Part shown: positions 1 through 64,000 of the stretch, piece by piece
Position numbering within the stretch: the first letter of the stretch is position 1
Layout: the number at the start of each line of letters is the position of its first letter
NCBI GenBank assembly: GCA_043820815.1
Contig: JBDRDJ010000004.1
Coordinates: forward strand, 14,956 to 78,955
Direction of reading: 5' to 3'
Length of the DNA: 64,000 bases
From: Candidatus Omnitrophota bacterium
Lineage (GTDB): Bacteria > Omnitrophota > Gorgyraeia > Duberdicusellales > 4484-171
The notes under the pieces: model-generated
The model's input: the letters and a program-made list of their open reading frames with translations, nothing else
Database searches by the model: none
Told to the model about the DNA's origin: nothing
Program-made: the position numbers and the translations under genes

Positions 1-212
1 ATAAATTAGCGTAAAAATTTCAGAGGAATAAATGAAGTTTATAAAACTAACAAAAAAAGTATTGACCAATAATTTATGGCTGAAGCTTATCTCTTTGATA
101 ATTGCAATAGTGGTTTGGTTTCTGCTTAAGAAGCGGATAACCGGCGGCGGCATGAGTATATAGCTTAATTATTAGAGTACAATACTAATTTATTGTTTTT
201 GCAATATCTAAT

Positions 213-935
213 ATGAGGTTAGGCGTAAACATTGACCATACCGCAACTTTGCGTCAGGCGCGGGGAACAAACTATCCTGACCCGGTTGTTGCAGCAATGG
301 CGGCTGAATACGCCGGATGCGATTCAGTGGTTGCCCATCTGCGGGAAGACAGGCGGCATATAAAAGAACGCGATATCACCCTCATAAAAAAAATTTTAAA
401 AATTCCCCTTAATTTGGAGATGTCGGTTAACAAAGATATTGTGCGCTTTGCCGCTCAGTTAAGGCCGTATCAGGCCACTTTAGTTCCCGAGCGGCGCCAG
501 GAGCTTACAACCGAAGCAGGATTAAATATTAAGAAAAACTATAATAAAATAGAGCGAGCCGTAAACCAATTAAAAGACAAAGGAATAAAAGTCAGTCTTT
601 TTATAGATCCGCAAATATCATCAGTAGGCATAGCCGTTAAGATGGGCGTAGAAATGATAGAGTTTAATACCGGAAAGTATTCAGAATCAAAAACAAAAAC
701 TTCTATCAATAAAGAATTAAAAAGAATAAAAAACGCGGCAGTCTATGCAAAGCAGAACAATCTATCCGTTGCAGCCGGCCACGGGCTGGATTATAAAAAC
801 GTACGAAGGATCGCAAAACTAAAGGAAATAGAGGAGTTAAATATCGGCCATTCAATAATATGCCGGTCAGTATTCGTCGGTATCACTTGGGCAGTCGAAG
901 AAATGCTCGCATTAATAAATAGCCGACAACATTAA
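213..935 (+). CDS. pdxJ: Pyridoxine 5'-phosphate synthase
   Basis: 240-aa ORF; N-terminus MRLGVNIDHTATLRQARG and AHLREDRRHI are PdxJ signature regions. Confidence 0.9.
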   Translation: MRLGVNIDHTATLRQARGTNYPDPVVAAMAAEYAGCDSVVAHLREDRRHIKERDITLIKKILKIPLNLEMSVNKDIVRFAAQLRPYQATLVPERRQELTTEAGLNIKKNYNKIERAVNQLKDKGIKVSLFIDPQISSVGIAVKMGVEMIEFNTGKYSESKTKTSINKELKRIKNAAVYAKQNNLSVAAGHGLDYKNVRRIAKLKEIEELNIGHSIICRSVFVGITWAVEEMLALINSRQH

Positions 936-1054
936 ATCCGAAGCACGAAATCCGAAATTCTAAACGGGTAATATTAATTTTTTCATTCAGAAATTATGTT
1001 TCGATTCGATATTCGGATTTCAGGTTTAATTTGTTAGGAATTTTGGTGACATAA

Positions 1055-1408
1055 ATGGTTATTGGTGTTGGAATAGACATGATTAAAATAGAAAAGATCA
1101 AGAATGCCATTGATAAGTGGGGGCAAAGTTTTATCGATAGGGTATTTAACAAAGAAGAGATTGATAAAATCGCAAGCGGAAAAATGTATTACCAGCGGCT
1201 CGCAGCAAGATTTTGCGCAAAAGAAGCCGTGATCAAGGCTATTTCTAAAGAATTGCCCCTTGCGTTTAAGGACATGCGTATACTTAACAAGGATAACGGT
1301 GCGCCTTACTGTGTTTTTAATAAGGATATCGGGGTAGATATTTTTCTCTCGATTACACACATTGAAGATTATGCGGTTTCCTGTGCGGTTGCCCAAAAGA
1401 AAGCTTGA
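1055..1408 (+). CDS. acpS: Holo-[acyl-carrier-protein] synthase
   Basis: 117-aa ORF; GVGIDMIKIEKI start and FCAKEAVIKA motif typical of AcpS. Confidence 0.85.
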   Translation: MVIGVGIDMIKIEKIKNAIDKWGQSFIDRVFNKEEIDKIASGKMYYQRLAARFCAKEAVIKAISKELPLAFKDMRILNKDNGAPYCVFNKDIGVDIFLSITHIEDYAVSCAVAQKKA

Positions 1409-2225
1409 TACCCATAAAGGTGATTATGGTTTTGTGCTCGTTGCAGGCGGCTCTCCCGGCCTTACAGGTGCTGTTTGCTTGTGTGCAAACGCGGCTTTAA
1501 GAATAGGAGCAGGTTTGGTTAAGGCGGCAGTGCCGCAATCACTTTATGCAATATTTGAAATTAAACTAACTGAAAGCATGACCTTACCGCTTGCGGATAA
1601 GGGGGGTTGTTTCTGCAAGAAGTCTTTTAAAGATTTATCAGGTACACTTGATAGAATTGATACAATTTCTATAGGCCCCGGAGCAGGCTGTAATACTGAA
1701 ACCAAAGAGTTTTTCTATAAAATTATTGAAGAAATCGATAAGCCGATTGTTATAGATGCCGATGCCTTAAACGCTTTAGCTGAGAATATTGATATTCTAA
1801 AAAGGCGCAAATCAAAGAGAATGATTTTAACGCCCCATTTGGGAGAATTTAGCCGGCTAACAGGCATATCCGCCGATAAAATTAAACGGCACAGAAAAGA
1901 ACTTGCTAAAAAGTTCGCCCTTAAGTATAATTTAGTCCTTGTTCTTAAAGGCCAAAGGACGATTGTAACTGATGGCAGGAAGCTCTATGAAAACAGAACA
2001 GGCAATCCCGGCATGGCTACCGCAGGTTCAGGAGATGTTCTTACCGGGATTATTTCAGGGTTGCTGGCCCAGGGTATAGATGTTTTCGATGCGGCAAAAT
2101 TAGGGGTGTATCTGCACGGACTATCCGGTGATTTAGCGGCAAAAGATAAAACGCAATATTGCTTGATCGCCTCAGATATAATCGACTATTTGCCCAAAGC
2201 AATAAAATTTCTGCATGAGAAATAG
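1362..2225 (+). CDS. nnrD: ADP-dependent NAD(P)H-hydrate dehydratase (YjeF C-terminal domain)
   Basis: HKGDYGFVLVAGGSPGLTGA, TPHLGEF and GNPGMATAGSGDVLTG motifs; start uncertain because the ORF overlaps acpS by 47 nt. Confidence 0.8.
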   Translation: MKIMRFPVRLPKRKLDTHKGDYGFVLVAGGSPGLTGAVCLCANAALRIGAGLVKAAVPQSLYAIFEIKLTESMTLPLADKGGCFCKKSFKDLSGTLDRIDTISIGPGAGCNTETKEFFYKIIEEIDKPIVIDADALNALAENIDILKRRKSKRMILTPHLGEFSRLTGISADKIKRHRKELAKKFALKYNLVLVLKGQRTIVTDGRKLYENRTGNPGMATAGSGDVLTGIISGLLAQGIDVFDAAKLGVYLHGLSGDLAAKDKTQYCLIASDIIDYLPKAIKFLHEK

Positions 2226-2268
2226 TATTTATTACGTAATTATTAACGCAATACGCAATCCGAACAAT

Positions 2269-2342
2269 GCCGGCGTAGCTCAATCCGGCAGAGCACCTCA
2301 CTTGTAATGAGGACGTTGGGGGTTCGATTCCTCTCGCCGGCT
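2269..2342 (+). tRNA. tRNA-Thr(TGT)
   Basis: Cloverleaf read by eye: acceptor GCCGGCG/CGCCGGC, anticodon stem CCTCA/TGAGG, loop CT-TGT-AA, T-loop TTCGATT. Confidence 0.85.
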
Positions 2343-2361
2343 TTTAATGAGAAGTTAACTT

Positions 2362-3000
2362 ATGAAAGTATTAGATTATAATTTGGATTACAATAAGGTT
2401 AAGAACCTTTATTGGAATAAAGAACATACTATTAAAGATATTGCTGAAAAACTTAATGTTTCTATTTGGTCTTTGTATGGTTTTATGAATAGAAATAATA
2501 TTCCTCGGAGATCGTCATCCGAAGTTAACTATATAGTAAACAAGGGGAAGCCTCAATTTGAAGTCAAAAAACACCTTAATCACCAAGAGCAAATTCTGAA
2601 AATAGCAGGAATAATGCTTTATTGGGCGGAAGGAACCCTAAAGGGAACGTTTGTTGATTTTGCAAATAGTAATCCGAAGATAATGTGTATTTTCTTGAAT
2701 TTTTTAAGAGATATTTGCGGGGTTAAGGAACAACGGTTAAGGGTTTATCTTTATGCTTATTCTTATCAGAATATCGATGCCTTAAAGAGGTATTGGAGCA
2801 AGGTAACAAATATACCTGTAAATCAATTCACTAAACCGTACATAAGAGAAGGGAATTTAAATATCAGCAAAAGAAAATTACCTTTCGGTTTAATACATGT
2901 ACGGTATAATGATAAACGGTTGCTTGAATTGATAAGTTCTTGGATAGAAGAGTATGCAAATCGGGTAGGTGGCGGAGTGGCCAATCGCACCAGACTGTAA
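2362..3000 (+). CDS. HTH-containing protein, possible LAGLIDADG-like (homing) endonuclease
   Basis: 212-aa ORF between two tRNA genes; N-terminal HTH-like IKDIAEKLNVSIWSLYGFMNRNNI; core IAGIMLYWAEGTLKG...FANSNPKIMCIFLNFL recalls LAGLIDADG-like families (from memory, no HMM run); last 38 nt overlap the tRNA-Tyr 5' exon. Confidence 0.35.
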   Translation: MKVLDYNLDYNKVKNLYWNKEHTIKDIAEKLNVSIWSLYGFMNRNNIPRRSSSEVNYIVNKGKPQFEVKKHLNHQEQILKIAGIMLYWAEGTLKGTFVDFANSNPKIMCIFLNFLRDICGVKEQRLRVYLYAYSYQNIDALKRYWSKVTNIPVNQFTKPYIREGNLNISKRKLPFGLIHVRYNDKRLLELISSWIEEYANRVGGGVANRTRL

Positions 3001-3276
3001 AATTTGCAGCGTCTCGCCGAAAGGCGGGATGGAAAAGTGGGTGAATTCAGGGAAACCCTTTACTTTTACAATGTAAAGGGCAATCCTGAGCCAAGCCTTT
3101 GGCATTATTAATGCCATCGGAAGGTGCAGAGACTAAGTACCCACCGCCTAAGGCCTGAGTCAGCTTTAATCTAAATCAGGCTATGGTGATGAGATAGTCC
3201 AAGCCTTGAGGTAACTTGAGGGCACTTGAAATCTGGCGGACATCGTCCTTCGGAGGTTCGAATCCTCCCCTGCCCA
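2963..3276 (+). tRNA. tRNA-Tyr(GTA) interrupted by a group I intron
   Basis: 5' exon 2963-2998 (acceptor GGGTAGG, D-arm, anticodon stem CCAGA + CTGT). 3' exon 3229-3276 (AAA + TCTGG, long variable arm CGGACATCGTCCTTC, T-arm GGAGG-TTCGAAT-CCTCC, acceptor CCTGCCC + A). Joined exons give loop CT-GTA-AA. Confidence 0.85.
2999..3228 (+). ncRNA. Group I (IC3-like) self-splicing intron in the tRNA-Tyr anticodon loop
   Basis: 230 nt; preceded by exon U and ends in G. Exon CUGU can pair with intron GCAG (3006-3009), giving a U.G at the splice site. Strings TCAGGGAAACC, GGCAATCCTGAGCCAAGCC, CGGAAGGTGCAGAGACTA, ACCCACCGCCTAAGGC, GCTATGG and AGTCCAAGCC match the conserved core of Anabaena tRNA-Leu / Azoarcus tRNA-Ile introns as I recall them. 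Confidence 0.85.
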
Positions 3277-3297
3277 TTTTCTTTCGTTCAGCGGAAT

Positions 3298-3368
3298 GCG
3301 GGCGTAGTTCAGTGGTAGAACACAGGCCTTCCAAGCCTGTTATGTCGGTTCGATCCCGATCGCCCGCT
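3298..3368 (+). tRNA. tRNA-Gly(TCC)
   Basis: Acceptor GCGGGCG/CGCCCGC, anticodon stem CAGGC/GCCTG, loop CT-TCC-AA, T-loop TTCGATC. Confidence 0.85.
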
Positions 3369-3413
3369 TATTTAATTCGCACAGGCTTATTCCAATATTC
3401 TAAGAAAGTCAAA

Positions 3414-4421
3414 ATGACGAGGCCGTCTGCAGTTACAATTATCGGAGCAGGAAATTGGGGTACCACCTTAGCTGTCTTGCTCTCGGGCAAAGGATTAGGC
3501 GTTTGCCTTCATAGCGTATTTAAAGACCACAACAGCGCATTACAAAATGAACGCCAAAACAAACTCTTTCTAAAAGGCGTAAAATTCCCCTCCAGGCTGA
3601 AAATAGAGCCATCCCTTAAAGATGCCCTTGGCAGTGAAATAATCGTTATTGCTGTTCCTGTCAGATTTATTAATAAAGTTCTAAAGAAAATTAAGTCCTC
3701 ACGGATAAATCTTTCTAATAAAATATTTGTCAGCGTCAGCAAGGGCATAGAAGTAAAATCATTAAAAAGAGTATCTGAGCTTATAAGGCTGGAATTAGGC
3801 AATGTAAAAATTGCTGTTCTTTCCGGTCCAAATATTGCCTGGGAAGTAGTTAAAGAGATTCCAACTGCATCTGTCATAGCTTCTGCAAATAATAAAGTTG
3901 CAGAAAAATTGCAAGTTTTATTCTCAACGTCATCTTTTCGAGTTTATAAACATAGAGATATTGTCGGAATAGAGCTGGCAGGAGCACTTAAAAATATCAT
4001 AGCTATTGCCTGTGGAATTTCTGACGGCCTTGGATTCGGTTCGAATACTAAGGCAGCTCTGGTAACGAGGGGGCTGGTTGAAATAACCCGCTTAGGCAAA
4101 GTGTTAGGCGCCGAAACTAGCACTTTCTCTGGCCTTAGCGGTTTAGGGGATGTAGTTACTACTTGTTTCTCTCCGCATTCGCGTAACAGGACGCTTGGCG
4201 AGAAAATCGGTAACGGCAAGAGGTTAAAAGCTATACTTAAAGAAATGAAGGAAGTGGCCGAAGGAATCGAAACAGTTAAATCAGCCTACTGCTTAAGCAG
4301 GAAATTTGCCATTGATATGCCTATAACCGAACAGGTTTATGCTGTTTTATATAGAAATAAATCTCCTAAAAGGGCAGTTTGTGATTTAATGGGCAGGCCT
4401 CTTAAATTAGAAAAATCCTAA
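3414..4421 (+). CDS. gpsA: NAD(P)H-dependent glycerol-3-phosphate dehydrogenase
   Basis: Track ORF 3216-4421 reads through two tRNA genes; realistic start is ATG 3414 (MTRPSAVTIIGAGNWGTTLA Rossmann motif); GALKNIIAIACGISDG motif. Confidence 0.9.
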   Translation: MTRPSAVTIIGAGNWGTTLAVLLSGKGLGVCLHSVFKDHNSALQNERQNKLFLKGVKFPSRLKIEPSLKDALGSEIIVIAVPVRFINKVLKKIKSSRINLSNKIFVSVSKGIEVKSLKRVSELIRLELGNVKIAVLSGPNIAWEVVKEIPTASVIASANNKVAEKLQVLFSTSSFRVYKHRDIVGIELAGALKNIIAIACGISDGLGFGSNTKAALVTRGLVEITRLGKVLGAETSTFSGLSGLGDVVTTCFSPHSRNRTLGEKIGNGKRLKAILKEMKEVAEGIETVKSAYCLSRKFAIDMPITEQVYAVLYRNKSPKRAVCDLMGRPLKLEKS

Positions 4422-4547
4422 TCATTTGTTTTAATACTTTTCTTGAAAATATTTCATACAGAGTTAAAATTAATGTGTTATTGTAGAAAAAACAACCCTT
4501 GACATAGTTGGGGGATAGAGTTATTGTCAGATTGCAGGGAGGTTATT

Positions 4548-4727
4548 ATGAGAAATATAATTTTAACGCTGGTTGTAACTTTTTTTATTATGCTAACTGG
4601 ATGTGCAACATATATTGGTACCGATAATACAAAAAGCCGTGTATTTTCCCTGGGTATGTCTGAGGCAGACATCATTGAGACTATCGAACGTGCCGTAGGC
4701 AATGTTGATAAGGCCGAAAGCGAATGA
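4548..4727 (+). CDS. Small lipoprotein
   Basis: GGGAGG RBS 6 nt before ATG 4548; signal peptide ending in lipobox LTGC. Confidence 0.5.
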   Translation: MRNIILTLVVTFFIMLTGCATYIGTDNTKSRVFSLGMSEADIIETIERAVGNVDKAESE

Positions 4728-4730
4728 TAA

Positions 4731-4919
4731 ATGGTAGATTTTACCAAGGCAGAAACAATAGTCTTCTTAGCCGTTTTTAACTTGCTCGCTGTAGGTGTTC
4801 TTTTAAATGCTCATAGAAATAAAAAAGAACTAAAGCGTAACAAGAGAGCACTGGTATCTTTGATCATTGTGGAAGCTGTCTTGATAGCTGTTCTTTTTAT
4901 TAAGAAGTTATTGCTGTAA
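4731..4919 (+). CDS. Small membrane protein
   Basis: 62-aa ORF with two hydrophobic segments, immediately after the lipoprotein gene. Confidence 0.35.
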   Translation: MVDFTKAETIVFLAVFNLLAVGVLLNAHRNKKELKRNKRALVSLIIVEAVLIAVLFIKKLLL

Positions 4920-5051
4920 GATATTTGATAAGGTTTTTAAGTAAATATTTATGCTTTTATAAGATCTCTCGCTTCGCTCGAGATCAATTCGGCTATGTCA
5001 TTTCTCTTCACCTTCGGTTTGAGAAATGACGGCCTCATTGAAGGAGGTAAT

Positions 5052-5615
5052 ATGTCCAAAGAGAAATTTACCCGCAGAAAATACTTTATTAATCGTTCAG
5101 TCCAGCTCAGGTATATAATGATGAGTGTATTGCCTGCGTTAATAGTTGCTGTTGTATGCACATTTATTGTAGTCAGGACCGGTGAATTTACTCTTTCTGC
5201 AGCAAGCAATCGGCTTTCTCTGGAAATGACTTCTTTTAACAGAGTTCTTAAAAATCTAGTTAGCGAAGATGTTTCAAGAGAAAATGTTGCTAAAATTGTA
5301 ATCCAGCTAAAAGGCGAGCTTTTATCTTTTAACAATGCCTTGAGATCCACATACTTAGACACTTTAGAAGAATGGCGCGATACGCAATTGCTCGTTGTTT
5401 CTGCGGTTTTGCTCATGCTTATATGCGTGGGGGTGCTTTCTTTGCTCTATTCGCATAGGATTGTCGGACCAATTTATAGGATCGAGAAATATATCGAAAT
5501 GCTCGCCGAAGATAAAGATATACCACCTGTTAAAATCCGCTCAACAGATGAATTTCAGCATATAGCCGAGTCTTTAGAGAAGTTAAGGCAGAGACTTAAA
5601 AATAAAGGTGCTTGA
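5052..5615 (+). CDS. Membrane protein with HAMP-like linker
   Basis: GAAGGAGG RBS before ATG 5052; two TM segments; RIVGPIYRIEKYIEMLAEDKDIPPVKIRSTDEFQHIAESL resembles a HAMP domain. Confidence 0.45.
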   Translation: MSKEKFTRRKYFINRSVQLRYIMMSVLPALIVAVVCTFIVVRTGEFTLSAASNRLSLEMTSFNRVLKNLVSEDVSRENVAKIVIQLKGELLSFNNALRSTYLDTLEEWRDTQLLVVSAVLLMLICVGVLSLLYSHRIVGPIYRIEKYIEMLAEDKDIPPVKIRSTDEFQHIAESLEKLRQRLKNKGA

Positions 5616-5659
5616 TGTCTGTAGGTAGAAGAAAAATATTTTTAGGAAAATATAGTTCA

Positions 5660-6058
5660 ATGAGTTCGAAAGCGCGAAGCTCTTTTACATTAATCGAATT
5701 AGTCATTATCATCATTATTTTAGTAATTCTTCTTGGTATTTCAATTACCCGCATTATAGATTTAGCCCAGCGGGCGAAGAATGTTTCTGAAGAAGCTACT
5801 GTTAATGCCGTAAGGCAGAGCATACAGATGTATTACTTCGAATCGATAGTTAAAGATAGAGATCCTCTGTATCCTGCAGGGCTTGAGCCTGCTTTAGCCG
5901 GTGTTTTTGCATCGCAGCAAAACCCTTTCTTTATAAATATACTCGAATCCACGGGAGCCGTGCATAGAGATTGGTATAAAATTAGCGATACAGCTTACAA
6001 AGGCCCCGCGGGAAGTATTTATACCTACAATAGCACTACCGGAGAATTTAAGGAATAA
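5660..6058 (+). CDS. Type IV pilin / pseudopilin-like protein (prepilin N-terminal methylation motif)
   Basis: SSFTLIELVIIIIILVILLGI = G/S-FTLIEL class III signal; start taken at Met17 of the track ORF. Confidence 0.7.
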   Translation: MSSKARSSFTLIELVIIIIILVILLGISITRIIDLAQRAKNVSEEATVNAVRQSIQMYYFESIVKDRDPLYPAGLEPALAGVFASQQNPFFINILESTGAVHRDWYKISDTAYKGPAGSIYTYNSTTGEFKE

Positions 6059-6086
6059 TTCCCGCTGTGTCCGAAAAAATCCCCTC

Positions 6087-6382
6087 ATGAAAGCATTTAC
6101 CTTGATTGAGTTGATAATGGTTATGGTTATTATCGGGATCATGGCCGCTATAGCCATCCCGCATTTTATTGATTTACGCGGCCAATCACGCAAGGTGATT
6201 GGCCGCAAGACGGTTTTCCCATAGCAAGCCAGCTTCAAAGTGATAATACTTATTTTGCGGACGCATTTTTTGTTGACGGAAACCTTCCGCCCGCGGATCA
6301 TATTGTGGCTGCGGTAAAAGATTGGTCAGCATATTACAACGAAACCAACGGTGTTATTAATCTAGAAGCCGCCTGTCCTTAG
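6087..6382 (+). pseudogene. Prepilin-type protein interrupted by a frameshift
   Basis: MKAFTLIELIMVMVIIGIMAAIAIPHF reads to TAG 6222-6224; the -1 frame is open from 6173 to TAG 6380-6382 (…GDWPQDGFPIASQLQSDNTYFADAFFVDGNLPPADH…). Confidence 0.55.
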
Positions 6383-6423
6383 TGTAATTCTTCAATCAAA
6401 ACTGCCAAAGTTTGAATTTCAAC

Positions 6424-6480
6424 TTGACATGTTAAGTAATATGTTGTAAAATTTAATTGGTAATGGGAGTCATTACCAAT
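6424..6480 (+). promoter_or_regulatory. Promoter plus palindromic operator upstream of the fur-family gene
   Basis: TTGACA 6424-6429, 17-nt spacer, TAAAAT 6447-6452. Perfect inverted repeat ATTGGTAATG-ggagt-CATTACCAAT at 6456-6480, just downstream of the -10. Confidence 0.6.
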
Positions 6481-6502
6481 AAGAACGACCGAAGGAGGCA
6501 AG

Positions 6503-6979
6503 ATGCCCAGAGGTTTTAGAAAAGTAGGCGCGTGGTGTCATGGTAGATTTAGAGGGTATGGGTATAGGTTAACACAATCTCGCCAGGTTATTTTAGATGT
6601 TTTGAGCAAAACATCAGAGCATTTAAGCGCGGAAGAGATATACCATTACGTCCACAAAATCTATCCATCCAGCGGTATGTCAACAGTTTACAGGACATTG
6701 GAGTTGTTAGTTCAGTTACAGCTGGTTTATAAATTTGATTTTGGCGACGGCAGGGCAAGATATGAGTTAAATAGAGGCATAGAGGATAAAGAGGACCATC
6801 ATCACCATTTAATATGTATTAATTGCCAAAGAATAATTAACTATACTGATTTTATTGATGAAGAAGTAGAATTATTAAAAAGAACAGAAAATGGCCTTTC
6901 TAAAAAGTATAATTTTCAGATTATGAAACATATATTGCAGTTTTACGGATTGTGTGAGAGGTGTAAAGACAAGAGGTAA
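6503..6979 (+). CDS. Fur-family metalloregulator (Fur/Zur/PerR)
   Basis: Winged-helix MSTVYRTLELL, HHHHLICINC…CERC metal-site motifs. Confidence 0.85.
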   Translation: MPRGFRKVGAWCHGRFRGYGYRLTQSRQVILDVLSKTSEHLSAEEIYHYVHKIYPSSGMSTVYRTLELLVQLQLVYKFDFGDGRARYELNRGIEDKEDHHHHLICINCQRIINYTDFIDEEVELLKRTENGLSKKYNFQIMKHILQFYGLCERCKDKR

Positions 6980-7040
6980 ATTTTTTTGCCTCTTAATGAG
7001 AATGACTCCCATTAACAAGTAAAAAAAGGAGGTGATTAAG

Positions 7041-7424
7041 ATGCCAGGTTTTGATGGAACAGGGCCAAGAGGCGAGGGGCCGTTCACCGGTGGAGGCAGA
7101 GGTTATTGTGTGGGTTATCCTGCACAGACACCCGCACGCGGTGCCGTTTTTGCCGGCAGGCAGGGATTCGGTTATGGCCGTGGATTTGGTAGAGGTTTTG
7201 GTAGAGGACGAGGATTCGGACGTGGTTTTGGCCGGCGTTGGCCAGTATCTCCTTATCCATATGGCGCTCCATACGGAAATCCTTATGGAGTTCCGGCTAT
7301 TTCTGCTCAAGATGAAGCTCGAGATTTAAAAGAAGAAGCTCGTGCTATGCAGGATGAAATAGCCGCGATTAATCAACGCATTAAAGAGTTGGAATCTAAC
7401 GCGGCCTCGGAAGGCAATGAGTAA
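7041..7424 (+). CDS. DUF5320-family protein
   Basis: MPGFDGTGPRGEGPFTGGGRGYC N-terminus, GRGFG repeats, C-terminal coiled coil; GGAGGTG RBS before ATG 7041. Confidence 0.7.
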   Translation: MPGFDGTGPRGEGPFTGGGRGYCVGYPAQTPARGAVFAGRQGFGYGRGFGRGFGRGRGFGRGFGRRWPVSPYPYGAPYGNPYGVPAISAQDEARDLKEEARAMQDEIAAINQRIKELESNAASEGNE

Positions 7425-7502
7425 AGAGAATGGATAGGTGAGAGTATAGCTCTCGAAGGGGTTTTATTCTCACCTATTCCTTAGTTTAAAAGGAGGTATA
7501 TT

Positions 7503-7901
7503 TTGAAAGTAGCGATTTCAACAGACGGTGATTTGGTATCGGCTCATTTTGGCCGCTGCCCTTCCTTTACTATTGTGGAGTTTGAAAACAATAAAGTGAT
7601 AAGTAAACATATTATTGATAATCCAGGGCATCATCCGGGGTTTTTGCCGCAGTTTCTAAAGGAAAAAGGGGTAAACGTTATTATTGCCGGCGGTATGGGA
7701 CAGAGGGCGCAAATGCTATTTGATGAAAACAGAATTAAAACAATAATGGGAATTAGCGGTAGAGTAGATGAAATAGTTAATCAAGCCGTGGCAGGAACGC
7801 TTCAAGGCGGAGAAAGCCTTTGTAGGCCCGGGGCGGGAAAAGGGTATGGTGTAGAAAAGACAGCTTGTGATCATCCTAATGAAGACAATTGTGAGCATTA
7901 A
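7503..7901 (+). CDS. NifX/NifB-like (dinitrogenase FeMo-cofactor biosynthesis domain) protein
   Basis: MKVAISTDG…SAHFGRCPSFTIVE…VIIAGGMGQRA; TTG start 6 nt after AGGAGG. Confidence 0.75.
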   Translation: MKVAISTDGDLVSAHFGRCPSFTIVEFENNKVISKHIIDNPGHHPGFLPQFLKEKGVNVIIAGGMGQRAQMLFDENRIKTIMGISGRVDEIVNQAVAGTLQGGESLCRPGAGKGYGVEKTACDHPNEDNCEH

Positions 7902-8011
7902 AAATCGTCCGGTCGCCTGTATATCGGGAAAATTTTTTCAATATTTTCCCGAAGCGGCTCGGACATAATTCGTCCCGACGTTACGTCGGGACTCATTTAG
8001 GAGGTAAGTTT

Positions 8012-8161
8012 ATGAAAATTTGTATCACGTCGCAAGGAGATAGTTTAGATTCAGCGGTTGATTCGCGTTTTGGACGGTGTCAATATTTCATTATTGCCGA
8101 TACGGAATCAGAAGATTTTGAGTCAGTTAAGAATCCTAATATGGATAGTATGGGCGGGTGA
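8012..8161 (+). pseudogene. Truncated second NifX/NifB-like gene (49 codons)
   Basis: MKICITSQGDSLDSAVDSRFGRCQYFIIADTE… stops at MGG* where family members continue for another ~60 aa. Confidence 0.5.
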
Positions 8162-8241
8162 TGGAACCATAGCCGCGTTAGAAGTCATCCATAACTTGAT
8201 ACCACGGCATTATTTGGGTTAAAGAAACAGGGAGGTATGAT

Positions 8242-8448
8242 ATGCCTGTATATACTTTTATTTGTAAAGATTGCGGTGAGAAATTTGATTTATTAATAGG
8301 GGTAACATCTGAAGATGCAGAATTGAAATGCGGTAAGTGCGGCAGTAAGAAGGTTGAAAAGGTATTCAGCAATTTTAGTGTAGGGAGTTCTCACGGTAAG
8401 TCAGATCCTTATGGCGGGACATGTCCCACGGGAACCTGTAATCTTTAG
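8242..8448 (+). CDS. FmdB-family zinc-ribbon protein
   Basis: MPVYTFICKDCGEKF…KCGKCGS (CxxC…CxxC). Confidence 0.8.
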   Translation: MPVYTFICKDCGEKFDLLIGVTSEDAELKCGKCGSKKVEKVFSNFSVGSSHGKSDPYGGTCPTGTCNL

Positions 8449-8471
8449 AAAAATCTATAGGAGAAGATGAG

Positions 8472-8936
8472 ATGGGAGAGATAAAGAAAAAGGACAAAAA
8501 ATTTACTTATAAGACAACTGTAATTTGGAATGAGGAAAAGAAAGGGTTTCTTTGTTCACTTGGCAAGCAGACTATTGAAATAGCTGCACCTCCGGAATTT
8601 AAAGGGCATGAAGGAATATGGACACCCGAGGACCTATTCGTTGCCTCAGTTAACGCCTGCATTGAAACCACTTTTTTGCACTATGCACAAAGAGACAACT
8701 TCGAATTCCTGAGTTATGAAAGCGAGGCAGAAGGAATTTTGGAAAGAATTGAGAATCAATTTATATTCTCTGAGATTAAGGTTTGGCCAGAAATTGTAGT
8801 TGCTTCGAATAGCCATATCGAGAAAGCAAAAGAGCTTATAGAGCTTGCTGAAAAGAATTGCCTCATATCTAATTCTATAGTATCTAAAATTACCATTTAT
8901 CCTGATATAAAGGTTAAGCCTTTAGGAGACAAATGA
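8472..8936 (+). CDS. OsmC/Ohr-family protein
   Basis: WTPEDLFVASVNACIETTF and AEKNCLISNS motifs. Confidence 0.75.
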   Translation: MGEIKKKDKKFTYKTTVIWNEEKKGFLCSLGKQTIEIAAPPEFKGHEGIWTPEDLFVASVNACIETTFLHYAQRDNFEFLSYESEAEGILERIENQFIFSEIKVWPEIVVASNSHIEKAKELIELAEKNCLISNSIVSKITIYPDIKVKPLGDK

Positions 8937-8937
8937 A

Positions 8938-9000
8938 ATGCCGATGATGGAAATTAGTATAGTTCCTTTGGGTACCAAGACAGCGTCGGTCAGTAAATAG
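8938..9000 (+). pseudogene. 20-codon remnant resembling the N-terminus of an MTH1187/YkoF (DUF77) family protein
   Basis: MPMMEISIVPLGTKTASVSK* matches the family's start (…isv.PlGt…svs.yv) then stops. Confidence 0.35.
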
Positions 9001-9027
9001 GTATAAGAAGATAAAAGGGATATAAAA

Positions 9028-9339
9028 GTGGCTGATTTTAAGGAAATTGATAGTGCCCGTAAAATATTGGGTTTAGATGAATGCGCTAACTTAGAGGAAA
9101 TAACAAAAAACTATCGAGCGCTCGCGCTCAAGTACCATCCGGATAGATGTAAGGGGAAACATAAAAAAGAATGTGAAGAAATGTTTAAGAAGATATCCCA
9201 TGCCAAAAATATTTTGGGTAATTATTGTGCCGGATATAGGTATTCTTTTAAAGAAAAAGATGTGAAACGAAATTCTTATGATAAGGATTTTTATAAGCAT
9301 CTGCAGAAATTTTACGATGGCTGGTGGGGAGAAATTTAA
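9028..9339 (+). CDS. J-domain protein
   Basis: YRALALKYHPDR (HPD motif); GTG start. Confidence 0.75.
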   Translation: MADFKEIDSARKILGLDECANLEEITKNYRALALKYHPDRCKGKHKKECEEMFKKISHAKNILGNYCAGYRYSFKEKDVKRNSYDKDFYKHLQKFYDGWWGEI

Positions 9340-9345
9340 ACAGGA

Positions 9346-9966
9346 ATGAATGTATTTGACCGTTATTATAGAAAGTATGACGCTTGGTATGATTCAAATA
9401 AGTTTGCTTATTTATCGGAACTGGAGGCTTTAAAAAGAGTTTTACCAAAGTTTGGTAAAGGGTTAGAGATTGGCGTTGGTACCGGCCGGTTTGCTCATCC
9501 CCTAGGTATTACCTTAGGAATTGACCCTTCCCTTGAGATGTTAAGAATTGCTTCCCAGCGCGGAGTAAATACACGCTGGGGCTTTGGTGAAGACCTGCCT
9601 TTTTTGCATGAAACTTTTAATTATGTGGTAATAGTTATTAGTTTGTGTTTTGTAAAGAATTCTTTAAAAGTCTTGCAAGAATCCCACAGAGTTTTAAAGA
9701 AAAACAGTAAACTCATTATTGGTATTGTTGATAGAGAAAGTTTTTTAGGCAGATTTTATCAGCAGAAGAAAAGTATATTCTACAAAAAGGCTAAGTTGTT
9801 TAGCGTGAAAGAATTAACCAAATTGCTTAGCAATTTAGATTTTAAACGAATCAGCTATTGGCAGACACTATTTGATTTGCCCGAAAAAATCAATTCTGTC
9901 CAAAATCCGCGTAAAGGATTTGGTGAAGGCGGATTTGTAGTAATATCAGGAGAAAAGGCAAAATGA
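9346..9966 (+). CDS. Class I SAM-dependent methyltransferase
   Basis: LEIGVGTGRF motif I; Methyltransf_11-like layout. Confidence 0.75.
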   Translation: MNVFDRYYRKYDAWYDSNKFAYLSELEALKRVLPKFGKGLEIGVGTGRFAHPLGITLGIDPSLEMLRIASQRGVNTRWGFGEDLPFLHETFNYVVIVISLCFVKNSLKVLQESHRVLKKNSKLIIGIVDRESFLGRFYQQKKSIFYKKAKLFSVKELTKLLSNLDFKRISYWQTLFDLPEKINSVQNPRKGFGEGGFVVISGEKAK

Positions 9967-10057
9967 AGAAAGTTTACAAAAAAATTTTCTAAGGCTAAGA
10001 AATTAAAAACTATATTTGTTATTCGTTGATTATTAAGTATACGAAGGTTGCAAAATT

Positions 10058-10297
10058 ATGTTAGCAAAAATTTCTTTAGTTGATATGAAAACAGGTGAAG
10101 AAGGAATAATTATAGATATTTCTGGCGGAAGAGGAGTGTATAACCGGTTAAAGTCTATGGGGATTAGGTTAGGCGTAAAAATCGCCAGGGTTAATTCAGG
10201 TTTTGGCCGCGGCCCGGTTGTTTTGAGGGTAGGGCGCACTCAAACAGCTTTAGGTTTTGGCGTTGCTCATAAGATTATTATAGAGGTAAAACGGTGA
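10058..10297 (+). CDS. feoA: Ferrous iron transport protein A
   Basis: 79 aa; LVDMKTGEEGIIIDISGG…RLKSMGIRLGVKI SH3-like FeoA pattern; directly precedes feoB. Confidence 0.8.
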   Translation: MLAKISLVDMKTGEEGIIIDISGGRGVYNRLKSMGIRLGVKIARVNSGFGRGPVVLRVGRTQTALGFGVAHKIIIEVKR

Positions 10298-12002
10298 GAA
10301 AAGTTTTATTAATGGGTAATCCTAATGTAGGTAAAAGCGCATTATTTTCCCGTCTTACCGGCATACATGTCGTTGCCGCAAATTATCCCGGCACTACAGT
10401 TGAGTTTACTCAAGGCGCGGTGAAGATAGGCGGGGAAAAAGCGATTCTTATAGATGTTCCCGGAACCTATGGCTTGGAAGCGAACTCTAAAGCGGAAGAG
10501 ATCGCCGTGGAGATGATTAAAAGCGGCGATTTAGTCATCAACGTGGTGGATGCTACTAATCTGGAAAGAAACCTCCATTTTACCTTGCATCTTCTGGAAC
10601 AGGATATACCGGTTATTGTTGCCCTTAATGTTTGGGATGAGGCTAAGCATAAAGGTATTGATATTGACGTAAGAAAGCTGGAGGAACTTTTGGGGGTTCC
10701 GGTGGTCCCTACGGTAGCGGTCAGCGGCGAAGGAATCAAGGAACTTATTTCACGGATTCCCGAAGCTGTTAATCCTAAAATTGCCCAGAGCAGCGAAGAG
10801 CAAAGATGGGTAGAGGTAGGCAGGGTTATCGGCGCGGTTCAATCTTTGAACCGCCGCCATCATACTTTGCTGGAAATTGTCGGTGATGCCTCAGTCAATC
10901 ACGCCATTGGTATTCCCATTGCTGTTATGGTTATGTTTGCAGCCTTTAAGATAATCCGTTTTATCGGCGAGGCCTTAATCAGCGGTGTATTTGAGCCGCT
11001 TTTTGAGAATTTGTGGAAGCCGTTATTAATGAAATTGAGCGACCTGCTTTTGCCGGGGAGTTTTTTCATTCGGTTATAATCGGTAAATTAATCGGGGGAG
11101 AAATTGATTTTATCCAGTCTTTCGGGCTGCTTACTACCGGCCTTTTTGTGCCCATAGGAATGGTTTTACCTTATATTTTCGCGTTTTATCTTGTTTTAGG
11201 ATTTTTAGAGGATTTTGGTTATTTGCCGCGTCTGGCCACCTTGCTAGATAATCTTTTTCATAAAATGGGCCTGCATGGCTGGGCGGTTATTCCCAATCTT
11301 TTAGGCCTGGGGTGTAATGTTCCGGGAATTATGGCTACACGGATTTTAGAAAGCCGCAGAGAACGGTTGATTGCGGCAACAATTATTTCTATCGGTGTAC
11401 CATGTGCCGCTCTTCAGGCGATGATTTGGGGGTTAGTGGGCAAACAGGGCGGTATATATGTGGGGATTGTCTATCTTACCCTGTTTATAGCATGGGTTAT
11501 TATTGGCCGGATATTAAATATAGTTTTCAAAGGGGAGAGCCCGGCGTTGATAATGGAAGTTCCGCCTTACCGGTTACCCTCTTTGCAAACAGTAAGCAAG
11601 AAGCTCTGGATGAGGTTGATAGGGTTTTTAAAAGAGGCCATTCCAATAGTTTTATTAGGAGTTTTAGCTATAAATATTCTTTATTCATTGAAAGTGTTTG
11701 ATGTTATGGCTGATTTCTTTGCGCCGGTTATTACCAATCTGTTCGGCCTGCCTAAAGAGGCGGTTGCCGCGATAGTGATCGGATTTCTTCGTAAAGATAT
11801 AGCCATAGGTATGCTGGGAACATTGAGTTTAAGCGCTAAACAGCTCGTCGTTGCTTCAACGGTTTTGGCAATGTTTTTCCCCTGTATCGCTACTTTTACG
11901 ATACTGTTTAAGGAATTAGGCTTAAAGGATACTTTTAAAAGTATTATAATTATGATTTTAAGCAGTTTACTTGCGGGTGGAATATTAAATTTTCTTTTGT
12001 GA
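10294..12002 (+). CDS. feoB: Ferrous iron transporter FeoB, reading frame broken by a 1-nt deletion in a T-run
   Basis: G-domain LMGNPNVGKS in ORF 10294-11079; membrane domain (GYLPRLATLLD, GCNVPG) in ORF 11013-12002. Frames join as …LLLPGSFF/HSVIIGKL… if the T6 run at 11061-11066 were T7. Confidence 0.85.
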
Positions 12003-12052
12003 TTACGTTCTGCATATTAACCGCCAGCGATAAATTAACAAGGAGGTGCAAG

Positions 12053-12967
12053 ATGCATATTCCCAATGGTATGTTGCAAGGAACGATTTGTCCGGTCACC
12101 GCGGTAATTAGTACAGTAGGTATAGGGTTGGCTGCTTTTAAGGCTTTTTTTTCTGAGCATAAACCTGCCGCGGGAAAATTCGCGGCGATTACGGCATTAA
12201 TTTTTGCCGGACAGATGATGAATTTTCCAATTAACGGAGGAACCAGCGGCCATTTGCTTGGCGGCGTAATGGCGGCAGCTTTATTAGGCATCCCTTTCGG
12301 GGTTTTATCTATGGCATTAGTCGTAACAATTCAATGTTTAGTTTTTTCGGATGGCGGATCCATGGCGTTAGGAGCTAATGTGCTGAATATGGCTATAATC
12401 GGAGCAGGCTTCGGCGGAATTGTTCAAGCTTATTTTAAAAGGTTTCAATCGAATTCTTCTTATCAGGCTTTAGGTTTAGGGATTAGTGCTTGGTTAGCAG
12501 TTATGATGGCGGCTTTAGCTTGTAGTGTTGAGTTATCTTTATCGGGAGTAATTCCTTTTTTTAAAGTGACAGGAGCAATGCTCAGCACTCATGCTTTCAT
12601 TGGTATCGGGGAAGGATTAATTACCGCGGTGGTATGTTTTGTTTTATCCTCGGAATTAGTGAATAATTCTCAAAAAAAATCTGTAACGGTACCATTAGTT
12701 ACTTCAAGTATTATTGCAACTATTTTAAGCCCTTTTGCGAGTGGATTACCTGACGGATTAGAGTGGGTTGCGGAGAAATTTAATTTTTTTCGTGAATCAG
12801 CACCGACTTTTGTGAATCCATTACCTGGCTATACTGTTCCCGTAATTAGCAATGAGATAATAACTACATCTTTGACGGGCTTGGCAGGAATAGTTATCAC
12901 TTTCTTATGTGCGTGGTTAATGATTGGTTTATTGAGCAGGCCGGCGAGTATATTAGAACGAAATTAA
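12053..12967 (+). CDS. cbiM: CbiM/NikM-type metal (Co/Ni) transporter component fused to a PDGLE domain
   Basis: AAGGAGG RBS; N-terminal MHIPNGML, GGTSGHLLGG, C-terminal LPDGLEWV. Confidence 0.75.
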   Translation: MHIPNGMLQGTICPVTAVISTVGIGLAAFKAFFSEHKPAAGKFAAITALIFAGQMMNFPINGGTSGHLLGGVMAAALLGIPFGVLSMALVVTIQCLVFSDGGSMALGANVLNMAIIGAGFGGIVQAYFKRFQSNSSYQALGLGISAWLAVMMAALACSVELSLSGVIPFFKVTGAMLSTHAFIGIGEGLITAVVCFVLSSELVNNSQKKSVTVPLVTSSIIATILSPFASGLPDGLEWVAEKFNFFRESAPTFVNPLPGYTVPVISNEIITTSLTGLAGIVITFLCAWLMIGLLSRPASILERN

Positions 12968-13159
12968 GCAGGAAAGACAATTAGCATGGTGTCTAGTTTT
13001 AGTAATTAGACCCCCCGCCTCCCTATAAAATCTTTCTACACCCGCCACGAGAAATATGATATAATTAGTCGAATTAATCCTGAGGAACGAAGTGACGAAG
13101 GAGATAAGGCATCTCGGCCTAACGGCCTCGATGCCGAAATTCTTTCTTTGAAAGAATTT

Positions 13160-13235
13160 CGGGGGGTGGCGCAGCTTGGATTAGCGCACTTGAATGGGGT
13201 TCAAGGGGCCGCGGGTTCAAATCCCGCCCTCCCGA
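13160..13235 (+). tRNA. tRNA-Pro(GGG)
   Basis: C1:G72 acceptor CGGGGGG/CCTCCCG, anticodon stem CTTGA/TCAAG, loop AT-GGG-GT, T-arm GCGGG-TTCAAAT-CCCGC. Confidence 0.8.
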
Positions 13236-13317
13236 TGTTGATTGAAAGGTTTTATTTTTTAAGCAGGGTTGAGGGTTGATAGAAAGTGTATAAGTCACGT
13301 GCTCATTGAAAGATTAA

Positions 13318-13426
13318 CCTGAATAAGATACTTCGCCCGCCTGTGGCGGACTCAGTATCAATTCGCACAGCGGTTTATGTTCGCTCATTTCATTCACTCC
13401 ATAAACCGCGTGCTCATTGAAGGAGG
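13318..13426 (+). promoter_or_regulatory. Repeated two-hairpin 5' leader, copy A (ends in the RBS of the PilZ gene)
   Basis: AACCTgaATAAGATACTTCGcCCGCCTGTGGCGGACTCAGTATCAATTCG-[hairpin]-CTCATTGAAGGAGG; near-identical to 20148-20257. Confidence 0.7.
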
Positions 13427-13437
13427 TATGGTTAGAT

Positions 13438-13794
13438 ATGGGTGAAAAGTTTATGGGACATGAGAGGAGAAGACATTCGCGCTTGATAGCAAGTTTTGTA
13501 GTCAGCTACCGGATAAAAGAAATTCCCAACAATAGTGATTTAACCCAGACAAAGAATGTAGGCCAGGGGGGGTTGTTGTTAACAACCAATAAAAAGTTTG
13601 ATAAAGGAACCCTCCTGGCGGTTACGATCCGTTTCCCATTTGCTCCTCAAAAGATTGAGCTGACCGGAAGAGTAATTGAATCAAAGGAAGTAGCCAGAGA
13701 CTTAATCTATGAAACAAGAATGTGTTTTCTTGATTCGGATGAAGATTTCTTCCGCCAATTAGGTAAATTTGTCGAAACCCGTCTGAAAAGATGA
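13438..13794 (+). CDS. PilZ domain protein (c-di-GMP receptor family)
   Basis: RRRHSR (RxxxR) and NVGQGGLLL (D/NxSxxG-like) motifs; first in-frame ATG after the GAAGGAGG RBS. Confidence 0.7.
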   Translation: MGEKFMGHERRRHSRLIASFVVSYRIKEIPNNSDLTQTKNVGQGGLLLTTNKKFDKGTLLAVTIRFPFAPQKIELTGRVIESKEVARDLIYETRMCFLDSDEDFFRQLGKFVETRLKR

Positions 13795-15059
13795 TTACCA
13801 GAGTAGGTATAATAGGGCTTGGTAATGTCGGAGAAGCTACGCTTAAGCTTTTAAAGAAAAGCTCTTCTTTAATTGCCCACCGGACATCTCTTAAAATAGA
13901 CGTAAAGGGAATCTGCGATTCTCAGTCCAGCAAACGCAGGCTTTCATCGAAATTTTCGACTTTTTTTACAACAAACCCTTATGATTTAATTAATGACCCA
14001 AAGATTGATGTTATTGTTGAGTTAATCGGAGGTATAGACCCCGCCCGGAAAATTATAATTGAATCTCTAAAGAAACAAAAAAATGTTGTAACGGCAAACA
14101 AGGCTTTACTTGCCCAATCGGGAAATGAGATTTTCTCTTTAGCAGAAAGCAAACAGCGGCGCGTAGGATTTGAGGCCTCGGTTTGCGGAGCGATACCTTT
14201 AATAAAAAGTATTTCCGAAGGTTTAGTCGGCTGCGAAGTGCGAAATCTTTACGGCATAGTTAACGGCACAACGAATTACATTTTATACCAGATGGGGAAA
14301 GCCCATATTGATTTTGCATCTGCTTTAGCTGACGCTAAACTGCACGGTTTTGCCGAAAGAAAAGCTTCTTTTGATATCGAGGGCATTGATTCTCTGCATA
14401 AACTTTGCATTCTTTGTTATCTTTGTTTTGGCGTATGGCCTAAACCCGATAAGATATATACAGAAGGCATATCTAAGATATCCCTGCTCGATATTATTTA
14501 TACCCGCCAGCTTAACTATAGGATAAAGCTTTTGGCGTTAGCTAAAAAGGAGAAAAATACTTTAGACATTAGGGTTCACCCGGCTTTAGTTCCGGTTTCA
14601 CACCCGTTTTCCCAGACCACTCTTGCCTACAATGCTGTTTACCTTGATACTTACCCTGCCGGTAACCTTCTTTTTTACGGACAGGGGGCCGGCGGCACGG
14701 CCACTTCATCTTCCGTTGTTTCCGATATCGTCAATGTCTCGTTTAATACCAGAGGTTTTTCCCGTAAACAGGAGAATTTTTCATTTAAAAATATCAAAGC
14801 CACAAGTTCGCGTTACTATATAAGATTAATGGCGAAAGACCGCCCGGGAGTTCTGGCTATGATATCAAGGGTTCTTGCGTCATTAAATATAAGTATTGCT
14901 TCTGTGAGCCAAAAGGAAAGGAATAAAGAGCAATTCGTTCCGATTGTAATGATTACTCATGAAGCCAAGGAAGAAAGTGTAAAAAAGGCCCTGTCTAAAA
15001 TAGATTCTTCTTCTCTTATCAAAAACCCTACACAGCTAATACGCATAGAGGACCTGTAA
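13791..15059 (+). CDS. hom: Homoserine dehydrogenase
   Basis: GLGNVG Rossmann start, NGTTNYIL motif, C-terminal ACT-like region. Confidence 0.9.
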   Translation: MITRVGIIGLGNVGEATLKLLKKSSSLIAHRTSLKIDVKGICDSQSSKRRLSSKFSTFFTTNPYDLINDPKIDVIVELIGGIDPARKIIIESLKKQKNVVTANKALLAQSGNEIFSLAESKQRRVGFEASVCGAIPLIKSISEGLVGCEVRNLYGIVNGTTNYILYQMGKAHIDFASALADAKLHGFAERKASFDIEGIDSLHKLCILCYLCFGVWPKPDKIYTEGISKISLLDIIYTRQLNYRIKLLALAKKEKNTLDIRVHPALVPVSHPFSQTTLAYNAVYLDTYPAGNLLFYGQGAGGTATSSSVVSDIVNVSFNTRGFSRKQENFSFKNIKATSSRYYIRLMAKDRPGVLAMISRVLASLNISIASVSQKERNKEQFVPIVMITHEAKEESVKKALSKIDSSSLIKNPTQLIRIEDL

Positions 15060-15064
15060 ATATA

Positions 15065-16138
15065 ATGAAGATTAATGAATATAAAGGTGTAATTCATAGA
15101 TATTCTAAATATCTTCCTGTGGGAAGTAAAACTCCCGTAATCACTCTTAACGAAGGCAATACCCCATTGCTGTATGCCTGTGATGTATCTGCATTTCTTG
15201 GCAAACACGTAAGAGTATACCTTAAATACGAGGGTTTAAACCCAACGAGTTCATTTAAAGACAGAGGAATGACTATGGCAATCTCGAAAGCAATTGAGCA
15301 GAAGGCTGTGGCAGTTATATGTGCTTCAACCGGCAACACCTCAGCTTCTGCGGCGGCCTATTCGGCAAGGGCAGGCATAAGATGCATTGTCGTAATTCCT
15401 CAAGGGGCAATCGCTATGGGTAAACTTGCTCAGGCCATGATTCATAACGCAAGAGTAATCGCAGTAAAAGGAAATTTTGATGATGCTCTTAGAATCGTCA
15501 GGGAGATTGCCCAAAGTTATCCTGTGACTTTGGTTAACTCTGTCAACCCCTACCGTATTGAAGGGCAAAAAACCGCCGCTTTTGAAATTTGTGATTATCT
15601 TAAAATGGCCCCTCATTACCACGCCCTGCCCGTGGGCAATGCAGGCAATATAACCGCATACTGGAAAGGGTATAAGGAATATTATGCATACCGTAAAATA
15701 AGCCATTTGCCCCGTATGCTTGGATTTCAGGCAAAAGGGTCAGCGCCCATTGTTAAGGGTTACCCTATAAAGAAGCCGAAAACTATTGCAACCGCTATAA
15801 AGATTGGAAATCCTGCCAGCTGGGAAAATGCCGTTAAGGCAAAAGAAGAATCCCGCGGATTAATTGATGTAGTTACTGACACCCAGATCGTTGCCGCATA
15901 TAAATTTCTTGCGCAAAGAGAAGGAGTTTTTGTTGAACCGGCCTCAGCCGCGTCGGTTGCAGGCCTGTTTATGCTTAAGGAAAAAGGATTTTTCTCTGCC
16001 TTAAAGAAACAAGTAGTCATTACTTGTACGCTTACCGGCCACGGCCTTAAAGATCCGCAAATAGCCATAAATAATGTAGTCTCCCCTCCGGTTGTAAAAG
16101 CCAATTTAAAAGATGTTGTCAAAGCGGCAAAGATTTAA
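15065..16138 (+). CDS. thrC: Threonine synthase
   Basis: NPTSSFKDRGM PLP-lysine motif; follows hom. Confidence 0.9.
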   Translation: MKINEYKGVIHRYSKYLPVGSKTPVITLNEGNTPLLYACDVSAFLGKHVRVYLKYEGLNPTSSFKDRGMTMAISKAIEQKAVAVICASTGNTSASAAAYSARAGIRCIVVIPQGAIAMGKLAQAMIHNARVIAVKGNFDDALRIVREIAQSYPVTLVNSVNPYRIEGQKTAAFEICDYLKMAPHYHALPVGNAGNITAYWKGYKEYYAYRKISHLPRMLGFQAKGSAPIVKGYPIKKPKTIATAIKIGNPASWENAVKAKEESRGLIDVVTDTQIVAAYKFLAQREGVFVEPASAASVAGLFMLKEKGFFSALKKQVVITCTLTGHGLKDPQIAINNVVSPPVVKANLKDVVKAAKI

Positions 16139-16170
16139 ATAACATAGCCAGATAAGAGCCAGATAAGATT

Positions 16171-17772
16171 ATGGAAGGTTTCAGCCAGAAACTCTCAAAG
16201 TTATTGCAGAAGGCAGTAAAGGAAGAATTCAATATTGAGGTATGCCCTCCTTATTGGGAGCTTCCCTCTAAGCAGGAGTTTGGTGATTTATCAACGGCCG
16301 CAGCATTACGCTTGGCTTCAACCTTGAAGAAACCGCCGATGGAGATAGCCGAACGTATTAAAGGTTTTCTAAAAGAAGAATCCGGCTCTGACATAAGCAA
16401 GGTAGAGGTGTTGAAGCCGGGGTTTATAAACGTTTTTATTTCTAATCAAACTTTAATTAATTTCTTAAACGATCTTTTAAGAGATAAGGATAGTTTTTTC
16501 CGGAAGAATATCAAAAGAAAGATTATTATAGAATTCTGCAGTGCTAACCCTACAGGCCCGCTTTCTATCGCTCACGGACGCCAGGCAGTGATCGGTGATA
16601 CAATAGCAAACATCCTTGATTTTTTCGGAAATGAGGTAGAAAGAGAATATTACATAAACGATGCCGGAAGGCAGATAGATTTACTGATGTCTTCAGTCGA
16701 GGCATGGCTTAATGTTAAAGACGGCCAAGAACCGGATATACCCGAAGGCGGATACAAAGGAGACTATATAAAATCAATTGCCGGCAGCTACCTTAACAAC
16801 AAAAAAAAGGAAAACTTAAAGGAATTTGTGCTTTCATTTGTGCTTAACCTTATCAAGAAAGACCTTTCTGATTTAGGGGTATCTTTTAAAAATTGGGTAA
16901 GCCAGAGCAATATTATAAATGGAGGTTTTGTTGAAGGGGCAATTGAGCATCTTAACAAAAAAGGCTTATTATACGAGGAAGAAGGGGCTCTTTGGTTTTT
17001 ATCAACCGAAGCCGGCGATGATAAGAACAGAGTTATCAAAAAAAATGACGGAGAGCTTACGTATTTTGCTTCGGATATAGCTTACCATATAGACAAGCTA
17101 AAGCGCGGGCCTTCTCAGTTAATAAATTTATGGGGACCTGATCACCACGGTTACATAGGCCGTGTTAAGGCGGCCATAGAAGCCTTAGGTTACCAGCGTG
17201 ATATTTTGCAGATTATTATAATACAGCTTGTCAGCCTTAAAACCAAAGAGCGGATGTCCCGCAGGAAGGGTACAGCTTTACTTTTGTCTGACCTGGTAAG
17301 TGATGTAGGAAAAGACGCGGCAAGATTTTACTATCTTACAAGGCGCAATTCTTCACATCTTGAGTTTGATATAGACTTGGCAAAAGAATCATCGGTGAAC
17401 AACCCTCTTTATTACATACAGTATGCATGTGCCAGAATAGAAAGTATTTTCAAGAAAGCGGATATATTGGATTATAAACCGGATTTTAAATCTAACGAAT
17501 TTATTAAGGATGAAGAGGAATTGGTTCTTTTACGCACCTTAATGCAATTTTATTATTGTTTAGAAAAATCCTATTATTCCTATGAGCCTGTTTTTATAGT
17601 GGATTATTTAAAAAGCCTTGCCGGGAGCCTCCATAAATTTTATGAACGCAAGAAAGTCCTCGGAGAAAAAAAAGAGGTTACTTATGCAAGGCTTAACCTT
17701 TTGTGCGCGACAAAAATAGTATTGCAATGTGCTTTAAATATCCTAGGTATTACCCCTGCCCGGCAGATGTGA
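16171..17772 (+). CDS. argS: Arginine--tRNA ligase
   Basis: SANPTGPLSIAHGR (HIGH region), MSRRKG, C-terminal …ARQM. Confidence 0.9.
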   Translation: MEGFSQKLSKLLQKAVKEEFNIEVCPPYWELPSKQEFGDLSTAAALRLASTLKKPPMEIAERIKGFLKEESGSDISKVEVLKPGFINVFISNQTLINFLNDLLRDKDSFFRKNIKRKIIIEFCSANPTGPLSIAHGRQAVIGDTIANILDFFGNEVEREYYINDAGRQIDLLMSSVEAWLNVKDGQEPDIPEGGYKGDYIKSIAGSYLNNKKKENLKEFVLSFVLNLIKKDLSDLGVSFKNWVSQSNIINGGFVEGAIEHLNKKGLLYEEEGALWFLSTEAGDDKNRVIKKNDGELTYFASDIAYHIDKLKRGPSQLINLWGPDHHGYIGRVKAAIEALGYQRDILQIIIIQLVSLKTKERMSRRKGTALLLSDLVSDVGKDAARFYYLTRRNSSHLEFDIDLAKESSVNNPLYYIQYACARIESIFKKADILDYKPDFKSNEFIKDEEELVLLRTLMQFYYCLEKSYYSYEPVFIVDYLKSLAGSLHKFYERKKVLGEKKEVTYARLNLLCATKIVLQCALNILGITPARQM

Positions 17773-17835
17773 TTATTAAGCCTGCATAAGCCCAGCACAT
17801 ATTTCGCGTGAAAAGGAGCGCTGTTTTCAATAATT

Positions 17836-19506
17836 ATGAAAAGATATAAGTGGAATATAAAAGAACCTGCTAAAAACGAAGAGGCAATCGTACAAAAGTA
17901 TAATATCTCGGTTCACCTTTGCCGGGTACTTTTAAACCGCAATATTTTAGAGGAGGATTTTTTAACTTTTCTTAACTCATCTAAAGATAATTTTCACTCC
18001 CCTTATTTACTTCCCGATATAGAAAAAGCCGCAGAAAGGATAAAATGTTCCCTCCAAAGCAACGAACATATATTTATTTACGGTGATTATGACGTTGACG
18101 GCATAACTTCCCTGGCCATTTTTTATGAGTATATAAAGAATTTTCCAGGGTCATTTACATTTTATATCCCGCACCGGGTGCATGAAGGTTACGGTTTAAA
18201 TATTGAGGCAATCAAGAAAGCAAAAGAGAAAGGAGCGGGTTTGATTGTTGCTTTTGACTGCGGGACAAATTCAGAAGAAGAAATTACCTTGGCTAATTCC
18301 TACGGAATTGATGTTGTTGTAATTGACCACCATCATCCCCGGGACTGTTCTAATTCCTGTTTTGCGTTTGTAAATCCTAAAAGGAAAGATTCCAAATACC
18401 CTTTCTTAGATTTAAGCGCCGGGGCTTTATCTTTTAAACTGCTGCAAGTGTTGACCAGGAAGGATTGTTTTGAGGTTTTGGACCTGGTCGCCCTTTCTCT
18501 TGTTTGCGATGTTGTTCCCCTAAGAGGAGAAAACCGGATATTATTAAAAGAAGGGCTTTTATCCATCAAACAAAGCAAGCGTAACGCGATACAGGCGTTG
18601 TGTTCGGCAGCTAAAATAAAACAGCAAAATTTAGATGTTTTTCATTTAGGCTATATTTTAGGCCCGCGCATTAATGCTTCAGGCAGAATTGCCCATGCCA
18701 AAGACGCACTGAATATGTTTATTTCCAAAGACAGCGATGAGGTCAAAAACATGGCGTTAAAATTGATAGAATACAATATCCTTCGCAGAAACGTTGAAGC
18801 GGATATTCTTAAGCAGGCAGACGATAAGCTTAAGAATGATTTTAATGATAAGCATGCTTTGGTTGTGCATGGAGACGGATGGCATCCGGGGGTTCTGGGG
18901 ATTGTTGCCTCGCGCCTTTGCGATAAGTATTACCGTCCGGCATTCGTGATTTCTTTCGATGACAATGTCGGTGTTGGCTCAGCAAGGTCAATTGAAAATA
19001 TCCATCTTGCTGAAATGCTCGGTAAATGTTCGGATATACTTTGCGGATATGGCGGCCATAAAAAGGCAGCCGGCATACAAATTACCAAAGATCAGCTAAG
19101 CTCTTTCAGTATAAGAATAAACAGCCTTATTAAAGATAACACAGACCCGAAAGATTTTATCCCCTCTTTAGAGATTGACTGCATTTTGAGGTTTAACGAA
19201 ATAAATAATAAGTTTATAGAAGAGCTGGAAACGCTTAAGCCTTTTGGAGAAGAAAATCCAAAGCCGCAATTTGTAAGTTTTTCGGTAAAGAAAAAGTCTG
19301 CTCCGAAAAAGATCGGCAGCGGTTATTGCCTGTGGGTTACGGATGAAAACACAGTCTTTGAAGCGGTATTTTACGATAAGGATATGTTTGAAATTATCAG
19401 CTACGGCGAAACTTTCGATATTGTTTATTCTCTAAGAATGAATACCTATCACGATATACCGAAGCTTATGCTAAAAGATGTGCGTTTAGCCAGAGACAAA
19501 AGTTAG
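17836..19506 (+). CDS. recJ: Single-stranded-DNA-specific exonuclease RecJ
   Basis: DYDVDGITS, DCG, VIDHH (DHH family) and GGHKKAAG motifs. Confidence 0.9.
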   Translation: MKRYKWNIKEPAKNEEAIVQKYNISVHLCRVLLNRNILEEDFLTFLNSSKDNFHSPYLLPDIEKAAERIKCSLQSNEHIFIYGDYDVDGITSLAIFYEYIKNFPGSFTFYIPHRVHEGYGLNIEAIKKAKEKGAGLIVAFDCGTNSEEEITLANSYGIDVVVIDHHHPRDCSNSCFAFVNPKRKDSKYPFLDLSAGALSFKLLQVLTRKDCFEVLDLVALSLVCDVVPLRGENRILLKEGLLSIKQSKRNAIQALCSAAKIKQQNLDVFHLGYILGPRINASGRIAHAKDALNMFISKDSDEVKNMALKLIEYNILRRNVEADILKQADDKLKNDFNDKHALVVHGDGWHPGVLGIVASRLCDKYYRPAFVISFDDNVGVGSARSIENIHLAEMLGKCSDILCGYGGHKKAAGIQITKDQLSSFSIRINSLIKDNTDPKDFIPSLEIDCILRFNEINNKFIEELETLKPFGEENPKPQFVSFSVKKKSAPKKIGSGYCLWVTDENTVFEAVFYDKDMFEIISYGETFDIVYSLRMNTYHDIPKLMLKDVRLARDKS

Positions 19507-19719
19507 ATTACCTTTCTTGAGGCACTTTGCACAAATCAGAATTTTGGTAACTTTTCCCTTATCAATGACCCGCTTGCTTTGGAGGTTAGGCAGGAATTTT
19601 CTTTTGGTTTTTCCTGTGGTTTTCTTTCCAACCCCGCCTTTTTTCTTAGCAAGGCCTCTTCTTGTAATTGAGTTTCCGGTAATAGACCTTTTACCGCACA
19701 CTTGACATTGTCTACTCAT
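19486..19719 (-). CDS. rpmB: 50S ribosomal protein L28
   Basis: MSRQCQVCGKRSITGNSITRRG…KRKFLPNLQ. Confidence 0.9.
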   Translation of the reverse strand: MSRQCQVCGKRSITGNSITRRGLAKKKGGVGKKTTGKTKRKFLPNLQSKRVIDKGKVTKILICAKCLKKGNLTFVSG

Positions 19720-19823
19720 TTTATTCTCCTGTTTTTAGTATTTTCTGAAAACGCTTACTTTATCTGCGGTTAACAATTAAAGTTTCCGATAACCCTTGAA
19801 AAATATAGGTTTTTAATGCACTT

Positions 19824-19851
19824 AATATACTGATAAATCCAATATTGTCAA
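19824..19851 (-). promoter_or_regulatory. Putative rpmB promoter
   Basis: Minus strand TTGACA (19846-19851), 16-nt spacer, TATATT (19824-19829). Confidence 0.45.
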
Positions 19852-19870
19852 GAAAAAAAACTAAGCTGCC

Positions 19871-20132
19871 TTGACATGAAGTTTTTAATGTGTTATTGAT
19901 TATGTGTAGTTCTTTTACAAGATGGTTAATAGCGATAAAGGCAAACTTCACGAAAGTGAAGGGCGGCACAAAAGGGTTTATAAGAAAACCTTTTGTGCCA
20001 CCGTATTCCCGTTTAAAAGCGGGATTTACGGAGCAAAGCTAAGAGAACCTAAGGTCAATTAGGCTATGGTAGTCAGCTGCCGCAATGTATATAACTTTTT
20101 TAGAACCCATAGCTTTTGCTATGGGTTTTTTT
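19871..20132 (+). ncRNA. Candidate structured RNA (riboswitch-like leader or sRNA) with its own promoter and terminator
   Basis: TTGACA 19871-19876, 17-nt spacer, TGtTATTGA extended -10. GAAA-tetraloop hairpin TTCAC-GAAA-GTGAA, a 15-bp hairpin GGCACAAAAGG…CCTTTTGTGCC, and hairpin CCGTA..CCCG…CGGG..TACGG. Terminator at 20104-20132; class not identified. Confidence 0.45.
20104..20132 (+). terminator. Rho-independent terminator
   Basis: AACCCATAGC-tttt-GCTATGGGTT followed by a T-run; upstream GCTATGG (20063-20069) could compete as an antiterminator. Confidence 0.7.
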
Positions 20133-20147
20133 ATTTGAGGGCAAATG

Positions 20148-20257
20148 ACCTAAATAAGATACTTCGTCCGCCTGTGGCGGACTCAGTATCAATTCGCACA
20201 GCGGCTTATGTTCGCTCATTTCATTCGCTCCATAAACCGCGTGCTCATTGAAGGAGG
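20148..20257 (+). promoter_or_regulatory. Repeated two-hairpin 5' leader, copy B
   Basis: Same element as 13318-13426 (a few substitutions); GAAGGAGG lies 6 nt before ATG 20264. Confidence 0.7.
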
Positions 20258-20263
20258 TGAGTT

Positions 20264-20605
20264 ATGGCTAAGAAGTTCGTGGTTTTAGTATGCAGTGCGC
20301 TTATGCTCATTACGGCATCGACCGCTTATTGCGTTAACCACAGCCCCGTAACAAAATTCGGAAGAGGCGTTGTTAACGGAGCTACTTGCTGGATTGAGGT
20401 TCCGAAGCAAATTTATCTTACATCTTTAGAGTATGATCCTTTAGTCGGGATAACTTTCGGCGCGGTTAAAGGGTCTTGCTATGCAGTATTGCGTGCAGCA
20501 TCGGCTGGCTATGATACTGCATTCTTTTTGCTTCCGCCCTATGATAAAGCGGTCTTGATGCCGGAATTTGTATTTGAGGGATGGGAAGTAGAGCAGCAGT
20601 ATTAG
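20264..20605 (+). CDS. Small secreted protein, resembles the exosortase-associated TIGR04073 family
   Basis: Signal peptide; KFGRGVVNGATCWIEVPKQI … GAVKGSCYAVLRAASAGYDTAFFLLPPY recalls TIGR04073 (from memory). Confidence 0.5.
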   Translation: MAKKFVVLVCSALMLITASTAYCVNHSPVTKFGRGVVNGATCWIEVPKQIYLTSLEYDPLVGITFGAVKGSCYAVLRAASAGYDTAFFLLPPYDKAVLMPEFVFEGWEVEQQY

Positions 20606-20694
20606 TTAAGCCATAGAAAGAAATATATTCAGAAAATAGGGACAGTTTTGTTTTTCCATGTTGTTTTTGCGGGAAAACAGGCTAGTCCCTTTTT

Positions 20695-21798
20695 TCATTC
20701 AAAGAGGCCGGGTGTTTCATTCTTTACATATAAAGATTCAATTTTGCTAAGAAGGACATGATTATTTGTTTTACGGCAAAGTTTCCTTGCTTTCCTAAAA
20801 TGCCCGTCGGCTTTAGAGCGGTTTCCCTGGGCCAGATAAACCATCCCCATATTATAATAGATAGCGGGGTTTTCTTTATCTAATGACTTGGCTTTTTGAA
20901 GGGTTTCTAGAGCCTCTGGATATTGGCTGAGTTTACCGTGGGCGCTTCCTAAGTTAGTATATGCCTTTGTAAAAAGAGGATCCAGCGATATCGTGCGCTT
21001 AAAGCATTCAATGGCTTTAGCGAACTCTCCTTTGCTTGCATATACAATACCCAATCTAAAATGGGCTTGTGGGCTATTGGGGTTGATAGAAGCGCTTTCA
21101 GAAATAAGCTCCAGGGCTTTATCAAGATCTTTTTGCTGGAAGGCTTCGGAGCCGCTCTTAAGAAATTCTTCGGATAGGCTTATGCTGTCTTTTTTTCGTA
21201 GGGGGGTTTCTGAATCATCTATAAGTGATTCTTTTGACAGATTTAAATTCTCATCATCATTTTTTGGTTCAATTTCAGGAATCTTTTTGCCAATTTTATC
21301 GTAACTTCTGTCAAAGCCTCTTTTTGCTTCTTCAAACGATGGGTTGATTTCCAGCGCTTTTAAGAAATTATCCGCAGAATCTGGATATTGCCCCAGTTCA
21401 TATAAACATAAGCCAAGATTATAGAATAAGATATCTAATTTACTGTAATCTCCTCCGGCCAGCTCTAAGGCTTTGGAAAGAAGGCCTTTTGCATCAGTAT
21501 ATCTTTTTTCTTTGAGTGCAACTACCCCAAGGTTTATATGGGCATCGGGCTTGTCAGGAGAAATCTTTAGTGCGGTTTCAAAGGCGTTTTTTGCATCATC
21601 AAAATTATCTGAGCTTAAGTGGTTGTTCCCGCTAAGGATTTGCTCCCGGTAGTTCAGCTCAATTTCTATAATTTCAATCTTGCTGCCTTCTTGAGTCTGG
21701 CTTTGTGCCGAATTAGAAAGATCTGGTTGGGAGAAAGATTTAACTGTGACAAAAGAAGCAACCAGAAAGAAAACGATAGTTTTCATTATATTTCGCAT
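20695..21798 (-). CDS. Secreted TPR-repeat protein
   Basis: Signal peptide plus repeated TPR-like A..F..AL...P…A…LG units. Confidence 0.75.
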   Translation of the reverse strand: MRNIMKTIVFFLVASFVTVKSFSQPDLSNSAQSQTQEGSKIEIIEIELNYREQILSGNNHLSSDNFDDAKNAFETALKISPDKPDAHINLGVVALKEKRYTDAKGLLSKALELAGGDYSKLDILFYNLGLCLYELGQYPDSADNFLKALEINPSFEEAKRGFDRSYDKIGKKIPEIEPKNDDENLNLSKESLIDDSETPLRKKDSISLSEEFLKSGSEAFQQKDLDKALELISESASINPNSPQAHFRLGIVYASKGEFAKAIECFKRTISLDPLFTKAYTNLGSAHGKLSQYPEALETLQKAKSLDKENPAIYYNMGMVYLAQGNRSKADGHFRKARKLCRKTNNHVLLSKIESLYVKNETPGLFE

Positions 21799-21800
21799 AG

Positions 21801-23741
21801 TTACATCTCCTGCCTGAGTTGTTTTTCGGCATCAACAACATCGCGGTTTACTTTTTTAAGACAGTTGATTATGTTTTGGCGTAAATGATTACTTATTTGA
21901 TTTGAAGAATATAGTTCACGCAAAACCTGTATTGCCATTCTGAAATACCTTACGATTTCTCCCTCATCTATATGGCAGATTTTATTTAAAGCAGAGAATT
22001 CGGCTCCATGATACCATAATCTTGCCGCTTCGCTCAAGTAGAAAAAAAACCTTTTACTTAAGGGGTATATTCTATATTTACGTTCCCGGTTGTGTATATC
22101 TTTTATCAGGCTGTCCATTCTTCTTTTAAGTAATTTTGTTGGTTTATTCAGATCCGGCCGCCTCTGGCCCTTCCGGGGTTCATATACAAGGGCGGTTACA
22201 AGAACGAAAAGTGTTTCTCCGTCAAGATCATCAAGAAAATTGTCTTCGAAAAGCTCGCCTATAGCAAGCTCAAAACTATAAATGCTTGAAACGAATTTTC
22301 CTTTTATGCTCAAGCCGGAACCGGTAATGTAGCCGAAATCTTTAAGAAGAGCGAGTTTTCTTTTTAAAAGGCCCAAGACTTGATTTTTTTGCCATTCTTT
22401 ACTCTGGAAAAAGTGAAATGACTTAGGGTAGATATCGTAAATCCTTTCACCCATAAGGTCATAAAGGTTTAAGCATGTGGCATAGCATGAGTTAAGCTGG
22501 CTCATTATCGGTTCATAATTACCGTAGATAATGTTTTCAAGTGATTTCATATCGATATGAGAGGGGTTAACGCGCGAAAAAACAAACCCTTTTGAATCAA
22601 TTCCCCTGCGGCCAGCCCGGCCGGCCATCTGGTAGAAATCCCGGGTTTTAAGATAGCCGTGGGCTCTTGCGTAAAATTTGCTCAATGCGTCAAAAACAAC
22701 TGTTTTTGCGGGCATGTTAATCCCTAAGGCAAAAGTTTCTGTAGTAAAAATAAGTTTTATTAATCCGGTTGTAAAAAGTTGTTCGATGATTTCTTTTATG
22801 GTAGGAAGAAGGCCTGCGTGATGATAAGCTATGCCGCGTTTTAATATCAGGTTTAAAAAAGATATATGAGCAGATGAGCTTATGTTGAATTTAGCAAGGA
22901 GCCCTTCGAATTGGCTAATAATTTTATTACTTTCAGAAGGCGACAAGAAGTTAAGGTGGCTTGCTTCATGAGCGAGTATTTCACAGCGTTTTCGTGAGAA
23001 TGAAAAATAAATAGCAGGCAGGCCGTTCATTTGATCTATATCTTTAAAGAGGGTGCGGGTCCGGTTTGGCTTTGAAAAATTATAGCTTTCCTGATAGGAA
23101 CGGTTTTTTAAAGCAGAACACAGGAGTTGAGATTTTTTTAGGGACGAAAGGTTAGGAAATAACTCATTGTCACACTGAAAAAGAAAATTAAGCGGTACCG
23201 GCCTTTCTTTCTCAATTACCGTACGCAGGGGGTGGTTGTGCACTTTGCCCAGCCAGGTTATAAATTCATCTATGTTCGGAATAGTTGCGCTTAACGCCAG
23301 CATTCTCATATGGTTAGGCAGAAGAATTATTGTTTCTTCCCAGACTGTACCGCGTTCAATATCGTCAAGGTAATGAATTTCATCAAAAATTATCCACTCC
23401 CTTTTTCTAAATTCGTCTTCCTCAACCAAAATAGCATTACGGAATATCTCAGTGGTCATAATCAGAACAGGGGCAGTCCTGTTTATGCTGACGTCTCCGG
23501 TGAGAATTCCTACGCATCCGGGATATTTCTTAGAAAAGTCTCTAAATTTCTGGTTGCTCAGCGCTTTTATAGGGGCGGTATAAACAACCCCTTTGTTAGC
23601 TTTCATACAGTCTTCTATTATGTGTTCGGCAATCAATGTTTTTCCGGCCCCGGTAGGCGCGCTGACAATTACCGAGTGCCCGCGCCGGGAATAATCAATT
23701 GCTTCTTTTTGGAAGTCATCAAGTTGAAATTCTCTTTCCAT
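21801..23741 (-). CDS. Ski2-like (HelY-type) DEAD/DEAH-box helicase
   Basis: SAPTGAGKT, FDEIHYLDD, LSATIPN, QMAGRAGRRG and a C-terminal DSHCT-like EGEIVRYFRM; start moved to MEREFQLDDFQ (the track N-terminus runs into the promoter palindrome). Confidence 0.8.
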   Translation of the reverse strand: MEREFQLDDFQKEAIDYSRRGHSVIVSAPTGAGKTLIAEHIIEDCMKANKGVVYTAPIKALSNQKFRDFSKKYPGCVGILTGDVSINRTAPVLIMTTEIFRNAILVEEDEFRKREWIIFDEIHYLDDIERGTVWEETIILLPNHMRMLALSATIPNIDEFITWLGKVHNHPLRTVIEKERPVPLNFLFQCDNELFPNLSSLKKSQLLCSALKNRSYQESYNFSKPNRTRTLFKDIDQMNGLPAIYFSFSRKRCEILAHEASHLNFLSPSESNKIISQFEGLLAKFNISSSAHISFLNLILKRGIAYHHAGLLPTIKEIIEQLFTTGLIKLIFTTETFALGINMPAKTVVFDALSKFYARAHGYLKTRDFYQMAGRAGRRGIDSKGFVFSRVNPSHIDMKSLENIIYGNYEPIMSQLNSCYATCLNLYDLMGERIYDIYPKSFHFFQSKEWQKNQVLGLLKRKLALLKDFGYITGSGLSIKGKFVSSIYSFELAIGELFEDNFLDDLDGETLFVLVTALVYEPRKGQRRPDLNKPTKLLKRRMDSLIKDIHNRERKYRIYPLSKRFFFYLSEAARLWYHGAEFSALNKICHIDEGEIVRYFRMAIQVLRELYSSNQISNHLRQNIINCLKKVNRDVVDAEKQLRQEM

Positions 23742-23847
23742 AACAAGAGTATTATAGCAGATATATTTAAAAACATATATCGAAAGATTATTAGCCAATA
23801 TCGCGGCAATAAAGAACCGAGGGTCGTTATCGCGGCAGTTAATTTCC

Positions 23848-23890
23848 AAACATAACATTAGAATCGACGACCGTTCATTCTAATGTTATA
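23848..23890 (+). promoter_or_regulatory. Palindromic promoter/operator cassette, copy 1
   Basis: AACATTAGAAT-cgacgaccgttc-ATTCTAATGTT; loop holds a -35-like TCGACG. The 3' arm runs into TGtTATAAT (TATAAT 23887-23892), 6 nt before GTG 23899. Confidence 0.55.
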
Positions 23891-23898
23891 ATAGAATT

Positions 23899-24723
23899 GT
23901 GAGCAAAAAGTTAAATAAAATTTTATACGGCGGTAAGAAAATCGTGGAGCGGACACTTTCCGATTTTATTGACAGTTTTTTGTTTCTTCTTTATTTTTCC
24001 ACGCCACCATACACGACAAAGGTGCTGAGCGTCTTCGCACCTGAATTTAAAACATCAAATTTGAATATGCAAATAAGCAGGCTTTATAAAAAAGGGTATA
24101 TTTCTAAAATTAGAAAAGGGAAAAGCGTATTCGTTTCGCTCGTTGAAAACTTCTGGAAGATTAAAGAGAATTCTATCGAAGAAAAAAATAATAAACATAA
24201 AAAGAAATGGGATAAGAAATGGCGCCTGCTTATTTATGATATTCCGGAGGAGAAAAAGAGGCGAAGAAATAGGCTACGAAGATACATTAAAGATTTAGGG
24301 TATGGTAAGGTTCAAGATAGCTGCTGGGTATCGTGTTATGATTTTGGGGATCAGCTTTATAGATTTGCGCGGCAAGAAAATATCCTGGATTACCTCTGTA
24401 TTTATGAAGGAAAATTTTTTATTGGAAAGAAGATTGATGATATGGTTGAGGAAATTTGGCAGTTAAAAAAATTGCATAAAAGATATGATGAGTTAATTAA
24501 AAATTGCTCTGAAGCTATAGAGACAGTAAGGACAAGAGATGCCGAAGCTAGCCAATGGTATAGTCTTTACTATTATCTTTATAAGGATTACATTGCTATT
24601 CTAAAAGATGATCCGTGTCTTCCCGTTGAGTTTTTAAAAGGCCGGTCACGCCATAATGCAGAAAGCATATTTAAAAAATTTGTTAGCTGCATCTCTAAAG
24701 AATTAAAGGGCTTTCAGCCATAA
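23899..24723 (+). CDS. PaaX-family transcriptional regulator-like protein
   Basis: WDKKWRLLIYDIPEEKKRRRNRLRRYIKDLGYGKVQDSCWVS matches the PaaX central motif; GTG start with no SD (possibly leaderless). Confidence 0.55.
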   Translation: MSKKLNKILYGGKKIVERTLSDFIDSFLFLLYFSTPPYTTKVLSVFAPEFKTSNLNMQISRLYKKGYISKIRKGKSVFVSLVENFWKIKENSIEEKNNKHKKKWDKKWRLLIYDIPEEKKRRRNRLRRYIKDLGYGKVQDSCWVSCYDFGDQLYRFARQENILDYLCIYEGKFFIGKKIDDMVEEIWQLKKLHKRYDELIKNCSEAIETVRTRDAEASQWYSLYYYLYKDYIAILKDDPCLPVEFLKGRSRHNAESIFKKFVSCISKELKGFQP

Positions 24724-24746
24724 AATTAAAACAATTTTCCTAATTC

Positions 24747-24793
24747 AAACATAACGTTAGAATCGACGACCGTTCATTCTAATGTTATGTTTG
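24747..24793 (+). promoter_or_regulatory. Palindromic promoter/operator cassette, copy 2
   Basis: CAAACATAACGTTAGAAT-cgacgaccgttc-ATTCTAATGTTATGTTTG; ~40 nt identical to copy 1, 57 nt upstream of the SGNH hydrolase gene. Confidence 0.55.
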
Positions 24794-24849
24794 AAGTGGC
24801 TATGGCGGCGGTTTTAGAAATATTTTTGTTAAAAAAATTTAAATTTTAA

Positions 24850-25455
24850 ATGGTGCCAAAAAAATTATTTATCCTTTTTCCATTTTTGATTTTATGTAAT
24901 GCTTGCACCCCGGCTATTAAAAACCTAAATAATGAAGGTTTATCAGTCGTATGTTTAGGGGATAGCATTGCTTCAGGATCAGGGGTTAAAAAGGAGGAGT
25001 CGTTTATAGGCATTCTTGAGCGTAAGATTTCTAAACCGATAATAAATTCCGGAATAGCAGGAGATACGACCGAAAATGCCCTGAGACGCATAGAAAGAGA
25101 TGTATTGTCAAAAGCCCCTTTTTTAGTAATAGTTGAATTAGGCGGCAATGATTACCTAAGAAAAGTTCCCAAAAGCAGCACATTTAGAAACTTAGAGGGG
25201 ATAATAATTAAAATTCAGGGATATGGCGCGGCTGTTGTGTTGTGTGATGTCAGCAGTAATTCTATATTGGCGGGTTACAACAGCGGTTTTAAAAAGCTTT
25301 CAAAGAGAACCGGTTCCATTTTAGTGCCGCGCATGATGCGCGGAATTTTAGATGACCCGTCAAAAAAATCCGACTTCATCCATCCTAACAAAGAAGGCCA
25401 CCGTTTGATAGCCCAGCGTATCTATGAAGAAATTTCAAAGTATTTCGATTTCTAA
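24850..25455 (+). CDS. SGNH/GDSL-family esterase/lipase (secreted)
   Basis: VVCLGDSIASGSG (block I), GGNDY (block III), DFIHPNKEGH (block V); N-terminal signal. Confidence 0.8.
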   Translation: MVPKKLFILFPFLILCNACTPAIKNLNNEGLSVVCLGDSIASGSGVKKEESFIGILERKISKPIINSGIAGDTTENALRRIERDVLSKAPFLVIVELGGNDYLRKVPKSSTFRNLEGIIIKIQGYGAAVVLCDVSSNSILAGYNSGFKKLSKRTGSILVPRMMRGILDDPSKKSDFIHPNKEGHRLIAQRIYEEISKYFDF

Positions 25456-25559
25456 TCATAGTTATTCCGGATAGCCTTAAAGGGTTTACATCCAACGCCG
25501 TGAAGGATTAAATTAAGAAGTTTAGGCCAATAGCCATTTGCCATAGGTAATTTGCTATT

Positions 25560-25646
25560 TGGTGCCGGAGGAGGGAGTTGAACCCTCACCTCCTTGCGGA
25601 GACTGGATTTTGAGTCCAGCGCGTCTGCCAATTCCACCACTCCGGC
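25560..25646 (-). tRNA. tRNA-Leu(CAA), CCA encoded
   Basis: Reverse complement GCCGGAGTGGTGGAATTGGCAGACGCGCTGGACTCAAAATCCAG…GGGTTCAACTCCCTCCTCCGGCACCA; long variable arm. Confidence 0.85.
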
Positions 25647-25700
25647 TTAATGGCAAATTGCCTGTGGCAAATGCCTAATGGTTAGCAATTATTCGATAAG

Positions 25701-25758
25701 ATAATAACATTACGTATTTTCTTTGTCAATTGACAATTTCCCTCTACAATGGTAATAT
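25701..25758. promoter_or_regulatory. Back-to-back divergent promoters for tRNA-Leu (-) and tRNA-Ala (+)
   Basis: Palindrome TTGTCAATTGACAA. Plus strand: TTGACA 25730-25735, 17 nt, TAATAT 25753-25758. Minus strand: TTGACA (25724-25729), 17 nt, TATTAT (25701-25706). Confidence 0.65.
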
Positions 25759-25820
25759 CTCTCTTAAATTAGATTGTAGGGAGGTCGCGATCGTTCCCTA
25801 CAAATAAAATTTTCTTGATA

Positions 25821-25893
25821 GGGGCCGTGGTGCAGCTGGGAGCACGCGACACTGGCAGTGTTGAGGTCAGGGGTTCGAATCCCCTCGGCTCCA
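25821..25893 (+). tRNA. tRNA-Ala(GGC)
   Basis: Acceptor GGGGCCG/CGGCTCC with G3:U70, loop CT-GGC-AG, T-arm AGGGG-TTCGAAT-CCCCT. Confidence 0.85.
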
Positions 25894-25913
25894 TTTAAAA
25901 ATAATAATTACAA

Positions 25914-26768
25914 TTGTTAAGATTAGGCGCACACGTATCCATTTCAGGGCATATTTACCTTTCTATAGAGAGGGCTCTTAAACTGCGTTGCAATACAATG
26001 CAGATATTTTCCCGGAATCCCCGCCAGATAAGAAGAGGTTTTATCTCCGAAGGCGATATCAAAATTTTCAGGCAAAAACTAAAAGAATCAGGAATTTACT
26101 CTTTTATCGTCCACATACCTTACACTTTGAATTTAGCTGCCCCTAAGAAACGTTTTTATGCAATTACTATTAGAGAATTTACTGAAGACCTTAAGGAAGC
26201 CGGGAGACTGGGAGCCGATTTTTTAGTTACTCATCCCGGAAGCAGCAAGGGGCTTTCCAAGAATAAAGGATTAAAGAGGATTATCGAGGCTTTAAGGCTT
26301 ATTCTTCATCAAGCGCGCGGCGTTAAAACAAAAATACTTTTAGAAAATGTTTCAGGCAGCGGTGATTGGCTGGGGTCTACATTCGCTGAATTAGGAGAAA
26401 TTATAAAGGGAGTATCTTTTAACAGGAAGGTCGGGATTTGCCTTGATACTTGCCATGCTTTTTGCGCCGGCTACCCTTTAAACACCGCAGGCGGCCTTAA
26501 GGAGATGATTAAAGAAATTGACAGGGAAGTAGGGGTTAGGCGTCTTAAAGCCATTCACCTTAATGATACCAATGATGATTTAGGTTCTAAGAAAGACAGG
26601 CACAGCCATATTGGAAAAGGAAAAATCGGCCTCGAAGGGTTTAGCCGCATAATAAATCATCCCCTTTTCAGGAATATACCTTTTATAATTGAAACACCTA
26701 AGGAATCTGAAGAGGACGACTTAAATAATTTAACAACCATAAGGAAACTTTACGCAAATTCAGGATAA
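25914..26768 (+). CDS. nfo: Deoxyribonuclease IV (endonuclease IV)
   Basis: GAHVS…, LVTHPGS, LENVSG, CLDTCH, HLNDT AP-endonuclease family 2 motifs. Confidence 0.9.
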   Translation: MLRLGAHVSISGHIYLSIERALKLRCNTMQIFSRNPRQIRRGFISEGDIKIFRQKLKESGIYSFIVHIPYTLNLAAPKKRFYAITIREFTEDLKEAGRLGADFLVTHPGSSKGLSKNKGLKRIIEALRLILHQARGVKTKILLENVSGSGDWLGSTFAELGEIIKGVSFNRKVGICLDTCHAFCAGYPLNTAGGLKEMIKEIDREVGVRRLKAIHLNDTNDDLGSKKDRHSHIGKGKIGLEGFSRIINHPLFRNIPFIIETPKESEEDDLNNLTTIRKLYANSG

Positions 26769-26847
26769 TAAGCAAAATGAACAATCGGTTTGTATCCGGA
26801 ATCAGGTTCAATATTGTCTTTAAAACCTTAAATGATATAATCTTACT

Positions 26848-29300
26848 ATGATTTACAACAAAGAGATCGATAAGAAATGGCAGAATTACTGGGATAAGAA
26901 TGGGTTTTTCAAAGTTGATATAAAAGACAAATCGAGCCGTAGATATTACTGCTTAGTGATGTTTCCTATCCTTCCAGCGAGCTTCACGCAGGGCATGCCC
27001 GCAATTATGTTATCGGCGATGCCGTAAGCCGCTATAAAATAATGCAGGGGTTTAATGTTTTAAGCCCCATAGGCTGGGATGCTTTTGGCCTCCCTGCCGA
27101 AAACCAGGCAATCAAACACAAAATACACCCCAAAGCATGGACGATTAAAAATATACAAAGAATTACGGGCCAGCTTAAAAGCTGGGGTATCGGTTATGAC
27201 TGGGAAAAGGAAATTACTACCTGCCAGCCTGATTATTACAAATGGACCCAGTGGATTTTTCTCGAACTTTATAAAAAGGGACTTGCTTACCGCAAAGAGG
27301 CTCTCGTCAATTGGTGCAATTCCTGCAAAACCGTTCTTGCCAACGAGCAGGTGATAAGCGGCGCCTGTGAGCGCTGTTCGAGTGATGTAACTCAGAAGAA
27401 ACTTAAACAGTGGTTTTTCAAAATAACCGAATATGCAGAAAAACTTCTAAGCGGCTTAGAGTTGCTCAGCGAGTGGCCGGAAAGAGTCAAATTAATGCAG
27501 AATAACTGGATAGGAAAGTCATCGGGGGTTGAAATAAAGTTTCCCGTTCAGGGAACTTCTGAGGTGCTTGAATGTTTTACCACACGCGTTGACACTATCT
27601 TTGGCGCTACATTTGTCGCATTAAACTGGGAGCACCCTTTTGTCGAAAGGCTTATGGCCAATCCTGATATAAGGGATTTTGTTCAGAGGGTAAAAAATCA
27701 GCCTGTTTCCGTCCGCCTTATGGATAGTTTTGAAAAAGAGGGTATTTTTACCGGATACTATGCCTTAAATCCCATGACAAAAGAAAAGATTCCAATTTGG
27801 ATTGCTAACTATATTCTTTCCGGATACGGAACCGGGGCGATAATGTGCGTTCCCGCACACGATGAGCGTGATTACGAATTTGCCGTAAAATACAACTTGC
27901 CTATCGTCGAAGTAATCAAAAATACCAACCACCAATCACCAACCACCAACCACGATAAAAAAGCCTATGAAGGAGAAGGGGTGCTTATCAACTCATCCCG
28001 GTTCAACGGTTTGCCCTCGGAAGAAGCAAAGGAAAAAATAGCGGATTACATGCAGGAAAATAGCATTGGTAAACGGGATATTAATTATAAACTTAGGGAT
28101 TGGCTGGTTTCCCGCCAGCGTTACTGGGGAGCGCCGATTCCTGTTATATACTGTAAGGAATGCGGCCAGATTCCTGTGCCGGAGAAAGATTTACCGGTTT
28201 TACTGCCTGATGTTAAAGAGTTTCTTCCCACAGGGCAGTCGCCTTTAACTTACAGCGAAGAGTTCATAAATACCAAATGCCCTGAATGCAGCCGGCCGGC
28301 AATCAGAGAAACCGATACCATGGATACCTTTGTTGATTCAAGCTGGTATTATCTGCGCTATATTTCTTCCAAAGACGAACAGCGCCCTTTTGTCAGCGCC
28401 GATATAAAGAGATGGCTGCCTGTTGACCAGTATATAGGAGGAGTTGAGCACGCGATACTTCATCTTATGTATTCGCGTTTTATCTATAAGTTTCTCATCG
28501 ATAATAAAAACATAGATACTGATTTTCCGGAACCGTTTAAAAGGCTCTTTACCCAGGGCATGATAGTCAAGGACGGCGCAAAGATGTCAAAATCAAAGGG
28601 CAATGTCGTTGCCCCCGATTACATTATCGATAAATTCGGAGCCGACACAATGAGGCTCTATATTCTTTTTATGGGGCCTCCCGAGAAAGACGCCGAGTGG
28701 CAGGACCAGGGGCTTCAGGGTTGTTTCAGGTTTATACAGCGGGCATTGCGCTTAGCCGAAATTCTGCGTAATTACCGGGAATCCGCAGATTCCGGCGGGC
28801 TGAATCCTGAGGAAATAACTCTGCTAAGAAAGATTCATACAACCATAAAATCCGTAACGCGCGACCTTGAAGGAAGTTTTCAGTTTAATACGGCAATCAG
28901 CAGAATAATGGAATTAGTAAACCAGGCGCATAAATCTTTAAATGACGGTTCATTGCGCAAAGAGGTCCTGCGCGAAGCAGTGGATACTACTTTTATTCTT
29001 CTTTCTCCTTTTACGCCTCATCTTTGCGAAGAGGTTAATGAGCTGCTTGGCAATAAGCATTCCGTGTTTAAACGCAGCTGGCCCCGCGCTAACCAAAAGT
29101 ATTTACAGGAAGAGGAAGTTGAAATAGCTGTTCTTGTAAACGGGAAAGTCAAAGATAGGCTTCTGGTAAACGTTAACTGGCCTAAAGAGGAGATACAGGA
29201 AAAGGCCCTTTCTTTAGAAAAGATTAAAACTGCCCTCAAAAACAACTCGCCAAAAAAGGTTATTTATATAGACAAGAAAATCGTAAACATCGTCGCTTAA
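26848..29300 (+). CDS. leuS: Leucine--tRNA ligase, N-terminus displaced by an apparent 1-nt deletion
   Basis: ATG 26848 gives MIYNKEIDKKWQNYWDKNGFFKV…RYYCLVMFP. After ~26967 the +1 frame continues YPSSELHAGHARNYVIGDAVSRYKIMQGFNV… into track ORF 27042-29300 (KMSKS present). Confidence 0.9.
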
Positions 29301-29399
29301 TTTTGATCAGAAGTCAGAAGCCAGAGATAGAAGTCAGAAGGCATAAGGCTATTATTATATACTATTCTGAAACCTGACATCTGAAACTCAACTTAAATT

Positions 29400-29768
29400 A
29401 TGTTTCTATTGTCTCCCAGAGAACGCCAGGTTTTGCTTTGCATAGGCCTTCTTATACTATCCGGAAGTATTTTGCGCCTTGTAAAATCAAACAAATATCA
29501 GCCGGAATCAATAGCGCAAAACCCTGCCTTTACAGACCCTGTTTATAAACAGATTGATATCAATACCGCTTCAACCAAAGAGCTTGAGAGCCTCCCCGGT
29601 ATAGGCCCGGCAATTGCGCAAAGAATCATAGACTACCGCAGGCAGCACGGGAATTTTAAGAGTATAAATGACCTTAAGAATGTAAAAGGAATCGGTGATA
29701 AAAAAATCGAAGCCATCAAAAATTTCATCACTCTTACTTTAAACAATATTTCTGAAGATGGCCAATAA
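29400..29768 (+). CDS. comEA: ComEA-family DNA-binding protein (helix-hairpin-helix)
   Basis: [28 protein letters not shown]…[11 protein letters not shown]. Confidence 0.85.
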
Positions 29769-29800
29769 AATTTAATCTGCGGCCATCTGCGTTAAAACTA

Positions 29801-31246
29801 ATGAAAAACATCAATCTGGGCGCTTGCCTGAATTTCTTCATTTTCATTTGCTTTGCTTTGGGTATTATTATCGGCAGGCATTTTCAGTTTTTTATGCTTT
29901 TTCTGTGCTTGTCATCGGCCGCTCTATTATCAGCAATCTTCTATCATAAGCGCAACAGGCCTTTTGTTTTTGAAATATCACTGCTTTTGTTATTTGTTTT
30001 TTTAGGAGCATTATGGATTATTCCTTATTCTTTTTATAGTTTAAAAGATTTCTCGGGAACTGAAAACAATTTTAAACTTAAAGTCGTATCTTATCCTATA
30101 AAGCAGTATCACCGCAATTCTTTCAAGGCTCATATAGAAAGGGCAGGAGTTTATCCGGTATGCCAAAAGGTAAAAGCAGCCGATTATACCCTGTCAATGC
30201 AGTATCTTAACTCGTACGCCGTAAAAGGTAAAATAAGAGAAAGCAAATACAAGAAACGGTTTTTTTATACCCTTTATATAAAGAAGGATTCGGGTTTACA
30301 TGAATTACCTTTAAAACTTATCGACAGGCTGAAGATAAAAATAACCGCCAGCCTGCTTAATTTATTCGAAAGAAACACAAGCCCGGAGGCGTTCAGTTTC
30401 CTGTCTTCGGTTTTTTTAGGGCGCAGGGAATTCTTAGGGGGCCAGAGGGAAATTTTTCAAAGAGCCGGCGCCTCTCACCTTTTAGCCATAAGCGGGCTCC
30501 ACATTGGTTTAAGCGCTTTTATTCTTGTATTTTTTCTTAGATCCCTGCATTTAAATTATCGGGCGAGCTTAGCCGCCTCACTAATTTTTCTAATTTGTTA
30601 TACCATTCTTACAGGGGCAAGCGCATCGACCGTACGCGCGGTTATTATGTATTTAGTTTTTGCAATCAGTTTCTTTGCCGAAAGCAAAACAAACCCTTTT
30701 AACTCCTTGGGCCTTGCGGGTTTTGTTTCTTTGCTTGTTAACCCGGAAGCCTTGTTTGAGGTTGGTTTCCAGCTGTCCTTTTTGGCAGTGGGCGCCATTA
30801 TTTTAGGCTTCAGCTTTTTCCCCCTGAAGGCCTCAAGAAGCCCGGTTGCTAATTACTTAAAGCATATTTTTGTCTCGTCGCTCTGGGTTGCCCTGTTTAT
30901 TACCCCTTTAGTATCATACTATTTCGGGCGTGTCTATATCTTAAGCCCTGCCTTTAATATAATTTTTATACCTTTCTTTACGGCAATTTTGACAGTGAAT
31001 TTTCTTATGATTATGCTTTCGCCGATACCTTATTTTGCCGCTAGCATTGGCGCGGTCATTTCTCTTCTGATTAAAATCTTTATTGCTTCGGCGCGTTTCT
31101 TAGGCTCCTTAAGGTTTTCCGCGTTTCCTTATACTTTTACATTAAAGGGTATGACTCTATATTATTTTTTTCTTTTACTCTTGTTCTTTTCAGTTAAGCA
31201 TGCTTTTATATGGCTCAGCCTAAAGGGAAAATTAATCAGAAAATAA
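29801..31246 (+). CDS. comEC: ComEC/Rec2-family membrane channel (no beta-lactamase domain)
   Basis: Polytopic membrane protein; FQRAGASHLLAISGLHIG competence-domain motif. Confidence 0.8.
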   Translation: MKNINLGACLNFFIFICFALGIIIGRHFQFFMLFLCLSSAALLSAIFYHKRNRPFVFEISLLLLFVFLGALWIIPYSFYSLKDFSGTENNFKLKVVSYPIKQYHRNSFKAHIERAGVYPVCQKVKAADYTLSMQYLNSYAVKGKIRESKYKKRFFYTLYIKKDSGLHELPLKLIDRLKIKITASLLNLFERNTSPEAFSFLSSVFLGRREFLGGQREIFQRAGASHLLAISGLHIGLSAFILVFFLRSLHLNYRASLAASLIFLICYTILTGASASTVRAVIMYLVFAISFFAESKTNPFNSLGLAGFVSLLVNPEALFEVGFQLSFLAVGAIILGFSFFPLKASRSPVANYLKHIFVSSLWVALFITPLVSYYFGRVYILSPAFNIIFIPFFTAILTVNFLMIMLSPIPYFAASIGAVISLLIKIFIASARFLGSLRFSAFPYTFTLKGMTLYYFFLLLLFFSVKHAFIWLSLKGKLIRK

Positions 31247-31259
31247 AAAACCATTTTAA

Positions 31260-31288
31260 TTGACATGCTTATGCGGCTAAGGTAAAAT
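31260..31288 (+). promoter_or_regulatory. Sigma70-type promoter ahead of the PPIase-cpaB-secretin-ATPase gene string
   Basis: TTGACA 31260-31265, 17-nt spacer, TAAAAT 31283-31288. Confidence 0.6.
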
Positions 31289-31307
31289 AAATTAAAAAGG
31301 AGGAGGT

Positions 31308-32210
31308 ATGCCTAAGAAAGTTTTAACTATTTTAGTTTTATGTGTAATCCTTATAGCAGGATGTGATAATCTTCCCTGGAATAAGCCGCAACAGCCAAAA
31401 CCGGAAAAATCGCCGGTTCTTTCCTATAAAGGCCCTCTTTTAGCCCAAGTAGGCAATTGGGCTATAGGAAAAATAGATTTTGAAAACCAGCTTAAAGCCG
31501 TAAGGGCCATAAATGCTGAAATTGATACCGAGAATAAAGAATTCCAAAAGCGTTTTCTCCAGGAGCTGGTAGATATCGAGACTCTGGCTCAGGAAGCAGA
31601 AGCTCAGGGTGTGGATAAGGAAAAAGAGGTTCAGGACGCAATAAGAAATTTTAAGCGTACCCTCCTGGCACAGAAGATGCTCGGTGACATAGCAAAAAGC
31701 ATTACTGTAACCGATGTGGAAATAAAGAATTTCTACGAAAGTAACAAATTGGCTTTAACAGAGCCTCAGCAGACAAAAGTGCGGGAAATAGTTGTTTCAA
31801 CTGAGACGGAGGCCAAAGACCTTTTAATTAAACTTCTTAAAGGCGAAGATTTCGCAAGCCTTGCAAAAGAATACTCCGTGTCAGAGAATAAAAGCAAAGG
31901 GGGAGACCTGGGGTATTTGATTTTTGGTTCGGAAAATATCCCGGAGAGGCTCAAGAATTTTGAGAAGTTCTGGCAGACAGTATTCACTACTGAAAAAGGA
32001 AGCTCTTCGAATTATTTTAAAGGAGAAGAAGGATACTATATTATCAAGGTTGAAGATATAAAAGAAGGAAAAATCACTCCTTTAAGCGAAGTCCGCGAGG
32101 CAATAGAAGAGAGGCTGCGCAGGGATAAAATAGAGAAGAAAAAAGACGATATAGTCTTTAGCGCCAAGTCAAAATTCGAAATAAAGGTTAATAGCCATTT
32201 GCTCGACTAA
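31308..32210 (+). CDS. Parvulin-type peptidyl-prolyl isomerase lipoprotein (PrsA/SurA-like)
   Basis: Lipobox LIAGC; parvulin segment FASLAKEYSVSENKSKGGDLGY. Confidence 0.8.
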   Translation: MPKKVLTILVLCVILIAGCDNLPWNKPQQPKPEKSPVLSYKGPLLAQVGNWAIGKIDFENQLKAVRAINAEIDTENKEFQKRFLQELVDIETLAQEAEAQGVDKEKEVQDAIRNFKRTLLAQKMLGDIAKSITVTDVEIKNFYESNKLALTEPQQTKVREIVVSTETEAKDLLIKLLKGEDFASLAKEYSVSENKSKGGDLGYLIFGSENIPERLKNFEKFWQTVFTTEKGSSSNYFKGEEGYYIIKVEDIKEGKITPLSEVREAIEERLRRDKIEKKKDDIVFSAKSKFEIKVNSHLLD

Positions 32211-32228
32211 TAAAAAAAGAGGTAAGAT

Positions 32229-33041
32229 ATGGACAAAAGAATGGTGAACATAGTAATCGGTCTTATTGTGGGTATGTTTGCGCTATTTCTGATTTGGCAG
32301 CATAACGCAAGGCAGGAAGCGAGAATCCAGAGGCTTATTGAGGAAGGCAAACTCGTTGAAGTCGTTGTCGCAAGGAGAGACATACCTAAAGAAACCACTA
32401 TAACTCAGGATATGATTGAGAAGAAGGTAGTAAAGAAGAATACTTTAAACCCGAATGACTTAAGTGATGTTCAATCCGTTATCGGCCAGTTTGCCGAGAC
32501 CGATATTTTAAGAGGCCAGTATATAAGCGCAAACATGTTAAGGATTTTAACGGGGGCGGATTACCTTTCTCAGACAGTTCCACCGGGTTACCGGGCGATA
32601 ACTATTCCTGTTGACAAAATTTCCGCTATCGAAGGCTTACTTCGTCCGGGAGACAAGGTCGATATTATAGGAACTTTCAGCCTGCCCACAGGCTCAGGCC
32701 AGAATGCTCCCGTTGTTGTCAATGTGTTTCAGAATGTTAAGATTCTTGCGACAAATAAAAACATATCTCCTTATCAACAGTCAACGAGCATCGATACTAT
32801 AACGCTTTCTCTTAAACCGGAAAATGTTAAAGTGCTTACCTATATGTTAGAGTGGAGCAAACTCAGGCTGGTGTTAAGGTCTCCTTTGGATACCGGCGAA
32901 GAGTTTGGGTATTCAGCGGTCACATTTGATAATTTAATGGCGCGCCTGGGGTTTACTCCGCCGCCTCCGACGTCTAAGCAAGATGAGCTTACTGTTGAGG
33001 TTTACCGCGGCTCACAAAGCGGCGAGGAACCTTTGCGCTGA
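32229..33041 (+). CDS. cpaB: Flp pilus assembly protein CpaB/RcpC
   Basis: N-terminal TM, SAF-like VVVARRDIPKETTITQDMI, RcpC-type beta domain; sits upstream of the secretin. Confidence 0.8.
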   Translation: MDKRMVNIVIGLIVGMFALFLIWQHNARQEARIQRLIEEGKLVEVVVARRDIPKETTITQDMIEKKVVKKNTLNPNDLSDVQSVIGQFAETDILRGQYISANMLRILTGADYLSQTVPPGYRAITIPVDKISAIEGLLRPGDKVDIIGTFSLPTGSGQNAPVVVNVFQNVKILATNKNISPYQQSTSIDTITLSLKPENVKVLTYMLEWSKLRLVLRSPLDTGEEFGYSAVTFDNLMARLGFTPPPPTSKQDELTVEVYRGSQSGEEPLR

Positions 33042-33050
33042 TATAAGAAG

Positions 33051-33158
33051 TAACCTTTATAAGATACTTCGTCCGCCTGCTGCGGACTCAGTATCAATTC
33101 GGCCTTATGACTTATGAAAATCAAAGATTTTTATAAGTCATGGCCTCATTGAAGGAGG
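33051..33158 (+). promoter_or_regulatory. Repeated two-hairpin 5' leader, copy C (between cpaB and the secretin)
   Basis: Conserved flanks identical to copies A/B; second hairpin replaced by the unrelated stem GGCCTTATGACTTATGAAAATC/GATTTTTATAAGTCATGGCC; GAAGGAGG 6 nt before TTG 33165. Confidence 0.7.
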
Positions 33159-33164
33159 ATAACC

Positions 33165-34793
33165 TTGAGAACGATAATAATAACTTCTTTCATATTTATA
33201 TTCTCGTTTTTCTCTATTTTTCCTTTCACAACTCTAACAGCTCAAAATTTTCTAAACCTCGAAGAAGATGACAAAGAAATATCGCTTATTGTGGGTGAGG
33301 TTAATGTTTTTAGTGTTTTATCTCCCAAGCGGGCATCTATCCGTAATCCGGAAATCGCTGATATTACTAAGATTTCCGGAAATGAGGTTGTTGTCGTGGC
33401 AAAACAAGGCGGAGAAACCGTACTTACAATATGGGACAAAGCGGGGAAAAACGAATTTTTTATTACTGTCCAGCCCCAGGATCTCGATAGAGTCAGTGAG
33501 AAACTCAAGAATTTGATAAATAAAAATTTAGAGATAGAGAACGTATCTTTTAAAAATAATGAAGTTACCGGCAAGATAATGGTTATGGGAGAGGTAACAC
33601 CTGTTGAGAAAGCGAATATCGAAAGCGTTCTCGAGCCCTTTGCTGCAAGCGTAAATAACCTTCTCTCCTTAAAGGAAGAGAGCAAGATGGTTGAGATTGA
33701 ATGCCAGGTTCTTGAATTGAACAAGAGTAAAATAGACCAGTTGGGTGTTAACTGGCAGGATTATTTGCAATTTAGAGAGGAGCCTTATTCGGCTCCCGGC
33801 ACCACTTCTACGGGAGGCGTCAGCACCACCCTGAATAAAATAAAACCCTGGAGCGCTATTTGGCCTGTGCATTTATGGTCAAGAGACGCACTTACCGCGC
33901 GTATCAATATGATTATTGAAGACGACAAGGGAAGAATCCTTTCCAGGCCTCAGCTTATGTGTTTAAGCGGAAAAGAAGCAAAGCTGACAGTAGGAGGAGA
34001 AGTCCCCTATGTTAGTTCATCGACAACCAATGAGACCGGCACAGGAGTTGATGTTGAGTATAGAGAGTACGGGGTAATCTTAACTTTACAGCCCAATGTG
34101 ATTTCCGGCAACAGAGTCCTTCTTAACGTAAGCACTGAAGTAAGCGAGCTTGACTGGACAAACGCTATCACGGTTTCGAGCATAAGCATCCCCGCATTCA
34201 CTACCCGCGAAGCCGAAACCGTTTTGAATGTTGACTCCGGAGATACTATATTCATCGGCGGCCTCATCAAAAACGAAGAATCAAAAAATATTGATAAAGT
34301 TCCCGGTTTGGCAAACATTCCTATTCTGGGGGCGCTTTTTAGGTCTAAGGATTTTCAGAATGACGAAACCGAGCTTGTCATAACCTTAACGCCTATAATC
34401 AGGGAAAGTAACATTGAAAAGCCCCGGCCGGCTGCCGAGGGCCAGGGGCGTGCTCCGATTTCTTTAAAACCGGTTGTGTTTCCCGAGTACCTTACACATG
34501 ATAAAAACTTAAACGAATATATACTTAAAGTCCAAAACATGATTTTTAAATCCCTTGGCTATCCCAGGCTCGCAGGCGAAGCGGGCTGGCAGGGAGATTT
34601 GAAACTCAAGATTCATTTAAACCAGGAAGGACATATTATCGAGGCAAGAGTAATTGAGTCTTCCGGGTATGAGTATTTTGATAGTAGTGCTCTTGATGTC
34701 GCAAAGTCTTTAAGTCCGTACCCGCCGTTTCCTTCTAGCGTAGAGCTGGAAGACCTATGGATAGACATACCTATAGCCTATAGAATAAAGTAG
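33165..34793 (+). CDS. cpaC: Tad-type secretin (CpaC/RcpA) with a C-terminal TonB-C-like domain
   Basis: Signal peptide; pilus-formation N-domain (LIVGEVNVFSV…VVVAKQGGETVLTIWD); secretin core (VPGLANIPILGALFRS); last ~90 aa (GYPRLAGEAGWQGDLKLKIHLNQEGHIIEARVIESSGYEYFDSSALDV) look like TonB_C. Confidence 0.8.
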   Translation: MRTIIITSFIFIFSFFSIFPFTTLTAQNFLNLEEDDKEISLIVGEVNVFSVLSPKRASIRNPEIADITKISGNEVVVVAKQGGETVLTIWDKAGKNEFFITVQPQDLDRVSEKLKNLINKNLEIENVSFKNNEVTGKIMVMGEVTPVEKANIESVLEPFAASVNNLLSLKEESKMVEIECQVLELNKSKIDQLGVNWQDYLQFREEPYSAPGTTSTGGVSTTLNKIKPWSAIWPVHLWSRDALTARINMIIEDDKGRILSRPQLMCLSGKEAKLTVGGEVPYVSSSTTNETGTGVDVEYREYGVILTLQPNVISGNRVLLNVSTEVSELDWTNAITVSSISIPAFTTREAETVLNVDSGDTIFIGGLIKNEESKNIDKVPGLANIPILGALFRSKDFQNDETELVITLTPIIRESNIEKPRPAAEGQGRAPISLKPVVFPEYLTHDKNLNEYILKVQNMIFKSLGYPRLAGEAGWQGDLKLKIHLNQEGHIIEARVIESSGYEYFDSSALDVAKSLSPYPPFPSSVELEDLWIDIPIAYRIK

Positions 34794-34794
34794 T

Positions 34795-36963
34795 ATGCAG
34801 GCACGCATAATAACATTATTCAGCCCTAAGGGAGGGGTAGGTAAAACCCTTTTTTCTCTTAATATCGCGGTGAGCCTTTCCTCAAAAGCAAGGCGGGTGT
34901 TGTATCTTGACCTCGATTTGGGCGCTCCTCAATCAACCTCGAAACTATTGGGAATTTCGGCTAAGTATTGTCTTTTTAATCTCATAGAACAGTTTGATGA
35001 ATTCGCCCAGAAGAAGCGCAATGTGCACAGCTACCTTTCCCGGTATAAAGGCAATTTAGCCTTTTTGCCTTCGATAACCAAGCTTTCCCAGAGGTCAAAG
35101 ATAACCTCGCAGGTAATAAAGGATTTCTTAAACCTCGTTCAAAACGATTTCGATTTTATCATCATAGACGGCGGAAGCACTTTAACCGACAACCTTATTA
35201 CCACCTTTGATTTCTCAAGCCTTATTCTTCTTGTGTTAACACCTGATACTCTTTCAATTTATCAAACCGAGTGGCTTCTTGATACCCTTCAGAGCATCGG
35301 GTTTCCTTCGCGTATGATAAAAGTAATATTAAACCGTGCCGAGAGTAAAGGTTCTATCAGCTGGCAGGAGATAAAAGCTATTCTGCCTTCCGAAATTATT
35401 GCGCTCGTTCCATCAGAAGGAAAAGTCGCAGGAGTATCTATGAACAAAGGCGTTCCGATTGTTGACTATAGCCCCAATTCTAAGATTTCAAACGCAATTG
35501 ATAAACTTACAAAAGATTTAATTGACAGAGCTGATATCCATATTGAACATAAAGACTTAACCCAAATCCGCCTATCAAAAGACTTAGAAGTCCAGGAAGA
35601 GGAATTGTTCTGGGAGAAAATAGGTTTGGCTGAGAAGACTGAAAAGATAGAGCTTAGGGAAGAGGAAGATGAGGTGATAAGATTCAAAAAAAGGGTTCAC
35701 CAGCAGCTTATCGAAGAACTTGATTTAAAACGCCTGTCTATCGAAGTTTTCTCATACAGCCCTGATCGAATAAGGGAATTGCGTAAGCGGGCAGAGAGAG
35801 TTGTGGCCAATATAATAAGCAAAGAAGCCGGAGGATTCATCTCTTCTCTTGAGGTGCGTAAGAAAGTGACCAAAGAGATACTGGATGAGGCTCTTGCTTT
35901 CGGGCCTCTGGAAGATCTTCTCAAAGACCCGTCCACAACAGAGGTAATGGTTAACAATAAAGACCATATTTACATAGAGAGAGAAGGTAAGCTTTATTTA
36001 ACAACCAAGAAGTTTACCAGCAACGATCAGGTAAGAATAGTTATTGAAAGAATACTTGCTCCTTTAGGAAGGAGAATTGATGAGTCTGTTCCTTATGTTG
36101 ACGCCCGCCTTCCTGACGGCTCACGCGTTAATGCTATTATATCGCCCCTTTCTTTGACCGGGCCGACTTTAACCATAAGAAAATTCGCTCGCCAGCGTTT
36201 TACCATGGACCATTTAATAAATAAATTCGAGAGTTTAACCCCTGAGATAGCCTTGTTTTTAAATGCCGCAGTCAGGGCCCGCAAAAATATCCTGATTTCA
36301 GGCGGAACCGGTTCAGGAAAAACAACATTCTTAAATATTTTATCTGAGTATATCCCTGATGAAGAGAGGATTGTTAGTATTGAAGATTCAGCCGAGCTTA
36401 AACTTCACCAGGCACACTGGGTAAGGCTTGAGGCGCGGCCGCCTAATATTGAGGGAAAGGGCGAGATTACAATAAGGGATTTATTCAGAAATTCCCTTCG
36501 CATGCGCCCTGACAGGATAATCGTAGGTGAAGTTAGAGGCCACGAAGTTATTGATATGCTTCAGGCCATGAATACAGGCCACGACGGGAGTATGTCAACA
36601 ATTCATGCCAACACAACCCATGATGTTTTAATAAGGCTTGACAGTATGATTTTGATGAGCGGCATAGAACTTCCTGTGCGTTCCATAAGAGAGATGATTG
36701 CTTCAGCCCTTGATTTGATTGTCCAGACAGAGCGTTTGTCAGACGGGTCCCGTAAGGTAGTTGCTGTTACAGAAGTTGTCGGCATGCTCGATGAAACCCA
36801 TATAAACCTTCAGGATATATTTTACTACCGCCAGACCGGCGTAGATGATAAAGGAAAAGTTAAAGGTTATTTTACTTCTTTAGGCTATATTCCTACATTC
36901 TACGATGAAATTCGGGCCCGCGGCATTGATTTACCCAGAGAAGTATTCATCTCTAAAGAATAA
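34795..36963 (+). CDS. TadZ/CpaE-like ParA/MinD ATPase fused to a TadA/CpaF secretion ATPase
   Basis: N-terminus SPKGGVGKT (deviant Walker A); C-terminal half GGTGSGKTT, IVSIEDSAEL, TGHDGSMSTIHAN (T2SSE/VirB11 family). Confidence 0.8.
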   Translation: MQARIITLFSPKGGVGKTLFSLNIAVSLSSKARRVLYLDLDLGAPQSTSKLLGISAKYCLFNLIEQFDEFAQKKRNVHSYLSRYKGNLAFLPSITKLSQRSKITSQVIKDFLNLVQNDFDFIIIDGGSTLTDNLITTFDFSSLILLVLTPDTLSIYQTEWLLDTLQSIGFPSRMIKVILNRAESKGSISWQEIKAILPSEIIALVPSEGKVAGVSMNKGVPIVDYSPNSKISNAIDKLTKDLIDRADIHIEHKDLTQIRLSKDLEVQEEELFWEKIGLAEKTEKIELREEEDEVIRFKKRVHQQLIEELDLKRLSIEVFSYSPDRIRELRKRAERVVANIISKEAGGFISSLEVRKKVTKEILDEALAFGPLEDLLKDPSTTEVMVNNKDHIYIEREGKLYLTTKKFTSNDQVRIVIERILAPLGRRIDESVPYVDARLPDGSRVNAIISPLSLTGPTLTIRKFARQRFTMDHLINKFESLTPEIALFLNAAVRARKNILISGGTGSGKTTFLNILSEYIPDEERIVSIEDSAELKLHQAHWVRLEARPPNIEGKGEITIRDLFRNSLRMRPDRIIVGEVRGHEVIDMLQAMNTGHDGSMSTIHANTTHDVLIRLDSMILMSGIELPVRSIREMIASALDLIVQTERLSDGSRKVVAVTEVVGMLDETHINLQDIFYYRQTGVDDKGKVKGYFTSLGYIPTFYDEIRARGIDLPREVFISKE

Positions 36964-36971
36964 GGTAAAAG

Positions 36972-38036
36972 ATGGCTCAAGGTATTGAGAAGCTTGCAAA
37001 ACTATTGGCTGACTCCAAAATAACCGAAATAATGATAAACGGCCCCCAGGCTACATGGCTCGAACTTGGGGGTAAGAAGTTTAAAGTAGATGTCATTTTC
37101 AGCGAGGATGACGTTAAGGATATAATCGATGAGTATTTTACCAAAGTCGGGAAAACAATATCTTACTTTCATCCTTTTGGCGATGTTTGCCTTCCTGACG
37201 GTTCCCGTGTCAACATCATCCAGCATCCACTTTCGCGCTGCGGGACCGCGATAACCATAAGAAAATTTGACCGCGAACTGCATTCTTTAGACGACTTAGT
37301 TGTAAGGGGAACTCTAAACCAGAAGATGGCAGAGTTTCTAATTGCCTGTATAAGAGGAAGAATCAATATTCTTTTTTCCGGCGCAACTGGCTCAGGCAAA
37401 ACCACCACCATGGAGATGCTCTCTCATCATATACCCGAACAGGAAAGAGTCGTAACCATAGAGGATACCGCTGAACTTGTTCTCCATCAGGATAATTTGG
37501 TGCCCATGGAAACGCGCACTCCCGATGAGCATGGAAAAGGAGAAGTCAGCCTGCGTGACCTTATACGAAATGCTCTTCGCATGCGCCCGGACAGGATAAT
37601 CGTCGGCGAGGTAAGGGGGCCTGAGGCGCTTGAGATGATTCAGGCTATGTCCACCGGCCACAGGGGAACCTTGGCTGTAATTCACGGAAATTCCCCACAG
37701 GAGATAACAAGCAGGATGGAAACCCTGATACTTTCCTCAGGCATAAAGCTTCCCATTGAAGAAATAAGGCGTATGATCGGTAAAACCTTAAATATTATAA
37801 TCCAGCAGGAGCGTTCAGATGATGGTGTACGCCGTATAACTCATATTTCTGAAGTGCGCGGTGTCGAGCGCAATGAGGTCGGCCTCCAGGATTTGTTTAT
37901 CTTCCGCCGTGAAACCAAGGATCATGAAGGAAGAATCCAGGGCAAATTCAAGACCGTTATGAGAAATTATCCCCGTTTTTTCCCCGAATTTCAGCGTCTC
38001 GGCCTTCTTGACGATAAGGCCTTCTCCGATTATTAA
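36972..38036 (+). CDS. Second TadA/CpaF-family secretion ATPase (no N-terminal extension)
   Basis: ITEIMINGP, GATGSGKTT, VVTIEDTAEL, TGHRGTLAVIHGNS. Confidence 0.85.
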   Translation: MAQGIEKLAKLLADSKITEIMINGPQATWLELGGKKFKVDVIFSEDDVKDIIDEYFTKVGKTISYFHPFGDVCLPDGSRVNIIQHPLSRCGTAITIRKFDRELHSLDDLVVRGTLNQKMAEFLIACIRGRINILFSGATGSGKTTTMEMLSHHIPEQERVVTIEDTAELVLHQDNLVPMETRTPDEHGKGEVSLRDLIRNALRMRPDRIIVGEVRGPEALEMIQAMSTGHRGTLAVIHGNSPQEITSRMETLILSSGIKLPIEEIRRMIGKTLNIIIQQERSDDGVRRITHISEVRGVERNEVGLQDLFIFRRETKDHEGRIQGKFKTVMRNYPRFFPEFQRLGLLDDKAFSDY

Positions 38037-38085
38037 TCCCACCCTTTTTAAAAGTAACCGTTTCAATTTTTTTTCAATTTTACCT

Positions 38086-38180
38086 TGAAAAATGGTTACT
38101 TTATATGGTATAAATAAATGAAAAGAGGGTTTTGGGATACAACCAACCAAACCAAGGGGGCGAAGAGCCCCCTCTTTTTT
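38086..38180 (+). promoter_or_regulatory. Promoter-leader-terminator module P1
   Basis: TTGAAA 38086-38091, 18-nt spacer ending ATATGG, TATAAA 38110-38115, N3, ATGA. Weak terminator GGGGC-gaaga-GCCCC + T-run at ~38156-38180. Confidence 0.5.
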
Positions 38181-38293
38181 ACCAGGCTTTTTTAACTCCA
38201 TTAAGCCTACAAAATAAGTTAGATATACAAGAAAACCCTTGATTTTTTTGCGGGCTTAAGGTATCCTACATTGTTTATTATCCCAGGCTAATT

Positions 38294-39739
38294 ATGGCAC
38301 AAAAGAAAATCGAGAAATCAATCAAGAAATTGGTTATAAGAGAGAAGAAAAAAGCCCCTTATTTAGGGGTAAGGGAAATTTCCCGAATTATTAAGGAAAA
38401 ACATAATATCTCAGTTTCGAAGAGCGCAATCTCTAATATACTTTCCAACAAAGGTATAAGCGAGGGTAAGGGGCGAAAGCCGTCTTCTATCAGGTATGCC
38501 ACGCAAGAGAATTTGCAGTGCGGCCTTCTTCTTTTAAAAGCCTTGGATTCGCATATCGGTTTATTTAATGAAGCTGCCCGGCAATTAGCGGTTTATTTCC
38601 CGAAGCTGAAAATTGATAAGGTCCAGAAGCTATTAAACCTTGCTGTTTTTTCATCAATGGCCGGCGCAAACAATTCCCAAAACATAGAAAGAAAAGGACT
38701 GCTTAGCATATCGGGTTTGTATAAATTTCCCGCCTTGGCATGGGATAATTTAAATAGGGTAATTGAAAAATATAACCCTCCAGTGAGCCTTGCGGCGATG
38801 AAAGAAGACTTAAAGATCGCCTCATCGGTTAAGTTTATATTTTCTGACGGGTCAACCGGTTTTTGCGATGCTAAATTTTCAACTTTATGGGATGTGCCCT
38901 GCGGGGTTGAGGAGTTCTTTCTCCCTCTTAAATGGGTTCGCCAGCGGATTAGGCGGATGCTTGATGAAAAGACATTGATAATCGGCTACACAAAAAGTTT
39001 TGATCATCTATCCCCTCTTGTTTTAGACTTTATCCAGGGCATAAAAACCGGATTAAGCAAAATAGAAGTTTTGGGAGAAGATGATGAGGCCATATATGAA
39101 TTAAATGAAGAAATTTCCGGCATTACGCTTGCGTGCGGTTATGCCCCCAGAATTTTAGCAAAAGGCATGACTTTTCTTGCTAAACAGGGAAGGTTCCACA
39201 GGCATTTTTGGCAGGAGCTCGGCCAGATTTATACGGTTAAAATCCTTACAGAATTTTCTTGTCCCCAGAAAAAGCAGGCAATCAGATTGCCAAACATTCT
39301 TATAAAACATAAAATAGCGGCGCTTCCCGTATGGGGTGTTATCACAACGGAAAATATAAAAAGAAGGTCAAAAGACTTTACGCTTCTGATGAAAAGGTAT
39401 TTTTATTCCTGGCCTTATCCCCATGACACTTTTGAAGCCGATATGAAAATCATAGAGCAATCTCTTTTTGCTGTTGCGCAAAGCAGGGATTTTATACGTA
39501 AAATCATCCCCGACAACCTTACGATATCGGCTCTTTCTGACTTTAAAGTTTTGGGGTATCTTCTTATGCAGGTATTTCAGAAAATGATTGCAGAGGCAGA
39601 GCTCCTCAATAAAAAAGGCTCTTTTTCTTACCATAAGGAATTTGTCAAGGTATTTTTACCTTTATTAAATAAGGAAGTGAAAAAAAAGATTAACCGTTCA
39701 GGGCTGTATTTAGATGAGAAAAGAATATTTGTTACATAA
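38294..39739 (+). CDS. Hypothetical protein with N-terminal helix-turn-helix
   Basis: 481 aa; LGVREISRIIKEKHNISVSKSAISNILS HTH-like; no other motif recognised. Confidence 0.5.
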   Translation: MAQKKIEKSIKKLVIREKKKAPYLGVREISRIIKEKHNISVSKSAISNILSNKGISEGKGRKPSSIRYATQENLQCGLLLLKALDSHIGLFNEAARQLAVYFPKLKIDKVQKLLNLAVFSSMAGANNSQNIERKGLLSISGLYKFPALAWDNLNRVIEKYNPPVSLAAMKEDLKIASSVKFIFSDGSTGFCDAKFSTLWDVPCGVEEFFLPLKWVRQRIRRMLDEKTLIIGYTKSFDHLSPLVLDFIQGIKTGLSKIEVLGEDDEAIYELNEEISGITLACGYAPRILAKGMTFLAKQGRFHRHFWQELGQIYTVKILTEFSCPQKKQAIRLPNILIKHKIAALPVWGVITTENIKRRSKDFTLLMKRYFYSWPYPHDTFEADMKIIEQSLFAVAQSRDFIRKIIPDNLTISALSDFKVLGYLLMQVFQKMIAEAELLNKKGSFSYHKEFVKVFLPLLNKEVKKKINRSGLYLDEKRIFVT

Positions 39740-39800
39740 CATGCTGTTATCAAATATGTTATGGAATGCTGCTGCCTTAGGAAAGCTCTTAATTTCTCGT

Positions 39801-40093
39801 GAAAGCGTTTTCGCAATTAGCCGCTTTTTTTTAAAGTTAGCTTGAAATCGCACCCTCAGATATGGTATACTTATATGATTTCAGGGAGGCAACGATAAAG
39901 GTTCCTTGAGCTATACCCGGCTCAAGGAAACAAAGCCACGGGTCCCAAGAACACAGCTTACTTAACTCTTCTTAGAATCACATCTATTTAAAGCGGATTT
40001 TGCATTCGCAGACTCTATCTAAATACGAAAAAGGGATAACCGGGTTGCCGAAAAGTCTCTCATTGACTCATTCGGCAACCCGGTTTGTTATTT
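39801..40093 (+). promoter_or_regulatory. Promoter-leader module P2 ahead of the pilin array
   Basis: Upstream box GAAAGCGTTTTCGCAATTAG; TTGAAA 39842-39847, 18 nt, TGgTATACT (39866-39871), N3, ATGA. AAAGCCACGG at 39932-39941; 15-bp perfect hairpin 40038-40085 followed by TGTTATTT. Confidence 0.55.
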
Positions 40094-40105
40094 AGGGAGG
40101 ATTAG

Positions 40106-40450
40106 ATGAAATTAAGAAAATCACAATCAATACTCGAATATATAAGCGTTTCGATTGTATTCGCAGTTGTAGGCGTTGCTGCCTTTATCGCCGGCATCAA
40201 AGGCGCCGCCGACACATACCAGGGAACAACAGAAACTTATTTCTCTGAAAGCACCCTTATGGGAAAAACATTAGAAGACAAAGTTGATCAGGGCCAGTAC
40301 AAATGGCCGTCTAATTGGGCCGAGCACACTGATCAATTCGGCGGTTCTGTGCCCCAGGATCAAATAATCAATGACCCGGGCGAAAACAACGGTTATACCG
40401 CAGGCCAGGCCCGCGGCGAGCTTTACGAAATGCCAAACTGGAGCCGATAA
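40106..40450 (+). CDS. Flp/Tad-type pilin-like protein (a)
   Basis: AGGGAGG RBS; MKLRKS-QSILEY-ISVSIVFAVVGVAAFIAG. Confidence 0.6.
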   Translation: MKLRKSQSILEYISVSIVFAVVGVAAFIAGIKGAADTYQGTTETYFSESTLMGKTLEDKVDQGQYKWPSNWAEHTDQFGGSVPQDQIINDPGENNGYTAGQARGELYEMPNWSR

Positions 40451-40623
40451 TGAATAAGAAAAAAATTAAAGCCCAAAGCATTATGGAATACGTGGCATTA
40501 GTATTAATCACATCCGCGGCAGTATCGGCAATCGCGTTTTATGTTTCAAGAAGCATCGAGGTAAGAGTAAGGCATCTAAACCAGGAGTTAAACGAAGCCT
40601 CAAGAGGCGCAGGTAAGATATAA
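40450..40623 (+). CDS. Flp/Tad-type pilin-like protein (b), 57 aa, not in ORF track
   Basis: ATG overlaps the previous stop (TAATG); MNKKKIKA-QSIMEY-VALVLITSAAVSAIAFYVSRSIEVRV. Confidence 0.55.
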   Translation: MNKKKIKAQSIMEYVALVLITSAAVSAIAFYVSRSIEVRVRHLNQELNEASRGAGKI

Positions 40624-40634
40624 GAGAGGTCACA

Positions 40635-41030
40635 ATGAAAAATAAGCTAAAAAAAGGCATAAAAACCCAGAGCATCCTTGAATATATCGCTGTTTTAACA
40701 GCGGTTGTGATCGCAATTGTTGCCGGAACAGTTGGTCTAAGGCAGGGTGTTGATACAGGCTTAAGCCAGATACAGGATGAGGCGACGAATAATATCATGA
40801 AGCAGACTGAGCCTCCGGAGAATATTGCGAGCCAGGATTTCTATGAGCCCCCGGGAAATTTAAATGACCCCAAATGGAACGACCAAACAGATACTTACGG
40901 CGGTGCAGAATATAATCAGGGAGAGTATTATTTTCACCAGGGCGAAAGTGATATGGGCTATGTTAAGGAAGTGGAGAAGTCTCTTCCGGCTGTGATAAGC
41001 GGCAGTTTACCAGAGACAGAGATTAAATAA
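40635..41030 (+). CDS. Flp/Tad-type pilin-like protein (c)
   Basis: MKNKLKKGIKT-QSILEY-IAVLTAVVIAIVAG. Confidence 0.6.
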   Translation: MKNKLKKGIKTQSILEYIAVLTAVVIAIVAGTVGLRQGVDTGLSQIQDEATNNIMKQTEPPENIASQDFYEPPGNLNDPKWNDQTDTYGGAEYNQGEYYFHQGESDMGYVKEVEKSLPAVISGSLPETEIK

Positions 41031-41040
41031 GGGAGCAAAG

Positions 41041-41205
41041 ATGTTATTTAAACGCAAATCCCAAAGTTTCCTTGATTACGCGGCGTTGATAGCCCTTGTT
41101 TCACTATCTTTGATAGCCATGACCGGTTATATATTCAGCTCCATAAGAGCGCGCACACATCACGCCTGGGCTGATATATATGATCCGATAACCGGAGTTA
41201 GATAA
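41041..41205 (+). CDS. Flp/Tad-type pilin-like protein (d), 54 aa, not in ORF track
   Basis: MLFKRKS-QSFLDY-AALIALVSLSLIAMTGYIFSSIRAR. Confidence 0.5.
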   Translation: MLFKRKSQSFLDYAALIALVSLSLIAMTGYIFSSIRARTHHAWADIYDPITGVR

Positions 41206-41262
41206 TATATGTTTTTGAAGAATCTTTGTAAGATTAGAATAAAAATAGGGGAGGTGGATAAA

Positions 41263-41472
41263 ATGAGAGTTAAAAAAGCTCAGAGCATCTTAGAATATAT
41301 CATTGTGTTGTCAGCTATTATTGTTGCCGTAATTGCCGCGGCAAACGGGCCTATAAGAAATGCCATCAACCAGATGTTTACTGACTCCTCAGAGGTTATG
41401 ACAACCCAGACAGCTACATTTCTAAATAACGCAGGAAGAAACCCGGATGGCGATAATATTAACCAGCAATGA
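41263..41472 (+). CDS. Flp/Tad-type pilin-like protein (e)
   Basis: GGGGAGG RBS; MRVKKA-QSILEY-IIVLSAIIVAVIAA; 69 aa, closest in size to a classical Flp. Confidence 0.6.
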   Translation: MRVKKAQSILEYIIVLSAIIVAVIAAANGPIRNAINQMFTDSSEVMTTQTATFLNNAGRNPDGDNINQQ

Positions 41473-41529
41473 TTAAAAGTATACTGTCACAAGAAAAGCT
41501 ATGACAAAATAATTTAAGGAGGTGTCCCG

Positions 41530-41841
41530 ATGTTAGTAAAGATGAAAAAAGCACAATCAACGGCGGAATACGCAATTCTCTTTGCCTTGGTTGTAGCGGC
41601 GGCCATGGGAATACAGAACTATGTAAAACGCGGCCTTGAGGCCCGCGTGTTTGATGCAGTAAATGACTACGTTGCCACAACCGGCGGCCAAACCCTGCAA
41701 TACGAAGGAACAAGCGGTGAAAAAATAACGACTAATCAAAGACAGGAAAGGACATTTGTTGAGGATTTTGATAATCAGGATTCTCCGATTACCATAACCG
41801 AAGACATGAAAGCCGATCACACATCCTTCACACGTCAATAA
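41530..41841 (+). CDS. Flp/Tad-type pilin-like protein (f)
   Basis: AAGGAGG RBS; MLVKMKKA-QSTAEY-AILFALVVAAAMGIQNYVKRGLEARV. Confidence 0.6.
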   Translation: MLVKMKKAQSTAEYAILFALVVAAAMGIQNYVKRGLEARVFDAVNDYVATTGGQTLQYEGTSGEKITTNQRQERTFVEDFDNQDSPITITEDMKADHTSFTRQ

Positions 41842-41924
41842 GGCTTAAAGCAAAGGATTTGTTAAAACTTTTGACATAGAGCCAAAAGTTATTCCGATGG
41901 CAAAATTTTAAGGAGGTGTAAGAC

Positions 41925-42251
41925 GTGTTACAGAAAATGAAAAAATCACAAAGCACATTAGAGTATGCTCTTCTTATAGGTGTAGTCGTGGGAGCATTGC
42001 TTACCATGCAGACCTATATTAAAAGGTCAATCCAAGGAAGGTTGGTTACCGTAGGTGACCAGATAGGCGACCAGTATTCACCCGATTTAACCAAGCGCAA
42101 CGAGCACATGTTAGTAACCAACGACAGAGTTGTTGAAGCGACAACCGGAGGAGTTGCCGGTTTTATGGAAACAACTGTTGAGGGAGGCCGCACTGAATCT
42201 CAAACTAGAAGAGAGGTAAGCCCGCTTGACCAGGAGACCTTTGTTGAATAA
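41925..42251 (+). CDS. Flp/Tad-type pilin-like protein (g)
   Basis: AAGGAGG RBS, GTG start; MLQKMKKS-QSTLEY-ALLIGVVVGALLTMQTYIKRSIQGRL…GDQIGDQY. Confidence 0.6.
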   Translation: MLQKMKKSQSTLEYALLIGVVVGALLTMQTYIKRSIQGRLVTVGDQIGDQYSPDLTKRNEHMLVTNDRVVEATTGGVAGFMETTVEGGRTESQTRREVSPLDQETFVE

Positions 42252-42286
42252 GGCCCAAGCTAAGGATAATGCAAGGAAGGGTGATA

Positions 42287-42628
42287 ATGAGAATAAGCCG
42301 TAATAACACTATAAACAAACGGTTTAAGAAAGCCCAGTCTGTTTTGGAATATGCACTGTTAGTAGCAGTTTCCGTAGGCGCTCTTTTAGGCGCAGGAGCC
42401 TATATAAAAAGAGCTATGCAGGGCCAGCTTCAGGCAACCAGCGACCAGATGGCAGACCAATATGCAAACGGGCTTACGGATTTGCACGAGCAGTTCACAT
42501 CAGAATCAAGAACAGCCCAGGTAAAATGGCCGGGGCCGCTTGATACAGCCCGTTCAAAAGGGTCATTTTCAGCAAGATCAGAGCGCAAATCGCGGCCTTT
42601 AGATGAAACACAACCCTTTAATAATTGA
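42287..42628 (+). CDS. Flp/Tad-type pilin-like protein (h)
   Basis: …KRFKKA-QSVLEY-ALLVAVSVGALLGAGAYIKRAMQGQL…SDQMADQY. Confidence 0.6.
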   Translation: MRISRNNTINKRFKKAQSVLEYALLVAVSVGALLGAGAYIKRAMQGQLQATSDQMADQYANGLTDLHEQFTSESRTAQVKWPGPLDTARSKGSFSARSERKSRPLDETQPFNN

Positions 42629-42667
42629 AACGAATTGCGAAATACGAAATCACGAGGTAATCATTAG

Positions 42668-43369
42668 ATGGTTATGAAATTAAAGAAAAACCCTAAAAAA
42701 GCCCAATCTTTCTTAGAATACTCTTTTCTAATCGCAATAGCCGTTGTAACACTCCTTGCCATGGGTAGTTATTTATCAAGAGGCATGCAGGGCAATTTAA
42801 AACAGCACGTTGACAACTTAGGCGGTGAAAGAGTAACCGGAGATACCTTTACCCCGGGTAAGTGGTATGGCGACGGCGATTTCTCAAATGTGGCAAAAAT
42901 AACCAGCTGGGCTTTTGAATACGAAGGAAGAGAGGGTTTCTCAGTTATGACAGGAGGCATGAAAAGGAGCGATTTAAATAAAATTACAGGAACCGCTAAT
43001 TTAAATGAAGTCCCCGAGGCAAATATTAACTTTGAATCACAGCTTTCCGGAGAGGAAAAAGCCCTTGTCAATTCGGTATTCGGTTCATCGTTTGACCCCG
43101 GCATGGATGTTATGGTTAACAATGTAAATTCTCAAACTCCTCATTTCTCAAGCCCCAACGGCGGCATTGTTGAAATGGGCGAATTTGCCGCAGATAGCTT
43201 AAGTAACCAGGCAGTTGGTATTGTTGAAGAATACGTAACTCAACCTGACATTAACCAGGCTCAGCAGGATATTGAAACATTTAAAAACAACCCTGATTAT
43301 AACCCCGAGGACTTAACAGGTTTAAATTACGATGAATTAAATGTAGATGCAAGTGAGGCAGTCAAATGA
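42668..43369 (+). CDS. Flp/Tad-type pilin-like protein with a long C-terminal extension (i)
   Basis: …NPKKA-QSFLEY-SFLIAIAVVTLLAMGSYLSRGMQGNL; 233 aa. Confidence 0.6.
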   Translation: MVMKLKKNPKKAQSFLEYSFLIAIAVVTLLAMGSYLSRGMQGNLKQHVDNLGGERVTGDTFTPGKWYGDGDFSNVAKITSWAFEYEGREGFSVMTGGMKRSDLNKITGTANLNEVPEANINFESQLSGEEKALVNSVFGSSFDPGMDVMVNNVNSQTPHFSSPNGGIVEMGEFAADSLSNQAVGIVEEYVTQPDINQAQQDIETFKNNPDYNPEDLTGLNYDELNVDASEAVK

Positions 43370-43779
43370 AAACCATAAACAAAAAAGGAAATGCGATAGT
43401 CGAATACAGCGTCTTATTATTTATTGTTATCGGCTTTTTATCAAGCATGCATTATTTTTTAAACCGTCATATCCAGGCCCGCGTGCGCCATGAAACAAAT
43501 CAAAAGGTTCGCCGGCCAATGCCGTTTATATGGCAAAGCTCAGTTGAATTCAGCAGTCAAAAGGCAAACCACGACCGGAAAGAATATGCTTATGGCGATA
43601 CAATTGTTGAATCGGATTTCCAAACGTCTTATACTGTTTTAAGCGCGCCGCCGCCGCCAAAAGTGCCTTTACCAATTGCCAGCCTTCATATCCAGGATGC
43701 GGCAATGCCGGCACCGGGACAGTCAAATCCTGGACATAGACGCATGTCGCATGATGAGGGAACTAACCCTGAGGATTAA
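43366..43779 (+). CDS. TadE/TadF-like minor pilin candidate (j)
   Basis: ATGA overlap with the previous gene; MKTINKKG-NAIVEY-SVLLFIVIGFL…FLNRHIQARV. Confidence 0.5.
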   Translation: MKTINKKGNAIVEYSVLLFIVIGFLSSMHYFLNRHIQARVRHETNQKVRRPMPFIWQSSVEFSSQKANHDRKEYAYGDTIVESDFQTSYTVLSAPPPPKVPLPIASLHIQDAAMPAPGQSNPGHRRMSHDEGTNPED

Positions 43780-43797
43780 TAATTAAAGGAGTATAGA

Positions 43798-44376
43798 ATG
43801 AAAATAGAGTCTGTTAACAAATCACAAGCAATGGTTGAAATGGCTGTTTTAGGCACACTTCTGCTTGTTGCTGTTGGCATTGTTGTAACTTATGTTGCCA
43901 AGCTTAATAATGACCAGTGGGTGCTTATGCAGGCATTTAGAAGTGCCCTTGCTAAAGCTCATGATACAAATGAGATTGTTTCTTACGGAACTTGGGATGA
44001 CCGCAGAATGGCTTCGGTTAGCGAGCCCATTTTAGGCCAGAGAATTACATCAAGCGGTTCAGCAGTTGTTCATTGGTCAATTCCCAGCGTTGAAGGTTCA
44101 GGGGAGAGCCCGCAAGATAAAACTTATGTTAAAGTTAACGGTGGAATGATTCCTAAGCTTTATGAGTATGACCTTGGTTCAGGCCAAAGCGGAGGGGTTG
44201 AACCGATATATATAACAACAAAACATTCAAAAGTAACAATTGATACCCAGAATGATAAAACGCAATCTACCCGTTCAGCAGGAACCGCAGAAGCTATGAT
44301 TTATAAAATTGCAGAGAAAAACTATCCGCAGGCAAGGTATTCCGGAGCCTCACGCACCTTAACCGGAGGAAAGTAA
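43798..44376 (+). CDS. TadE/TadF-like minor pilin candidate (k)
   Basis: AAGGAG RBS; MKIESVNKS-QAMVEM-AVLGTLLLVAVGIVV. Confidence 0.5.
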   Translation: MKIESVNKSQAMVEMAVLGTLLLVAVGIVVTYVAKLNNDQWVLMQAFRSALAKAHDTNEIVSYGTWDDRRMASVSEPILGQRITSSGSAVVHWSIPSVEGSGESPQDKTYVKVNGGMIPKLYEYDLGSGQSGGVEPIYITTKHSKVTIDTQNDKTQSTRSAGTAEAMIYKIAEKNYPQARYSGASRTLTGGK

Positions 44377-44381
44377 GTGTT

Positions 44382-44502
44382 ATATCAAAAATCAAAAATT
44401 AAATATCAAAATGACAATGTAAAAATAAAATTTTTAAGATTGAGTCTAAACATTTTAAATTTTAATTTGTAATTTTGATTTTTGATATTTGATTTTTAAT
44501 TT
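44382..44502. repeat. AT-rich inverted-repeat element without cargo
   Basis: Left arm ATATCAAAAATCAAAA… pairs with right arm …TTTTGATTTTTGATAT. Right arm TTTTAATTTGTAATTTTGATTTTTGATATTTGATTTTT is ~40/43 identical to 45228-45270. Confidence 0.55.
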
Positions 44503-44517
44503 AAAATCGGAGGATAA

Positions 44518-44778
44518 ATGAAAAAGATAAGCTCACAAAGTTTACTTGAATCAGTCTTGGCATTTGCCGCGGCAACGGCGATAATAGGAGCGGCAATGGG
44601 TATTTTCGGCTGGGGCATTGCCCATATTCCCGCACGCCAGGCAACTTATGAGGCAACCCGCGTATTAGCCGGAAGGTCGCGGGGGCGCAATGTCGATGAG
44701 AGAGGCGCTCATGGCGGCGCATACGCAGTCCCGGTTTGGCCGACATACTCAACCGGCGCCGGATTGGCAGCCTACTGA
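44518..44778 (+). CDS. Pilin-like small protein (l)
   Basis: GGAGG RBS; MKKISS-QSLLES-VLAFAAATAIIGAAMGIFGW; GC-richer tail. Confidence 0.45.
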   Translation: MKKISSQSLLESVLAFAAATAIIGAAMGIFGWGIAHIPARQATYEATRVLAGRSRGRNVDERGAHGGAYAVPVWPTYSTGAGLAAY

Positions 44779-44787
44779 CAGGTTATT

Positions 44788-44838
44788 TTAAATTAAAAAT
44801 CAAAAATTAAAATGTAAAATGAAATATTAAAATTTAAA
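44788..44838. repeat. Left AT-rich inverted repeat of the four-helix-bundle cassette
   Basis: AAATCAAAAATTAAAATGTAAAA is the reverse complement of parts of 45220-45270. Confidence 0.5.
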
Positions 44839-45219
44839 ATGGATAAATACGGAATAGACAAAGAAAAATTTAAAACAGAATTTAAAAACAGGCTTTATAA
44901 ATTTGCCCTTAAAATTATTGAATTTATTGATAAATTGCCTAGCGATAATGTTTCAAGAAGGCTTGGAGATCAATTATTGCGAAGCGGAACAAGCATATTA
45001 GGAAATTACATTGAAGGACAATCTGCAAGCAGTAAAAAATATTTTATAAATTTTTTCAACCATTCATTAAAATCAGCAAATGAAAGCAAAATATGGCTTA
45101 TGCTTTTAGGCGATAGTAAACGTGCAACTAATGAGAACGTAAGCCCTTTTTTAAGTGAATTAGATGAAATTGCAAAGATTTTTGCTTCAAGCATCCTTAC
45201 GCTTAAAGGAAAACGCTAA
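44839..45219 (+). CDS. Four-helix-bundle protein (TIGR02436; the family formerly called 23S rRNA intervening-sequence protein)
   Basis: FALKIIEFIDKLP…LGDQLLRSGTSILGNYIEGQSASSKKYFINFFNHSLKSANES matches the family pattern. Confidence 0.8.
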   Translation: MDKYGIDKEKFKTEFKNRLYKFALKIIEFIDKLPSDNVSRRLGDQLLRSGTSILGNYIEGQSASSKKYFINFFNHSLKSANESKIWLMLLGDSKRATNENVSPFLSELDEIAKIFASSILTLKGKR

Positions 45220-45270
45220 TTTTTACATTTTAATTTGTCATTTTGATTTTTGATATTTAATTTTTGATTT
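45220..45270. repeat. Right AT-rich inverted repeat of the four-helix-bundle cassette
   Basis: TTTTTACATTTTAATTTGTCATTTTGATTTTTGATATTTAATTTTTGATTT. Confidence 0.5.
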
Positions 45271-45293
45271 ATTTCAATATCAGGAGGCAAAAC

Positions 45294-46592
45294 ATGGGGA
45301 GGCGCAACCTCTTTTTATCAATCCGCAAAAGCCAAATCTCAGTCTATTTTATCGCCGCAATCGCAACCCTTATCGCAATCACCTTTATAATAATAATTGT
45401 GGGAAAAACCGCAAAAGATAAAACCCACTCCGCGAATGCCGCAGACGCCGGAGCTTTGGCTGCTGCTTCTGTTATGGCCAATGCTTTTAATTATGTTGCT
45501 GACCAGAATGATAGTGATAAAAGTAAAAGAGGCTCGATGAAAGAAGAACATAACAGAGGTGTTTCCAGTGACCAGCCATCGCAGCAACTTAAGTCAAAAT
45601 TGGCTCAGGATAAAAATTATACGGATGAAAAGATAGCTTATGGCTCTGCTGCAGGTTTTCTTTCTCCGATAGCACTTCCTCAAGACCGTATAATAATACA
45701 TGAGGGAGACGTTGCTGCACAAACCGTTTCTGATGCCGAGCGACACAGGAAAGATCATGATCAAGAAATGCAACAGAAGTTGGATGCTGTAAAGAGGGCT
45801 GTAGATGGTAACCAAGAGAACCCCGATAATTATTATAACAATGCTCTTTATATGGGTATTATGATTAATTTTCAGAATTCCGGCATTATGCACCGCTTAG
45901 GCGATAAAACTAGAGATGAATATCAAGCATTTCTCGATGAAATTAAGCCCGACAATGTCCAAAGCGGCATGCCTTATACTTTTCCCTGGGTAGACGGTTC
46001 TGCCCGATTCCATATGGTTACAGCAATTGTTGAGATAGAACCAGCCGATAATTGGAACGTAAGGATAAATAGGGACAATGAAACTAAACAGGAAGAGGAT
46101 GCGCGAAAAGCCGAAGCTGATTTTAGAAATGCTCAGCAGAAGGGTGTGGAAGCACAAAAAAATCGATTGGATGGCGTGGCAGATCCACTATATGACCCGA
46201 TATTACATACCCCGCCAGGGACGGTCAATGAAAATGAAGCGCACAGTTTCATGGATAGCGGAAAAAGAACATATGATGATTGGTTCGAAGGGCAACAAGA
46301 GGCTCAGAACCTGATAATAAGAAATAGTAGCGAAACTCAAGATTACACTGTTGCTTATGTGGAAGATATTATTCACTCACAAACCGTATACTCGGCTAAT
46401 TTTCAATTTCATATGGGAAGTCCGGTAAAAAGCATCATGTTCGGCGATATTGATGAAATAACCTTTTATCCACCTGTTCAAAGTTCTGCTGTAGCAAGTT
46501 TTAATTGTACAGGAAGAGGAGACATAAGCAGGGGTGACGCTAATGGCGATGCAGAATCAGGGTTTGAGGCATGCTTGATTGCAGCATTTTAA
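45294..46592 (+). CDS. TadG-like protein (Tad_N N-terminal domain)
   Basis: AGGAGG RBS; …SIRKS-QISVY-FIAAIATLIAITFIIIIVGKTAKDKTHSANAADAGALAAASV resembles the pilus-assembly TadG N-terminal pattern. Confidence 0.6.
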   Translation: MGRRNLFLSIRKSQISVYFIAAIATLIAITFIIIIVGKTAKDKTHSANAADAGALAAASVMANAFNYVADQNDSDKSKRGSMKEEHNRGVSSDQPSQQLKSKLAQDKNYTDEKIAYGSAAGFLSPIALPQDRIIIHEGDVAAQTVSDAERHRKDHDQEMQQKLDAVKRAVDGNQENPDNYYNNALYMGIMINFQNSGIMHRLGDKTRDEYQAFLDEIKPDNVQSGMPYTFPWVDGSARFHMVTAIVEIEPADNWNVRINRDNETKQEEDARKAEADFRNAQQKGVEAQKNRLDGVADPLYDPILHTPPGTVNENEAHSFMDSGKRTYDDWFEGQQEAQNLIIRNSSETQDYTVAYVEDIIHSQTVYSANFQFHMGSPVKSIMFGDIDEITFYPPVQSSAVASFNCTGRGDISRGDANGDAESGFEACLIAAF

Positions 46593-46730
46593 ATTAAGAT
46601 AGAAGAGCTATGAAACACAAATATATATTTTTTACGTAGCATACAAAAAATATATAAATTAGATAATTTTTATTTTATCTGTTTTATCCTTTTATTAAGA
46701 ATTTTAAAGCGATATTATTTCGGAGGTAAG

Positions 46731-47597
46731 ATGATTAAGGCAAAAAAATCATTTCTCACATTTTTCTTTTTGATTATTACGTGCCAATTTTTATTAGCGA
46801 GACCATTAGATTTACCTAAGCCCCATAGGACAGAAATGGTTAGCCAAGAAGCTAAACACTTAACTAATATGGAGGTAACAACTTATTTCTATCAATCTTA
46901 TTTATCAAAAGAAGAGATATTAGGTTTTTATCGTAAGTTTCTTGTTTCTGATGGTTGGCGTGAAACTAATTATTCCGGAAGTAATAGCCTTAAACAGAGT
47001 AGTTTTAGCTTCTCAAAAACCATCGTTAATAAAATAGTTCTCGGATTTCTATCTTCTCCCGAAAAAGGGAAAAGTTCCTATTTTATAAGTATACAAGATT
47101 CTCTCAAGATTCCTCCTTGGCCTGCTTGGATTTTTACTAAACCACGTAATCTTGACTTTATGCCAGTTTATTCTGTGGCAACGGAATTCATTTATAACAC
47201 TTATTTTTATCCTATGATTGGTGCAGCATACTTAAGTCATAGCAATACGAAAACAGTAAAAGATTTCTATTTAAATGAAATGCCTAAATTTAAATGGAAT
47301 TTAGTGGATTCTCAATCTCACGACGGCGGATACGATTTCTTTAAATGGCTTAAAATAGTTGACCCATTTACAAAGCAGATACCATTTTTGGAATCTAAAG
47401 GGTACGATGATATAATTCCACCGCTTAAAGTAGAAGGGGTAACTTTAGTATTTGAGCAACCGGAAACGAATTGCACAATTACTATATACAGATTCACAGA
47501 TATTTTACCTCTCTCAATCAAATCGGTATTTGATATGTCTTTCATGGAAACACATGGAACAACTTTAATATGCGTATATTATTTCGAAATAAAATAG
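46731..47597 (+). CDS. Secreted hypothetical protein
   Basis: GGAGG RBS, signal peptide; shares the EILGFYRKFLVSDGW motif with 47805-48248. Confidence 0.5.
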   Translation: MIKAKKSFLTFFFLIITCQFLLARPLDLPKPHRTEMVSQEAKHLTNMEVTTYFYQSYLSKEEILGFYRKFLVSDGWRETNYSGSNSLKQSSFSFSKTIVNKIVLGFLSSPEKGKSSYFISIQDSLKIPPWPAWIFTKPRNLDFMPVYSVATEFIYNTYFYPMIGAAYLSHSNTKTVKDFYLNEMPKFKWNLVDSQSHDGGYDFFKWLKIVDPFTKQIPFLESKGYDDIIPPLKVEGVTLVFEQPETNCTITIYRFTDILPLSIKSVFDMSFMETHGTTLICVYYFEIK

Positions 47598-47633
47598 ATA
47601 TATGGTTATTGAAGAAATATAATTTGAAACAAA

Positions 47634-47801
47634 ATGAAAAATATTGTAAATAAGAAATCACAAGCAGTAATAACTTATGCGGTGTTGATTGCTTTTATTG
47701 CCGCGACTTTGATTGTAATGTTCGGCTATATCCAGCGCCGGATTCAGGGCGTATATCAGCAGGCCGGAGATTCAATCGGCGAAGGCGAACTGAAGGATTA
47801 A
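47634..47801 (+). CDS. Pilin-like small protein (o), 55 aa, not in ORF track
   Basis: MKNIVNKKS-QAVITY-AVLIAFIAATLIVMFGYIQRRIQGVYQQAGDSIGEGE; shares both family motifs but has a weak RBS. Confidence 0.45.
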   Translation: MKNIVNKKSQAVITYAVLIAFIAATLIVMFGYIQRRIQGVYQQAGDSIGEGELKD

Positions 47802-47804
47802 CCT

Positions 47805-48248
47805 ATGAAAATAATACGAATCATACATTATTTTTTTACGGTATTCTTATTTATCGCCATTTGTTTAAATGTTTTTGCGCAAGCAGAACTGCAGGAGAGG
47901 TTGAAATTGCTGCCCAGAGGCACTGAGCTGGTTTTTGAAAAGCAGGATGGAGAAAAAGGCGTAGTTGAGATCATAAAGCGAAAATACTACTCTCAGGCAC
48001 AAAAGAATGAGATCCTTGAGTTTTATCGGATCATGTTTATCAATGAAGGCTTTAAAGAGTTAGAGGGATACCCTCCGATTAAGGATGAGAAGCTTAAGTT
48101 AGTGTATTCTTTTTCAAAAGGGCAAACCATGGTAATGCTAAATTTCTTACAGAATTCCGAAAGACTTGAAACAACCTATTGGTTAAGCACACATTACGTA
48201 AAATCAATACCAAAAGGGCCTTTAGAGAATAAAGAAGGTGGTGAATAA
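47805..48248 (+). CDS. Secreted hypothetical protein
   Basis: Signal peptide; EILEFYRIMFINEGF motif, paralogous to 46731-47597. Confidence 0.5.
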   Translation: MKIIRIIHYFFTVFLFIAICLNVFAQAELQERLKLLPRGTELVFEKQDGEKGVVEIIKRKYYSQAQKNEILEFYRIMFINEGFKELEGYPPIKDEKLKLVYSFSKGQTMVMLNFLQNSERLETTYWLSTHYVKSIPKGPLENKEGGE

Positions 48249-48251
48249 GCT

Positions 48252-48434
48252 ATGATGAAAAAAGCTCAAGGCGCGCTTATCGCTATGTTCGTCATTGCAT
48301 TCCTTATCGCTGTGGTCTTTACCTTAGTTGACCGCGCAAAAGGAAAATTCGCTGAATACAACGAAAAGCAGGACAAAAAGATAGCTGAAAAATCAATTGA
48401 AGCGCCCAAATTAGGCAGGTTAAACAAATATTAA
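48252..48434 (+). CDS. Small single-pass membrane protein (q), pilin-like N-terminus
   Basis: AAGGTGG RBS; MMKKA-QGALIAMFVIAFLIAVVFTLVDRAKGKFAEY; paralogue of 49498-49680. Confidence 0.5.
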   Translation: MMKKAQGALIAMFVIAFLIAVVFTLVDRAKGKFAEYNEKQDKKIAEKSIEAPKLGRLNKY

Positions 48435-48547
48435 CCCGGAAAATGCTTATGCATTTCTTAGGTTAAATAATTTTACTGTAAAGCCCGCCTTAAAGACGTT
48501 GCCGTCCCTAAAAAGGGATGGGCTTTACAAGTATCCCTTTAAGGGAT

Positions 48548-48598
48548 AAAAAACGGCTCCGCTTAAAAAGTAACCCTTTTTACGGAGCCCGTTTTTTT
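48548..48598. terminator. Long hairpin with flanking A/T runs (bidirectional terminator candidate)
   Basis: AAAAACGGCTCCG…CGGAGCCCGTTTTT followed by a T-run. Confidence 0.5.
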
Positions 48599-48610
48599 CT
48601 CCCCTCCCTA

Positions 48611-48717
48611 CTATCACTCCGCGAGTGATAGTACAGGTGAGAAGAAATAATGTTTGAAGAGAAGCTTATTTTATTATAAAATATTAAATATATGTTACTA
48701 TCACTCCGCGAGTGATA
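48611..48717 (+). repeat. Two REP-like hairpins upstream of the RAYT gene
   Basis: CTATCACT-CCGCG-AGTGATAG at 48611-48631 and CTATCACT-CCGCG-AGTGATA at 48698-48717, same orientation. Confidence 0.7.
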
Positions 48718-48759
48718 TATAGGGAGAATGTAATAAAGCGGGAAAGGAAGAGTTTCAAG

Positions 48760-49479
48760 ATGGGGATTAACTACGATACAGGAGTATATCACGTTTTTAA
48801 CAAAAGTATTGCCAGATATACAATATTTTCTCATGAGCTTGAATTTTCCCGATTTATTGAGACGGTTGATTATTATCAATTAAAAGACCCTCCATTACGG
48901 CTATCTTACTATTTAGAGCGCAATAAGCCGCTAGCTTCAGAGGCAAAAAATAGAAAAATAGTTCCCTTAGATAAAATTAGCGATAATAAACTGGTTGAAA
49001 TTATTGCTTATTGTATTATGCCCACTCATTTTCATATTCTTCTTAGAGAACTTTGTGAAGGCGCAGCGAGTGTTTTTATGAGGAGAACTCTCAATAGCTA
49101 CACCCATTATTTTAACAAAAAGAATAAGCGAAAAGGGCCTTTATGGGAAAGCAGGTTTAAGAAAGTGATGGTTGAAAGCGATGAGCAATTAGTTCATTTA
49201 ACCCGCTATATTCATTTAAATCCTGTTACTGCCTATCTTGTGGATAATCCCGCTGATTGGGAATACTCTTCATATAAGCAATATTTAGGTGAAACTTACG
49301 CAAAATGTATCGATTGCCAATTTAATAATCTTTTGGATATTACCCCGCAGTCTTATAAGGAATTTTGCCAAGATTCTATTGCTTATCAGAGAGATTTAGC
49401 TTCTATTAAGAGGTTAACTCTTGAAGGGGAAGCCATACCCATTAAGAAAACTAACAATACATTTTTATCAGTAGGTTAA
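48760..49479 (+). mobile_element. IS200/IS605-like Y1 (HUH) transposase, REP-associated tyrosine transposase (RAYT)-like
   Basis: GVYHVFNKSI, YCIMPTHFHILL (HUH), LTRYIHLNPV, SSYKQY; start taken at MGINYD. Confidence 0.7.
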
Positions 49480-49497
49480 TAAAAGAGGAGGCGATAA

Positions 49498-49680
49498 ATG
49501 AAGTTAAAAGTAAAATCACAGATGGCGCTTATTTATCTTTTTGCTATCGCTTTTGTTATAGCTTTGATTTTTACTGCGGTTGACCGCGCGCGAAAGAGTT
49601 TTTCAGAATATACCGAGAAAAAAGAAGAAAAAGATAAGTTAATGCATGACAACATGACAAATACAACCAGGAACAGGTGA
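49498..49680 (+). CDS. Small single-pass membrane protein (r), paralogue of q
   Basis: GAGGAGG RBS; MKLKVKS-QMALIYLFAIAFVIALIFTAVDRARKSFSEY. Confidence 0.5.
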   Translation: MKLKVKSQMALIYLFAIAFVIALIFTAVDRARKSFSEYTEKKEEKDKLMHDNMTNTTRNR

Positions 49681-49774
49681 TTTATTTTTCTTCGCCCAAA
49701 TACCTCTGCGGACTTGCCGCAGGGTGGTTCATTTTAATAGGCACATTCTCCGGGGCAGAGGCAGCAGAAGAAAG

Positions 49775-51763
49775 ATGGATATATTTTCCTTAGTATTCGG
49801 CGGCGGCAAGAAAAACCTGGCTCAGGCATTTTTTAAGGGCAATACATTCGAATTGCGGCCTCAGCAGGTTGATATGCTTAAAGCTGTAGATAAAGCTATA
49901 GCCAAAAACAGGCACCTTATAGTTGAAGCAGGAACCGGTGTCGGAAAAAGCATAGCTTATCTTTTACCGTTTATAAAGCGGACAATAGACAAAGACAGTA
50001 AAGTTGTTATATCCACATATACAAAGACTTTGCAGGAACAGTTAGTTAAAAAGGACCTTCCCAGGCTAAAAGAAGTCCTGGGGTTAGATTTTAAGTTTTC
50101 TTTATGTATGGGGTCGGCTAATTACATCTGCTTAAGAAGAGCCCGCCAGAACCAAATATCGGGGATATTTGAATCAGAGAAAGAAAAAGAGGATACATTG
50201 GCAATCCGGGAGTGGCTTAAGAAAACAAAAAGCGGCCTTAAGCCGGAGCTCAATTTTTCTCCTCAGGAAAGCGTATGGAATAAGGTTTGCCGGGAAAGCG
50301 ACCTCTGCATGGGCAGAAACTGCACTTTTAGAAAAGATTGTTTTTACGCAAAAGCAAAAGCAGAGGAATCTAAGGCGAATATTCTTGTTACCAATCACCA
50401 TCTTTTCTTCGCCAATGTCGCATCAGGCGGTGCAGTATTACCATCATTTCAAGCGGTTGTTTTTGATGAGGCCCATACATTAGAGCAGGTTGCGACTAAT
50501 TACTTAGGCATAGAGGTTTCAAATTTTAAAATAAAGTATTTTCTCGACACCCTGTTTAACCCGCAAACAGAAAAAGGGTTATTAAGAGGCATAAAGGGAG
50601 TGCCAAGGCGTAAAATCGGATATATTAGAAATAAACTCAATGACTTAAAAATAGCATCCGAAGATTTCTTCAATGATGCCGTCAGGAAATTCGGCCAGGA
50701 TTCAAAAACCTTACGGTTGAGAAATCCGCCGCTTGTGGCTGTTGTTTTGCAGGAGGCATTTTACAATATCGCCAAAGCTCTCGATGAAATCAAAGAGGAA
50801 GCCGAAAAGGAAGAGGATAAGATTGAGATAAAATACGCCGCATCACGGGCTTATGAATTAAGAACCGCTTTAGGCAACATCGTCTATTTAGAATTGCCCG
50901 GTTATGTTTACTGGCTGGAAATAGAAAACCGGCCGCGGGGGCTAAGGTATACTTTTGCCGCAGCCCCCATAGATATATCGCAGGAATTCAGGACAAAAGT
51001 CTTAGAAAAAACCAAGCCGGTTATACTTACCTCAGCTACGCTGTCAGTAGCAGGGAGCTTTGATTTTTTAAAGAAAAACCTCGGCTTTGATAACAATATG
51101 GATGAGTTAATTCTTGATTCGCCGTTTGATTATGCAAAAAACGTCCTTTTGTATATTCCCAAAGCTGTTTGCGACCCAACTTACGATTATGAAGAATATA
51201 GGGCTTCTTTGCTGTCTCAGATAAATGAGATCCTTCCTTTAATGCAGGGAAGGACATTTATACTATTTACCAGCTTCAAAATGATGTTTAAAATTTATCA
51301 ACAAATCAAGGAGCGCTTCCAAAACCTGAAAGTCCTGCGCCAGGGCGAAGCCCCGCGTTATAAACTCCTTGAGGTATTTAAACAGAGCAGTAACGCGGTT
51401 TTGCTGGGAACAAACACCTTTTGGCAGGGCATAGATATTCCCGGCAGGCCTTTAGAATGCGTTATTATCACCAAACTTCCCTTTGCTGTCCCTGACGATC
51501 CTGTTACAGAGGCTAAAATGGAGCTATTAGAATCAGAAGGAAAAAACCCTTTTAAACATTATCAGATACCGCAGGCGGTTATAATGCTCAGGCAGGGTTT
51601 TGGAAGGCTTATACGCACAAAAACCGACCGCGGCATGGTCGTTATTCTTGACCCCAGAATCAGAACCAGGTATTACGGAAGGGAATTCTTAAAAGCTTTG
51701 CCGCAATGCAGGCAAATTTTTTCCTTAGAATACGCAAAAGGTTTCTTTGCTTTAAGCCGCTAA
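49775..51763 (+). CDS. dinG: DinG/XPD-family ATP-dependent DNA helicase (Fe-S type)
   Basis: EAGTGVGKS, VFDEAH, Cys cluster C…C…C…C (CRESDLCMGRNCTFRKDC), TNTFWQGIDIPG, QGFGRLIR. Confidence 0.8.
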   Translation: MDIFSLVFGGGKKNLAQAFFKGNTFELRPQQVDMLKAVDKAIAKNRHLIVEAGTGVGKSIAYLLPFIKRTIDKDSKVVISTYTKTLQEQLVKKDLPRLKEVLGLDFKFSLCMGSANYICLRRARQNQISGIFESEKEKEDTLAIREWLKKTKSGLKPELNFSPQESVWNKVCRESDLCMGRNCTFRKDCFYAKAKAEESKANILVTNHHLFFANVASGGAVLPSFQAVVFDEAHTLEQVATNYLGIEVSNFKIKYFLDTLFNPQTEKGLLRGIKGVPRRKIGYIRNKLNDLKIASEDFFNDAVRKFGQDSKTLRLRNPPLVAVVLQEAFYNIAKALDEIKEEAEKEEDKIEIKYAASRAYELRTALGNIVYLELPGYVYWLEIENRPRGLRYTFAAAPIDISQEFRTKVLEKTKPVILTSATLSVAGSFDFLKKNLGFDNNMDELILDSPFDYAKNVLLYIPKAVCDPTYDYEEYRASLLSQINEILPLMQGRTFILFTSFKMMFKIYQQIKERFQNLKVLRQGEAPRYKLLEVFKQSSNAVLLGTNTFWQGIDIPGRPLECVIITKLPFAVPDDPVTEAKMELLESEGKNPFKHYQIPQAVIMLRQGFGRLIRTKTDRGMVVILDPRIRTRYYGREFLKALPQCRQIFSLEYAKGFFALSR

Positions 51764-51836
51764 CTAAAGAATGAGATGCGAAGGCAAAGGATATATAAAT
51801 ATAGCCTGTGTCAGTTTAGAGGGGCATATTAATTTT

Positions 51837-53159
51837 TTAAATGAGTTTATCCGCAATATAAGGTATTTGGCTTACCATATATAAAGGCAGGGAAAGTATT
51901 CTATCTTGCAGGGATATGTTTTCGACCGAGAGCTTTATTCCAAGCGCAGATTTCTTTTGCTCAAGAAATAAATGTAATGATTTTAACCTTCCTGATCTAC
52001 CCGCTTTTACTTCTATAGGGATAATATATTTATTTCTTGTTAAAAGGTAATCTACTTCAGCCATACTTCTTCTTTTATCCCTGGCCCAGAAAAAAAGCTG
52101 ATTATCTTGAAAGGGGTCCATGTATGCCCTTAGCTCTTGAGCCACAAATTGTTCAGCTACCGCGCCGGCATTTACCTGCATAATATCTTTGGCTTTTTGT
52201 GTTTCAGCCTGCAATCCGCATGCTTTTTGCATGAGTCCGATATCTAAAAAAGTAAGTTTAATCTTTTGCAAATTTATTTGTGAATTCAAAGGAATCCCGG
52301 ATGCCTTTGAAGCATACACAGGCCTTACTACGCGCGCCATAGATAATAACTCTATAGCGTTTCTTAAATCCCGAGATTTTACTTCCCTATCTATATTTAC
52401 AAACTTAATTCGTTGCCCGGTTAAGCGCGGTGCGGCATCAAAAACTTTTTGAAGATATTTATGGTGAGACAAATTTGCGTATTTACCGAAATCATTCCGG
52501 TATGTTTCAAGAAGGCCGGTTTGTATGCGTTGGCAATCGAAGAAATTTAAGCTTGAAACATATTCTTTAACTACTTCAGGCATGCCGCCAATGATTAGAT
52601 ATATACGGAGTAAATCCAGCAGTTTTTCATGAATAGCTATGTCAATAGGCAATATGTCCCTATGGTTTATTATGTGCTCTTTTAGATTTGTATAACCAGA
52701 TGCATCGAGAAATTCAAAGAATGACATCGGTTCCATATTGATAAAAGACACTCGGCCGACAGGAAACCTAAAATCTTCCTGTTTAAAGCTAAATTCCAGC
52801 AATGAACCAGCCCCTATTACAGGCTGTTGGGGCATTAATTCTTTAAAATATCGCAGAGATATAATAGCAGAAGGGCACTCCTGTATTTCGTCAAGAAAAA
52901 TAAGACAGTCATTAGTGATGTGGACGTTAAGGAGCAATTGAAGTTTATTGATAATATCTTGAGGTTTTAGATTTTGAAAACATTCTTTTAAGTTGGGGGT
53001 GAGTTCAAAGTTTATGGAGATTATATTTTTAAAATATTTTGTCCCAAAAGTTTCTATCGTATAGCTTTTTCCAACCTGACGAGCCCCGCGCACAAGAAGG
53101 GGGATTTTATTACCTTTATTTTTCCACTCCAATAATGCTTTTTCTATGTATCTTTTCAT
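51837..53159 (-). CDS. AAA-family ATPase (DUF4143-containing type)
   Basis: LLVRGARQVGKS Walker A, LIFLDEIQ Walker B, C-terminal EVDYLL…IPIEVK nuclease-like fold motif. Confidence 0.75.
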   Translation of the reverse strand: MKRYIEKALLEWKNKGNKIPLLVRGARQVGKSYTIETFGTKYFKNIISINFELTPNLKECFQNLKPQDIINKLQLLLNVHITNDCLIFLDEIQECPSAIISLRYFKELMPQQPVIGAGSLLEFSFKQEDFRFPVGRVSFINMEPMSFFEFLDASGYTNLKEHIINHRDILPIDIAIHEKLLDLLRIYLIIGGMPEVVKEYVSSLNFFDCQRIQTGLLETYRNDFGKYANLSHHKYLQKVFDAAPRLTGQRIKFVNIDREVKSRDLRNAIELLSMARVVRPVYASKASGIPLNSQINLQKIKLTFLDIGLMQKACGLQAETQKAKDIMQVNAGAVAEQFVAQELRAYMDPFQDNQLFFWARDKRRSMAEVDYLLTRNKYIIPIEVKAGRSGRLKSLHLFLEQKKSALGIKLSVENISLQDRILSLPLYMVSQIPYIADKLI

Positions 53160-53538
53160 ATTTATCCTTACTTTGGCTGTAATGCAGGGTTATTATAGCC
53201 AATAAATGGGCTAAAGTCAAGATAAATAACGGTAAATGATAAGAATTGGGGTTTCTTATAAATTTGCCTTCTTACTAAATCGTCAAGCGCCTACCCTACA
53301 AGGTTTCCTCTAAAGCCTTCTCACTGGGTAGAGGTGTGGGTGAAGCCGAAGAAATTATCAGGGAAGTTAAGAATGAAGTTTTGTCATGGGATGTTGAGTA
53401 ATTTTGAGAAATGCGAAGCATTTTTCTGTATCAATTTACCCTGCGGTAAGACATAGGGTAAATTGATTAAAATGCTCGACTCGCTAAAAAATAAATGATA
53501 AAATATTACTGGCTATATCTTGAAAGGAAAAAACATAT

Positions 53539-54399
53539 ATGGATGCTCCTGTACCAATTTTCTTTGCTTACGGACTGCTTCTGCTATCAATATGCATTAT
53601 CTGCTATTACGGCGTAACATTTCTTCTTAAAAGATTTGACCGCGCCCAGCAAAGCAAAGCCGAGAAAACCGCCGCCCAGTTTGAGGAGATGTTTCTTTTC
53701 TTAAGAAAAGAAGCTCTTATTGTTCTATACATATTTGTGCCTCTTCTTTTAGGCTTAGTCAGTTTTATCGCGACAAAGAAGTGGTGGGTTGCTTTAAGTT
53801 TTGCCTTGGTTGGGGCGTTTTTCCCTTTATGGCTTGTGCGTTTTCTTGAAAGAAGAAGGCAAAATAAATTTGTTATTCAGCTTGTCGATGGGCTTATGAT
53901 CATGAACAGCTGTTTAAAGGGCGGCTTGACATTAATCCAGTCTTTTGAAATCTTAGCAGAGGAAATATCCCCTCCAATGAGCCAGGAAATTATGCTGCTT
54001 AACCGTGAAATTAAAGTAGGTGTTACGCTTGAAGAGGCGCTTCTGAGGCTTAACAACAGGATGCCGTCTGAGGAGATGATACTTATTTCTTCGGCTATTC
54101 TGGTTGCGCGCGAAACAGGAGGCGACTTAACTAAAGTTTTTTCAAGGCTCATCGAGACAATTAGAGACAGGCTTAAGCTAAGGGAGTTGGTTTCAACTCT
54201 TACGCTTCAGGCGCGGCTTCAGGCAATAATAATTTCCCTTCTTGGCCCTGCGTTTTTCTTTATCGTGCGAAAAATAAAACCTGACCATTTTGATATTATG
54301 TGGAAAGATGAGCTTGGAAGGATGATTTTAGGCATCGCGCTTGTGCTTCAGATAATAGGTTTTATATTAATAATTATATTCGGAAAGGTTGAGATTTAA
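53539..54399 (+). CDS. tadB: Tad pilus inner-membrane platform protein TadB (T2SSF family)
   Basis: QLVDGLMIMNSCLKGGLTLIQSF, polytopic; adjacent to tadC. Confidence 0.8.
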   Translation: MDAPVPIFFAYGLLLLSICIICYYGVTFLLKRFDRAQQSKAEKTAAQFEEMFLFLRKEALIVLYIFVPLLLGLVSFIATKKWWVALSFALVGAFFPLWLVRFLERRRQNKFVIQLVDGLMIMNSCLKGGLTLIQSFEILAEEISPPMSQEIMLLNREIKVGVTLEEALLRLNNRMPSEEMILISSAILVARETGGDLTKVFSRLIETIRDRLKLRELVSTLTLQARLQAIIISLLGPAFFFIVRKIKPDHFDIMWKDELGRMILGIALVLQIIGFILIIIFGKVEI

Positions 54400-55277
54400 T
54401 GAGCTTGCTACTTTATATTTTATATGGATTGTTGGTCTTTGGGTTTATCCTGTTTTTCATAGGGCTTTTTCCAAAACCGCCTGATACGGTTTCCATATTT
54501 GGAGATGAGGCAAAAGAAAAGCGGGGTTCGGTACTTTCCCCCATACTTGCGCCCTTTGCGCCGTTTAACAAAATAATTCTTAAGTCATTTCGTTTAGAAG
54601 AGCGCTTAAACAAAAATATTTACCTGGCGCGCTGGAGAGTTACTCCCGCGGAATTTCTCGTAGGCAAAGAGCTGTTGGCTTTGGTTTTTCCCTTGGCCAT
54701 GATTATGTTTAATTTAGGAAATATCTGGTGGCGCCTGGGTGCGGCATTATTTGGTTTTATACTTCCCGATATTATTCTTAACTCAAGGGTGCGCAGGAGA
54801 AAATTCCTGATTAATCGGGTTTTGCCTGAAACAATCGATTTGCTCGGGCTTTGCGTTGGCGCCGGCTTGGATTTTATGGCCGCGGTGCGCTGGGTCGTAG
54901 ATAAAGTAAAAATCAACCCCATGATCGAAGAATTAGGATTGGTGTTAAAAGAAATAAATGTAGGCAAGCCGCGCGTTGAATCTCTTCGCGCAATGGCTAA
55001 GAGAGTTGAAATTCCCGATGTTACTTCATTTGTTAGAATCTTAATTCAGGCAGACCGCATGGGAACTCCTGTTGAGGAAACTTTTAAAATATTATCAGAA
55101 GACACCCGTATGCGCAGGTTTCACCGCGGCGAACGCCAAGCAATGAAAGCCCCTCTAAAAATGCTCATCCCTCTGATTTTCTGTATCCTTCCTGTCATTC
55201 TAATTATCGTAGCCGGCCCCATCCTTATCAGGTTCATGAAAGAAGGCGTATTCGGCCCTGCCGGCCTTGCCAGATAA
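54399..55277 (+). CDS. tadC: Tad pilus inner-membrane platform protein TadC (T2SSF family)
   Basis: LPETIDLLGLCVGAGLDFMAAV, RRFHRGERQAMKAPLKM. Confidence 0.8.
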   Translation: MSLLLYILYGLLVFGFILFFIGLFPKPPDTVSIFGDEAKEKRGSVLSPILAPFAPFNKIILKSFRLEERLNKNIYLARWRVTPAEFLVGKELLALVFPLAMIMFNLGNIWWRLGAALFGFILPDIILNSRVRRRKFLINRVLPETIDLLGLCVGAGLDFMAAVRWVVDKVKINPMIEELGLVLKEINVGKPRVESLRAMAKRVEIPDVTSFVRILIQADRMGTPVEETFKILSEDTRMRRFHRGERQAMKAPLKMLIPLIFCILPVILIIVAGPILIRFMKEGVFGPAGLAR

Positions 55278-55378
55278 TCCTAAATAACGCAGCATTTTGG
55301 AATCTATAATGCCATTTTGCATAGATTTTTGGCAATACTAGTGCCATTTATACTTTCATTATGGCCTCTTGTTGATGA

Positions 55379-55996
55379 TTATTTCCCTAAAGGTTTGAAG
55401 GTTGGCATCTTTACTCTTGGCGGGCTATTTTTTGAAGGGAAAATACGTTCTGCCTTAAAAGAAAAAGCAGCCCCACCGATGCCGGCTCTATACGGAGTGC
55501 TTTGCCGGGATTGCGGTGCGGTAAATGTTTTAACAGGGTTTGTTGAGGATGGATTTTTTGCTGGTTGTGATTCAACAGGCGAAGGTGCTAAGGGAATAGG
55601 TTCAGCTGGCTCAATTTCTGCCTTGGCAGGTGTAGGCATACCGCCTGCACCGGGCATTGCGGCTTGAGCTCCTGCGCTTCCAGCGCCGCCGCATCTTTGC
55701 AGAGCGTTCTGGCGAAAACGGGGAAATATAGCGGGTTTGTCATTTTCCGCTCTGCGCACAGCTAATCTGGCAAATAAGCCGCAGCGGCTGCCTTCTCTTT
55801 GGGCAAAGTCTCCCTGGCGAAGCCGGCCTCCACTGAGGCTGGCTGTGCCTCTCTGACGAAAACCTCTGTTTTGAAACACTCCATCAAAAAGCCTGCGGGC
55901 ATGGGCAGTATTTTCCAATAACCCTGCGTTAACAATAACTGCTAAGGCAACAACTGTGAAATATCTCTCTAAAGCTTTTATATTCTGCATTTCCAT
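55379..55996 (-). CDS. Secreted low-complexity Cys-containing protein, paralogue of 61570-62226
   Basis: GAGGT RBS before Met10; signal ending AHA-R; shares G.RCG, RR…KPAIFPRFR and C.GG..GAG motifs with the other copy. Confidence 0.55.
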   Translation of the reverse strand: MEMQNIKALERYFTVVALAVIVNAGLLENTAHARRLFDGVFQNRGFRQRGTASLSGGRLRQGDFAQREGSRCGLFARLAVRRAENDKPAIFPRFRQNALQRCGGAGSAGAQAAMPGAGGMPTPAKAEIEPAEPIPLAPSPVESQPAKNPSSTNPVKTFTAPQSRQSTPYRAGIGGAAFSFKAERIFPSKNSPPRVKMPTFKPLGK

Positions 55997-56239
55997 CCCT
56001 ACCTCTTTTTTATCATTTTTCATTATTTTATAACATGAGAATTGCTTTTTTGCAACCTTATTTTAAAAAAAACTTAGCACATTTCCAGGTGTTAATTTTG
56101 GGTCATTCGTAAATAATGTAAAGATATTTATATAACCCTCGGCATTGTAAGGCATAACAAAAATCTCTTTTTGCGCAGTCTTGACGGGTGTGGGGTCTAT
56201 TTTTGTTATGCCGTAAACCACAAAATTTACGAAAAAATC

Positions 56240-56494
56240 TTAATTTTCAGTACAGAATAAATAAATTAGCAGGTAGAGGGAGCATATTACCAAGGCAGAA
56301 AGCACGTGGCTATACCCTGCTTTGGCAAGCCAGGGAATAAGAACATCGATGTCGAGGATTTTAAAATAGTTCAGATATGCGGGAGTACCCGTTATTAAGG
56401 AAATAATAAATATTATTATAATATGAGCGCAAGCTGAGAAAAAGATGGTTTTAATCAGAGCATCCAAATATCTATTTTTAGCTATTTTCTTCAT
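56240..56494 (-). CDS. Small membrane protein
   Basis: 84 aa with three hydrophobic segments. Confidence 0.4.
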   Translation of the reverse strand: MKKIAKNRYLDALIKTIFFSACAHIIIIFIISLITGTPAYLNYFKILDIDVLIPWLAKAGYSHVLSALVICSLYLLIYLFCTEN

Positions 56495-56652
56495 AAGGAA
56501 ACTATTTTACCATAGATTGTTTTGACTGGCAAGGCCTACCTTAAATGTAAACCCACCTGAAACCATAGCAGTAAGCAATATGGCCGCCGAATATAACAGA
56601 CAACATGTTTATAGTTTGCTGATTATGAGCATGTTACGCATCTATTTGTCCA

Positions 56653-56686
56653 CTTAGGTGGTCAAGTAGAGACTTGACCACCTAAG
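56653..56686. repeat. 14-bp perfect inverted repeat
   Basis: CTTAGGTGGTCAAG-tagaga-CTTGACCACCTAAG. Confidence 0.6.
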
Positions 56687-56689
56687 ACT

Positions 56690-57049
56690 TTCGTGGTGAT
56701 TCGTCTCTAATTCGTGGCAATTCGTGTTAAAAAGAAAGCGTTCTCGCAAATACCCCTAAATCGCCTTGTTTTTTGTTTCGGCGATGTGGTATATTCAAAT
56801 GAATACTTTTGCGAATTGAAGAAATTTTTTTCTGGGGAGACGACAAAGGCATTCTTGTCACAGATTACACAGATTGGATGTTGATTACACAGATGAATAT
56901 CTGTGATTAGGGGTGCAAAGCCACGGACCTAATAGCAAATAGCAAATGGCCTATTGCTTATGGTCAATATAAACCATAAGTTCTAAGCCATTAGCTGTTA
57001 GCCAGGAAAGCCGGGTTGCCGAAATTCCTTCGGTAATCCGGCCTTTTTT
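56690..57049 (+). promoter_or_regulatory. Promoter-leader-terminator module P3 ahead of the 1426-aa gene
   Basis: Four TTCGT direct repeats (56690, 56700, 56711, 56721); box GAAAGCGTTCTCGCAAATAC. TTGTTT 56766-56771, 18 nt, TGgTATATT (56790-56795), N3, ATGA. AAAGCCACGG at 56917-56926; terminator GCCGGGTTGCCGAA-attcc-TTCGGTAATCCGGC + T6 (57010-57049). Confidence 0.55.
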
Positions 57050-57241
57050 ATTGGGATGTAATACATCCCAATAAAAAAGGTCCCGAACGAGTCCGGGGGA
57101 ATTGTCCGAAGGAAAATTACCCCGGTATACAGCGAGGAGGGGCTATTAATAAAATAGATTGATATGATTATAGAAGCGGATATCCGCGGATATAAACGCG
57201 GATTTACGCTTGCTTGATAAAGGGTAAATGGGGAGGCACAT

Positions 57242-60200
57242 ATGAAAAACAGGGGAGTTTTTGGGGGAGTTCTGTGGTTAATTCTATTACTGCTTACTTT
57301 CTCTTTGTTTTTTACAAACGATGTTGAGGCACAGTTATTCCGGGGAAGATTTCGTTCGCAAAGTTACAGTTATTCATCACCAAGCAAGAGTTCAGCGCCT
57401 GCGGCAAATTCTCAATCTCAAAGCACATCACAACCTCAAACACAACCAGGAACTTCCAAACCGGCCCCTAAAACAAATGTAACCCAGGCACAACCCAAAG
57501 CTAATACCCAGAAACCGTTAACAAACCCCATGAGCACTAATAGAAACGCCCCATACGCGATGCATTTACGGGGGACAAACGGTAAAAGTGTAACTTTCTA
57601 TACTCCTGATGCAGGAAAAACATACCGTACGGTTGATGGCTTAAGCCGCAAATCAGGTGCGGTTGCTCCTTCTCAGGTAAGCAATGCCTGGATTTCTTAT
57701 GGTGATAAAGCTAATCCCAACTGGCAGAGAATCACTCCCGATCAAATTTCAAGTTTTCATTTTAATCCTGCTGGTTCAAAAGCCGGAGGTTCTGGAAGCA
57801 TTACATATTATTTTAAGCAAACTCCAAACGGAGGTTATTATCAGGCGGCAAATGGCCAGACCCGCAGGCCTGTAAGCAGTGTAGCCTTACCAGCCCAGAT
57901 GAAAGCATGGGTTGGAACCGGAGATATTAAGAGCCCTAAGTGGCAGAATTTAGGCCAGTATAGCCAGGGGCCTGCAAAGTTAAATTTAGGAAATCTGAAA
58001 GTTACAGGGGCGATTTTTAGAAGTTTAGGCGCTGCCGCAGTTAATCAGGCAAAGCAGGAAATTGCGGCCAAAGCTAACATCACTGACGCAGTTATTTTAG
58101 GAAGCCCTGATTTAGCGCGCCGCTCAGGCTCAGGGATGCTTGAGCTTCGCGTCTGGAATTTAAGGCAGCAGGTTGTTACGGGTTTAGGCAAAGACAGCGG
58201 CCTCTTAGGCGCTGATGGAAGAGGCACATCAGGCATTCAATCTGTTGGGCCTAACTGGCTTGTTTTCAACCATGGCCAGGTGAGCAGAGCATATAAAAGC
58301 ACAGTTGATTGGGGGAGAAAATTGGCTGACAGCTTTGGTGTTCCTAAGGATAGCCCGATAAGAGATGTTTCGTTAGGCGCTTTTGATTGGGCAACAACCG
58401 CCGGTAACCTCGCAGCTGCCCGATTTACTCCCTCGATTCACGCAAAGGGCGTTAAATACGGCGCTTTTACGGATTGGAATTTACCCCACGAAACTACAGT
58501 GGCGGTCAAAACCATATCTCCGGTAAATCAGAACATCCATGTATTAGGGCTTAGCATAAACTCACCACGCATTCATCAAGGCCAGCTTACTTTTACCCAG
58601 CCGGTTTATGATAATCAAAAAAGACTTATTGCCAATCAATTTAAGCCTGTTCTTGAACCTTACCGGGTAGTTGAGAGAATGGTTGCCGGACAATGGGAAG
58701 CTTCAACGGGCCGTATCGGGCCATATACAATTTTTAAAGGCCAAGCTCATAACCCTAATGTTAATGATCTCGGCAAGCTTGTACTTAGCCCTGATAGAAT
58801 TATAATGGAAGGTAAAGGTTGGAAGCAGGATGGTATGATCAGGCCTTCACCCATTGAGGGTTTAAAAGTAATATCAGGCCAGCTTATAATAGCCGGCAAC
58901 AATGGTTTTAACCCTAATACGCACCCCTTATACCGCCAAAACTCAGACATTGAGCCTTTTGTAAAAATCGGTGATACTTTTGTAACCAACACAATTGACC
59001 GCTTTGACCAGGCAATCGGAGTTTTCGGCCAGGGCAGAACCATGCTTTTTGCCCGCCAGAGTGAATTCTCCGTAAATGATAATTCTTTAAAAGGCGATAT
59101 ATATGCCGGCATACCTAAGTCAATAGAAGGATCTTTAAAGAGCATGAAAGTTTACTGGGCGGCAGTTTCTCAAACGCCTATTGCCAAAGATATGCTTCAA
59201 GCCCCCGTAGTTTCACTGGCTAACATCGACCCGGTTAATCCTTTCCCGCAAGGCCAGGCAATACAAGGAATTGATAAAGAACCTTTGCTTTTTGTAAAGC
59301 AAGCTGCTTACAGTATAGATAAGCCCGGTATTGTTACGCAAACACCTTGGGAGTTTACCGGTCGTGCATCACAAACCATTTTTAAAGCCGCCGGTGACAT
59401 AAACGGCCTTAAACAATTTACAGATTTAGCTAAAATAAATACACAATCTCACGCCCCGAAATTAAGCCAGCCCCCGATGCCTGAGCCTGCGCTTGTGCCT
59501 ATTACCCAGACAGATAAGTTTGCATCTTTGGCTGATTTTAATCCTCAATCGTTTGATTTTGCTTCAATCGATGTAAATGCAGAGAAAAAGGATCCCCGCC
59601 TCGATATAATCGCGCCATCATTAGAGAAACTTGAAATCACTTTTCCAAAAATATCAAACGCCTCAGAATATGCTTACGCTGAAGAAACACTGCAAATGTT
59701 TAATGTGCCCGGATACTCTATGGAAAACTTAGATGGCCTTGGGCCAAAACAGGATTTAGTTATAAGCAAGAAATTATTTAATGGCCCTGATATTGAAATA
59801 AAATCACTTGAATTTAAACTATCGCCTTCAGCTGAGCAAATTGAGATTGCGCGCATTGAGAAGATATTTAATGAGCATTTTGCTGCTGAAGAATTACTCG
59901 GGCATCAATCAAGCGCAAGCGCCAGAAGTATTCCAAAACAAGAAATTGATATTGTCGAATCACCGCTGGGGGGCGGTAAGGGAGACCCGCTTTTAGACAG
60001 CAACCCGTTTAATGATATGGCTGATGACCTGAGAGATATGGGAGTTTATCCGGAAAAAGGAAGCAGCCCGGCCGAGTTTTATATAGCAAAACAATTGGCT
60101 TATTTTGTTGCAAAACCGGCTGATTCGGTTAGGGAAATAAGTGAGGCTATCGTATCGAAAGGGGAGGATTACACAGATAAAGTTGTTACAGTAGTATCTC

Positions 60201-61522
60201 AAATAAAAGATTCAGAAACAACCCAGAAAGTTATATCCCAAGCGGCAAAGATAGCTCAGTATAAGCCTGAAAATACCGGCAGCCAAAGTATAATTAAGAG
60301 CCAGTACAGTAAAATACAAAAACCCGGTTTAGGCGGTTTTGGTTCTCAAAAACCCAATGATATGGCGGATTTCAACGCTGACCCGAAGAAGCTGTCAGCC
60401 CAGCTTAATATTGATAGAGCAATGGAGAAGCAAAATCAAAACATGGCCGAACTTGTCAAGGCACAGCAAGAAATATACATAGTTCAGGTTATGAATGTGA
60501 ATACAACCAAGGTGTACGATGTTATTCGTCAAGATGTACCTGTTGGCAATGAAAAATTACGCGGTTATGATATTTTAGACAAAGAAACAGGAAAGTATTC
60601 TCAGGAACTTCCCCAAGGCAGATATGAAGTTATTAGGGTAGTCCGCGGCAGCGCAGAAAACCCAATAGTAGAAAGGAAGGTTTATATAACAACTGACAAA
60701 AGGGTTCATGATTGGATTGACGAGAAAACAACTCTTATGAAACCAGCAGAAATCCAAGTTTGGCTTGAAGGCGCAGGGTGGAAAGCAAGAATCGCCCCAA
60801 TAGTTGAAGCAAGCGGAAACTACAAAAAAGATTCAACCGGACGTATTATAGTTGGCATTGAGGCTTTAACAAATGATGGAAAACCAAAAGGCGACGGCCT
60901 TAAATATGGGGACGATGCCGATGAGATCCTAAAAACAATGCCGCCGGTTGTAAAATCAAAGATTGATATGTATCGAAGCCCTGACATTGTTAATAATAAC
61001 GACCAAGCCTTAAATATCGCTAAAATGTTTGGTTTAGGAAGTGACGCGATGAGGCAGGCAATGGAGAATAATAACGCAGAACGTGTAAGCGCGCATGTAA
61101 ACGCAAGCTATATAACGCCAATCGCAAAGCCAGGCAAAGGAGAACTTTCACCCAGTGAACAGCTGTACGCACAGCAAAAAAACCGCACCCAAGCTGATAT
61201 CGATTTAGAAACAAAGCAAACCATGAATTACTATATTGAACAAGGGATAAAAAGTAAAAAGGCATTTAGTAATATTCTAAGTACTTCTGCAAAAGATTTG
61301 GGGCTTAAAGAGTCAGAATACTATAAGGTAGTTGGCGAAATTTGGTGGAAGAGAGGCGTAAATGAGAAGAACCCGGGGGCATTTGGTTTGACATCTTTTT
61401 ATGGCTGGAAACAAGCTTATTCAGCAGCAAAAGAGAAAATGTCAGGCACCAGTAAGCCTGCTGAAAAGAAATTTACCCAGCAGCCGCCAAGGCCGGCGCC
61501 TATTGGAACGATAATGCCTTAA
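57242..61522 (+). CDS. Large secreted protein of unknown function (1426 aa)
   Basis: GGGGAGG RBS; signal peptide …TNDVEA-QLF; S/Q/P/T-rich linker; no domain recognised. Confidence 0.7.
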   Translation: MKNRGVFGGVLWLILLLLTFSLFFTNDVEAQLFRGRFRSQSYSYSSPSKSSAPAANSQSQSTSQPQTQPGTSKPAPKTNVTQAQPKANTQKPLTNPMSTNRNAPYAMHLRGTNGKSVTFYTPDAGKTYRTVDGLSRKSGAVAPSQVSNAWISYGDKANPNWQRITPDQISSFHFNPAGSKAGGSGSITYYFKQTPNGGYYQAANGQTRRPVSSVALPAQMKAWVGTGDIKSPKWQNLGQYSQGPAKLNLGNLKVTGAIFRSLGAAAVNQAKQEIAAKANITDAVILGSPDLARRSGSGMLELRVWNLRQQVVTGLGKDSGLLGADGRGTSGIQSVGPNWLVFNHGQVSRAYKSTVDWGRKLADSFGVPKDSPIRDVSLGAFDWATTAGNLAAARFTPSIHAKGVKYGAFTDWNLPHETTVAVKTISPVNQNIHVLGLSINSPRIHQGQLTFTQPVYDNQKRLIANQFKPVLEPYRVVERMVAGQWEASTGRIGPYTIFKGQAHNPNVNDLGKLVLSPDRIIMEGKGWKQDGMIRPSPIEGLKVISGQLIIAGNNGFNPNTHPLYRQNSDIEPFVKIGDTFVTNTIDRFDQAIGVFGQGRTMLFARQSEFSVNDNSLKGDIYAGIPKSIEGSLKSMKVYWAAVSQTPIAKDMLQAPVVSLANIDPVNPFPQGQAIQGIDKEPLLFVKQAAYSIDKPGIVTQTPWEFTGRASQTIFKAAGDINGLKQFTDLAKINTQSHAPKLSQPPMPEPALVPITQTDKFASLADFNPQSFDFASIDVNAEKKDPRLDIIAPSLEKLEITFPKISNASEYAYAEETLQMFNVPGYSMENLDGLGPKQDLVISKKLFNGPDIEIKSLEFKLSPSAEQIEIARIEKIFNEHFAAEELLGHQSSASARSIPKQEIDIVESPLGGGKGDPLLDSNPFNDMADDLRDMGVYPEKGSSPAEFYIAKQLAYFVAKPADSVREISEAIVSKGEDYTDKVVTVVSQIKDSETTQKVISQAAKIAQYKPENTGSQSIIKSQYSKIQKPGLGGFGSQKPNDMADFNADPKKLSAQLNIDRAMEKQNQNMAELVKAQQEIYIVQVMNVNTTKVYDVIRQDVPVGNEKLRGYDILDKETGKYSQELPQGRYEVIRVVRGSAENPIVERKVYITTDKRVHDWIDEKTTLMKPAEIQVWLEGAGWKARIAPIVEASGNYKKDSTGRIIVGIEALTNDGKPKGDGLKYGDDADEILKTMPPVVKSKIDMYRSPDIVNNNDQALNIAKMFGLGSDAMRQAMENNNAERVSAHVNASYITPIAKPGKGELSPSEQLYAQQKNRTQADIDLETKQTMNYYIEQGIKSKKAFSNILSTSAKDLGLKESEYYKVVGEIWWKRGVNEKNPGAFGLTSFYGWKQAYSAAKEKMSGTSKPAEKKFTQQPPRPAPIGTIMP

Positions 61523-61524
61523 GT

Positions 61525-61550
61525 AGGGGCCGACCCCTGTGTCGGCCCGT
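61525..61550 (+). repeat. GC-rich hairpin element, copy 1
   Basis: AGGGGCCGACCCCTGTGTCGGCCCGT directly after the stop of the 1426-aa gene. Confidence 0.6.
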
Positions 61551-61569
61551 TAAAGTAAGGTGAAAGAAA

Positions 61570-62226
61570 ATGGTTAGAGAACGAAATTTCAGAATAGCGA
61601 TTTTGGTGTTTATTGCCATATGCTTGCTCACAGCGCAAGATGCCCATGCCCGCGAGGGGCGCCTGCTGGGAGGAAGATTAGGCGGCGGCGGGCTATTTAG
61701 CGGCCGCTGCGGCCCGATTAAGAAAATGTCTCTGCGTAGAGAAGCAAGAGGAAAGCCGGCGATTTTTCCCCGCATTCGCGCCGCGGCTTACAGGGATTGT
61801 ATTGGCGGAAGCTGCGGGGCAGGATTAAGCGCAGGTAAGCCCGCGCCCGGTGCATTCTCAGATATGAAGAAAGAGGAAGGCCAGGCTTTTGAGAAAGTTC
61901 CCCTGGCGCTAAAACCAGAATCAACTGCTCGATCTTCAGATAAAGGAGCCGCTACTTCACCGCGTGATAGAAATCCTCTTGTCCAGCAAGAATATAAAGA
62001 AACTATAAAATCACCGGATAGAGGCCCTTCAGCACAGCCAAAACGCCAAACCTGGCCGCAATATCGTGATAACGCAGTTGAGAGAGATTCTCAATCTTAT
62101 GCAAGGCCTTTTATGGGAACTTCGGAATACGGTTCAAAACTTCAAGAATATAGATTGGGCCTGCCAAAAAGTACCCCTTATATAAATAGAGTTAAGCAAG
62201 ATTATCAAAGAACAAGTAACCGATAG
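61570..62226 (+). CDS. Secreted low-complexity Cys-containing protein, paralogue of 55379-55996
   Basis: AAGGTGA RBS; signal ending AHA-R; GRCG, RREARGKPAIFPRIR and CIGGSCGAG motifs. Confidence 0.6.
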   Translation: MVRERNFRIAILVFIAICLLTAQDAHAREGRLLGGRLGGGGLFSGRCGPIKKMSLRREARGKPAIFPRIRAAAYRDCIGGSCGAGLSAGKPAPGAFSDMKKEEGQAFEKVPLALKPESTARSSDKGAATSPRDRNPLVQQEYKETIKSPDRGPSAQPKRQTWPQYRDNAVERDSQSYARPFMGTSEYGSKLQEYRLGLPKSTPYINRVKQDYQRTSNR

Positions 62227-62317
62227 CAAGATTATAACAAACTGTTAATAAAACACTTATGTTATCTATTGTCCACATTCATACCGGGAATGGTGCCATA
62301 CCCTTGCAATAATTATA

Positions 62318-62343
62318 GCGGGCCGGCACAGGGGCCGGCCCCT
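62318..62343 (-). repeat. GC-rich hairpin element, copy 2 (inverted)
   Basis: Reverse complement AGGGGCCGGCCCCTGTGCCGGCCCGC = copy 1 with paired substitutions in the stem. Confidence 0.6.
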
Positions 62344-62409
62344 ACAATACTTTTATTTTTCTTTCATCGTTCATTGCTGCGAAGCCAGGAGCGAAGCGAA
62401 GGCGAAGCA

Positions 62410-62601
62410 GAAAGCGGTTTCACAAATAGGCGATATTTACCTTGCTTTTTTAAGGGCGGATATGGTATACTGACATGAAAGCAAGAGTTCTTTGGATACA
62501 AAAAAAGCCACGGAAAAAACGCGGATAACCGCGGAGGTTAATATGTCCGTGGCAAAACAATTTGAATGATAAAGGGAGGCGATGTGCCTCTCTTTTTTTT
62601 T
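62410..62601 (+). promoter_or_regulatory. Promoter-leader-terminator module P4
   Basis: Box GAAAGCGGTTTCACAAATAG; TTGCTT 62442-62447, 18 nt, TGgTATACT (62466-62471), N3, ATGA. AAAGCCACGG at 62504-62513, with GCCACGGA/TCCGTGGC pairing (62507-62514 / 62546-62553). Terminator GGGAGGC-gatgt-GCCTCTC + T9 (62574-62601). Confidence 0.6.
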
Positions 62602-62629
62602 GATAAGATTGAGGGGAGCAAGGAGGTGT

Positions 62630-64000
62630 ATGATGAAAAGCAAAAGTAAAAACCTAATTATAGCTTTAAATCAAACCAAGCAAGCGCCTTTATTTTTTAT
62701 TAAAATTATATTAATAACAGCTATGCTTTGTTCTTTTTCAACCGATATTTATGCACGTGGTGGAAGTAGACAACCAACCAAGGAAGATCCGATATCAATG
62801 CCAACTCCTCTTTTGCATGATCAGCCATCATCTGTCCCGGCAGTAGTGACAAGAACACCGCTTTCAGTTAATAATCCATCAGCATTTTCGTCACCGACAA
62901 GGCCTTTTATGCCAACAGCACCTTCTCGATCATGGTCGTCTGTAACTGCTCCAGGAACATTGCCAAGAATTCCACAGCCTGTTTCTCCGGCAGTTACAGG
63001 AAATTCGCCGTCTTTATCAAGGCCGGCATTGCCAAGTATGCGGCCTAATTCAAGCGCAGCGCTAACCCACAATATCCAGCCTGTTGCACGAGCTAATTCC
63101 AGCCGATTGACTGCGGTTTCGCCTGTGGTAAATCCACTTACTGCGGTTGTGTCTTCGCCAATGCCATCGGGCCGATTGAATAACCCGACGGCAATAACAG
63201 CTAATAGCCGTCCAAGTTTAACCATGCCTGATTCTTCTGCAAGATTAAGGCCAGAGGTAATTGCAACAACTGCTGTGCCTGCCATGCCGCGAATGCAGGA
63301 TTTTGCAATTCCTGCGGCAGTGCAGCCTCGGCCTCAAGCACAGCGTCCGGCGCTGCAGCCAGTTATAGCAGCAAGAGAACCATTGCAAAGAATGGCAATG
63401 CCAAGAGTTGAGCCAATTCACCGCATCCAGCCGCAAGCAATGGCAGCCATGCCAAGAGTTGCGCCTGTTGAACGAGTTAACCCGCAGATGGCAAATATTC
63501 CAATGCCGAATAGTTTAAGAAACACGCAATACAATCCAAGTTTGCGCCCTCAAATAAATAACTTTGCAATGTTTACCCATGCACAAGCGGCCATTCGTAA
63601 CCATAGTGTTATGAGTAGGTTATCAATTAGCCCAATTTCTCAACCTATTTATAATATCAAGAGCAATTTTGCATCCGCGGCAAATCGTAACGTATCTTTT
63701 AACAATCATTTAAATCAAAGTTTTATAAAAACCGCAAACTTATCGCTGAATTCTCAAAGCGCGTTTAACCCGGCATTTTCTAAAATGGCAAAGTTAAACC
63801 CGCAATTGGCGCCGCGTAATAATTATAAATTAAATAATACTGCGCAATTAAATGCTGCCTTTAAACCTTCATTCGCCGGTTTAAGCGATGTTTCTCTAAG
63901 GCCGATAAAACAACCAGCATCTTTAGCTGTGCAAAAGCCGCTTATGCCGGGAAGTTTAAACGCGAGCCTTATGCGATTTACATATCTCTCTAAGAATTTA
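62630..64000 (+). CDS. Secreted Pro/Ala/Ser-rich protein, 3' end beyond the window (absent from the ORF track)
   Basis: AGGAGG RBS 62621-62626, ATGATG start, signal peptide LFFIKIILITAMLCSFSTDIYA. I translated 457 codons by eye to the window end without a stop; contains repeats MPRVEP/MPRVAP. Confidence 0.65.
   Translation, partial: MMKSKSKNLIIALNQTKQAPLFFIKIILITAMLCSFSTDIYARGGSRQPTKEDPISMPTPLLHDQPSSVPAVVTRTPLSVNNPSAFSSPTRPFMPTAPSRSWSSVTAPGTLPRIPQPVSPAVTGNSPSLSRPALPSMRPNSSAALTHNIQPVARANSSRLTAVSPVVNPLTAVVSSPMPSGRLNNPTAITANSRPSLTMPDSSARLRPEVIATTAVPAMPRMQDFAIPAAVQPRPQAQRPALQPVIAAREPLQRMAMPRVEPIHRIQPQAMAAMPRVAPVERVNPQMANIPMPNSLRNTQYNPSLRPQINNFAMFTHAQAAIRNHSVMSRLSISPISQPIYNIKSNFASAANRNVSFNNHLNQSFIKTANLSLNSQSAFNPAFSKMAKLNPQLAPRNNYKLNNTAQLNAAFKPSFAGLSDVSLRPIKQPASLAVQKPLMPGSLNASLMRFTYLSKNL

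What the first reader, a model, noticed from the sequence alone, without database searches (positions are those of the whole stretch)
34795..38036. Two adjacent CpaF/TadA-type ATPases, the first fused to TadZ
Seen: ORF 34795-36963 has a MinD/ParA deviant Walker A (SPKGGVGKT) in its first ~250 aa, a charged linker, then a complete secretion ATPase (GGTGSGKTT, IEDSAEL, TGHDGSMSTIHAN). ORF 36972-38036 is a second complete ATPase (GATGSGKTT, IEDTAEL, TGHRGTLAVIHGNS) that begins directly at the ITEIMING N-domain. Established knowledge: canonical tad loci encode TadZ and a single TadA as separate proteins, and Caulobacter CpaF is reported to drive both extension and retraction. Inference: the duplication could split extension and retraction roles (PilB/PilT-like), or the two could form a hetero-hexamer. 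The fusion would hard-wire the localisation factor to one motor.
Basis: partly seen in the sequence, partly recalled or inferred. Interest (0 to 1): 0.6.

Follow-up and report, generated by a model that had tools for sequence, protein, structure and literature searches.

The report
Fused Tad motor plus short paralog
An uncultured Omnitrophota bacterium encodes a pilus motor already fused to its positioning protein (an architecture recently described in the predator Bdellovibrio), followed by a second, stripped-down motor-like ATPase that has not been described and could bear on how Tad pili extend and retract.

Summary
ORF 34795-36963 (722 aa) is a TadZ-TadA fusion and ORF 36972-38036 (354 aa) is a second CpaF-type ATPase made of NTD2+CTD only. 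The fusion is not an artefact: more than 100 Omnitrophota clusters have it at full length. It is also not new. The same ARD-less "TadZA" architecture was described and functionally studied in Bdellovibrio bacteriovorus (bioRxiv 10.64898/2026.07.08.737194), and I found it in Bdellovibrionota loci. The Omnitrophota version differs in keeping the P-loop lysine (KGGVGKT, 113/119). The second ATPase is not a recent tandem duplicate: it was sister to the fusion core in 0/100 bootstraps and forms its own clade in 94/100. It keeps all hydrolysis residues. It lacks NTD0/NTD1 and the CpaF-specific platform-contact residues D208, R217 and E331. Close orthologs always follow tadZA (8/8). It is absent or truncated in other TadZA-bearing Omnitrophota, and divergent clade members are orphans. 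The extension/retraction split is plausible but untested. Residue patterns are partly complementary, yet neither paralog keeps R387. A mixed ring remains a live rival. Overall: a known fusion in a new phylum, plus an undescribed accessory paralog.

The parts
31260..31288 (+). Best sigma-70-like promoter match in the region (TTGACA-17-TAAAAT, 11/12), just upstream of the first operon gene
   Evidence: A consensus match only, not proof of function.
31308..32210 (+). SurA/PrsA-like peptidyl-prolyl isomerase, first gene of the conserved module
   Evidence: Pfam Rotamase_2/3. Found at the same position in all Omnitrophota contexts L081-L086.
32229..33041 (+). CpaB/RcpC
   Evidence: TIGR03177 pilus_cpaB, 148 bits, above cutoff; Pfam RcpC+SAF.
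33165..34793 (+). Tad secretin (RcpA/CpaC) with a C-terminal TonB_C domain; its stop is 1 nt before tadZA
   Evidence: Pfam Secretin 5e-47, T2SS-T3SS_pil_N, and TonB_C at aa 465-541.
34795..35544 (+). TadZA residues 1-250: ParA/MinD-like TadZ module without the N-terminal receiver-like (ARD) domain; full deviant Walker A KGGVGKT
   Evidence: Pfam AAA_31/CbiA/ParA. Scores 31-106 bits against free TadZ but 39-55 bits against solved MinDs. GK[ST] is present in 113/119 Omnitrophota TadZA and 3/65 free TadZ. AF2 pLDDT is about 85.
35545..35670 (+). TadZA residues 251-292: charged linker, predicted disordered
   Evidence: AF2 pLDDT <50 for residues 262-291. Corresponds to the disordered CpaF NTD0.
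35671..35895 (+). TadZA residues 293-367: three-helix NTD1
   Evidence: Helices 293-309, 323-344 and 352-367. Aligns to CpaF residues 75-149; NTD1 is defined in PMC11300603.
35896..36963 (+). TadZA residues 368-722: CpaF NTD2+CTD with all catalytic and extension-face residues; P386/R387 replaced by T-H
36972..38036 (+). ATPase2: CpaF-like NTD2+CTD only (354 aa). Hydrolysis core intact; S at position 208, C at 217, H at 331, R at 375, Q at 387 (Caulobacter numbering)
   Evidence: AF2 pLDDT 89.3; best fold match is CpaF, TM 0.81.
38155..38180 (+). Terminator-like hairpin (AGGGGGCGAAGAGCCCCCT plus a T-run) about 120 nt after ATPase2
   Evidence: A consensus match only.
38294..39739 (+). Conserved 481-aa protein of unknown function (weak N-terminal HTH) downstream of the motor genes
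   Evidence: 37% identical homolog in L083 and a distant one in L082. Only a weak HTH_Tnp_Tc3_2 hit.
40106..44778 (+). Array of about 14 pilin-like genes with a K-(A/S)-Q-S-x-L-E-Y N-terminus followed by a hydrophobic helix
   Evidence: Translations. Weak PF04021 Class III signal match. Similar arrays of small genes lie downstream in L082, L083 and L085.
45264..46592 (+). TadG-like protein (weak Tad/TadE-G N-terminal motif)
   Evidence: PF13400 E=5e-4, below cutoff. Homolog in L083.
53539..54399 (+). TadB-like platform protein (T2SSF)
   Evidence: PF00482, 3.8e-19.
54399..55277 (+). TadC-like platform protein (T2SSF)
   Evidence: PF00482, 8.9e-16.

Best explanation
SHOWN: the two genes end a five-gene unit (PPIase, cpaB, secretin::TonB_C, tadZA, ATPase2) of a Tad (type IVc) pilus system in a Candidatus Omnitrophota genome. 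Gene 1 is a TadZA hybrid: an ARD-less TadZ module, a disordered linker, and a complete CpaF/TadA (NTD1+NTD2+CTD). It is the conserved core motor of this lineage and has the same architecture as B. bacteriovorus TadZA. Gene 2 is a separate, older CpaF-like lineage reduced to NTD2+CTD. It is catalytically intact by motif and was recruited directly behind tadZA in one Omnitrophota sublineage. INFERRED mechanism: TadZA hexamers dock on the TadB/TadC platform through their conserved N-terminal face (D208, E331-G-x-G) and drive pilus assembly, with the fused TadZ module positioning or recruiting the motor. ATPase2 forms its own accessory hexamer that engages the same platform in a different mode, playing a PilT/PilU-like role (retraction or modulation of dynamics). 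The reasons are that it has the domain composition of retraction ATPases, lacks the extension-face contact residues, is dispensable where TadZA is retained, and can be encoded away from the tad operon, as pilT often is. The confidence given (0.4) is for the inferred mechanism; the identity-level statements are about 0.9.
For: Identity. Both are in the CpaF family. The fusion is conserved in 118 of the 120 best hits, in at least 41 clusters at 50% identity, and in Bdellovibrionota. Free tadZ followed by tadA is the ancestral order. TadZA has been described and shown to be essential in B. bacteriovorus. Operon. Gaps of 1 nt and 8 nt, a promoter-like site at 31260 and a terminator-like site at 38155. 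ATPase2 as a distinct lineage. Monophyletic in 94/100 bootstraps and sister to the TadZA core in 0/100; 43-45% identical to every CpaF. Catalytic core. K287, E312, R223, R347, E357, R359, H374 and H382 are all 22/22, and 112 homologs of at least 330 aa were retrieved. Division of labour. ATPase2 lacks NTD0/NTD1 and has D208->S (16/22) and a variable E331, whereas TadZA keeps both in 24/24. D208K and Central-Loop mutants abolish Caulobacter pilus extension (PMC11300603). TadZA of the ATPase2-bearing lineage has lost P386/R387: 0/28 keep R, against 25/90 other TadZA and 22/22 canonical CpaF. R387A blocks retraction in Caulobacter. ATPase2 keeps P386 in 22/22. Accessory status. It is truncated in the complete genome CP070807 (L081) and absent next to tadZA in L082, L084 and L085. 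Orphan clade members occur in L089 and L090. Close orthologs are always adjacent, 8/8.
Against: No experiment exists for any Omnitrophota Tad protein. ATPase2 also lacks R387 (Q in 15/22), so it does not carry the one residue shown to matter for CpaF retraction. Its S208 and non-Arg 217 are shared with archaeal FlaI and GspE2, so they may be ancestral states rather than specialisation. The R387/partner correlation is confounded by phylogeny, and the partner call (matching contig lengths) is noisy. By sequence and fold ATPase2 is a CpaF, not a PilT (TM 0.81 against ~0.6), so the PilT analogy rests on domain composition only. Tight coupling to tadZA and multi-core CpaF polypeptides in other phyla fit a mixed ring equally well. 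B. bacteriovorus tadA2 is dispensable for predation, so extra TadA paralogs can be functionally marginal.
Confidence: 0.4

Rival explanations
1. Mixed ring: TadZA and ATPase2 co-assemble into one hetero-hexamer (for example 3+3 or 2+4). Only some subunits then carry NTD1 and the TadZ module, and ATPase2 subunits fill the remaining positions.
For: The genes are 8 nt apart in one operon, and close ATPase2 orthologs are always directly behind tadZA (8/8). In other phyla, single polypeptides join one full CpaF (with NTD1) to one or two abutting NTD1-less cores of ~356-363 aa: P0241/P0400 has three cores, and P0246 and P0254 have two. That is the same composition as TadZA plus ATPase2 and shows that such mixed rings are viable. 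CpaF rings are built from NTD2(n)/CTD(n+1) units and work with C2 symmetry (PMC11300603), which tolerates non-equivalent subunits.
Against: None of the multi-core proteins contains an ATPase2-like core; all keep R217. Some could be gene-calling read-throughs. ATPase2-clade genes occur alone among housekeeping genes. TadZA persists without ATPase2 in several lineages and in Bdellovibrionota, so the partnership is not obligate. ATPase2 is an old, separate lineage rather than a subfunctionalised copy.
Confidence: 0.25
2. Marginal or regulatory paralog: ATPase2 is a redundant or decaying extra TadA that contributes little to the machine (comparable to B. bacteriovorus tadA2), or a non-motor regulator that titrates the platform or nucleotide.
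For: It is truncated before the His box in a complete genome (L081). It is missing next to tadZA in L082, L084 and L085. It lacks platform-contact residues that are invariant in other CpaFs. Deleting rcpA2-tadA2 does not impair predation in B. bacteriovorus.
Against: There are 112 homologs of at least 330 aa at 50-86% identity, with every hydrolysis residue invariant and 59 invariant columns in a 35-sequence alignment. That indicates long-term purifying selection on an active enzyme. The position directly behind tadZA is conserved in all close orthologs.
Confidence: 0.2
3. Artefact: the fusion is a missed stop or frameshift, or a misassembly, between separate tadZ and tadA genes.
For: Other phyla have separate tadZ and tadA in the same order.
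Against: The 722-codon ORF is uninterrupted. 118 of the 120 best homologs, from independent assemblies (NCBI, JGI, ENA, Logan), are collinear at ~720 aa, including a complete 1.82-Mb genome. The fused protein also lacks TadZ's ~135-aa N-terminal domain, which a simple frameshift would not remove. The same architecture is verified experimentally in B. bacteriovorus, where full-length fusion protein was detected by immunoblot.
Confidence: 0.01

Closest known systems
TadZA fusion ATPase of Bdellovibrio bacteriovorus HD100 (Bd0111; Tesseur, Denise, Santin & Laloux, bioRxiv 10.64898/2026.07.08.737194)
   Same: [quoted passage not shown] The gene lies directly after rcpC and rcpA. Alignment is collinear over the whole length at ~40% identity with Bdellovibrionota proteins. 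The core is 56.6% identical to the core of the Bdellovibrionota MAG protein in L087.
   Different: The Omnitrophota module has the full deviant Walker A with the P-loop lysine (KGGVGKT; 113/119), whereas the Bdellovibrionota locus proteins and the consensus quoted for B. bacteriovorus (K/RGGXGXS/T) lack it. The downstream gene here is a second ATPase, not tadB. The secretin carries a TonB_C domain. No RomR partner is known. The TadZ modules are no closer to each other than to free TadZ, so a single origin of the fusion is not demonstrated.
Caulobacter crescentus CpaF (PDB 8RJF/8RKD/9E24), the single bifunctional Tad motor
   Same: It is the best solved relative of both proteins (385 and 280 bits). 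It shares the NTD2+CTD fold (TM 0.81 for ATPase2) and all Walker A/B, Asp-box, His-box and trans-arginine residues.
   Different: CpaF is a free protein with NTD0+NTD1 and a separate CpaE/TadZ. TadZA replaces NTD0 with TadZ plus a linker and lacks P386/R387. ATPase2 lacks NTD0/NTD1, D208, R217, E331 and R387.
PilB/PilT (and PilU) dual-motor type IVa pilus systems
   Same: A long N-terminally extended ATPase is paired with a ~350-aa ATPase made only of N2D+CTD. The short one can be encoded away from the main operon and is dispensable for assembly (established knowledge; model).
   Different: ATPase2 is not a PilT homolog (~20% identity, TM ~0.6) and has no AIRNLIRE motif. A retraction role is inference only.
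Extra TadA paralogs of B. bacteriovorus (rcpA2-tadA2 module, tadA3)
   Same: They are additional TadA-like ATPases alongside an essential TadZA, and at least tadA2 is dispensable.
   Different: They are encoded at other loci (tadA2 with its own secretin), not directly behind tadZA. Whether they are NTD1-less or related to ATPase2 was not tested here.

Membership tests
CpaF/TadA (Tad pilus ATPase; T2SSE superfamily): ORF 34795-36963, C-terminal part | Walker A, Asp box, Walker B, His box and the arginines R217/R223/R347/R359 | tested here: met
   All are conserved in 24/24 sampled Omnitrophota TadZA cores. Motifs were tabulated in 118 homologs.
CpaF/TadA (Tad pilus ATPase; T2SSE superfamily): ORF 34795-36963, C-terminal part | NTD1 (3-helix) + NTD2 + CTD architecture, with CpaF as the closest solved relative | tested here: met
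   Aligns to CpaF residues 75-490, 385 bits. Three helices at 293-367 in the AF2 model.
CpaF/TadA (Tad pilus ATPase; T2SSE superfamily): ORF 34795-36963, C-terminal part | Encoded in a tad locus with RcpC/CpaB, the RcpA secretin and TadB/TadC | tested here: met
CpaF/TadA (Tad pilus ATPase; T2SSE superfamily): ORF 34795-36963, C-terminal part | NCBIfam TIGR03819 (TadA family) trusted cutoff | tested here: not met
   332 bits against a cutoff of 373. That model is a narrow hypothetical equivalog for conjugal-transfer-associated TadA, so this does not argue against membership of the wider CpaF family.
TadZ/CpaE: ORF 34795-36963, N-terminal part | ParA/MinD-fold ATPase domain encoded between the secretin and tadA | tested here: met
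   Pfam AAA_31/CbiA/ParA. Same gene order as free tadZ in 64 loci. Higher scores to free TadZ (up to 106 bits) than to solved MinD (39-55 bits).
TadZ/CpaE: ORF 34795-36963, N-terminal part | [quoted passage not shown] | tested here: not met
   The ATPase domain starts at residue 3, whereas in free TadZ it starts at ~135. ARD absence is also reported for B. bacteriovorus TadZA.
TadZ/CpaE: ORF 34795-36963, N-terminal part | Atypical Walker A K/RGGxGx[ST] without the P-loop lysine | tested here: not met
   The window has KGGVGKT. GK[ST] is present in 113/119 Omnitrophota TadZA and only 3/65 free TadZ.
TadZA hybrid (as defined in B. bacteriovorus) | One polypeptide: ARD-less TadZ, flexible linker, complete TadA | tested here: met
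   Collinear with Bdellovibrionota proteins.
TadZA hybrid (as defined in B. bacteriovorus) | The TadZ+linker region binds a polarity hub (RomR), with dynamic polar localisation | not testable with these tools
   Reported only for B. bacteriovorus. No RomR search was made.
CpaF/TadA: ORF 36972-38036 (ATPase2) | Catalytic motifs (K287, E312, E357, H374, H382, R223, R347, R359) | tested here: met
   22/22 at every one of these positions.
CpaF/TadA: ORF 36972-38036 (ATPase2) | NTD1 three-helix domain | tested here: not met
   The protein starts at CpaF residue ~150. The AF2 model begins with one short helix and then the NTD2 sheet. Homologs are 353-356 aa.
CpaF/TadA: ORF 36972-38036 (ATPase2) | CpaF-specific platform-contact and finger residues D208, R217 and E331 | tested here: not met
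   S in 16/22, C in 18/22 and variable, against invariant or near-invariant in the 89 other cores. S208 and non-Arg 217 are shared with FlaI and GspE2.
CpaF/TadA: ORF 36972-38036 (ATPase2) | Groups inside the canonical CpaF clade in a rooted tree | tested here: inconclusive
   Its own clade has 94/100 support. It falls outside the canonical+TadZA clade in 31/100 replicates and inside a clade with them (excluding the short delta paralogs) in 66/100. The method was NJ only, and long-branch effects are possible.
PilT/PilU retraction ATPases | Sequence or fold membership, AIRNLIRE motif | tested here: not met
   PilT hits score only 40-48 bits. Fold TM ~0.6 at ~20% identity, against 0.81 for CpaF. 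The translation has no AIRNLIRE-like motif.

The most novel reading that the evidence does not exclude
A sublineage of Omnitrophota has naturally split the bifunctional Tad motor into two specialised machines. TadZA would be an extension-only motor (extension face intact, retraction-face P386/R387 lost, permanently tethered to its positioning module). ATPase2 would be an NTD1-less CpaF-like ring that engages TadB/TadC differently to drive retraction or another step. That would be a convergent, CpaF-derived equivalent of PilB/PilT, and a natural test of the 'motor inversion' model of Tad bidirectionality.
Probability: 0.2. Interest if true: 0.75.

Novelty: new variant of a known kind. Interest (0 to 1): 0.45.

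Why it matters
How a single CpaF drives both extension and retraction of Tad pili is an active question (PMC6920026, PMC11300603, PMC12019362, bioRxiv 10.64898/2026.02.24.707734). A Tad system carrying two CpaF-type ATPases gives a natural comparison for assigning functions to the faces of the motor. One ATPase has an intact extension face but no P386/R387. The other has no NTD1 and a divergent extension face. The result also extends the TadZA architecture, so far described only in Bdellovibrio, to a whole candidate phylum of suspected predators or parasites. That fits the reported TadB/TadC affinity between Omnitrophota and Bdellovibrionales (PMC10066038). The Omnitrophota TadZ module has a hydrolysis-type Walker A, which may mean the positioning module cycles ATP like MinD instead of acting as a static adaptor. 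Practical impact is limited because these organisms are uncultured, so tests must be biochemical or heterologous.

Tried and rejected
(1) Genome scan with the fusion as query. It returned almost only non-Omnitrophota canonical loci, because tblastn joined adjacent tadZ and tadA into apparent full-length matches. ORF analysis showed these are separate genes. This was useful as the ancestral state but not as evidence that the fusion is widespread.

(2) My recollection that Bd0110 and Bd0111 are two adjacent ATPases, as worded in PMC3818213. Rejected: Bdellovibrionota contexts show a T2SSF (TadB) gene after the fusion, in agreement with PMC5430801.

(3) Reading R217->C and D208->S in ATPase2 as inactivation. 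Rejected after finding the same states in the active archaeal FlaI and GspE2.

(4) A single origin for the Omnitrophota and Bdellovibrionota fusions. Not demonstrable: the TadZ modules are no more similar to each other than to free TadZ, and the tree backbone is unresolved.

(5) Rosetta-stone search for a polypeptide joining a canonical core to an ATPase2-like core. Multi-core CpaFs exist, but none contains an ATPase2-type core.

(6) Taxon names for divergent ATPase2-clade members: none were available.

(7) Pfam on the small downstream ORFs: only sub-threshold Class III signal hits and no Flp model hit.

(8) Search for an outgroup within the fetched loci: none found, so I used FlaI and GspE2 segments transcribed from the PDB alignments.

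(9) The full-length TadZA AF2 model had low confidence in part of the CTD (residues 521-626) because the alignment was shallow. I used it only for domain boundaries.


Full report
**Observation**

The finding is accurate at the sequence level. ORF 34795-36963 (+, 722 aa) and ORF 36972-38036 (+, 354 aa) exist as described, and every quoted motif is present.

- ORF1 matches ParA/MinD-type families over residues 4-250 and T2SSE over residues 369-644 (E=3.6e-64).
- ORF2 matches T2SSE only (E=3.1e-46).
- Both have Caulobacter CpaF as their closest solved relative (385 and 280 bits).
- The two ATPase cores are 45% identical to each other.
- ORF2 aligns from CpaF residue ~150 onward. In the domain nomenclature of PMC11300603 (NTD0 1-79 disordered, NTD1 80-149 three-helix, then NTD2 and CTD), it is NTD2+CTD only.
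- An AlphaFold2 model of ORF2 is confident (pLDDT 89.3, pTM 0.87). It superposes best on CpaF (TM 0.81, 43% identity), then on archaeal FlaI/GspE2 (~0.7), and far less well on PilT (~0.6, ~20% identity).

**Context**

The window is a Candidatus Omnitrophota MAG contig (100% match to an NCBI protein from a 90,661-nt contig). The two genes close a compact unit:

| Coordinates | Gene |
|---|---|
| 31308 | SurA/PrsA-like PPIase |
| 32229 | cpaB/rcpC |
| 33165 | secretin with a C-terminal TonB_C domain |
| 34795 | the fusion |
| 36972 | ATPase2 |

Intergenic gaps before the fusion and before ATPase2 are 1 and 8 nt. The best promoter-like site of the region lies just upstream of the PPIase, and a strong terminator-like hairpin follows ATPase2 (consensus matches only).

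Downstream lie a conserved 481-aa unknown protein, about 14 pilin-like genes with a K-A-Q-S-x-L-E-Y N-terminus, and a TadG-like gene. TadB and TadC (53539-55277) follow after an interruption by an IS200-like transposase, a helicase and an AAA_14/DUF4143 gene.

**The fusion is real, and it is TadZ plus TadA**

- Of the 120 best database hits, 118 are collinear proteins of ~720 aa at 56-77% identity. They come from independent assemblies, and those that carry an organism name are nearly all Omnitrophota.
- An exhaustive search of 50%-identity cluster representatives found at least 41 further clusters with the same architecture at 38-48% identity.
- In 79 genomes of other phyla the same scan recovered the ancestral arrangement. 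A free tadZ (~410 aa, with its MinD-like part beginning at about residue 135 after a receiver-like domain) is followed by a free tadA (~445 aa).
- The window's N-terminal module scores higher against these free TadZ proteins (up to 106 bits) than against solved MinD proteins (39-55 bits).
- It occupies the tadZ position between the secretin and tadA.

So it is a TadZ ATPase domain that has lost the ARD. The AF2 model places a disordered linker at about residues 262-291 and the three NTD1 helices at 293-367.

**The fusion is already known**

Distant members carry names from Bdellovibrionota (Bacteriovoracia, Bdellovibrionaceae). Their loci read Flp, TadV, RcpC, secretin, fusion, TadB, then an RHS/DUF6531 protein.

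A July 2026 preprint (bioRxiv 10.64898/2026.07.08.737194) describes exactly this "TadZA" hybrid in B. bacteriovorus HD100:

- It is an ARD-less TadZ, a flexible linker and TadA.
- It is essential.
- Its TadZ+linker region binds the polarity hub RomR.
- It redistributes rapidly between the cell poles.

The Omnitrophota literature reports the Tad cluster and the affinity of its TadB/TadC with Bdellovibrionales, but does not mention the fusion or a second ATPase (PMC10066038).

One difference stands out. Free TadZ proteins and the Bdellovibrionota TadZA have the atypical Walker A without the P-loop lysine (62/65 and 2/2). The Omnitrophota module has KGGVGK[ST] in 113/119. That is the MinD/ParA hydrolysis-type motif. 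Whether the two phyla share one fusion event could not be settled.

**ATPase2 is a distinct lineage, not a fresh duplicate**

It defines a conserved family of ~353-356 aa, and the members that carry an organism name are all Omnitrophota (112 homologs of at least 330 aa, 50-86% identity).

I built a neighbour-joining tree of NTD2+CTD cores rooted with FlaI and AfGspE2 (sequences):

| Grouping | Bootstrap support |
|---|---|
| ATPase2 monophyletic | 94/100 |
| Omnitrophota TadZA cores monophyletic | 100/100 |
| ATPase2 and TadZA cores as sisters | 0/100 |

Its position relative to canonical CpaF is unresolved. It is 43-45% identical to every CpaF examined, whereas the TadZA core is 53-57% identical to Caulobacter and Bdellovibrionota cores.

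**Functional residues** (Caulobacter numbering)

| Residues | ATPase2 | Omnitrophota TadZA cores | Other cores |
|---|---|---|---|
| K287, E312, R223, R347, E357, R359, H374, H382 (hydrolysis core) | kept, 22/22 | kept, 24/24 | conserved (one R347H among 65) |
| D208 (Loop 8) | S in 16/22 | kept, 24/24 | near-invariant |
| R217 | C in 18/22 | kept, 24/24 | invariant |
| E331 (Central Loop) | variable | kept, 24/24 | near-invariant |
| P386 | kept, 22/22 | T in 19/24 | P in 15/22 canonical |
| R387 | Q in 15/22 | R in only 4/24 | R in 22/22 canonical |

D208K and Central-Loop mutants abolish pilus extension in Caulobacter. However, S208 and a non-arginine at 217 are also the states of the archaeal FlaI and GspE2. 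They may therefore be ancestral, and they do not imply an inactive enzyme. P386/R387 are the residues that Whitfield et al. tie to retraction.

**Distribution**

- All close ATPase2 orthologs for which I hold DNA lie directly behind tadZA: the window, L001, L083, L091, L092, L093, L094 and L096 (8/8).
- In the complete genome CP070807 the copy is truncated at residue 232, before the His box (L081).
- In three more distant TadZA-bearing Omnitrophota there is no copy at that position (L082, L084, L085).
- More divergent clade members are orphans among housekeeping genes (L089, L090).
- Among TadZA clusters with an inferred same-contig ATPase2, 0/28 keep arginine at position 387, against 25/90 of the rest. 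This is suggestive, but it is confounded by shared ancestry and by an imperfect partner call.

**Mechanism**

What is shown: a TadZA core motor, plus an accessory, catalytically intact, NTD1-less CpaF-like ATPase co-transcribed with it in one sublineage.

What I infer as most likely (about 0.4) is a division of labour. TadZA docks on TadB/TadC through its intact N-terminal face to assemble pili. ATPase2 forms its own ring and acts on the platform in another mode, analogous to PilT/PilU. The supporting points are:

- its domain composition;
- its divergent extension face;
- its dispensability;
- its occasional orphan location;
- the loss of P386/R387 in its partner TadZA.

Against this, ATPase2 itself lacks R387 and is a CpaF rather than a PilT by sequence and fold.

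The main rival (about 0.25) is a mixed ring. It is supported by the tight coupling of the two genes. It is also supported by multi-core CpaF polypeptides in Anaerolineae- and Fimbriimonadaceae-named clusters, which join one full CpaF to one or two abutting NTD1-less cores. That is the same composition as TadZA plus ATPase2, although none of those cores is ATPase2-like.

A marginal or regulatory paralog (about 0.2) is also possible, by analogy with the dispensable tadA2 of B. bacteriovorus. Strong conservation of the hydrolysis core argues against decay. An assembly artefact is excluded.

**Verdict**

The fusion is a new phylum-level occurrence of a known architecture, with one notable variation (the hydrolysis-type Walker A). 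The adjacent NTD1-less paralog is, as far as the searched literature shows, undescribed. I rate the whole as a new variant of a known kind, of moderate interest. It would become considerably more interesting if the two ATPases prove to split extension and retraction.

Noticed in passing
window 33165-34793: The Tad secretin carries a C-terminal TonB_C domain (aa 465-541). The same secretin::TonB_C fusion is present in all six Omnitrophota contexts (L081-L086) but not in the Bdellovibrionota loci (L087, L088).
   Followed up: partly
window 40106-44778, 47634-47801, 48252-48434, 49498-49680: At least 15 small ORFs share an N-terminus of the form [KR]-K-(A/S)-Q-S-x-L-E-Y followed by a hydrophobic helix. 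They give only sub-threshold hits to the archaeal-type Class III signal peptide model (PF04021, E=0.006) and none to Flp models. This is an unusually large and divergent pilin repertoire.
   Followed up: partly
window 44839-53159: The tad locus is interrupted between the pilin array and tadB/tadC by a 23S-rRNA-IVP-family protein (44839), an IS200-like Y1 transposase (48712), a DEAD/Helicase_C_2 helicase (49724) and an AAA_14/DUF4143 ATPase on the minus strand (51837).
   Followed up: no
window, ORFs scanned: No Peptidase_A24 (TadV/PilD) prepilin peptidase was detected among the ORFs scanned. B. bacteriovorus also lacks TadV and uses PilD. Some Bdellovibrionota MAG loci (L087, L088) do have one.
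   Followed up: partly
window 29400-31246: comEA (HHH_3) and a short comEC/Rec2 (481 aa, Competence domain only) lie directly upstream of the PPIase-cpaB-secretin-tadZA operon. This hints at a possible link between this pilus and DNA uptake.
   Followed up: no
proteins P0241/P0400, P0242, P0243, P0244, P0246, P0254, P0276 (not in the window): These single polypeptides contain two or three complete CpaF cores. Typically one full core with NTD1 is followed by abutting NTD1-less cores. Cluster members are named Anaerolineae and Fimbriimonadaceae. They look like covalently linked pseudo-hetero-hexamer motors.
   Followed up: partly
L065 17803-18906 and L066 14936-16060: Two Deltaproteobacteria MAG loci carry a second short CpaF-like gene (367 and 374 aa) 4-7 kb downstream of the main tadA. 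The pair is 100% supported and branches deeper than ATPase2 in the NJ tree.
   Followed up: no
window 57242-61522: A 1426-aa ORF with no Pfam hit lies about 2 kb downstream of tadC. Large ORFs next to pilus or secretion genes are a reported Omnitrophota trait.
   Followed up: no
window 38294-39739: A 481-aa protein with only a weak N-terminal HTH hit follows the motor genes. It is conserved in L083 (37% identity) and distantly in L082. Its function is unknown.
   Followed up: partly
L081 12176-12871 (CP070807.1): In a complete 1.82-Mb Omnitrophota genome, ATPase2 is cut at residue 232 (before the His box) and is followed by an 1809-aa gene on the opposite strand. This is a natural loss-of-function allele with tadZA intact.
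   Followed up: yes

Follow-up and report, generated by a model that had tools for sequence, protein, structure and literature searches.

The 1426-aa secreted protein ABH872_00705 (here G) may fill, in this genome, an accessory slot that is conserved in the Tad (Flp) pilus locus of Omnitrophota, being riboswitch-controlled and related to attachment, an explanation to which we give about an even chance of being right. The gene belongs to a Candidatus Omnitrophota MAG and was analysed within a 64,000-nt stretch (the window), together with ABH872_00700 (L) and ABH872_00710 (R) from the same MAG, which encode two small secreted paralogues. Lying 3' of tadB-tadC, the slot would be transcribed as a second unit, putatively driven by the promoter type and the c-di-GMP-I (GEMM-I) riboswitch-terminator leader of the pilin array.

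Organization of the tad-linked gene cluster

The three ORFs reported in the first-pass annotation are present and their coordinates match NCBI genes (Table 1). The tadB-like and tadC-like platform genes, with Pfam T2SSF matches (E 4e-19 and 9e-16, respectively), lie immediately 5' of the cluster, and the unit of G follows directly. Both small ORFs had been described as facing away from the giant gene; this is true of L, which is divergent, but R is co-directional and starts 47 nt 3' of the G stop codon. L, whose ATG at 55996 is preceded by the RBS GAGGTAGGG, lies on the opposite strand from G, with its own promoter-like sites and without a riboswitch. The 84-aa membrane-protein ORF upstream of L has homologues located directly after tadC at two related loci, L002 (E 3e-18) and L003 (E 1e-15).

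Table 1. Features of the tad-linked cluster and of the pilin array leader, in window positions.
Feature	Position	Strand	Basis or remark
Promoter, GEMM-I-type aptamer (39891-40053) and terminator before the pilin array	39802-40105	+
Flp-like pilin array	40106-44376	+	preceded by the leader above
tadB-like platform gene	53539-54399	+	Pfam T2SSF
tadC-like platform gene	54399-55277	+	Pfam T2SSF
Small paralogue L, ABH872_00700, 205 aa	55379-55996/56023	-	NCBI gene
Unannotated 84-aa membrane-protein ORF	56240-56494	-	same strand as L; homologues in L002, L003
Promoter-like site near the 84-aa ORF and L	56532-56504	-	promoter scan
Promoter of G	56735-56795	+	upstream GAAA-N4-(T/C)TC element, extended -10 TGGTATATT
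c-di-GMP-I (GEMM-I)-type aptamer in G leader	56839-57024	+	Rfam RF03167, model R1
Intrinsic terminator, 14-bp stem and T-run	57010-57052	+	terminator scan, fold
Perfect palindrome after G-leader terminator	57042-57080
Giant G, ABH872_00705, 1426 aa	57242-61522	+	NCBI gene
Tandem ~50-aa duplication in G, aa ~116-165 and ~186-238	57587-57955	+	Smith-Waterman
Domain of G shared with P0004/L017, aa 341-744	58262-59473	+	phmmer, BLASTP, HMM
Left arm of 30-nt inverted repeat bracketing R	61523-61552	.	directly after G stop codon
Small paralogue R, ABH872_00710, 218 aa	61570-62226	+	NCBI gene
Right arm of 30-nt inverted repeat	62316-62345	.	27/30 complementary to left arm
Third transcription unit, secreted Pro/Ser/Asn-rich ORF T from 62630	62411-64000	+	extends beyond window end

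Relatives of TadC with 62-76% identity were found in 16 Omnitrophota contigs, and in those with 62-68% identity tadC is followed by an above-threshold c-di-GMP-I riboswitch and then by secreted or giant ORFs. Leaders above Rfam gathering (RF01051/RF03167) were detected at loci L005 (two in tandem), L009, L010, L011, L014, L015 and L017. The order in L014 is tadA, riboswitch, Flp pilin array, tadB, tadC, riboswitch, a 92-aa secreted ORF and a 2640-aa ORF, and a riboswitch after tadC is also present in L005, L009, L011 and L015. G, L and R have no relatives among the other slot occupants (the L009 and L015 proteins and the L015 giants). The functional tie of the giant to the Tad system, as first proposed, was borne out in part: G adjoins tadB/tadC, shares promoter and leader with the pilins, occupies a slot that is syntenic in relatives and has a ~90-aa module in common with the L014 giant, but no tad genes lie within 10 kb of its only clear homologue, P0004 at locus L017.

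A shared promoter and c-di-GMP-I riboswitch-type leader

The promoter-leader previously said to be common to the giant and the pilin array was recovered: the two share one promoter family and each has a leader of GEMM-I type. The promoter, AAAGCGKTTTCRCAA followed by GATATGGTATAYT, was found before the pilin array (39802-39871), G (56735-56795) and the next secreted ORF (62411-62471), and its upstream GAAA-N4-TTTC element is kept in relatives. By sequence and structure, the leader family is of the c-di-GMP-I (GEMM-I) riboswitch type. The clade-specific covariance model R1, built only from the relatives' above-threshold copies and leaving out those of the window, matched the aptamers of the pilin array (37.5 bits, E 4e-7) and of G (24.7 bits, E 4e-4); against Rfam RF03167 they scored 26 bits (E 0.011) and 21.9 bits (E 0.14), respectively, below the gathering threshold of 59 bits. 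The window leaders align to the relatives' riboswitches with every core segment conserved, and the core GGCA...GCAAAGCCACGG...AGCCGGGUUGCCGAA is kept. Across 15 aptamers, 95% of cells were paired and 14 of 18 pairs showed compensatory change. Also retained are the positions aligning to the ligand-contacting nucleotides of V. cholerae Vc2 (G20, A47 and C92).

The terminator of the G leader was the best match of the terminator scan and is present in the minimum-free-energy fold (z = -9.3). The 3' strand of the aptamer serves as its 5' arm, which makes the terminator the expression platform, and this overlap predicts a c-di-GMP ON switch. With no ligand, the 14-bp terminator (57010-57042) would form; with c-di-GMP bound, the aptamer would hold its 3' strand and transcription would read through. 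Ligand-dependent read-through at both leaders would mean that high c-di-GMP turns on pilins and giant together.

The window aptamers could be degenerate, being below gathering and carrying large insertions: in the G copy the first hairpin is expanded by 52 nt, the second holds a long insertion, one nucleotide is deleted, and the second helix includes two non-standard pairs. They might even be decayed relics, with the pilins, the giant and the third ORF co-regulated by the promoter and the GAAA-N4-TTTC element, acting as an operator for a protein regulator, plus simple attenuators. We consider this rather unlikely. It would fit the sub-threshold scores, the missing GNRA tetraloop, which is seen in relatives and absent from both window aptamers, the conservation of the upstream element, and the third unit (62411-62630), which has the same promoter and a leader terminator (62571-62595) but no significant GEMM-I aptamer by model R1 (9.8 bits). 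Against it stand the core segments, all of them kept together with the Vc2-aligned positions, the significant R1 matches, and the aptamer-terminator overlap, preserved exactly as in relatives.

The giant protein G

G is composed of a signal peptide, an S/Q/P/T linker, two ~50-aa repeats, a conserved ~400-aa domain and an orphan C-terminal half. It has a pI of 9.2, is Cys-free and lacks transmembrane segments beyond the signal peptide. Signal peptides were assessed from sequence alone in L, R and G (charged n-region, hydrophobic core, cleavage at AHA-R, AHA-R and VEA-Q, respectively; the hyphen marks the site), and all three appear to be of Sec type; G would be exported by Sec. These signals count against the first-pass idea of a cargo of the Tad machine, no sign of passage through the secretin having been seen. 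The internal duplication noted earlier, with the motif AW...GD...P.WQ, is supported by a Smith-Waterman score of 80, against 26 +/- 5 (maximum 58) in 2000 shuffles, and was missed by BLASTP self-comparison. In agreement with the first-pass annotation, which recognised no domain in the giant, sequence searches of Pfam, NCBIfam, PHROGs and PDB identified none.

The ~400-aa domain is shared with P0004, a hypothetical protein of ~809 aa (JGI metagenome 3300045146, contig Ga0438316_0000030), by exhaustive phmmer (E 2e-12) and BLASTP (E 1e-21). P0004 resembles G in its signal peptide, P/Q-rich linker, Trp/Pro motif (W..P.DP) and domain (25-32% identity), and its gene likewise follows a promoter of this type and an above-threshold c-di-GMP-I riboswitch. 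In contrast to G, it is about half as long, lacks the C-terminal half, contains the N-terminal repeat only once, and is flanked by a GGDEF gene immediately upstream and by no L/R-like neighbours. The first ~90 aa of the domain are also found in the 2640-aa ORF that follows tadC at L014 (BLASTP E 2e-6), and a domain HMM built without L014 matches that giant with E 2.6e-8. Similarity between the two giants is limited to these ~90 aa.

G can be described, on these features, as an apparently fast-evolving, basic, Cys-free extracytoplasmic protein. Since no function-bearing domain was found and two AlphaFold runs gave low pLDDT (32 and 48), the adhesin reading is inferred from context: the c-di-GMP riboswitch-type leader shared with pilin genes suggests that G is probably an attachment-related surface factor. 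G could instead be a secreted enzyme or lytic effector against prey or host envelopes, following the cell-wall-degradation model of Omnitrophota giants. This role has been proposed for pilus-flanked giant ORFs (PMC10066038; bioRxiv 10.64898/2026.06.07.730766), and a protein with a signal peptide and no anchor could be released; we regard it as unlikely, however, as no hydrolase or catalytic family was matched in Pfam, NCBIfam or PDB sequence searches and no glycoside hydrolase genes occur among the neighbours examined.

The small paralogues L and R

The paralogy first proposed for the small proteins survives alignment (BLASTP E 3e-12, 36% identity over 92 aa). Both signal peptides end as described (AHA-RR in L, AHA-RE in R), and two of the three shared motifs are exact, GSRCG/SGRCG and (V/L)RR..KPAIFPR(F/I)R, but the third is only approximate (C-GGAGSAG in L, CIGGSCGAG in R). 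After the signal peptide, L has an Arg/Gly-rich N-terminus, a C-x29-C loop with KPAIFPR and a Pro/Ser-rich tail, while R has a Gly/Arg-rich N-terminus, the same loop and a charged tail; the low-complexity tails are probably disordered. The mature proteins have pI values of 11.6 (L) and 10.2 (R), each with a net charge of about +18, and would thus be small secreted polycations with a ~30-residue KPAIFPR loop between two Cys. In the KPAIFPR heptad all codon differences are at third positions, and synonymous differences occur in 12 of 25 conserved codons, which argues for protein-level selection on the similarity in that frame. L and R therefore appear to be real protein-coding, lineage-specific paralogues.

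Their GC richness was also confirmed (0.52-0.54 against about 0.40). By codon position, GC is 0.55-0.57 (first), 0.53-0.55 (second) and 0.37-0.38 (third), so the excess is confined to positions 1 and 2, position 3 being like that of neighbouring genes; it reflects Gly/Ala/Arg/Pro content and not a foreign source.

The suggested accessory or anchor role did not fare as well: adjacency is its sole support, position being the only tie of L or R to G, and no homologue of either was detected in any sequence search. A tblastn search of the whole window returned only the reciprocal copy, leaving two known family members. The most likely role for L and R would be binding of anionic envelope or target-surface polymers within the same adhesive output as G. 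A tentative alternative, of minor but appreciable probability, is that they are functionally unlinked to G and arose by a local inverted duplication, which would account for their flanking position; they would then act independently as secreted polycationic effectors of small size, such as peptides directed at host or prey membranes or envelopes, or DNA or EPS binders. A family of two is the usual sign of a recent local duplication in a lineage; moreover, L sits on the other strand with promoter-like sites of its own, P0004 lacks L/R-like neighbours, and relatives' slots hold unrelated small proteins. The extreme charge and Cys-bounded loop also recall cationic effector peptides, but by resemblance only. 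However, both copies are kept under purifying selection while flanking one gene, and R would at least be co-expressed with G, given the short distance and the absence of a terminator-like site between them. The site scan found no promoter-like site there either; R is probably co-transcribed with G and would very probably be switched on with it.

R is bracketed exactly by the 30-nt inverted repeat, which is 90% complementary and absent elsewhere in the window, with 0 chance matches expected. This would suit a small mobile cassette with 30-bp terminal inverted repeats (61523-62345), inserted behind G with R as passenger, an origin that we find highly improbable: the flanks contain no transposase or target-site duplication, neither the window nor 18 related loci contain further copies, and L has no such repeats. 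Moreover, each arm is a stable hairpin (the left one an 8-bp GC hairpin without a T-run), so mRNA-end or processing hairpins explain the repeat equally.

Relation to known systems

GEMM riboswitches are typically found ahead of genes for adherence and pili, and activation by c-di-GMP (ON control) is an established mode of regulation for type IV pilin and adhesin genes (PMC6366702, PMC4933901). The c-di-GMP riboswitches that act on pilus, adhesin or surface-protein genes include B. thuringiensis Bc2-cap, V. cholerae Vc1-gbpA and the class II C. difficile Cdi-2-4-pilA1 (PMC4933901, PMC6366702). The window resembles these systems in having an aptamer of the same clan in the 5' leaders of pilins and a large secreted protein, a terminator as expression platform and predicted ON control of adherence functions. 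It differs in its Omnitrophota host and Tad/Flp (type IVc) locus, in aptamers with large helix expansions that fall below the Rfam threshold and whose ligand binding is predicted, and in the reuse of one promoter-leader module for pilins and an accessory secreted slot.

Large Omnitrophota ORFs are often found beside pilus or secretion genes (PMC10066038; bioRxiv 10.64898/2026.06.07.730766). Like those giants (Seymour et al. 2023, PMC10066038; bioRxiv 10.64898/2026.06.07.730766; 10.1101/2023.11.21.568195), for which host or prey contact roles are proposed, G is exported, domain-poor, rapidly diverging and located beside Tad/T2SS-type genes. Unlike them, at 1426 aa (4.3 kb) it is much smaller than the >20 kb class, has a signal peptide but no transmembrane helices, and shares only its ~90-aa module with one tad-linked giant; the texts of the three papers make no mention of riboswitch control. 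The cluster is probably a lineage-specific instance of a known theme and not a new system, in which G would most plausibly act as an attachment or host-contact factor working beside the pilus.

Organization of the Tad locus and the L/G/R cluster

The 1426-aa secreted protein (G) and the small secreted proteins encoded to its left and right (L and R) follow tadB/tadC-like genes in a Candidatus Omnitrophota MAG. Upstream of these lies the remaining Tad/Flp locus, composed of RcpC/CpaB, secretin, ATPases, the pilin array and a TadG-like protein, and the neighbours of the three genes match the T2SSF, T2SSE, Secretin, RcpC and TadE/G-like families. An insertion with an IS200-like gene, a helicase and a DUF4143 ATPase breaks up the locus; it is absent from relatives such as L014, one of the related contigs. 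Near the window start, a group I intron (Rfam 88 bits) adjoins a tRNA gene (2982-3221 and 3298-3368).

Features of the Tad locus, the leaders and the L/G/R cluster in the window
Feature	Position	Strand	Remarks
Match to covariance model R1	19931-20002		Rfam-annotated copy; 21.8 bits, E 0.002
RcpA/CpaC-type secretin	33165-34793		C-terminal TonB_C domain fused
TadZ-like (ParA/MinD) and T2SSE fusion	34795-36963		traffic ATPase (TadZ-TadA)
Second T2SSE ATPase gene	36972-38036		after the TadZ-TadA fusion
Shared promoter	39802-39871	plus	before the pilin array
Match to covariance model R1	39891-40053		pilin leader; 37.5 bits, E 4e-7
Flp-like pilin ORF array	40106-44376
23S rRNA intervening-sequence protein gene	44839-45219		after the pilin array
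IS200-like transposase, DEAD/Helicase_C_2 helicase, DUF4143 AAA ATPase	48712-53159		between the TadG-like gene and tadB
tadB/tadC-like genes	53539-55277		directly before the L/G/R cluster; Pfam T2SSF
L (ABH872_00700)	55379-55996	minus	NCBI gene
ORF84, 84-aa membrane-protein ORF	56240-56494	minus	between L and G; without NCBI locus tag (tags 00700, 00705, 00710)
Shared promoter	56735-56795	plus	before G
Match to covariance model R1	56839-57024		G leader; 24.7 bits, E 4e-4
G (ABH872_00705)	57242-61522	plus	NCBI gene
R (ABH872_00710)	61570-62226	plus	NCBI gene
Shared promoter	62411-62471	plus	before ORF T
Third-leader terminator	62571-62595	plus	leader of ORF T
ORF T, third secreted ORF	from 62630, runs off the window	plus	Pro/Ser/Asn-rich, low-complexity

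Putative c-di-GMP riboswitches before the pilin array and G

The first-pass annotation had assigned G and the pilin array to one promoter-leader family, and this was borne out: three plus-strand units, those of the pilin array, G and also ORF T, have a common upstream element, AAAGCGKTTTCRCAA, and an extended -10, GATATGGTATAYT. Judged by sequence and covariance, the family is a c-di-GMP-I (GEMM-I) riboswitch (Rfam RF01051/RF03167, clan CL00126). The motif AAAGCCACGGRYCC of the G and pilin leaders was found again after tadC in five related contigs (L005, L009, L011, L014 and L015), and it also precedes the homologue of G in L017, a locus from another metagenome. By Rfam, the elements of the relatives are c-di-GMP-I or c-di-GMP-I-GGC riboswitches, above gathering (58-71 bits). 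The window aptamers contain insertions of tens of nucleotides in both hairpins, and in Rfam the pilin and G leaders scored 26.0 bits (E 0.011) and 21.9 bits (E 0.14), respectively, below the RF03167 gathering threshold (59), and were not listed in the gathering run. Both were matched by a covariance model (R1) built solely from the riboswitches of seven relatives.

Alignment of the aptamers showed the core GGCAAA ... GACGCAAAGCC-ACGG ... AGCCGGG-UGCC and the two-hairpin architecture in the window leaders. Across 15 aptamers, in an alignment fitted to the model, pairing is kept in 95% of cells, and compensatory change is seen in 14 of the 18 pairs; the copy in the G leader has two non-standard pairs and a 1-nt deletion. 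Both window copies, when aligned to the Rfam consensus, have the canonical residues at the ligand-contact positions: GG(C/U) at G20, CAAAGCC at A47 (an A, where the GGC variant has a G) and UUGCC at C92, in the numbering of the V. cholerae Vc2 aptamer.

In every copy, an intrinsic terminator uses the 3' strand of the aptamer, GCCGGGUUGCC, as its 5' arm, so that ligand binding should block termination, and we infer a c-di-GMP ON logic for the window leaders. The terminator of the G leader, a 14-bp stem (57010-57042) with a T-run, was the best of the region in the terminator scan and is formed in the minimum-free-energy fold (z = -9.3). In other systems, it is established that pilin and adhesin genes can be under such ON control (PMC6366702, PMC4933901). 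The third leader (62411-62630) was rejected as a GEMM-I aptamer, since its 9.8 bits with R1 were not significant.

A conserved GAAA-N4-TTTC inverted-repeat element was found at window positions 39799-39816, 56732-56749 and 62408-62425, and also in the promoters of L009, L011, L014, L015 (e.g. TGAAAATGTTTTCA) and L017, ~45-60 nt upstream of the -10. It resembles a binding site for a protein regulator that would act in addition to the riboswitch.

A further c-di-GMP-I riboswitch is located at window 19930-20084 (Rfam 36.5 bits, just over the gathering threshold of 35). It is followed by a 113-aa ORF (20264-20605) that matches no Pfam family and starts with a signal-peptide-like segment; this ORF may be another member of the c-di-GMP regulon.

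The giant protein and its homologues

G is encoded by 4.3 kb, contains no cysteine and has a pI of 9.2; its signal peptide is its sole hydrophobic segment (signal peptides were called by eye). The internal duplication proposed earlier withstood a shuffle control: residues ~116-165 and ~186-238 align with a Smith-Waterman score of 80, against 26 +/- 5 and a maximum of 58 in 2000 shuffles. The absence of a recognisable domain was likewise upheld, as Pfam, NCBIfam, PHROGs and PDB sequence searches with L, G and R returned nothing meaningful; none of the three has a Pfam or NCBIfam match, including to the known Tad/Flp component families (Flp, TadV, TadA-G, TadZ, RcpA-C). Single-sequence AlphaFold models of G were unusable (pLDDT 32 for aa 96-760 and 48 for aa 1051-1426).

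G falls outside two known kinds of large protein. The giant ORFs of Omnitrophota exceed 20 kb and usually encode many transmembrane helices (Seymour et al. 2023), a size that G does not reach. It also lacks the defining features of the classical large adhesins, namely RTX/Bap type I-secreted proteins, autotransporters and Ig-like repeat proteins: no Pfam families for RTX, Ig-like/cadherin repeats, a C-terminal beta-barrel or a T1SS signal were found at E <= 0.1, no PDB sequence match was found at E <= 10, and the short N-terminal duplication is its only repeat.

A word-indexed protein search with G recovered G alone, and no relatives were found in viral contigs. Exhaustive phmmer against 1.84 billion representatives gave a single match, P0004 of locus L017 (E 2e-12; BLASTP E 1e-21), and a metagenome scan returned the same organism and no other. 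The true ORF of P0004 reaches further upstream, to a GTG start, and its architecture is that of G: signal peptide, P/Q linker, Trp/Pro motif and a ~400-aa domain. It is preceded by an above-threshold riboswitch and, immediately upstream of this, a GGDEF diguanylate-cyclase gene (L017 7906-9072); no GGDEF motif was detected in the window by regex. No tad genes were found within 10 kb of P0004. A tad-linked giant in L014 has ~90 aa in common with G (BLASTP E 2e-6) and was matched, among 971 ORFs, by an HMM for which G and P0004 were the only input (E 2.6e-8). Sequence relatives of G are thus few.

A probable riboswitch-controlled position downstream of tadC

Sixteen Omnitrophota contigs were gathered via TadC (62-76% identity). 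L014 shows the uninterrupted layout: two tadA-type ATPases, a 480-aa protein, a riboswitch (3222-3307), the Flp pilin array, tadE/F/G-like genes, tadB and tadC, and then a second riboswitch (11076-11170), a 92-aa secreted ORF and a 2640-aa ORF. L005, L009, L011 and L015 also have this second riboswitch after tadC, ahead of large ORFs that are secreted or membrane-anchored. In L005, two c-di-GMP-I aptamers in tandem (14797-14902 and 14953-15059), with a GCCGGGUUGCCGAA hairpin arm after each, precede a single large, membrane-anchored ORF past tadC. The protein content of this position, the transcription unit downstream of tadB-tadC, varies: G-like sequence was found in L014 alone, L/R-like sequence nowhere, and the best homologue of G is unlinked. 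The recurrence of a second riboswitch and exported ORFs after tadC suggests that G occupies a conserved, riboswitch-controlled accessory slot with fast protein turnover.

Eight of the 16 contigs (L001, L003, L004, L008, L011, L012, L013 and L016) stop within ~1 kb past tadC, suggesting that the slot is hard to assemble; it is perhaps repetitive or strain-variable. Low-complexity ORFs resembling ORF T, with weak, composition-driven similarity, are convergent to tadC in L001, L005, L006, L007 and L010.

L lies downstream of ORF84, on the opposite strand to G. Homologues of ORF84 are located directly after tadC in L002 (1573-1842, E 3e-18) and L003 (4046-4309, E 1e-15), on the strand of tadC, so the ORF84-L unit of the window looks inverted relative to these genomes.

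The small secreted paralogues

The similarity first noticed between L and R survived alignment (BLASTP E 3e-12, 36% identity over 92 aa), and each was the reciprocal best and sole match of the other in tblastn of the whole window. By this measure they are one protein family, true paralogues. In their core, 12 of the 25 conserved residues are coded by different synonymous codons, and in KPAIFPR all codon differences fall at third positions. This pattern indicates that the similarity was kept at the protein level in the annotated frame, which makes overlapping antisense ORFs unlikely genes, and it argues against L and R being non-coding or antisense artefacts, a reading that was rejected. A DNA-level inverted repeat of the two genes was rejected, since recognisable similarity is left only at the protein level.

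Both genes were confirmed as GC-rich (0.52-0.54 vs ~0.40). The excess is located in codon positions 1 and 2, with GC3 (0.37-0.38) at the level of the neighbouring genes; the richness therefore reflects Gly/Ala/Arg/Pro-rich proteins, and a foreign origin of these patches was ruled out by the normal GC3. With cleavage at the predicted AHA|R site, the mature forms of L and R have pI values of 11.6 and 10.2, respectively, each with a net charge of ~+18. L and R are genuine, strongly cationic proteins, predicted to be secreted, that carry a loop bounded by Cys.

No further members of the family were found. A search of 5.8 billion proteins with the L/R alignment matched L and R themselves alone, and no relatives were detected in GTDB genome contigs, in viral contigs or in 18 related loci (tblastn and motif regex). 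The small secreted proteins in the slot of the relatives are unrelated to L and R (hhalign probability 0.3%).

R starts 47 nt past the stop codon of G, with no promoter-like or terminator-like site in the gap, so R is probably part of the riboswitch-controlled transcript of G. A 30-nt inverted repeat (61523-61552 / 62316-62345) exactly brackets R; its arms are complementary at 27 of 30 positions (90%; 0 matches expected by chance), each is an 8-bp GC hairpin, and the first is not followed by a T-run. No further copies were found in the window or in the 18 related loci. The repeat may represent mRNA-end hairpins or a cassette scar.

The three proteins had been proposed as a cargo, adhesin or effector set functionally tied to the Tad-like machine. 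The proposal is partly supported: G is placed in the putative riboswitch-controlled slot after tadC, but L and R are tied to G by adjacency and nothing more, and a local inverted duplication accounts for their arrangement equally well. Our best guess is that L and R bind anionic surfaces within the adhesive output. It is quite improbable, in our estimate, that they form a new class of secreted polycationic Cys-loop proteins, dedicated partners of the c-di-GMP-induced large protein, which together with the slot would constitute an undescribed, rapidly diversifying "attachment cassette" of Omnitrophota Tad systems; as dedicated partners, they might tether G to the envelope or pilus, or prime the surface of the prey or host.

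Implications for Omnitrophota

On the best reading, G would be a lineage-specific exported protein, co-induced with the Flp pilins by c-di-GMP. This molecule is a classic adherence signal, and GEMM riboswitches are typically found before adherence, pilus and motility genes (PMC6366702, PMC4933901). In Omnitrophota, a host-dependent or predatory way of life has been connected with Tad pili and with the large, poorly conserved exported ORFs that adjoin pilus genes (PMC10066038; bioRxiv 10.64898/2026.06.07.730766). The control of pilus and surface-protein genes by c-di-GMP riboswitches, and the location of large exported proteins next to pilus loci in Omnitrophota, are a known theme. To this theme the orphan proteins L, G and R add a new member; their worth is that of candidates and does not lie in any novel mechanism. 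A useful by-product is that the leader family could be identified, together with a conserved, probably riboswitch-controlled slot after tadBC.

Bacteria of the Omnitrophota are ultra-small and uncultured, and are believed to live by attachment to other cells. Their main suspected tools for such contact are Tad pili and large exported proteins. The regulation of these tools is undescribed in the two Omnitrophota papers, whose texts, in a term search, contained no mention of a riboswitch or c-di-GMP. The locus suggests that a single c-di-GMP riboswitch module would turn on both the pilin array and the variable exported-protein slot after tadBC, which gives a concrete regulon, and the region downstream of the second riboswitch is a simple place to seek candidate host-contact proteins in other Omnitrophota genomes.

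What the first reader, a model, noticed from the sequence alone, without database searches (positions are those of the whole stretch)
56690..57241. P3: 450-nt regulatory region before the giant gene, with helically phased TTCGT repeats, an intrinsic terminator and GCGGAT repeats
Seen upstream of the -35: four direct TTCGT(G/C)(G/T) repeats at 56690, 56700, 56711 and 56721 (10-11 nt phasing), then the shared box. Seen in the leader: three GATTACACAGAT-like repeats with a CACAGAT/ATCTGTG hairpin, AAAGCCACGG, and a strong terminator at 57010-57049. The 5' arm of that terminator (CCGGGTTGCCGAA) is identical to the P2 hairpin arm. A 19-bp perfect palindrome, CCTTTTTTATTGGGATGTA/TACATCCCAATAAAAAAGG, lies at 57042-57080. 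Three GCGGAT(A/T)T repeats follow at 57176, 57186 and 57198, the first forming the palindrome GCGGATATCCGC. Inference: phased repeats suggest a response-regulator-type activator site. Because the terminator sits 190 nt before the start codon, expression of the 1426-aa gene requires read-through or a second promoter that I could not find.
Basis: partly seen in the sequence, partly recalled or inferred. Interest (0 to 1): 0.55.

Follow-up and report, generated by a model that had tools for sequence, protein, structure and literature searches.

The report
Expanded c-di-GMP riboswitch before giant gene
The "regulatory region" is mostly the leader of a known kind of RNA switch (a class I cyclic-di-GMP riboswitch with a built-in terminator) that probably turns on a 1426-aa secreted protein of an uncultivated Omnitrophota bacterium when the second messenger rises; the upstream TTCGT repeats are real but unexplained.

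Summary
The phased TTCGT array is far from chance. Window 56834-57029 is a GEMM-I (c-di-GMP-I clan) aptamer. The CACAGAT/ATCTGTG hairpin is its first hairpin. AAAGCCACGG is the AAA linker plus the 5' strand of the second hairpin. CCGGGTTGCCGAA is the 3' strand of that hairpin, the ligand-pairing C, and the closing helix. That last segment is also the 5' arm of the terminator (57010-57049), so folded aptamer and terminator exclude each other. This is the classic ligand-ON, transcription-read-through design. The ligand-contacting positions (G20, A47, C92 equivalents) are canonical for c-di-GMP. Both hairpins carry large insertions, so the element scores below Rfam's threshold. The window holds two more copies (19930, 39888); the second precedes a battery of Flp/Tad pilins. 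The host is an Omnitrophota MAG and the giant protein is an ORFan. Three things remain unexplained: the TTCGT array, a palindromic box 16 nt upstream of the -35, and the 190-nt distal leader. Verdict: a new member of a known kind, of moderate interest.

The parts
56653..56686 (.). 15-bp perfect inverted repeat CTTAGGTGGTCAAGT-AGAG-ACTTGACCACCTAAG directly upstream of the TTCGT array. Role unknown; no usable T-run on either strand.
   Evidence: I4; no other copy in the window
56690..56725 (+). Four TTCGT units at 10-11 nt phase, equal to two 15-mers 21 nt apart. They lie about -112 to -77 from the inferred start site. Candidate protein-binding array, function not established.
   Evidence: (D3)
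56734..56749 (+). Shared box GAAAGCGTTCTCGCAA, an imperfect copy of the palindrome GAAAGC|GCTTTC, ending 16 nt upstream of the -35.
   Evidence: Same box and same 16-nt spacing at window 62410 and in Omnitrophota loci L008, L009 and L014; 25 nt at 39801.
56766..56795 (+). Promoter: TTGTTT, 18 nt, TATATT, preceded by TGG (extended -10). The start site is inferred near 56802.
   Evidence: Read. Exact TGGTATAYT occurs only three times in the window, each behind a shared box. The start site is inferred, not measured.
56834..57029 (+). GEMM-I (c-di-GMP-I clan) aptamer. Closing helix 56834-56838/57025-57029 and 56841-56842/57020-57021. Junction 56843-56848, with the G20 equivalent at G56848. First hairpin 56849-56916, a 17-bp stem plus a 33-nt apical region holding the CACAGAT copies. 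AAA linker 56917-56919, with the A47 equivalent at A56917. Second hairpin 56919-57017, with a roughly 70-nt repeat-built extension. C92 equivalent at C57019.
57010..57049 (+). Intrinsic terminator (expression platform). The 5' arm 57010-57023 overlaps the second hairpin's 3' strand, C57019 and the closing helix. The 3' arm is 57029-57042 and the U-tract is 57044-57049.
57042..57080 (.). 19-bp perfect palindrome. It joins the T-run of the plus-strand terminator to the A-run that serves as the T-run of a minus-strand terminator-like hairpin. Role unknown.
   Evidence: I2; no other copy in the window
57082..57097 (-). Terminator-like hairpin on the minus strand, CCCGGACTCGTTCGGG followed by ACCTTTTTTA. 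It faces the riboswitch terminator.
57174..57211 (+). GCGGAT repeats, which form an imperfect hairpin AAGCGGATATCCGCG / CGCGGATTTACGCTT. The 15-mer GCGGATAWCCGCGGA recurs exactly once more, in another leader at 62521.
   Evidence: (I11)
57231..57244 (+). Shine-Dalgarno GGGGAGG and the ATG of the giant gene.
57242..61522 (+). 1426-aa ORF with an N-terminal signal-like hydrophobic segment. No Pfam domain and no close relative in the databases searched; this is the regulated gene.

Best explanation
The leader of the giant gene is a class I cyclic-di-GMP (GEMM-I) riboswitch that works as a transcriptional ON switch.

1. Transcription starts at the TTGTTT-18-TGGTATATT promoter, near 56802.
2. The nascent RNA can fold into the aptamer at 56834-57029: two hairpins joined by AAA and closed by a short helix.
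3. If c-di-GMP is bound, the segment 57010-57029 stays locked in the aptamer. That segment holds the 3' strand of the second hairpin, C57019 and the closing helix. The terminator then cannot form, and RNA polymerase reads on into the 1426-aa secreted-protein gene.
4. Without ligand, the more stable terminator (57010-57042 plus U-tract) displaces the base of the aptamer. A short RNA of about 250 nt is released.

Shown here: the membership-type evidence, the overlap geometry and the folding energies. Inferred: the identity of the ligand, the direction of the switch in vivo and the start site.

The upstream TTCGT array and the palindromic box probably add protein-level control of the promoter. 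That is a separate and untested layer.
For: Rfam, independent of this window.
- The window's two sub-threshold leaders match the GEMM-I clan over the full model: 56839-57024 at 21.9 bits, E 0.011, and 39891-40053 at 26 bits, E 5e-4. These E-values are for a search of all 4227 families.
- A third copy at 19930-20084 passes the c-di-GMP-I gathering score, 36.5 against 35.

The shared sequence is the GEMM-I core.
- A scan of 185,579 species genomes for CAAAGCCACGG-N70-100-CCGGGTTGCCGAA returned 16 loci in five phyla.
- Rfam called above-threshold c-di-GMP-I or c-di-GMP-I-GGC aptamers in 14 of those 16 loci.

A covariance model built only from 16 outside aptamers.
- 95.8% of its cells are paired, all six pairs of the first hairpin covary, and 0 of 500 shuffles reach the observed score.
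- In the window it finds exactly three sites: 39888-40058 at 45.9 bits, 56836-57029 at 35.1 bits (E 2e-10) and 19928-20008 at 23.5 bits. The next hit has E 0.44.

A motif not used to pick the loci.
- CGAYAAAGGY occurs 5 times against 0.5 expected. Three of the five sit at the 5' ends of the three aptamers.

Core positions match the Rfam c-di-GMP-I consensus AAaGGC...GACGCAAAgCcAcgG...AGCcggGcUgCCgaa.
- By alignment the G20, A47 and C92 equivalents are G56848, A56917 and C57019.
- G20 and C92 are described as ligand contacts in PMC6140456. The role of A47 is from my own knowledge.
- The AAA linker is present; it is reported as invariant in 320 of 322 GEMMs (PMC1950547).

Compensatory difference between the two paralogous leaders: the closing pair of the first hairpin is C-G in leader 3 and U-A in leader 2.

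Switch geometry and energies.
- The terminator's 5' arm is aptamer sequence.
- The full leader with the aptamer enforced folds at -66.8 kcal/mol, against -81.5 with the terminator.
- Before the 3' arm is made, the aptamer fold is within 1.8 kcal/mol of the optimum. It is within 4.6 kcal/mol when folding starts from the inferred start site.
- Leader 2 shows the same logic.

Precedent for the design.
- Among the 11 lower-GC loci inspected, 10 carry a downstream hairpin plus T-run whose 5' arm uses this aptamer 3' segment: L001, L003, L004, L005, L007, L008, L009, L012, L013 and L014. Four of them use most of the segment; in L008 and L009 the stem assignment is ambiguous.
- The design was described for 78 of 322 GEMMs in 2007.
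- It was shown experimentally for Bc2/cap in Bacillus thuringiensis (PMC4933901).

Gene context fits the family.
- The locus is a Tad pilus cluster: RcpC, secretin, TadZ-TadA, TadA, Flp-like pilins, TadE/G and TadB/TadC.
- Related Omnitrophota riboswitches precede Flp pilin batteries (L008, L009) and a secreted protein of more than 1334 aa (L012).
Against: - The element does not reach Rfam's gathering score (21.9 bits against 59 for RF03167; the RF01051 match was lower and suppressed).
- The first hairpin lacks both the GNRA tetraloop and the usual AAA/GAC internal loop. It carries a 47-52 nt insertion with three alternative CACAGAT registers. The second hairpin has two mismatches and an 8x8 internal loop above its base. 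Binding competence is therefore not guaranteed.
- Some annotated c-di-GMP-I riboswitches do not regulate. Bc1 is one example, and some C. difficile copies are others.
- My covariance model is partly circular. Its training loci were picked with a 24-nt pattern taken from this window, so its E-values are inflated.
- No orthologous leader exists, because the downstream protein is an ORFan. The insertions specific to this copy cannot be tested by covariation.
- No diguanylate cyclase or phosphodiesterase turned up among the window ORFs scanned against Pfam.
- The 190 nt after the terminator are not explained by the riboswitch.
Confidence: 0.75

Rival explanations
1. Decayed aptamer. The sequence descends from a GEMM-I riboswitch but no longer binds ligand. 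The terminator is then a constitutive attenuator, and the giant gene is expressed by leaky read-through or from a second promoter in the distal leader.
For: - The Rfam score is below threshold.
- The first hairpin is heavily remodelled, with duplicated CACAGAT segments and no tetraloop or AAA/GAC loop.
- There is a weak promoter-like site at 57126-57155.
- Non-responsive class I riboswitches are documented.
Against: - All core nucleotides are intact and identical in two paralogous leaders whose peripheral parts have diverged completely. These are the junction, G20, the AAA linker, the base of the second hairpin, C92 and the closing helix.
- The extended closing helix is kept by different sequences: GGGGA/UUCCU here and GGGAG/CUCUC in leader 2.
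- About half of GEMMs naturally lack the tetraloop receptor.
- Enlarged first hairpins occur in copies that pass the threshold (L005 and L007).
Confidence: 0.13
2. Same switch, different ligand. The aptamer senses 3',3'-cGAMP or another cyclic dinucleotide rather than c-di-GMP.
For: - GEMM-I relatives with altered specificity exist, for example GEMM-Ib in Geobacter.
- The best Rfam match is to the variant family c-di-GMP-I-GGC, whose ligand I could not look up.
Against: - The cGAMP class has A at the G20 position. Here it is G56848.
- Comparison of the two consensus lines suggests the GGC variant differs from the parent class at the first linker base, GCGAAg against GCAAAg. Here that base is A, as in the parent class. 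What 'GGC' refers to is my reading of the consensus lines, not a checked statement.
Confidence: 0.06
3. First reader's model. Expression is governed mainly by a response-regulator-type activator bound to the phased TTCGT repeats, with the terminator overcome by an unknown factor or bypassed by a second promoter.
For: - The array is highly non-random. It has the geometry of tandem direct-repeat sites: 10-11 nt phase and two 15-mers 21 nt apart, on one face of the helix, upstream of the -35.
- A conserved palindromic box sits between the array and the -35.
Against: - No such array exists at the two other promoters with the same box and -10 (39801 and 62410), nor in 16 related riboswitch loci.
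- No response regulator was found among the window ORFs scanned against Pfam.
- Metagenomic TTCGT arrays sit next to unrelated, often housekeeping genes, sometimes in divergent or convergent pairs. They do not define a regulon.
- The terminator problem is already solved by the riboswitch.
- This model can coexist with the riboswitch as a second layer of control.
Confidence: 0.25

Closest known systems
Bc2 riboswitch upstream of cap (collagen adhesion protein), Bacillus thuringiensis (PMC4933901)
   Same: A class I c-di-GMP aptamer followed by an intrinsic terminator. Ligand binding prevents the terminator and gives read-through (genetic ON). The regulated gene is a large surface or adhesion protein.
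   Different: - Bc2 is compact and its terminator directly adjoins the ORF.
- Here both hairpins carry 50-70 nt insertions.
- The score is below the Rfam threshold.
- 190 nt of further structured leader follow the terminator.
- The host is an Omnitrophota MAG.
- Nothing here has been tested experimentally.
Vc2 (Vibrio cholerae), the structural reference for c-di-GMP-I (PDB 3IRW; numbering as in PMC6140456)
   Same: - The junction G (G20), the AAA linker (A47) and the C before the closing helix (C92) are conserved by alignment.
- The fold is two hairpins plus a closing helix.
   Different: - Vc2 has a GAAA tetraloop docking into an 11-nt receptor. Leader 3 has neither, whereas leader 1 of this window has both.
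- Vc2 does not act through a terminator.
Cdi-2-4 (class II c-di-GMP riboswitch) upstream of pilA1, Clostridioides difficile (PMC6366702)
   Same: c-di-GMP ON switch by terminator avoidance, controlling pilin genes and adhesion. This is the same biological logic as leader 2 of this window (Flp pilins) and probably leader 3.
   Different: A different aptamer class (class II, an unrelated fold), and type IVa rather than Tad/Flp pili.
Bc1 riboswitch with a long expression platform, Bacillus cereus group (PMC11218506)
   Same: A class I aptamer followed by an unusually long, structured expression platform containing more than one terminator-like element and a protein-binding DNA site.
   Different: - Bc1 has two same-strand terminators.
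- Here the second terminator-like hairpin is on the opposite strand, linked by a 19-bp palindrome.
- No binding protein is known here.
GEMM-Ib 3',3'-cGAMP riboswitches of Geobacter
   Same: The same fold, often ON switches with terminators, upstream of extracellular or surface proteins.
   Different: They have A at the G20 position. Leader 3 has G.

Membership tests
c-di-GMP-I / GEMM-I riboswitch (Rfam RF01051, clan CL00126) | Full-length match to the family covariance model at or above the curated gathering score | tested here: not met
   - The best clan match over 56839-57024 is 21.9 bits, E 0.011, to RF03167 (gathering score 59). The RF01051 match was lower and suppressed.
- The shortfall coincides with the large insertions in both hairpins.
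- A sister copy at 19930-20084 does pass: 36.5 against 35.
c-di-GMP-I / GEMM-I riboswitch (Rfam RF01051, clan CL00126) | Two adjacent hairpins joined by AAA and closed by a short helix | tested here: met
   - The model alignment covers positions 1-82 of 82, and only two aligned pairs are non-standard.
- The AAA linker is at 56917-56919.
- The constrained fold keeps all helices.
c-di-GMP-I / GEMM-I riboswitch (Rfam RF01051, clan CL00126) | Ligand-contacting nucleotides G20, A47 and C92 (Vc2 numbering) | tested here: met
   - By alignment to the Rfam consensus they are G56848, A56917 and C57019.
- The roles of G20 and C92 come from PMC6140456.
- The role of A47 is from my own knowledge.
c-di-GMP-I / GEMM-I riboswitch (Rfam RF01051, clan CL00126) | GNRA tetraloop on the first hairpin with a receptor in the second (present in about half of members) | tested here: not met
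   - The apical loop is GAAU or a 33-nt region, and there is no CCUAAG...UAUGG receptor.
- This is not obligatory for the family.
c-di-GMP-I / GEMM-I riboswitch (Rfam RF01051, clan CL00126) | 5' regulatory position, with a terminator whose 5' arm overlaps the 3' side of the second hairpin | tested here: met
   - The terminator 57010-57042 overlaps 57011-57021 of the aptamer.
- The gene starts at 57242 on the same strand.
c-di-GMP-I / GEMM-I riboswitch (Rfam RF01051, clan CL00126) | Binds c-di-GMP and changes gene expression | not testable with these tools
   Needs in-line probing or ITC, and transcription termination or reporter assays.
c-di-GMP-I-GGC variant (Rfam RF03167) | Variant nucleotide in the linker. 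The model consensus reads GCGAAg where c-di-GMP-I reads GCAAAg. | tested here: not met
   - Leader 3 reads GCAAAG, like the parent class.
- The score of 21.9 is far below the gathering score of 59.
- What 'GGC' stands for is my inference from the consensus lines; the defining paper could not be retrieved.
GEMM-Ib 3',3'-cGAMP riboswitch | A in place of G20 | tested here: not met
   G56848.
Intrinsic (rho-independent) terminator | G+C-rich stem-loop immediately followed by a U-tract | tested here: met
   A 14-pair stem with 8 G-C pairs, a 5-nt loop, then CUUUUUUAUU. The hairpin alone folds at -24.5 kcal/mol. In vivo termination was not tested.
Response-regulator (OmpR/PhoB- or LytTR-type) direct-repeat binding site | Tandem direct repeats at about one helical turn, upstream of or overlapping the -35, with a cognate regulator and recurrence at co-regulated promoters | tested here: inconclusive
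   - The geometry is met.
- No recurrence was found in the window or in related loci.
- No regulator gene was found among the window ORFs scanned against Pfam.
- Metagenomic arrays have heterogeneous contexts.

The most novel reading that the evidence does not exclude
The riboswitch may be only the middle layer of a three-layer control region specific to Omnitrophota adhesion genes.

1. A promoter module: the palindromic GAAAGC|GCTTTC box centred near -62, with fixed 16-nt spacing to the -35 in four genomes, here augmented by a phased TTCGT array. This would bind one or two undescribed transcription factors.
2. The expanded GEMM-I ON switch.
3. The 190-nt distal leader: face-to-face terminators joined by a 19-bp palindrome, plus the GCGGATAWCCGCGGA element shared exactly with a second, riboswitch-less leader at 62521. 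This would be an undescribed cis-regulatory element, either a protein- or RNA-binding site or a short antisense RNA running from the minus-strand TATAAT at 57167-57172 to the minus-strand terminator at 57082-57097.
Probability: 0.2. Interest if true: 0.55.

Novelty: new member of a known kind. Interest (0 to 1): 0.35.

Why it matters
Omnitrophota are uncultivated, mostly ultra-small bacteria. They are thought to attach to or prey on other cells using pili and very large, poorly conserved surface proteins. How those genes are controlled is unknown. The Omnitrophota survey I read (PMC10066038) does not mention c-di-GMP. The only papers in the searchable library that pair 'Omnitrophota' with 'riboswitch' are the ComFB study and its preprint, which do not connect the two.

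If this reading is right, c-di-GMP directly switches on three targets in one 64-kb stretch: a battery of Flp/Tad pilins, a 1426-aa ORFan secreted protein, and a small secreted protein. The same riboswitch-to-pilin and riboswitch-to-giant-protein pairings appear in other Omnitrophota genomes. That gives a testable handle on the attachment programme of an uncultured phylum, because the RNA can be assayed in vitro without the organism.

There is also a practical point. Two of the three copies fall below Rfam's thresholds because of large insertions built from repeats. Riboswitch censuses in such lineages probably undercount.

Tried and rejected
1. Orthologous leaders through the giant protein were impossible to obtain. 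The protein matches only itself among 5.8 billion clustered proteins. It has one weak partial relative among 1.8 billion representatives (P0002, 32% identity over about 270 aa). The exact-sequence contig look-up found nothing.
2. Pfam gave no domain for the giant protein or for its neighbours at 55379-56023, 56240-56494 and 61570-62226.
3. cGAMP specificity was considered because I first misread the junction as having A at the G20 position. Aligning to the model consensus showed G there.
4. Membership of the GGC variant was rejected on the linker base.
5. The TTCGT array as a recurring regulon motif led nowhere. Many hits are plain 5- or 10-nt tandem repeats. The roughly 50 loci with non-tandem arrays share (A)TTCGTG-N3-4, but their flanking ORFs look unrelated by eye (ArgJ-, Pgk-, RpoA-, GatC- and RtcB-like, and so on). 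Orientations vary, with divergent pairs in L122 and L128 and a convergent pair in L120. I did not run family searches on those ORFs.
6. A second structured RNA family in the distal leader or in leader 4 was not found. Rfam E-value scans gave only chance-level miRNA- or sRNA-like hairpin matches.
7. A leader peptide was considered. A 17-codon ORF (57164-57217, MIIEADIRGYKRGFTLA) spans the GCGGAT repeats, but it has no Shine-Dalgarno sequence at a usable distance. I judged it unlikely from the sequence alone.
8. Homology between the distal leader and leader 4 beyond the 15-mer and TGATAAAGGG was not supported; the pairwise alignment was unconvincing.
9. The paper defining the GGC variant (Weinberg et al. 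2017, PNAS) could not be retrieved.
Full report
**What is there.** I read window 56400-57400. Every item in the finding is at the stated coordinates.
- Four TTCGT units start at 56690, 56700, 56711 and 56721.
- The box GAAAGCGTTCTCGCAA is at 56734.
- A promoter reads TTGTTT-18-TATATT and is preceded by TGG (56766-56795).
- Three CACAGAT copies lie opposite one ATCTGTG.
- AAAGCCACGG is at 56917.
- A 14-pair hairpin at 57010-57042 is followed by CTTTTTTATT.
- A 19-bp perfect palindrome spans 57042-57080.
- GCGGAT starts at 57176, 57186 and 57198.
- A Shine-Dalgarno sequence precedes the ATG at 57242 of a 1426-aa ORF.

The TTCGT array is not chance. It is the only four-fold 5-mer array at 10-11 nt phase in 64 kb, and none of 200 dinucleotide shuffles produced one. 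The leader as a whole folds with z = -9.5.

**What the leader is.** A gathering-threshold Rfam scan of the whole window found one c-di-GMP-I riboswitch at 19930-20084 (36.5 bits, threshold 35) and nothing at the finding. An E-value scan of 56600-57300 gave a full-length match to the same clan at 56839-57024 (c-di-GMP-I-GGC, 21.9 bits, E 0.011).

- ACGA(C/U)AAAGG is the 5' closing strand plus the junction.
- The CACAGAT/ATCTGTG hairpin is the first hairpin.
- GCAAAGCCACGG is the closing pair of that hairpin, the AAA linker and the 5' strand of the second hairpin.
- CCGGGUUGCCGAA is the 3' strand of the second hairpin, two junction bases and the 3' closing strand.

The low scores come with a 47-nt insertion in the first hairpin and a roughly 70-nt insertion in the second.

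**Is the shared sequence really GEMM-I?** I scanned one genome per bacterial and archaeal species for CAAAGCCACGG-N70-100-CCGGGTTGCCGAA. Sixteen loci came back from Omnitrophota, Planctomycetota, Armatimonadota, Elusimicrobia and Chloroflexota. Rfam called c-di-GMP-I or c-di-GMP-I-GGC aptamers above its own thresholds in 14 of them (40-73 bits). A long second hairpin is common.

The Rfam c-di-GMP-I consensus is uaaugaaAAaGGCAAAc...GACGCAAAgCcAcgG...GacAGCcggGcUgCCgaa. Leader 3 reads GACGACAAAGGCAUUC...GGUGCAAAGCCACGG...GGAAAGCCGGGUUGCCGAA.

**A second model.** I built a covariance model from 16 aptamers of those outside loci, with none from the window and with the second-hairpin insert trimmed. 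On that set the structure is well supported. 95.8% of cells are paired, all six pairs of the first hairpin have changes on both sides, and 0 of 500 shuffles reach the observed covariation.

Searched over the whole window on both strands, the model finds three sites and nothing else below E 0.4:
- 39888-40058 at 45.9 bits
- 56836-57029 at 35.1 bits, E 2e-10
- 19928-20008 at 23.5 bits

Caveat: the training loci were chosen with a 24-nt pattern taken from this window, so those columns score by construction and the E-values are inflated. Two checks are free of that bias. The Rfam matches are one. The other is the junction motif CGAYAAAGGY, which was not part of the pattern. It occurs five times in the window against 0.5 expected, and three of the five sit at the 5' ends of the three aptamers on the right strand.

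**Ligand.** In the Vc2 reference structure, G20 reads one guanine of c-di-GMP and C92 pairs with the other. cGAMP-sensing relatives have A at position 20 (PMC6140456). A47 intercalates between the two bases (my own knowledge). By alignment these positions are G56848, A56917 and C57019, all canonical for c-di-GMP.

The best-scoring Rfam family is the GGC variant. Its consensus differs from the parent at the first linker base (GCGAAg against GCAAAg), and leader 3 has the parent's A. I therefore file the element under the clan and not under the variant. The variant's defining paper could not be retrieved.

**How it most likely works.**
- The terminator's 5' arm (57010-57023) is the aptamer's second-hairpin 3' strand (57011-57017), G57018, C57019 and the closing strand (57020-57021).
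- An extended closing helix, GGGGA 56834-56838 with UUCCU 57025-57029, also uses the terminator loop and the first base of its 3' arm.
- Aptamer and terminator are therefore mutually exclusive.

| Fold (kcal/mol) | Aptamer enforced | Optimum |
|---|---|---|
| Leader 3, complete leader (56830-57052), | -66.8 | -81.5 (terminator forms) |
| Leader 3, transcript ending at 57026, | -59.1 | -60.9 |
| Leader 3, same end, from inferred start 56803, | -62.6 | -67.2 |
| Leader 2, complete, | -51.8 | -65.8 |

This is the expected landscape for a kinetically controlled ON switch. Ligand captured during transcription holds the aptamer and lets the polymerase pass. Otherwise the terminator wins.

The same overlap, in full or in part, is visible in 10 of the 11 lower-GC outside loci I inspected: L001, L003, L004, L005, L007, L008, L009, L012, L013 and L014. 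In L008 and L009 the stem assignment is ambiguous. The design was noted for 78 of 322 GEMMs in the paper that defined the motif, with exactly this prediction (PMC1950547). It was demonstrated for Bc2/cap in B. thuringiensis (PMC4933901). The direction and the ligand are inferred here, not shown.

**Unusual features of this copy.**
- The first hairpin is a 17-bp stem with one bulge, capped by a 33-nt region. It has no GNRA tetraloop and no AAA/GAC internal loop.
- The ATCTGTG strand could pair with any of three CACAGAT copies. An Omnitrophota relative (L001) has CACAGA as the simple loop of a six-pair first hairpin, so the leader-3 form looks like an expansion of that type. This is inference.
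- The second hairpin's extension contains a 7-nt tandem repeat, AATAGCA. Extensions built of short repeats are also seen in L003, L004, L007 and L016.
- From the inferred start site, the 5' end of the transcript (56807-56813) can pair with the closing strand and junction in the unconstrained fold. This is a possible anti-aptamer helix, with no further evidence.

**Context.** The giant protein is annotated as a hypothetical protein of a Candidatus Omnitrophota MAG. It is alone in its cluster among 5.8 billion sequences. An exhaustive HMMER search found one weak partial relative. It has no Pfam domain.

The surrounding genes are a Tad pilus locus:
- RcpC/CpaB at 32229
- secretin at 33165
- a TadZ-TadA fusion at 34795
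- a second TadA at 36972
- after riboswitch 2, about ten Flp-type pilins with the ...(A/G)QS(I/T)LEY motif at 40106-44778
- a TadE/G-like protein at 45264
- TadB and TadC at 53539-55277
- riboswitch 3 and the giant gene

In other Omnitrophota the same aptamer precedes Flp pilin batteries (L008 and L009), a secreted protein of more than 1334 aa (L012) and other secreted proteins (L001, L004, L013). This fits the family's known association with pili, adhesion and surface proteins. It also fits the proposal that Omnitrophota use pili and large, poorly conserved proteins for attachment (PMC10066038).

**What remains unexplained.**
1. The TTCGT array (56690-56725) and the adjacent 15-bp perfect inverted repeat (56653-56686).
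   - The array has the geometry of a tandem direct-repeat regulator site, but it is unique in the window and absent from the 16 related loci.
It returned many plain tandem repeats plus about 50 loci with variable-spacer (A)TTCGTG arrays.
   - The neighbours of those arrays look unrelated and their orientations vary. No regulon emerges.
2. The shared box is an imperfect copy of the palindrome GAAAGC|GCTTTC.
   - It ends exactly 16 nt before the -35 at 56734, at a third window promoter (62410), and in L008, L009 and L014. At 39801 the gap is 25 nt.
   - Exact TGGTATAYT occurs only at these three window promoters.
   - A centre near -62 is where class I activators bind (general knowledge). The protein is unknown.
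3. The distal 190 nt.
   - The palindrome links the riboswitch terminator's T-run to the A-run of a minus-strand terminator-like hairpin at 57082-57097.
   - A minus-strand TTTATA-18-TATAAT (57196-57167, 10 of 12) could drive a short antisense RNA ending there. That is speculation.
   - The 15-mer GCGGATAWCCGCGGA recurs exactly once, at 62521 in the leader of the third box promoter. That leader has its own terminator and no Rfam match.
   - Only a weak plus-strand promoter-like site lies in this stretch (57126-57155, 9 of 12).

**Verdict.** But it missed the organising principle, which is an expanded class I c-di-GMP riboswitch acting as a terminator-based ON switch. That is a known kind of element in a new host and gene context, and it lies below database thresholds. 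The protein-level layer and the distal leader are open leads.

Noticed in passing
window 39888-40095: Second sub-threshold GEMM-I aptamer (Rfam 26 bits; my model 45.9 bits). A perfect 15-bp-arm terminator overlaps its 3' half. It sits directly before a battery of about ten Flp/Tad-type pilin genes (40106-44778). The logic is the same as at the finding.
   Followed up: yes
window 19928-20130: Third GEMM-I copy, with a GAAA tetraloop and a canonical CCUAAG...UAUGG receptor. Rfam gives two competing alignments: c-di-GMP-I over 19930-20084 (36.5 bits, passes threshold) and c-di-GMP-I-GGC over 19931-20003 (35.8 bits). A terminator at 20097-20130 follows.
   Followed up: partly
window 13317-13427, 20148-20258, 33037-33158: A roughly 110-nt repeat (96% identical between the first two copies) lies directly upstream of three ORFs: 13417, the 113-aa ORF at 20264, and the secretin gene at 33165. 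It contains the hairpin CGTCCGCCTGTGGCGGAC and ends in CTCATTGAAGGAGG. In leader 1 it sits between the riboswitch terminator and the start codon. It may be a conserved leader or promoter module; its function is unknown.
   Followed up: no
window 62410-62640: A third promoter has the same palindromic box, the same 16-nt spacing and the same TGGTATACT. Its roughly 150-nt leader has a GCCACGG...CCGUGGC hairpin enclosing CGCGGAUAACCGCG, then a terminator (about 62575-62605), then an RBS and ATG at 62632. It matches no Rfam family. It shares the exact 15-mer GCGGATAWCCGCGGA and TGATAAAGGG with the distal leader of the finding.
   Followed up: partly
L008 7434, L009 7374 (minus strand), L014 733 (minus strand); window 56734, 62410, 39801: The palindromic box GAAAGC|GCTTTC lies at a fixed 16 nt upstream of the -35 of riboswitch-bearing promoters in several Omnitrophota genomes. 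It is a candidate binding site for a phylum-level transcription factor.
   Followed up: partly
L003, L004, L007, L016 (second-hairpin inserts) and window 56927-57010: The long extensions of the second GEMM-I hairpin in several phyla are built from short (7-8 nt) tandem repeats on one or both arms. They look like slippage-driven expansion segments.
   Followed up: no
window 2964-3276: The group I intron (Rfam 88 bits, 2982-3221) interrupts the anticodon loop of a tRNA-Tyr(GUA) that ARAGORN did not call. I read the exons by eye. The 212-aa ORF at 2362-3000, which abuts the 5' exon, has a LAGLIDADG-like motif by eye but no Pfam hit.
   Followed up: partly
L017-L136 (metagenome contigs): Arrays of (A)TTCGTG with variable 3-4 nt spacers at 10-11 nt phase occur in dozens of unrelated environmental contigs. 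Some form back-to-back divergent pairs around an ACGAATTCGT palindrome (L122) or lie 1.2 kb apart in convergent orientation (L120). Their nature is unknown.
   Followed up: partly
window 48712-49479: An IS200-like Y1 transposase gene lies inside the Tad region.
   Followed up: no
window 38294-39739: A 481-aa ORF with a helix-turn-helix-like N-terminus (by eye) and no Pfam domain lies immediately upstream of the riboswitch-2 promoter. It is a candidate locus regulator.
   Followed up: no
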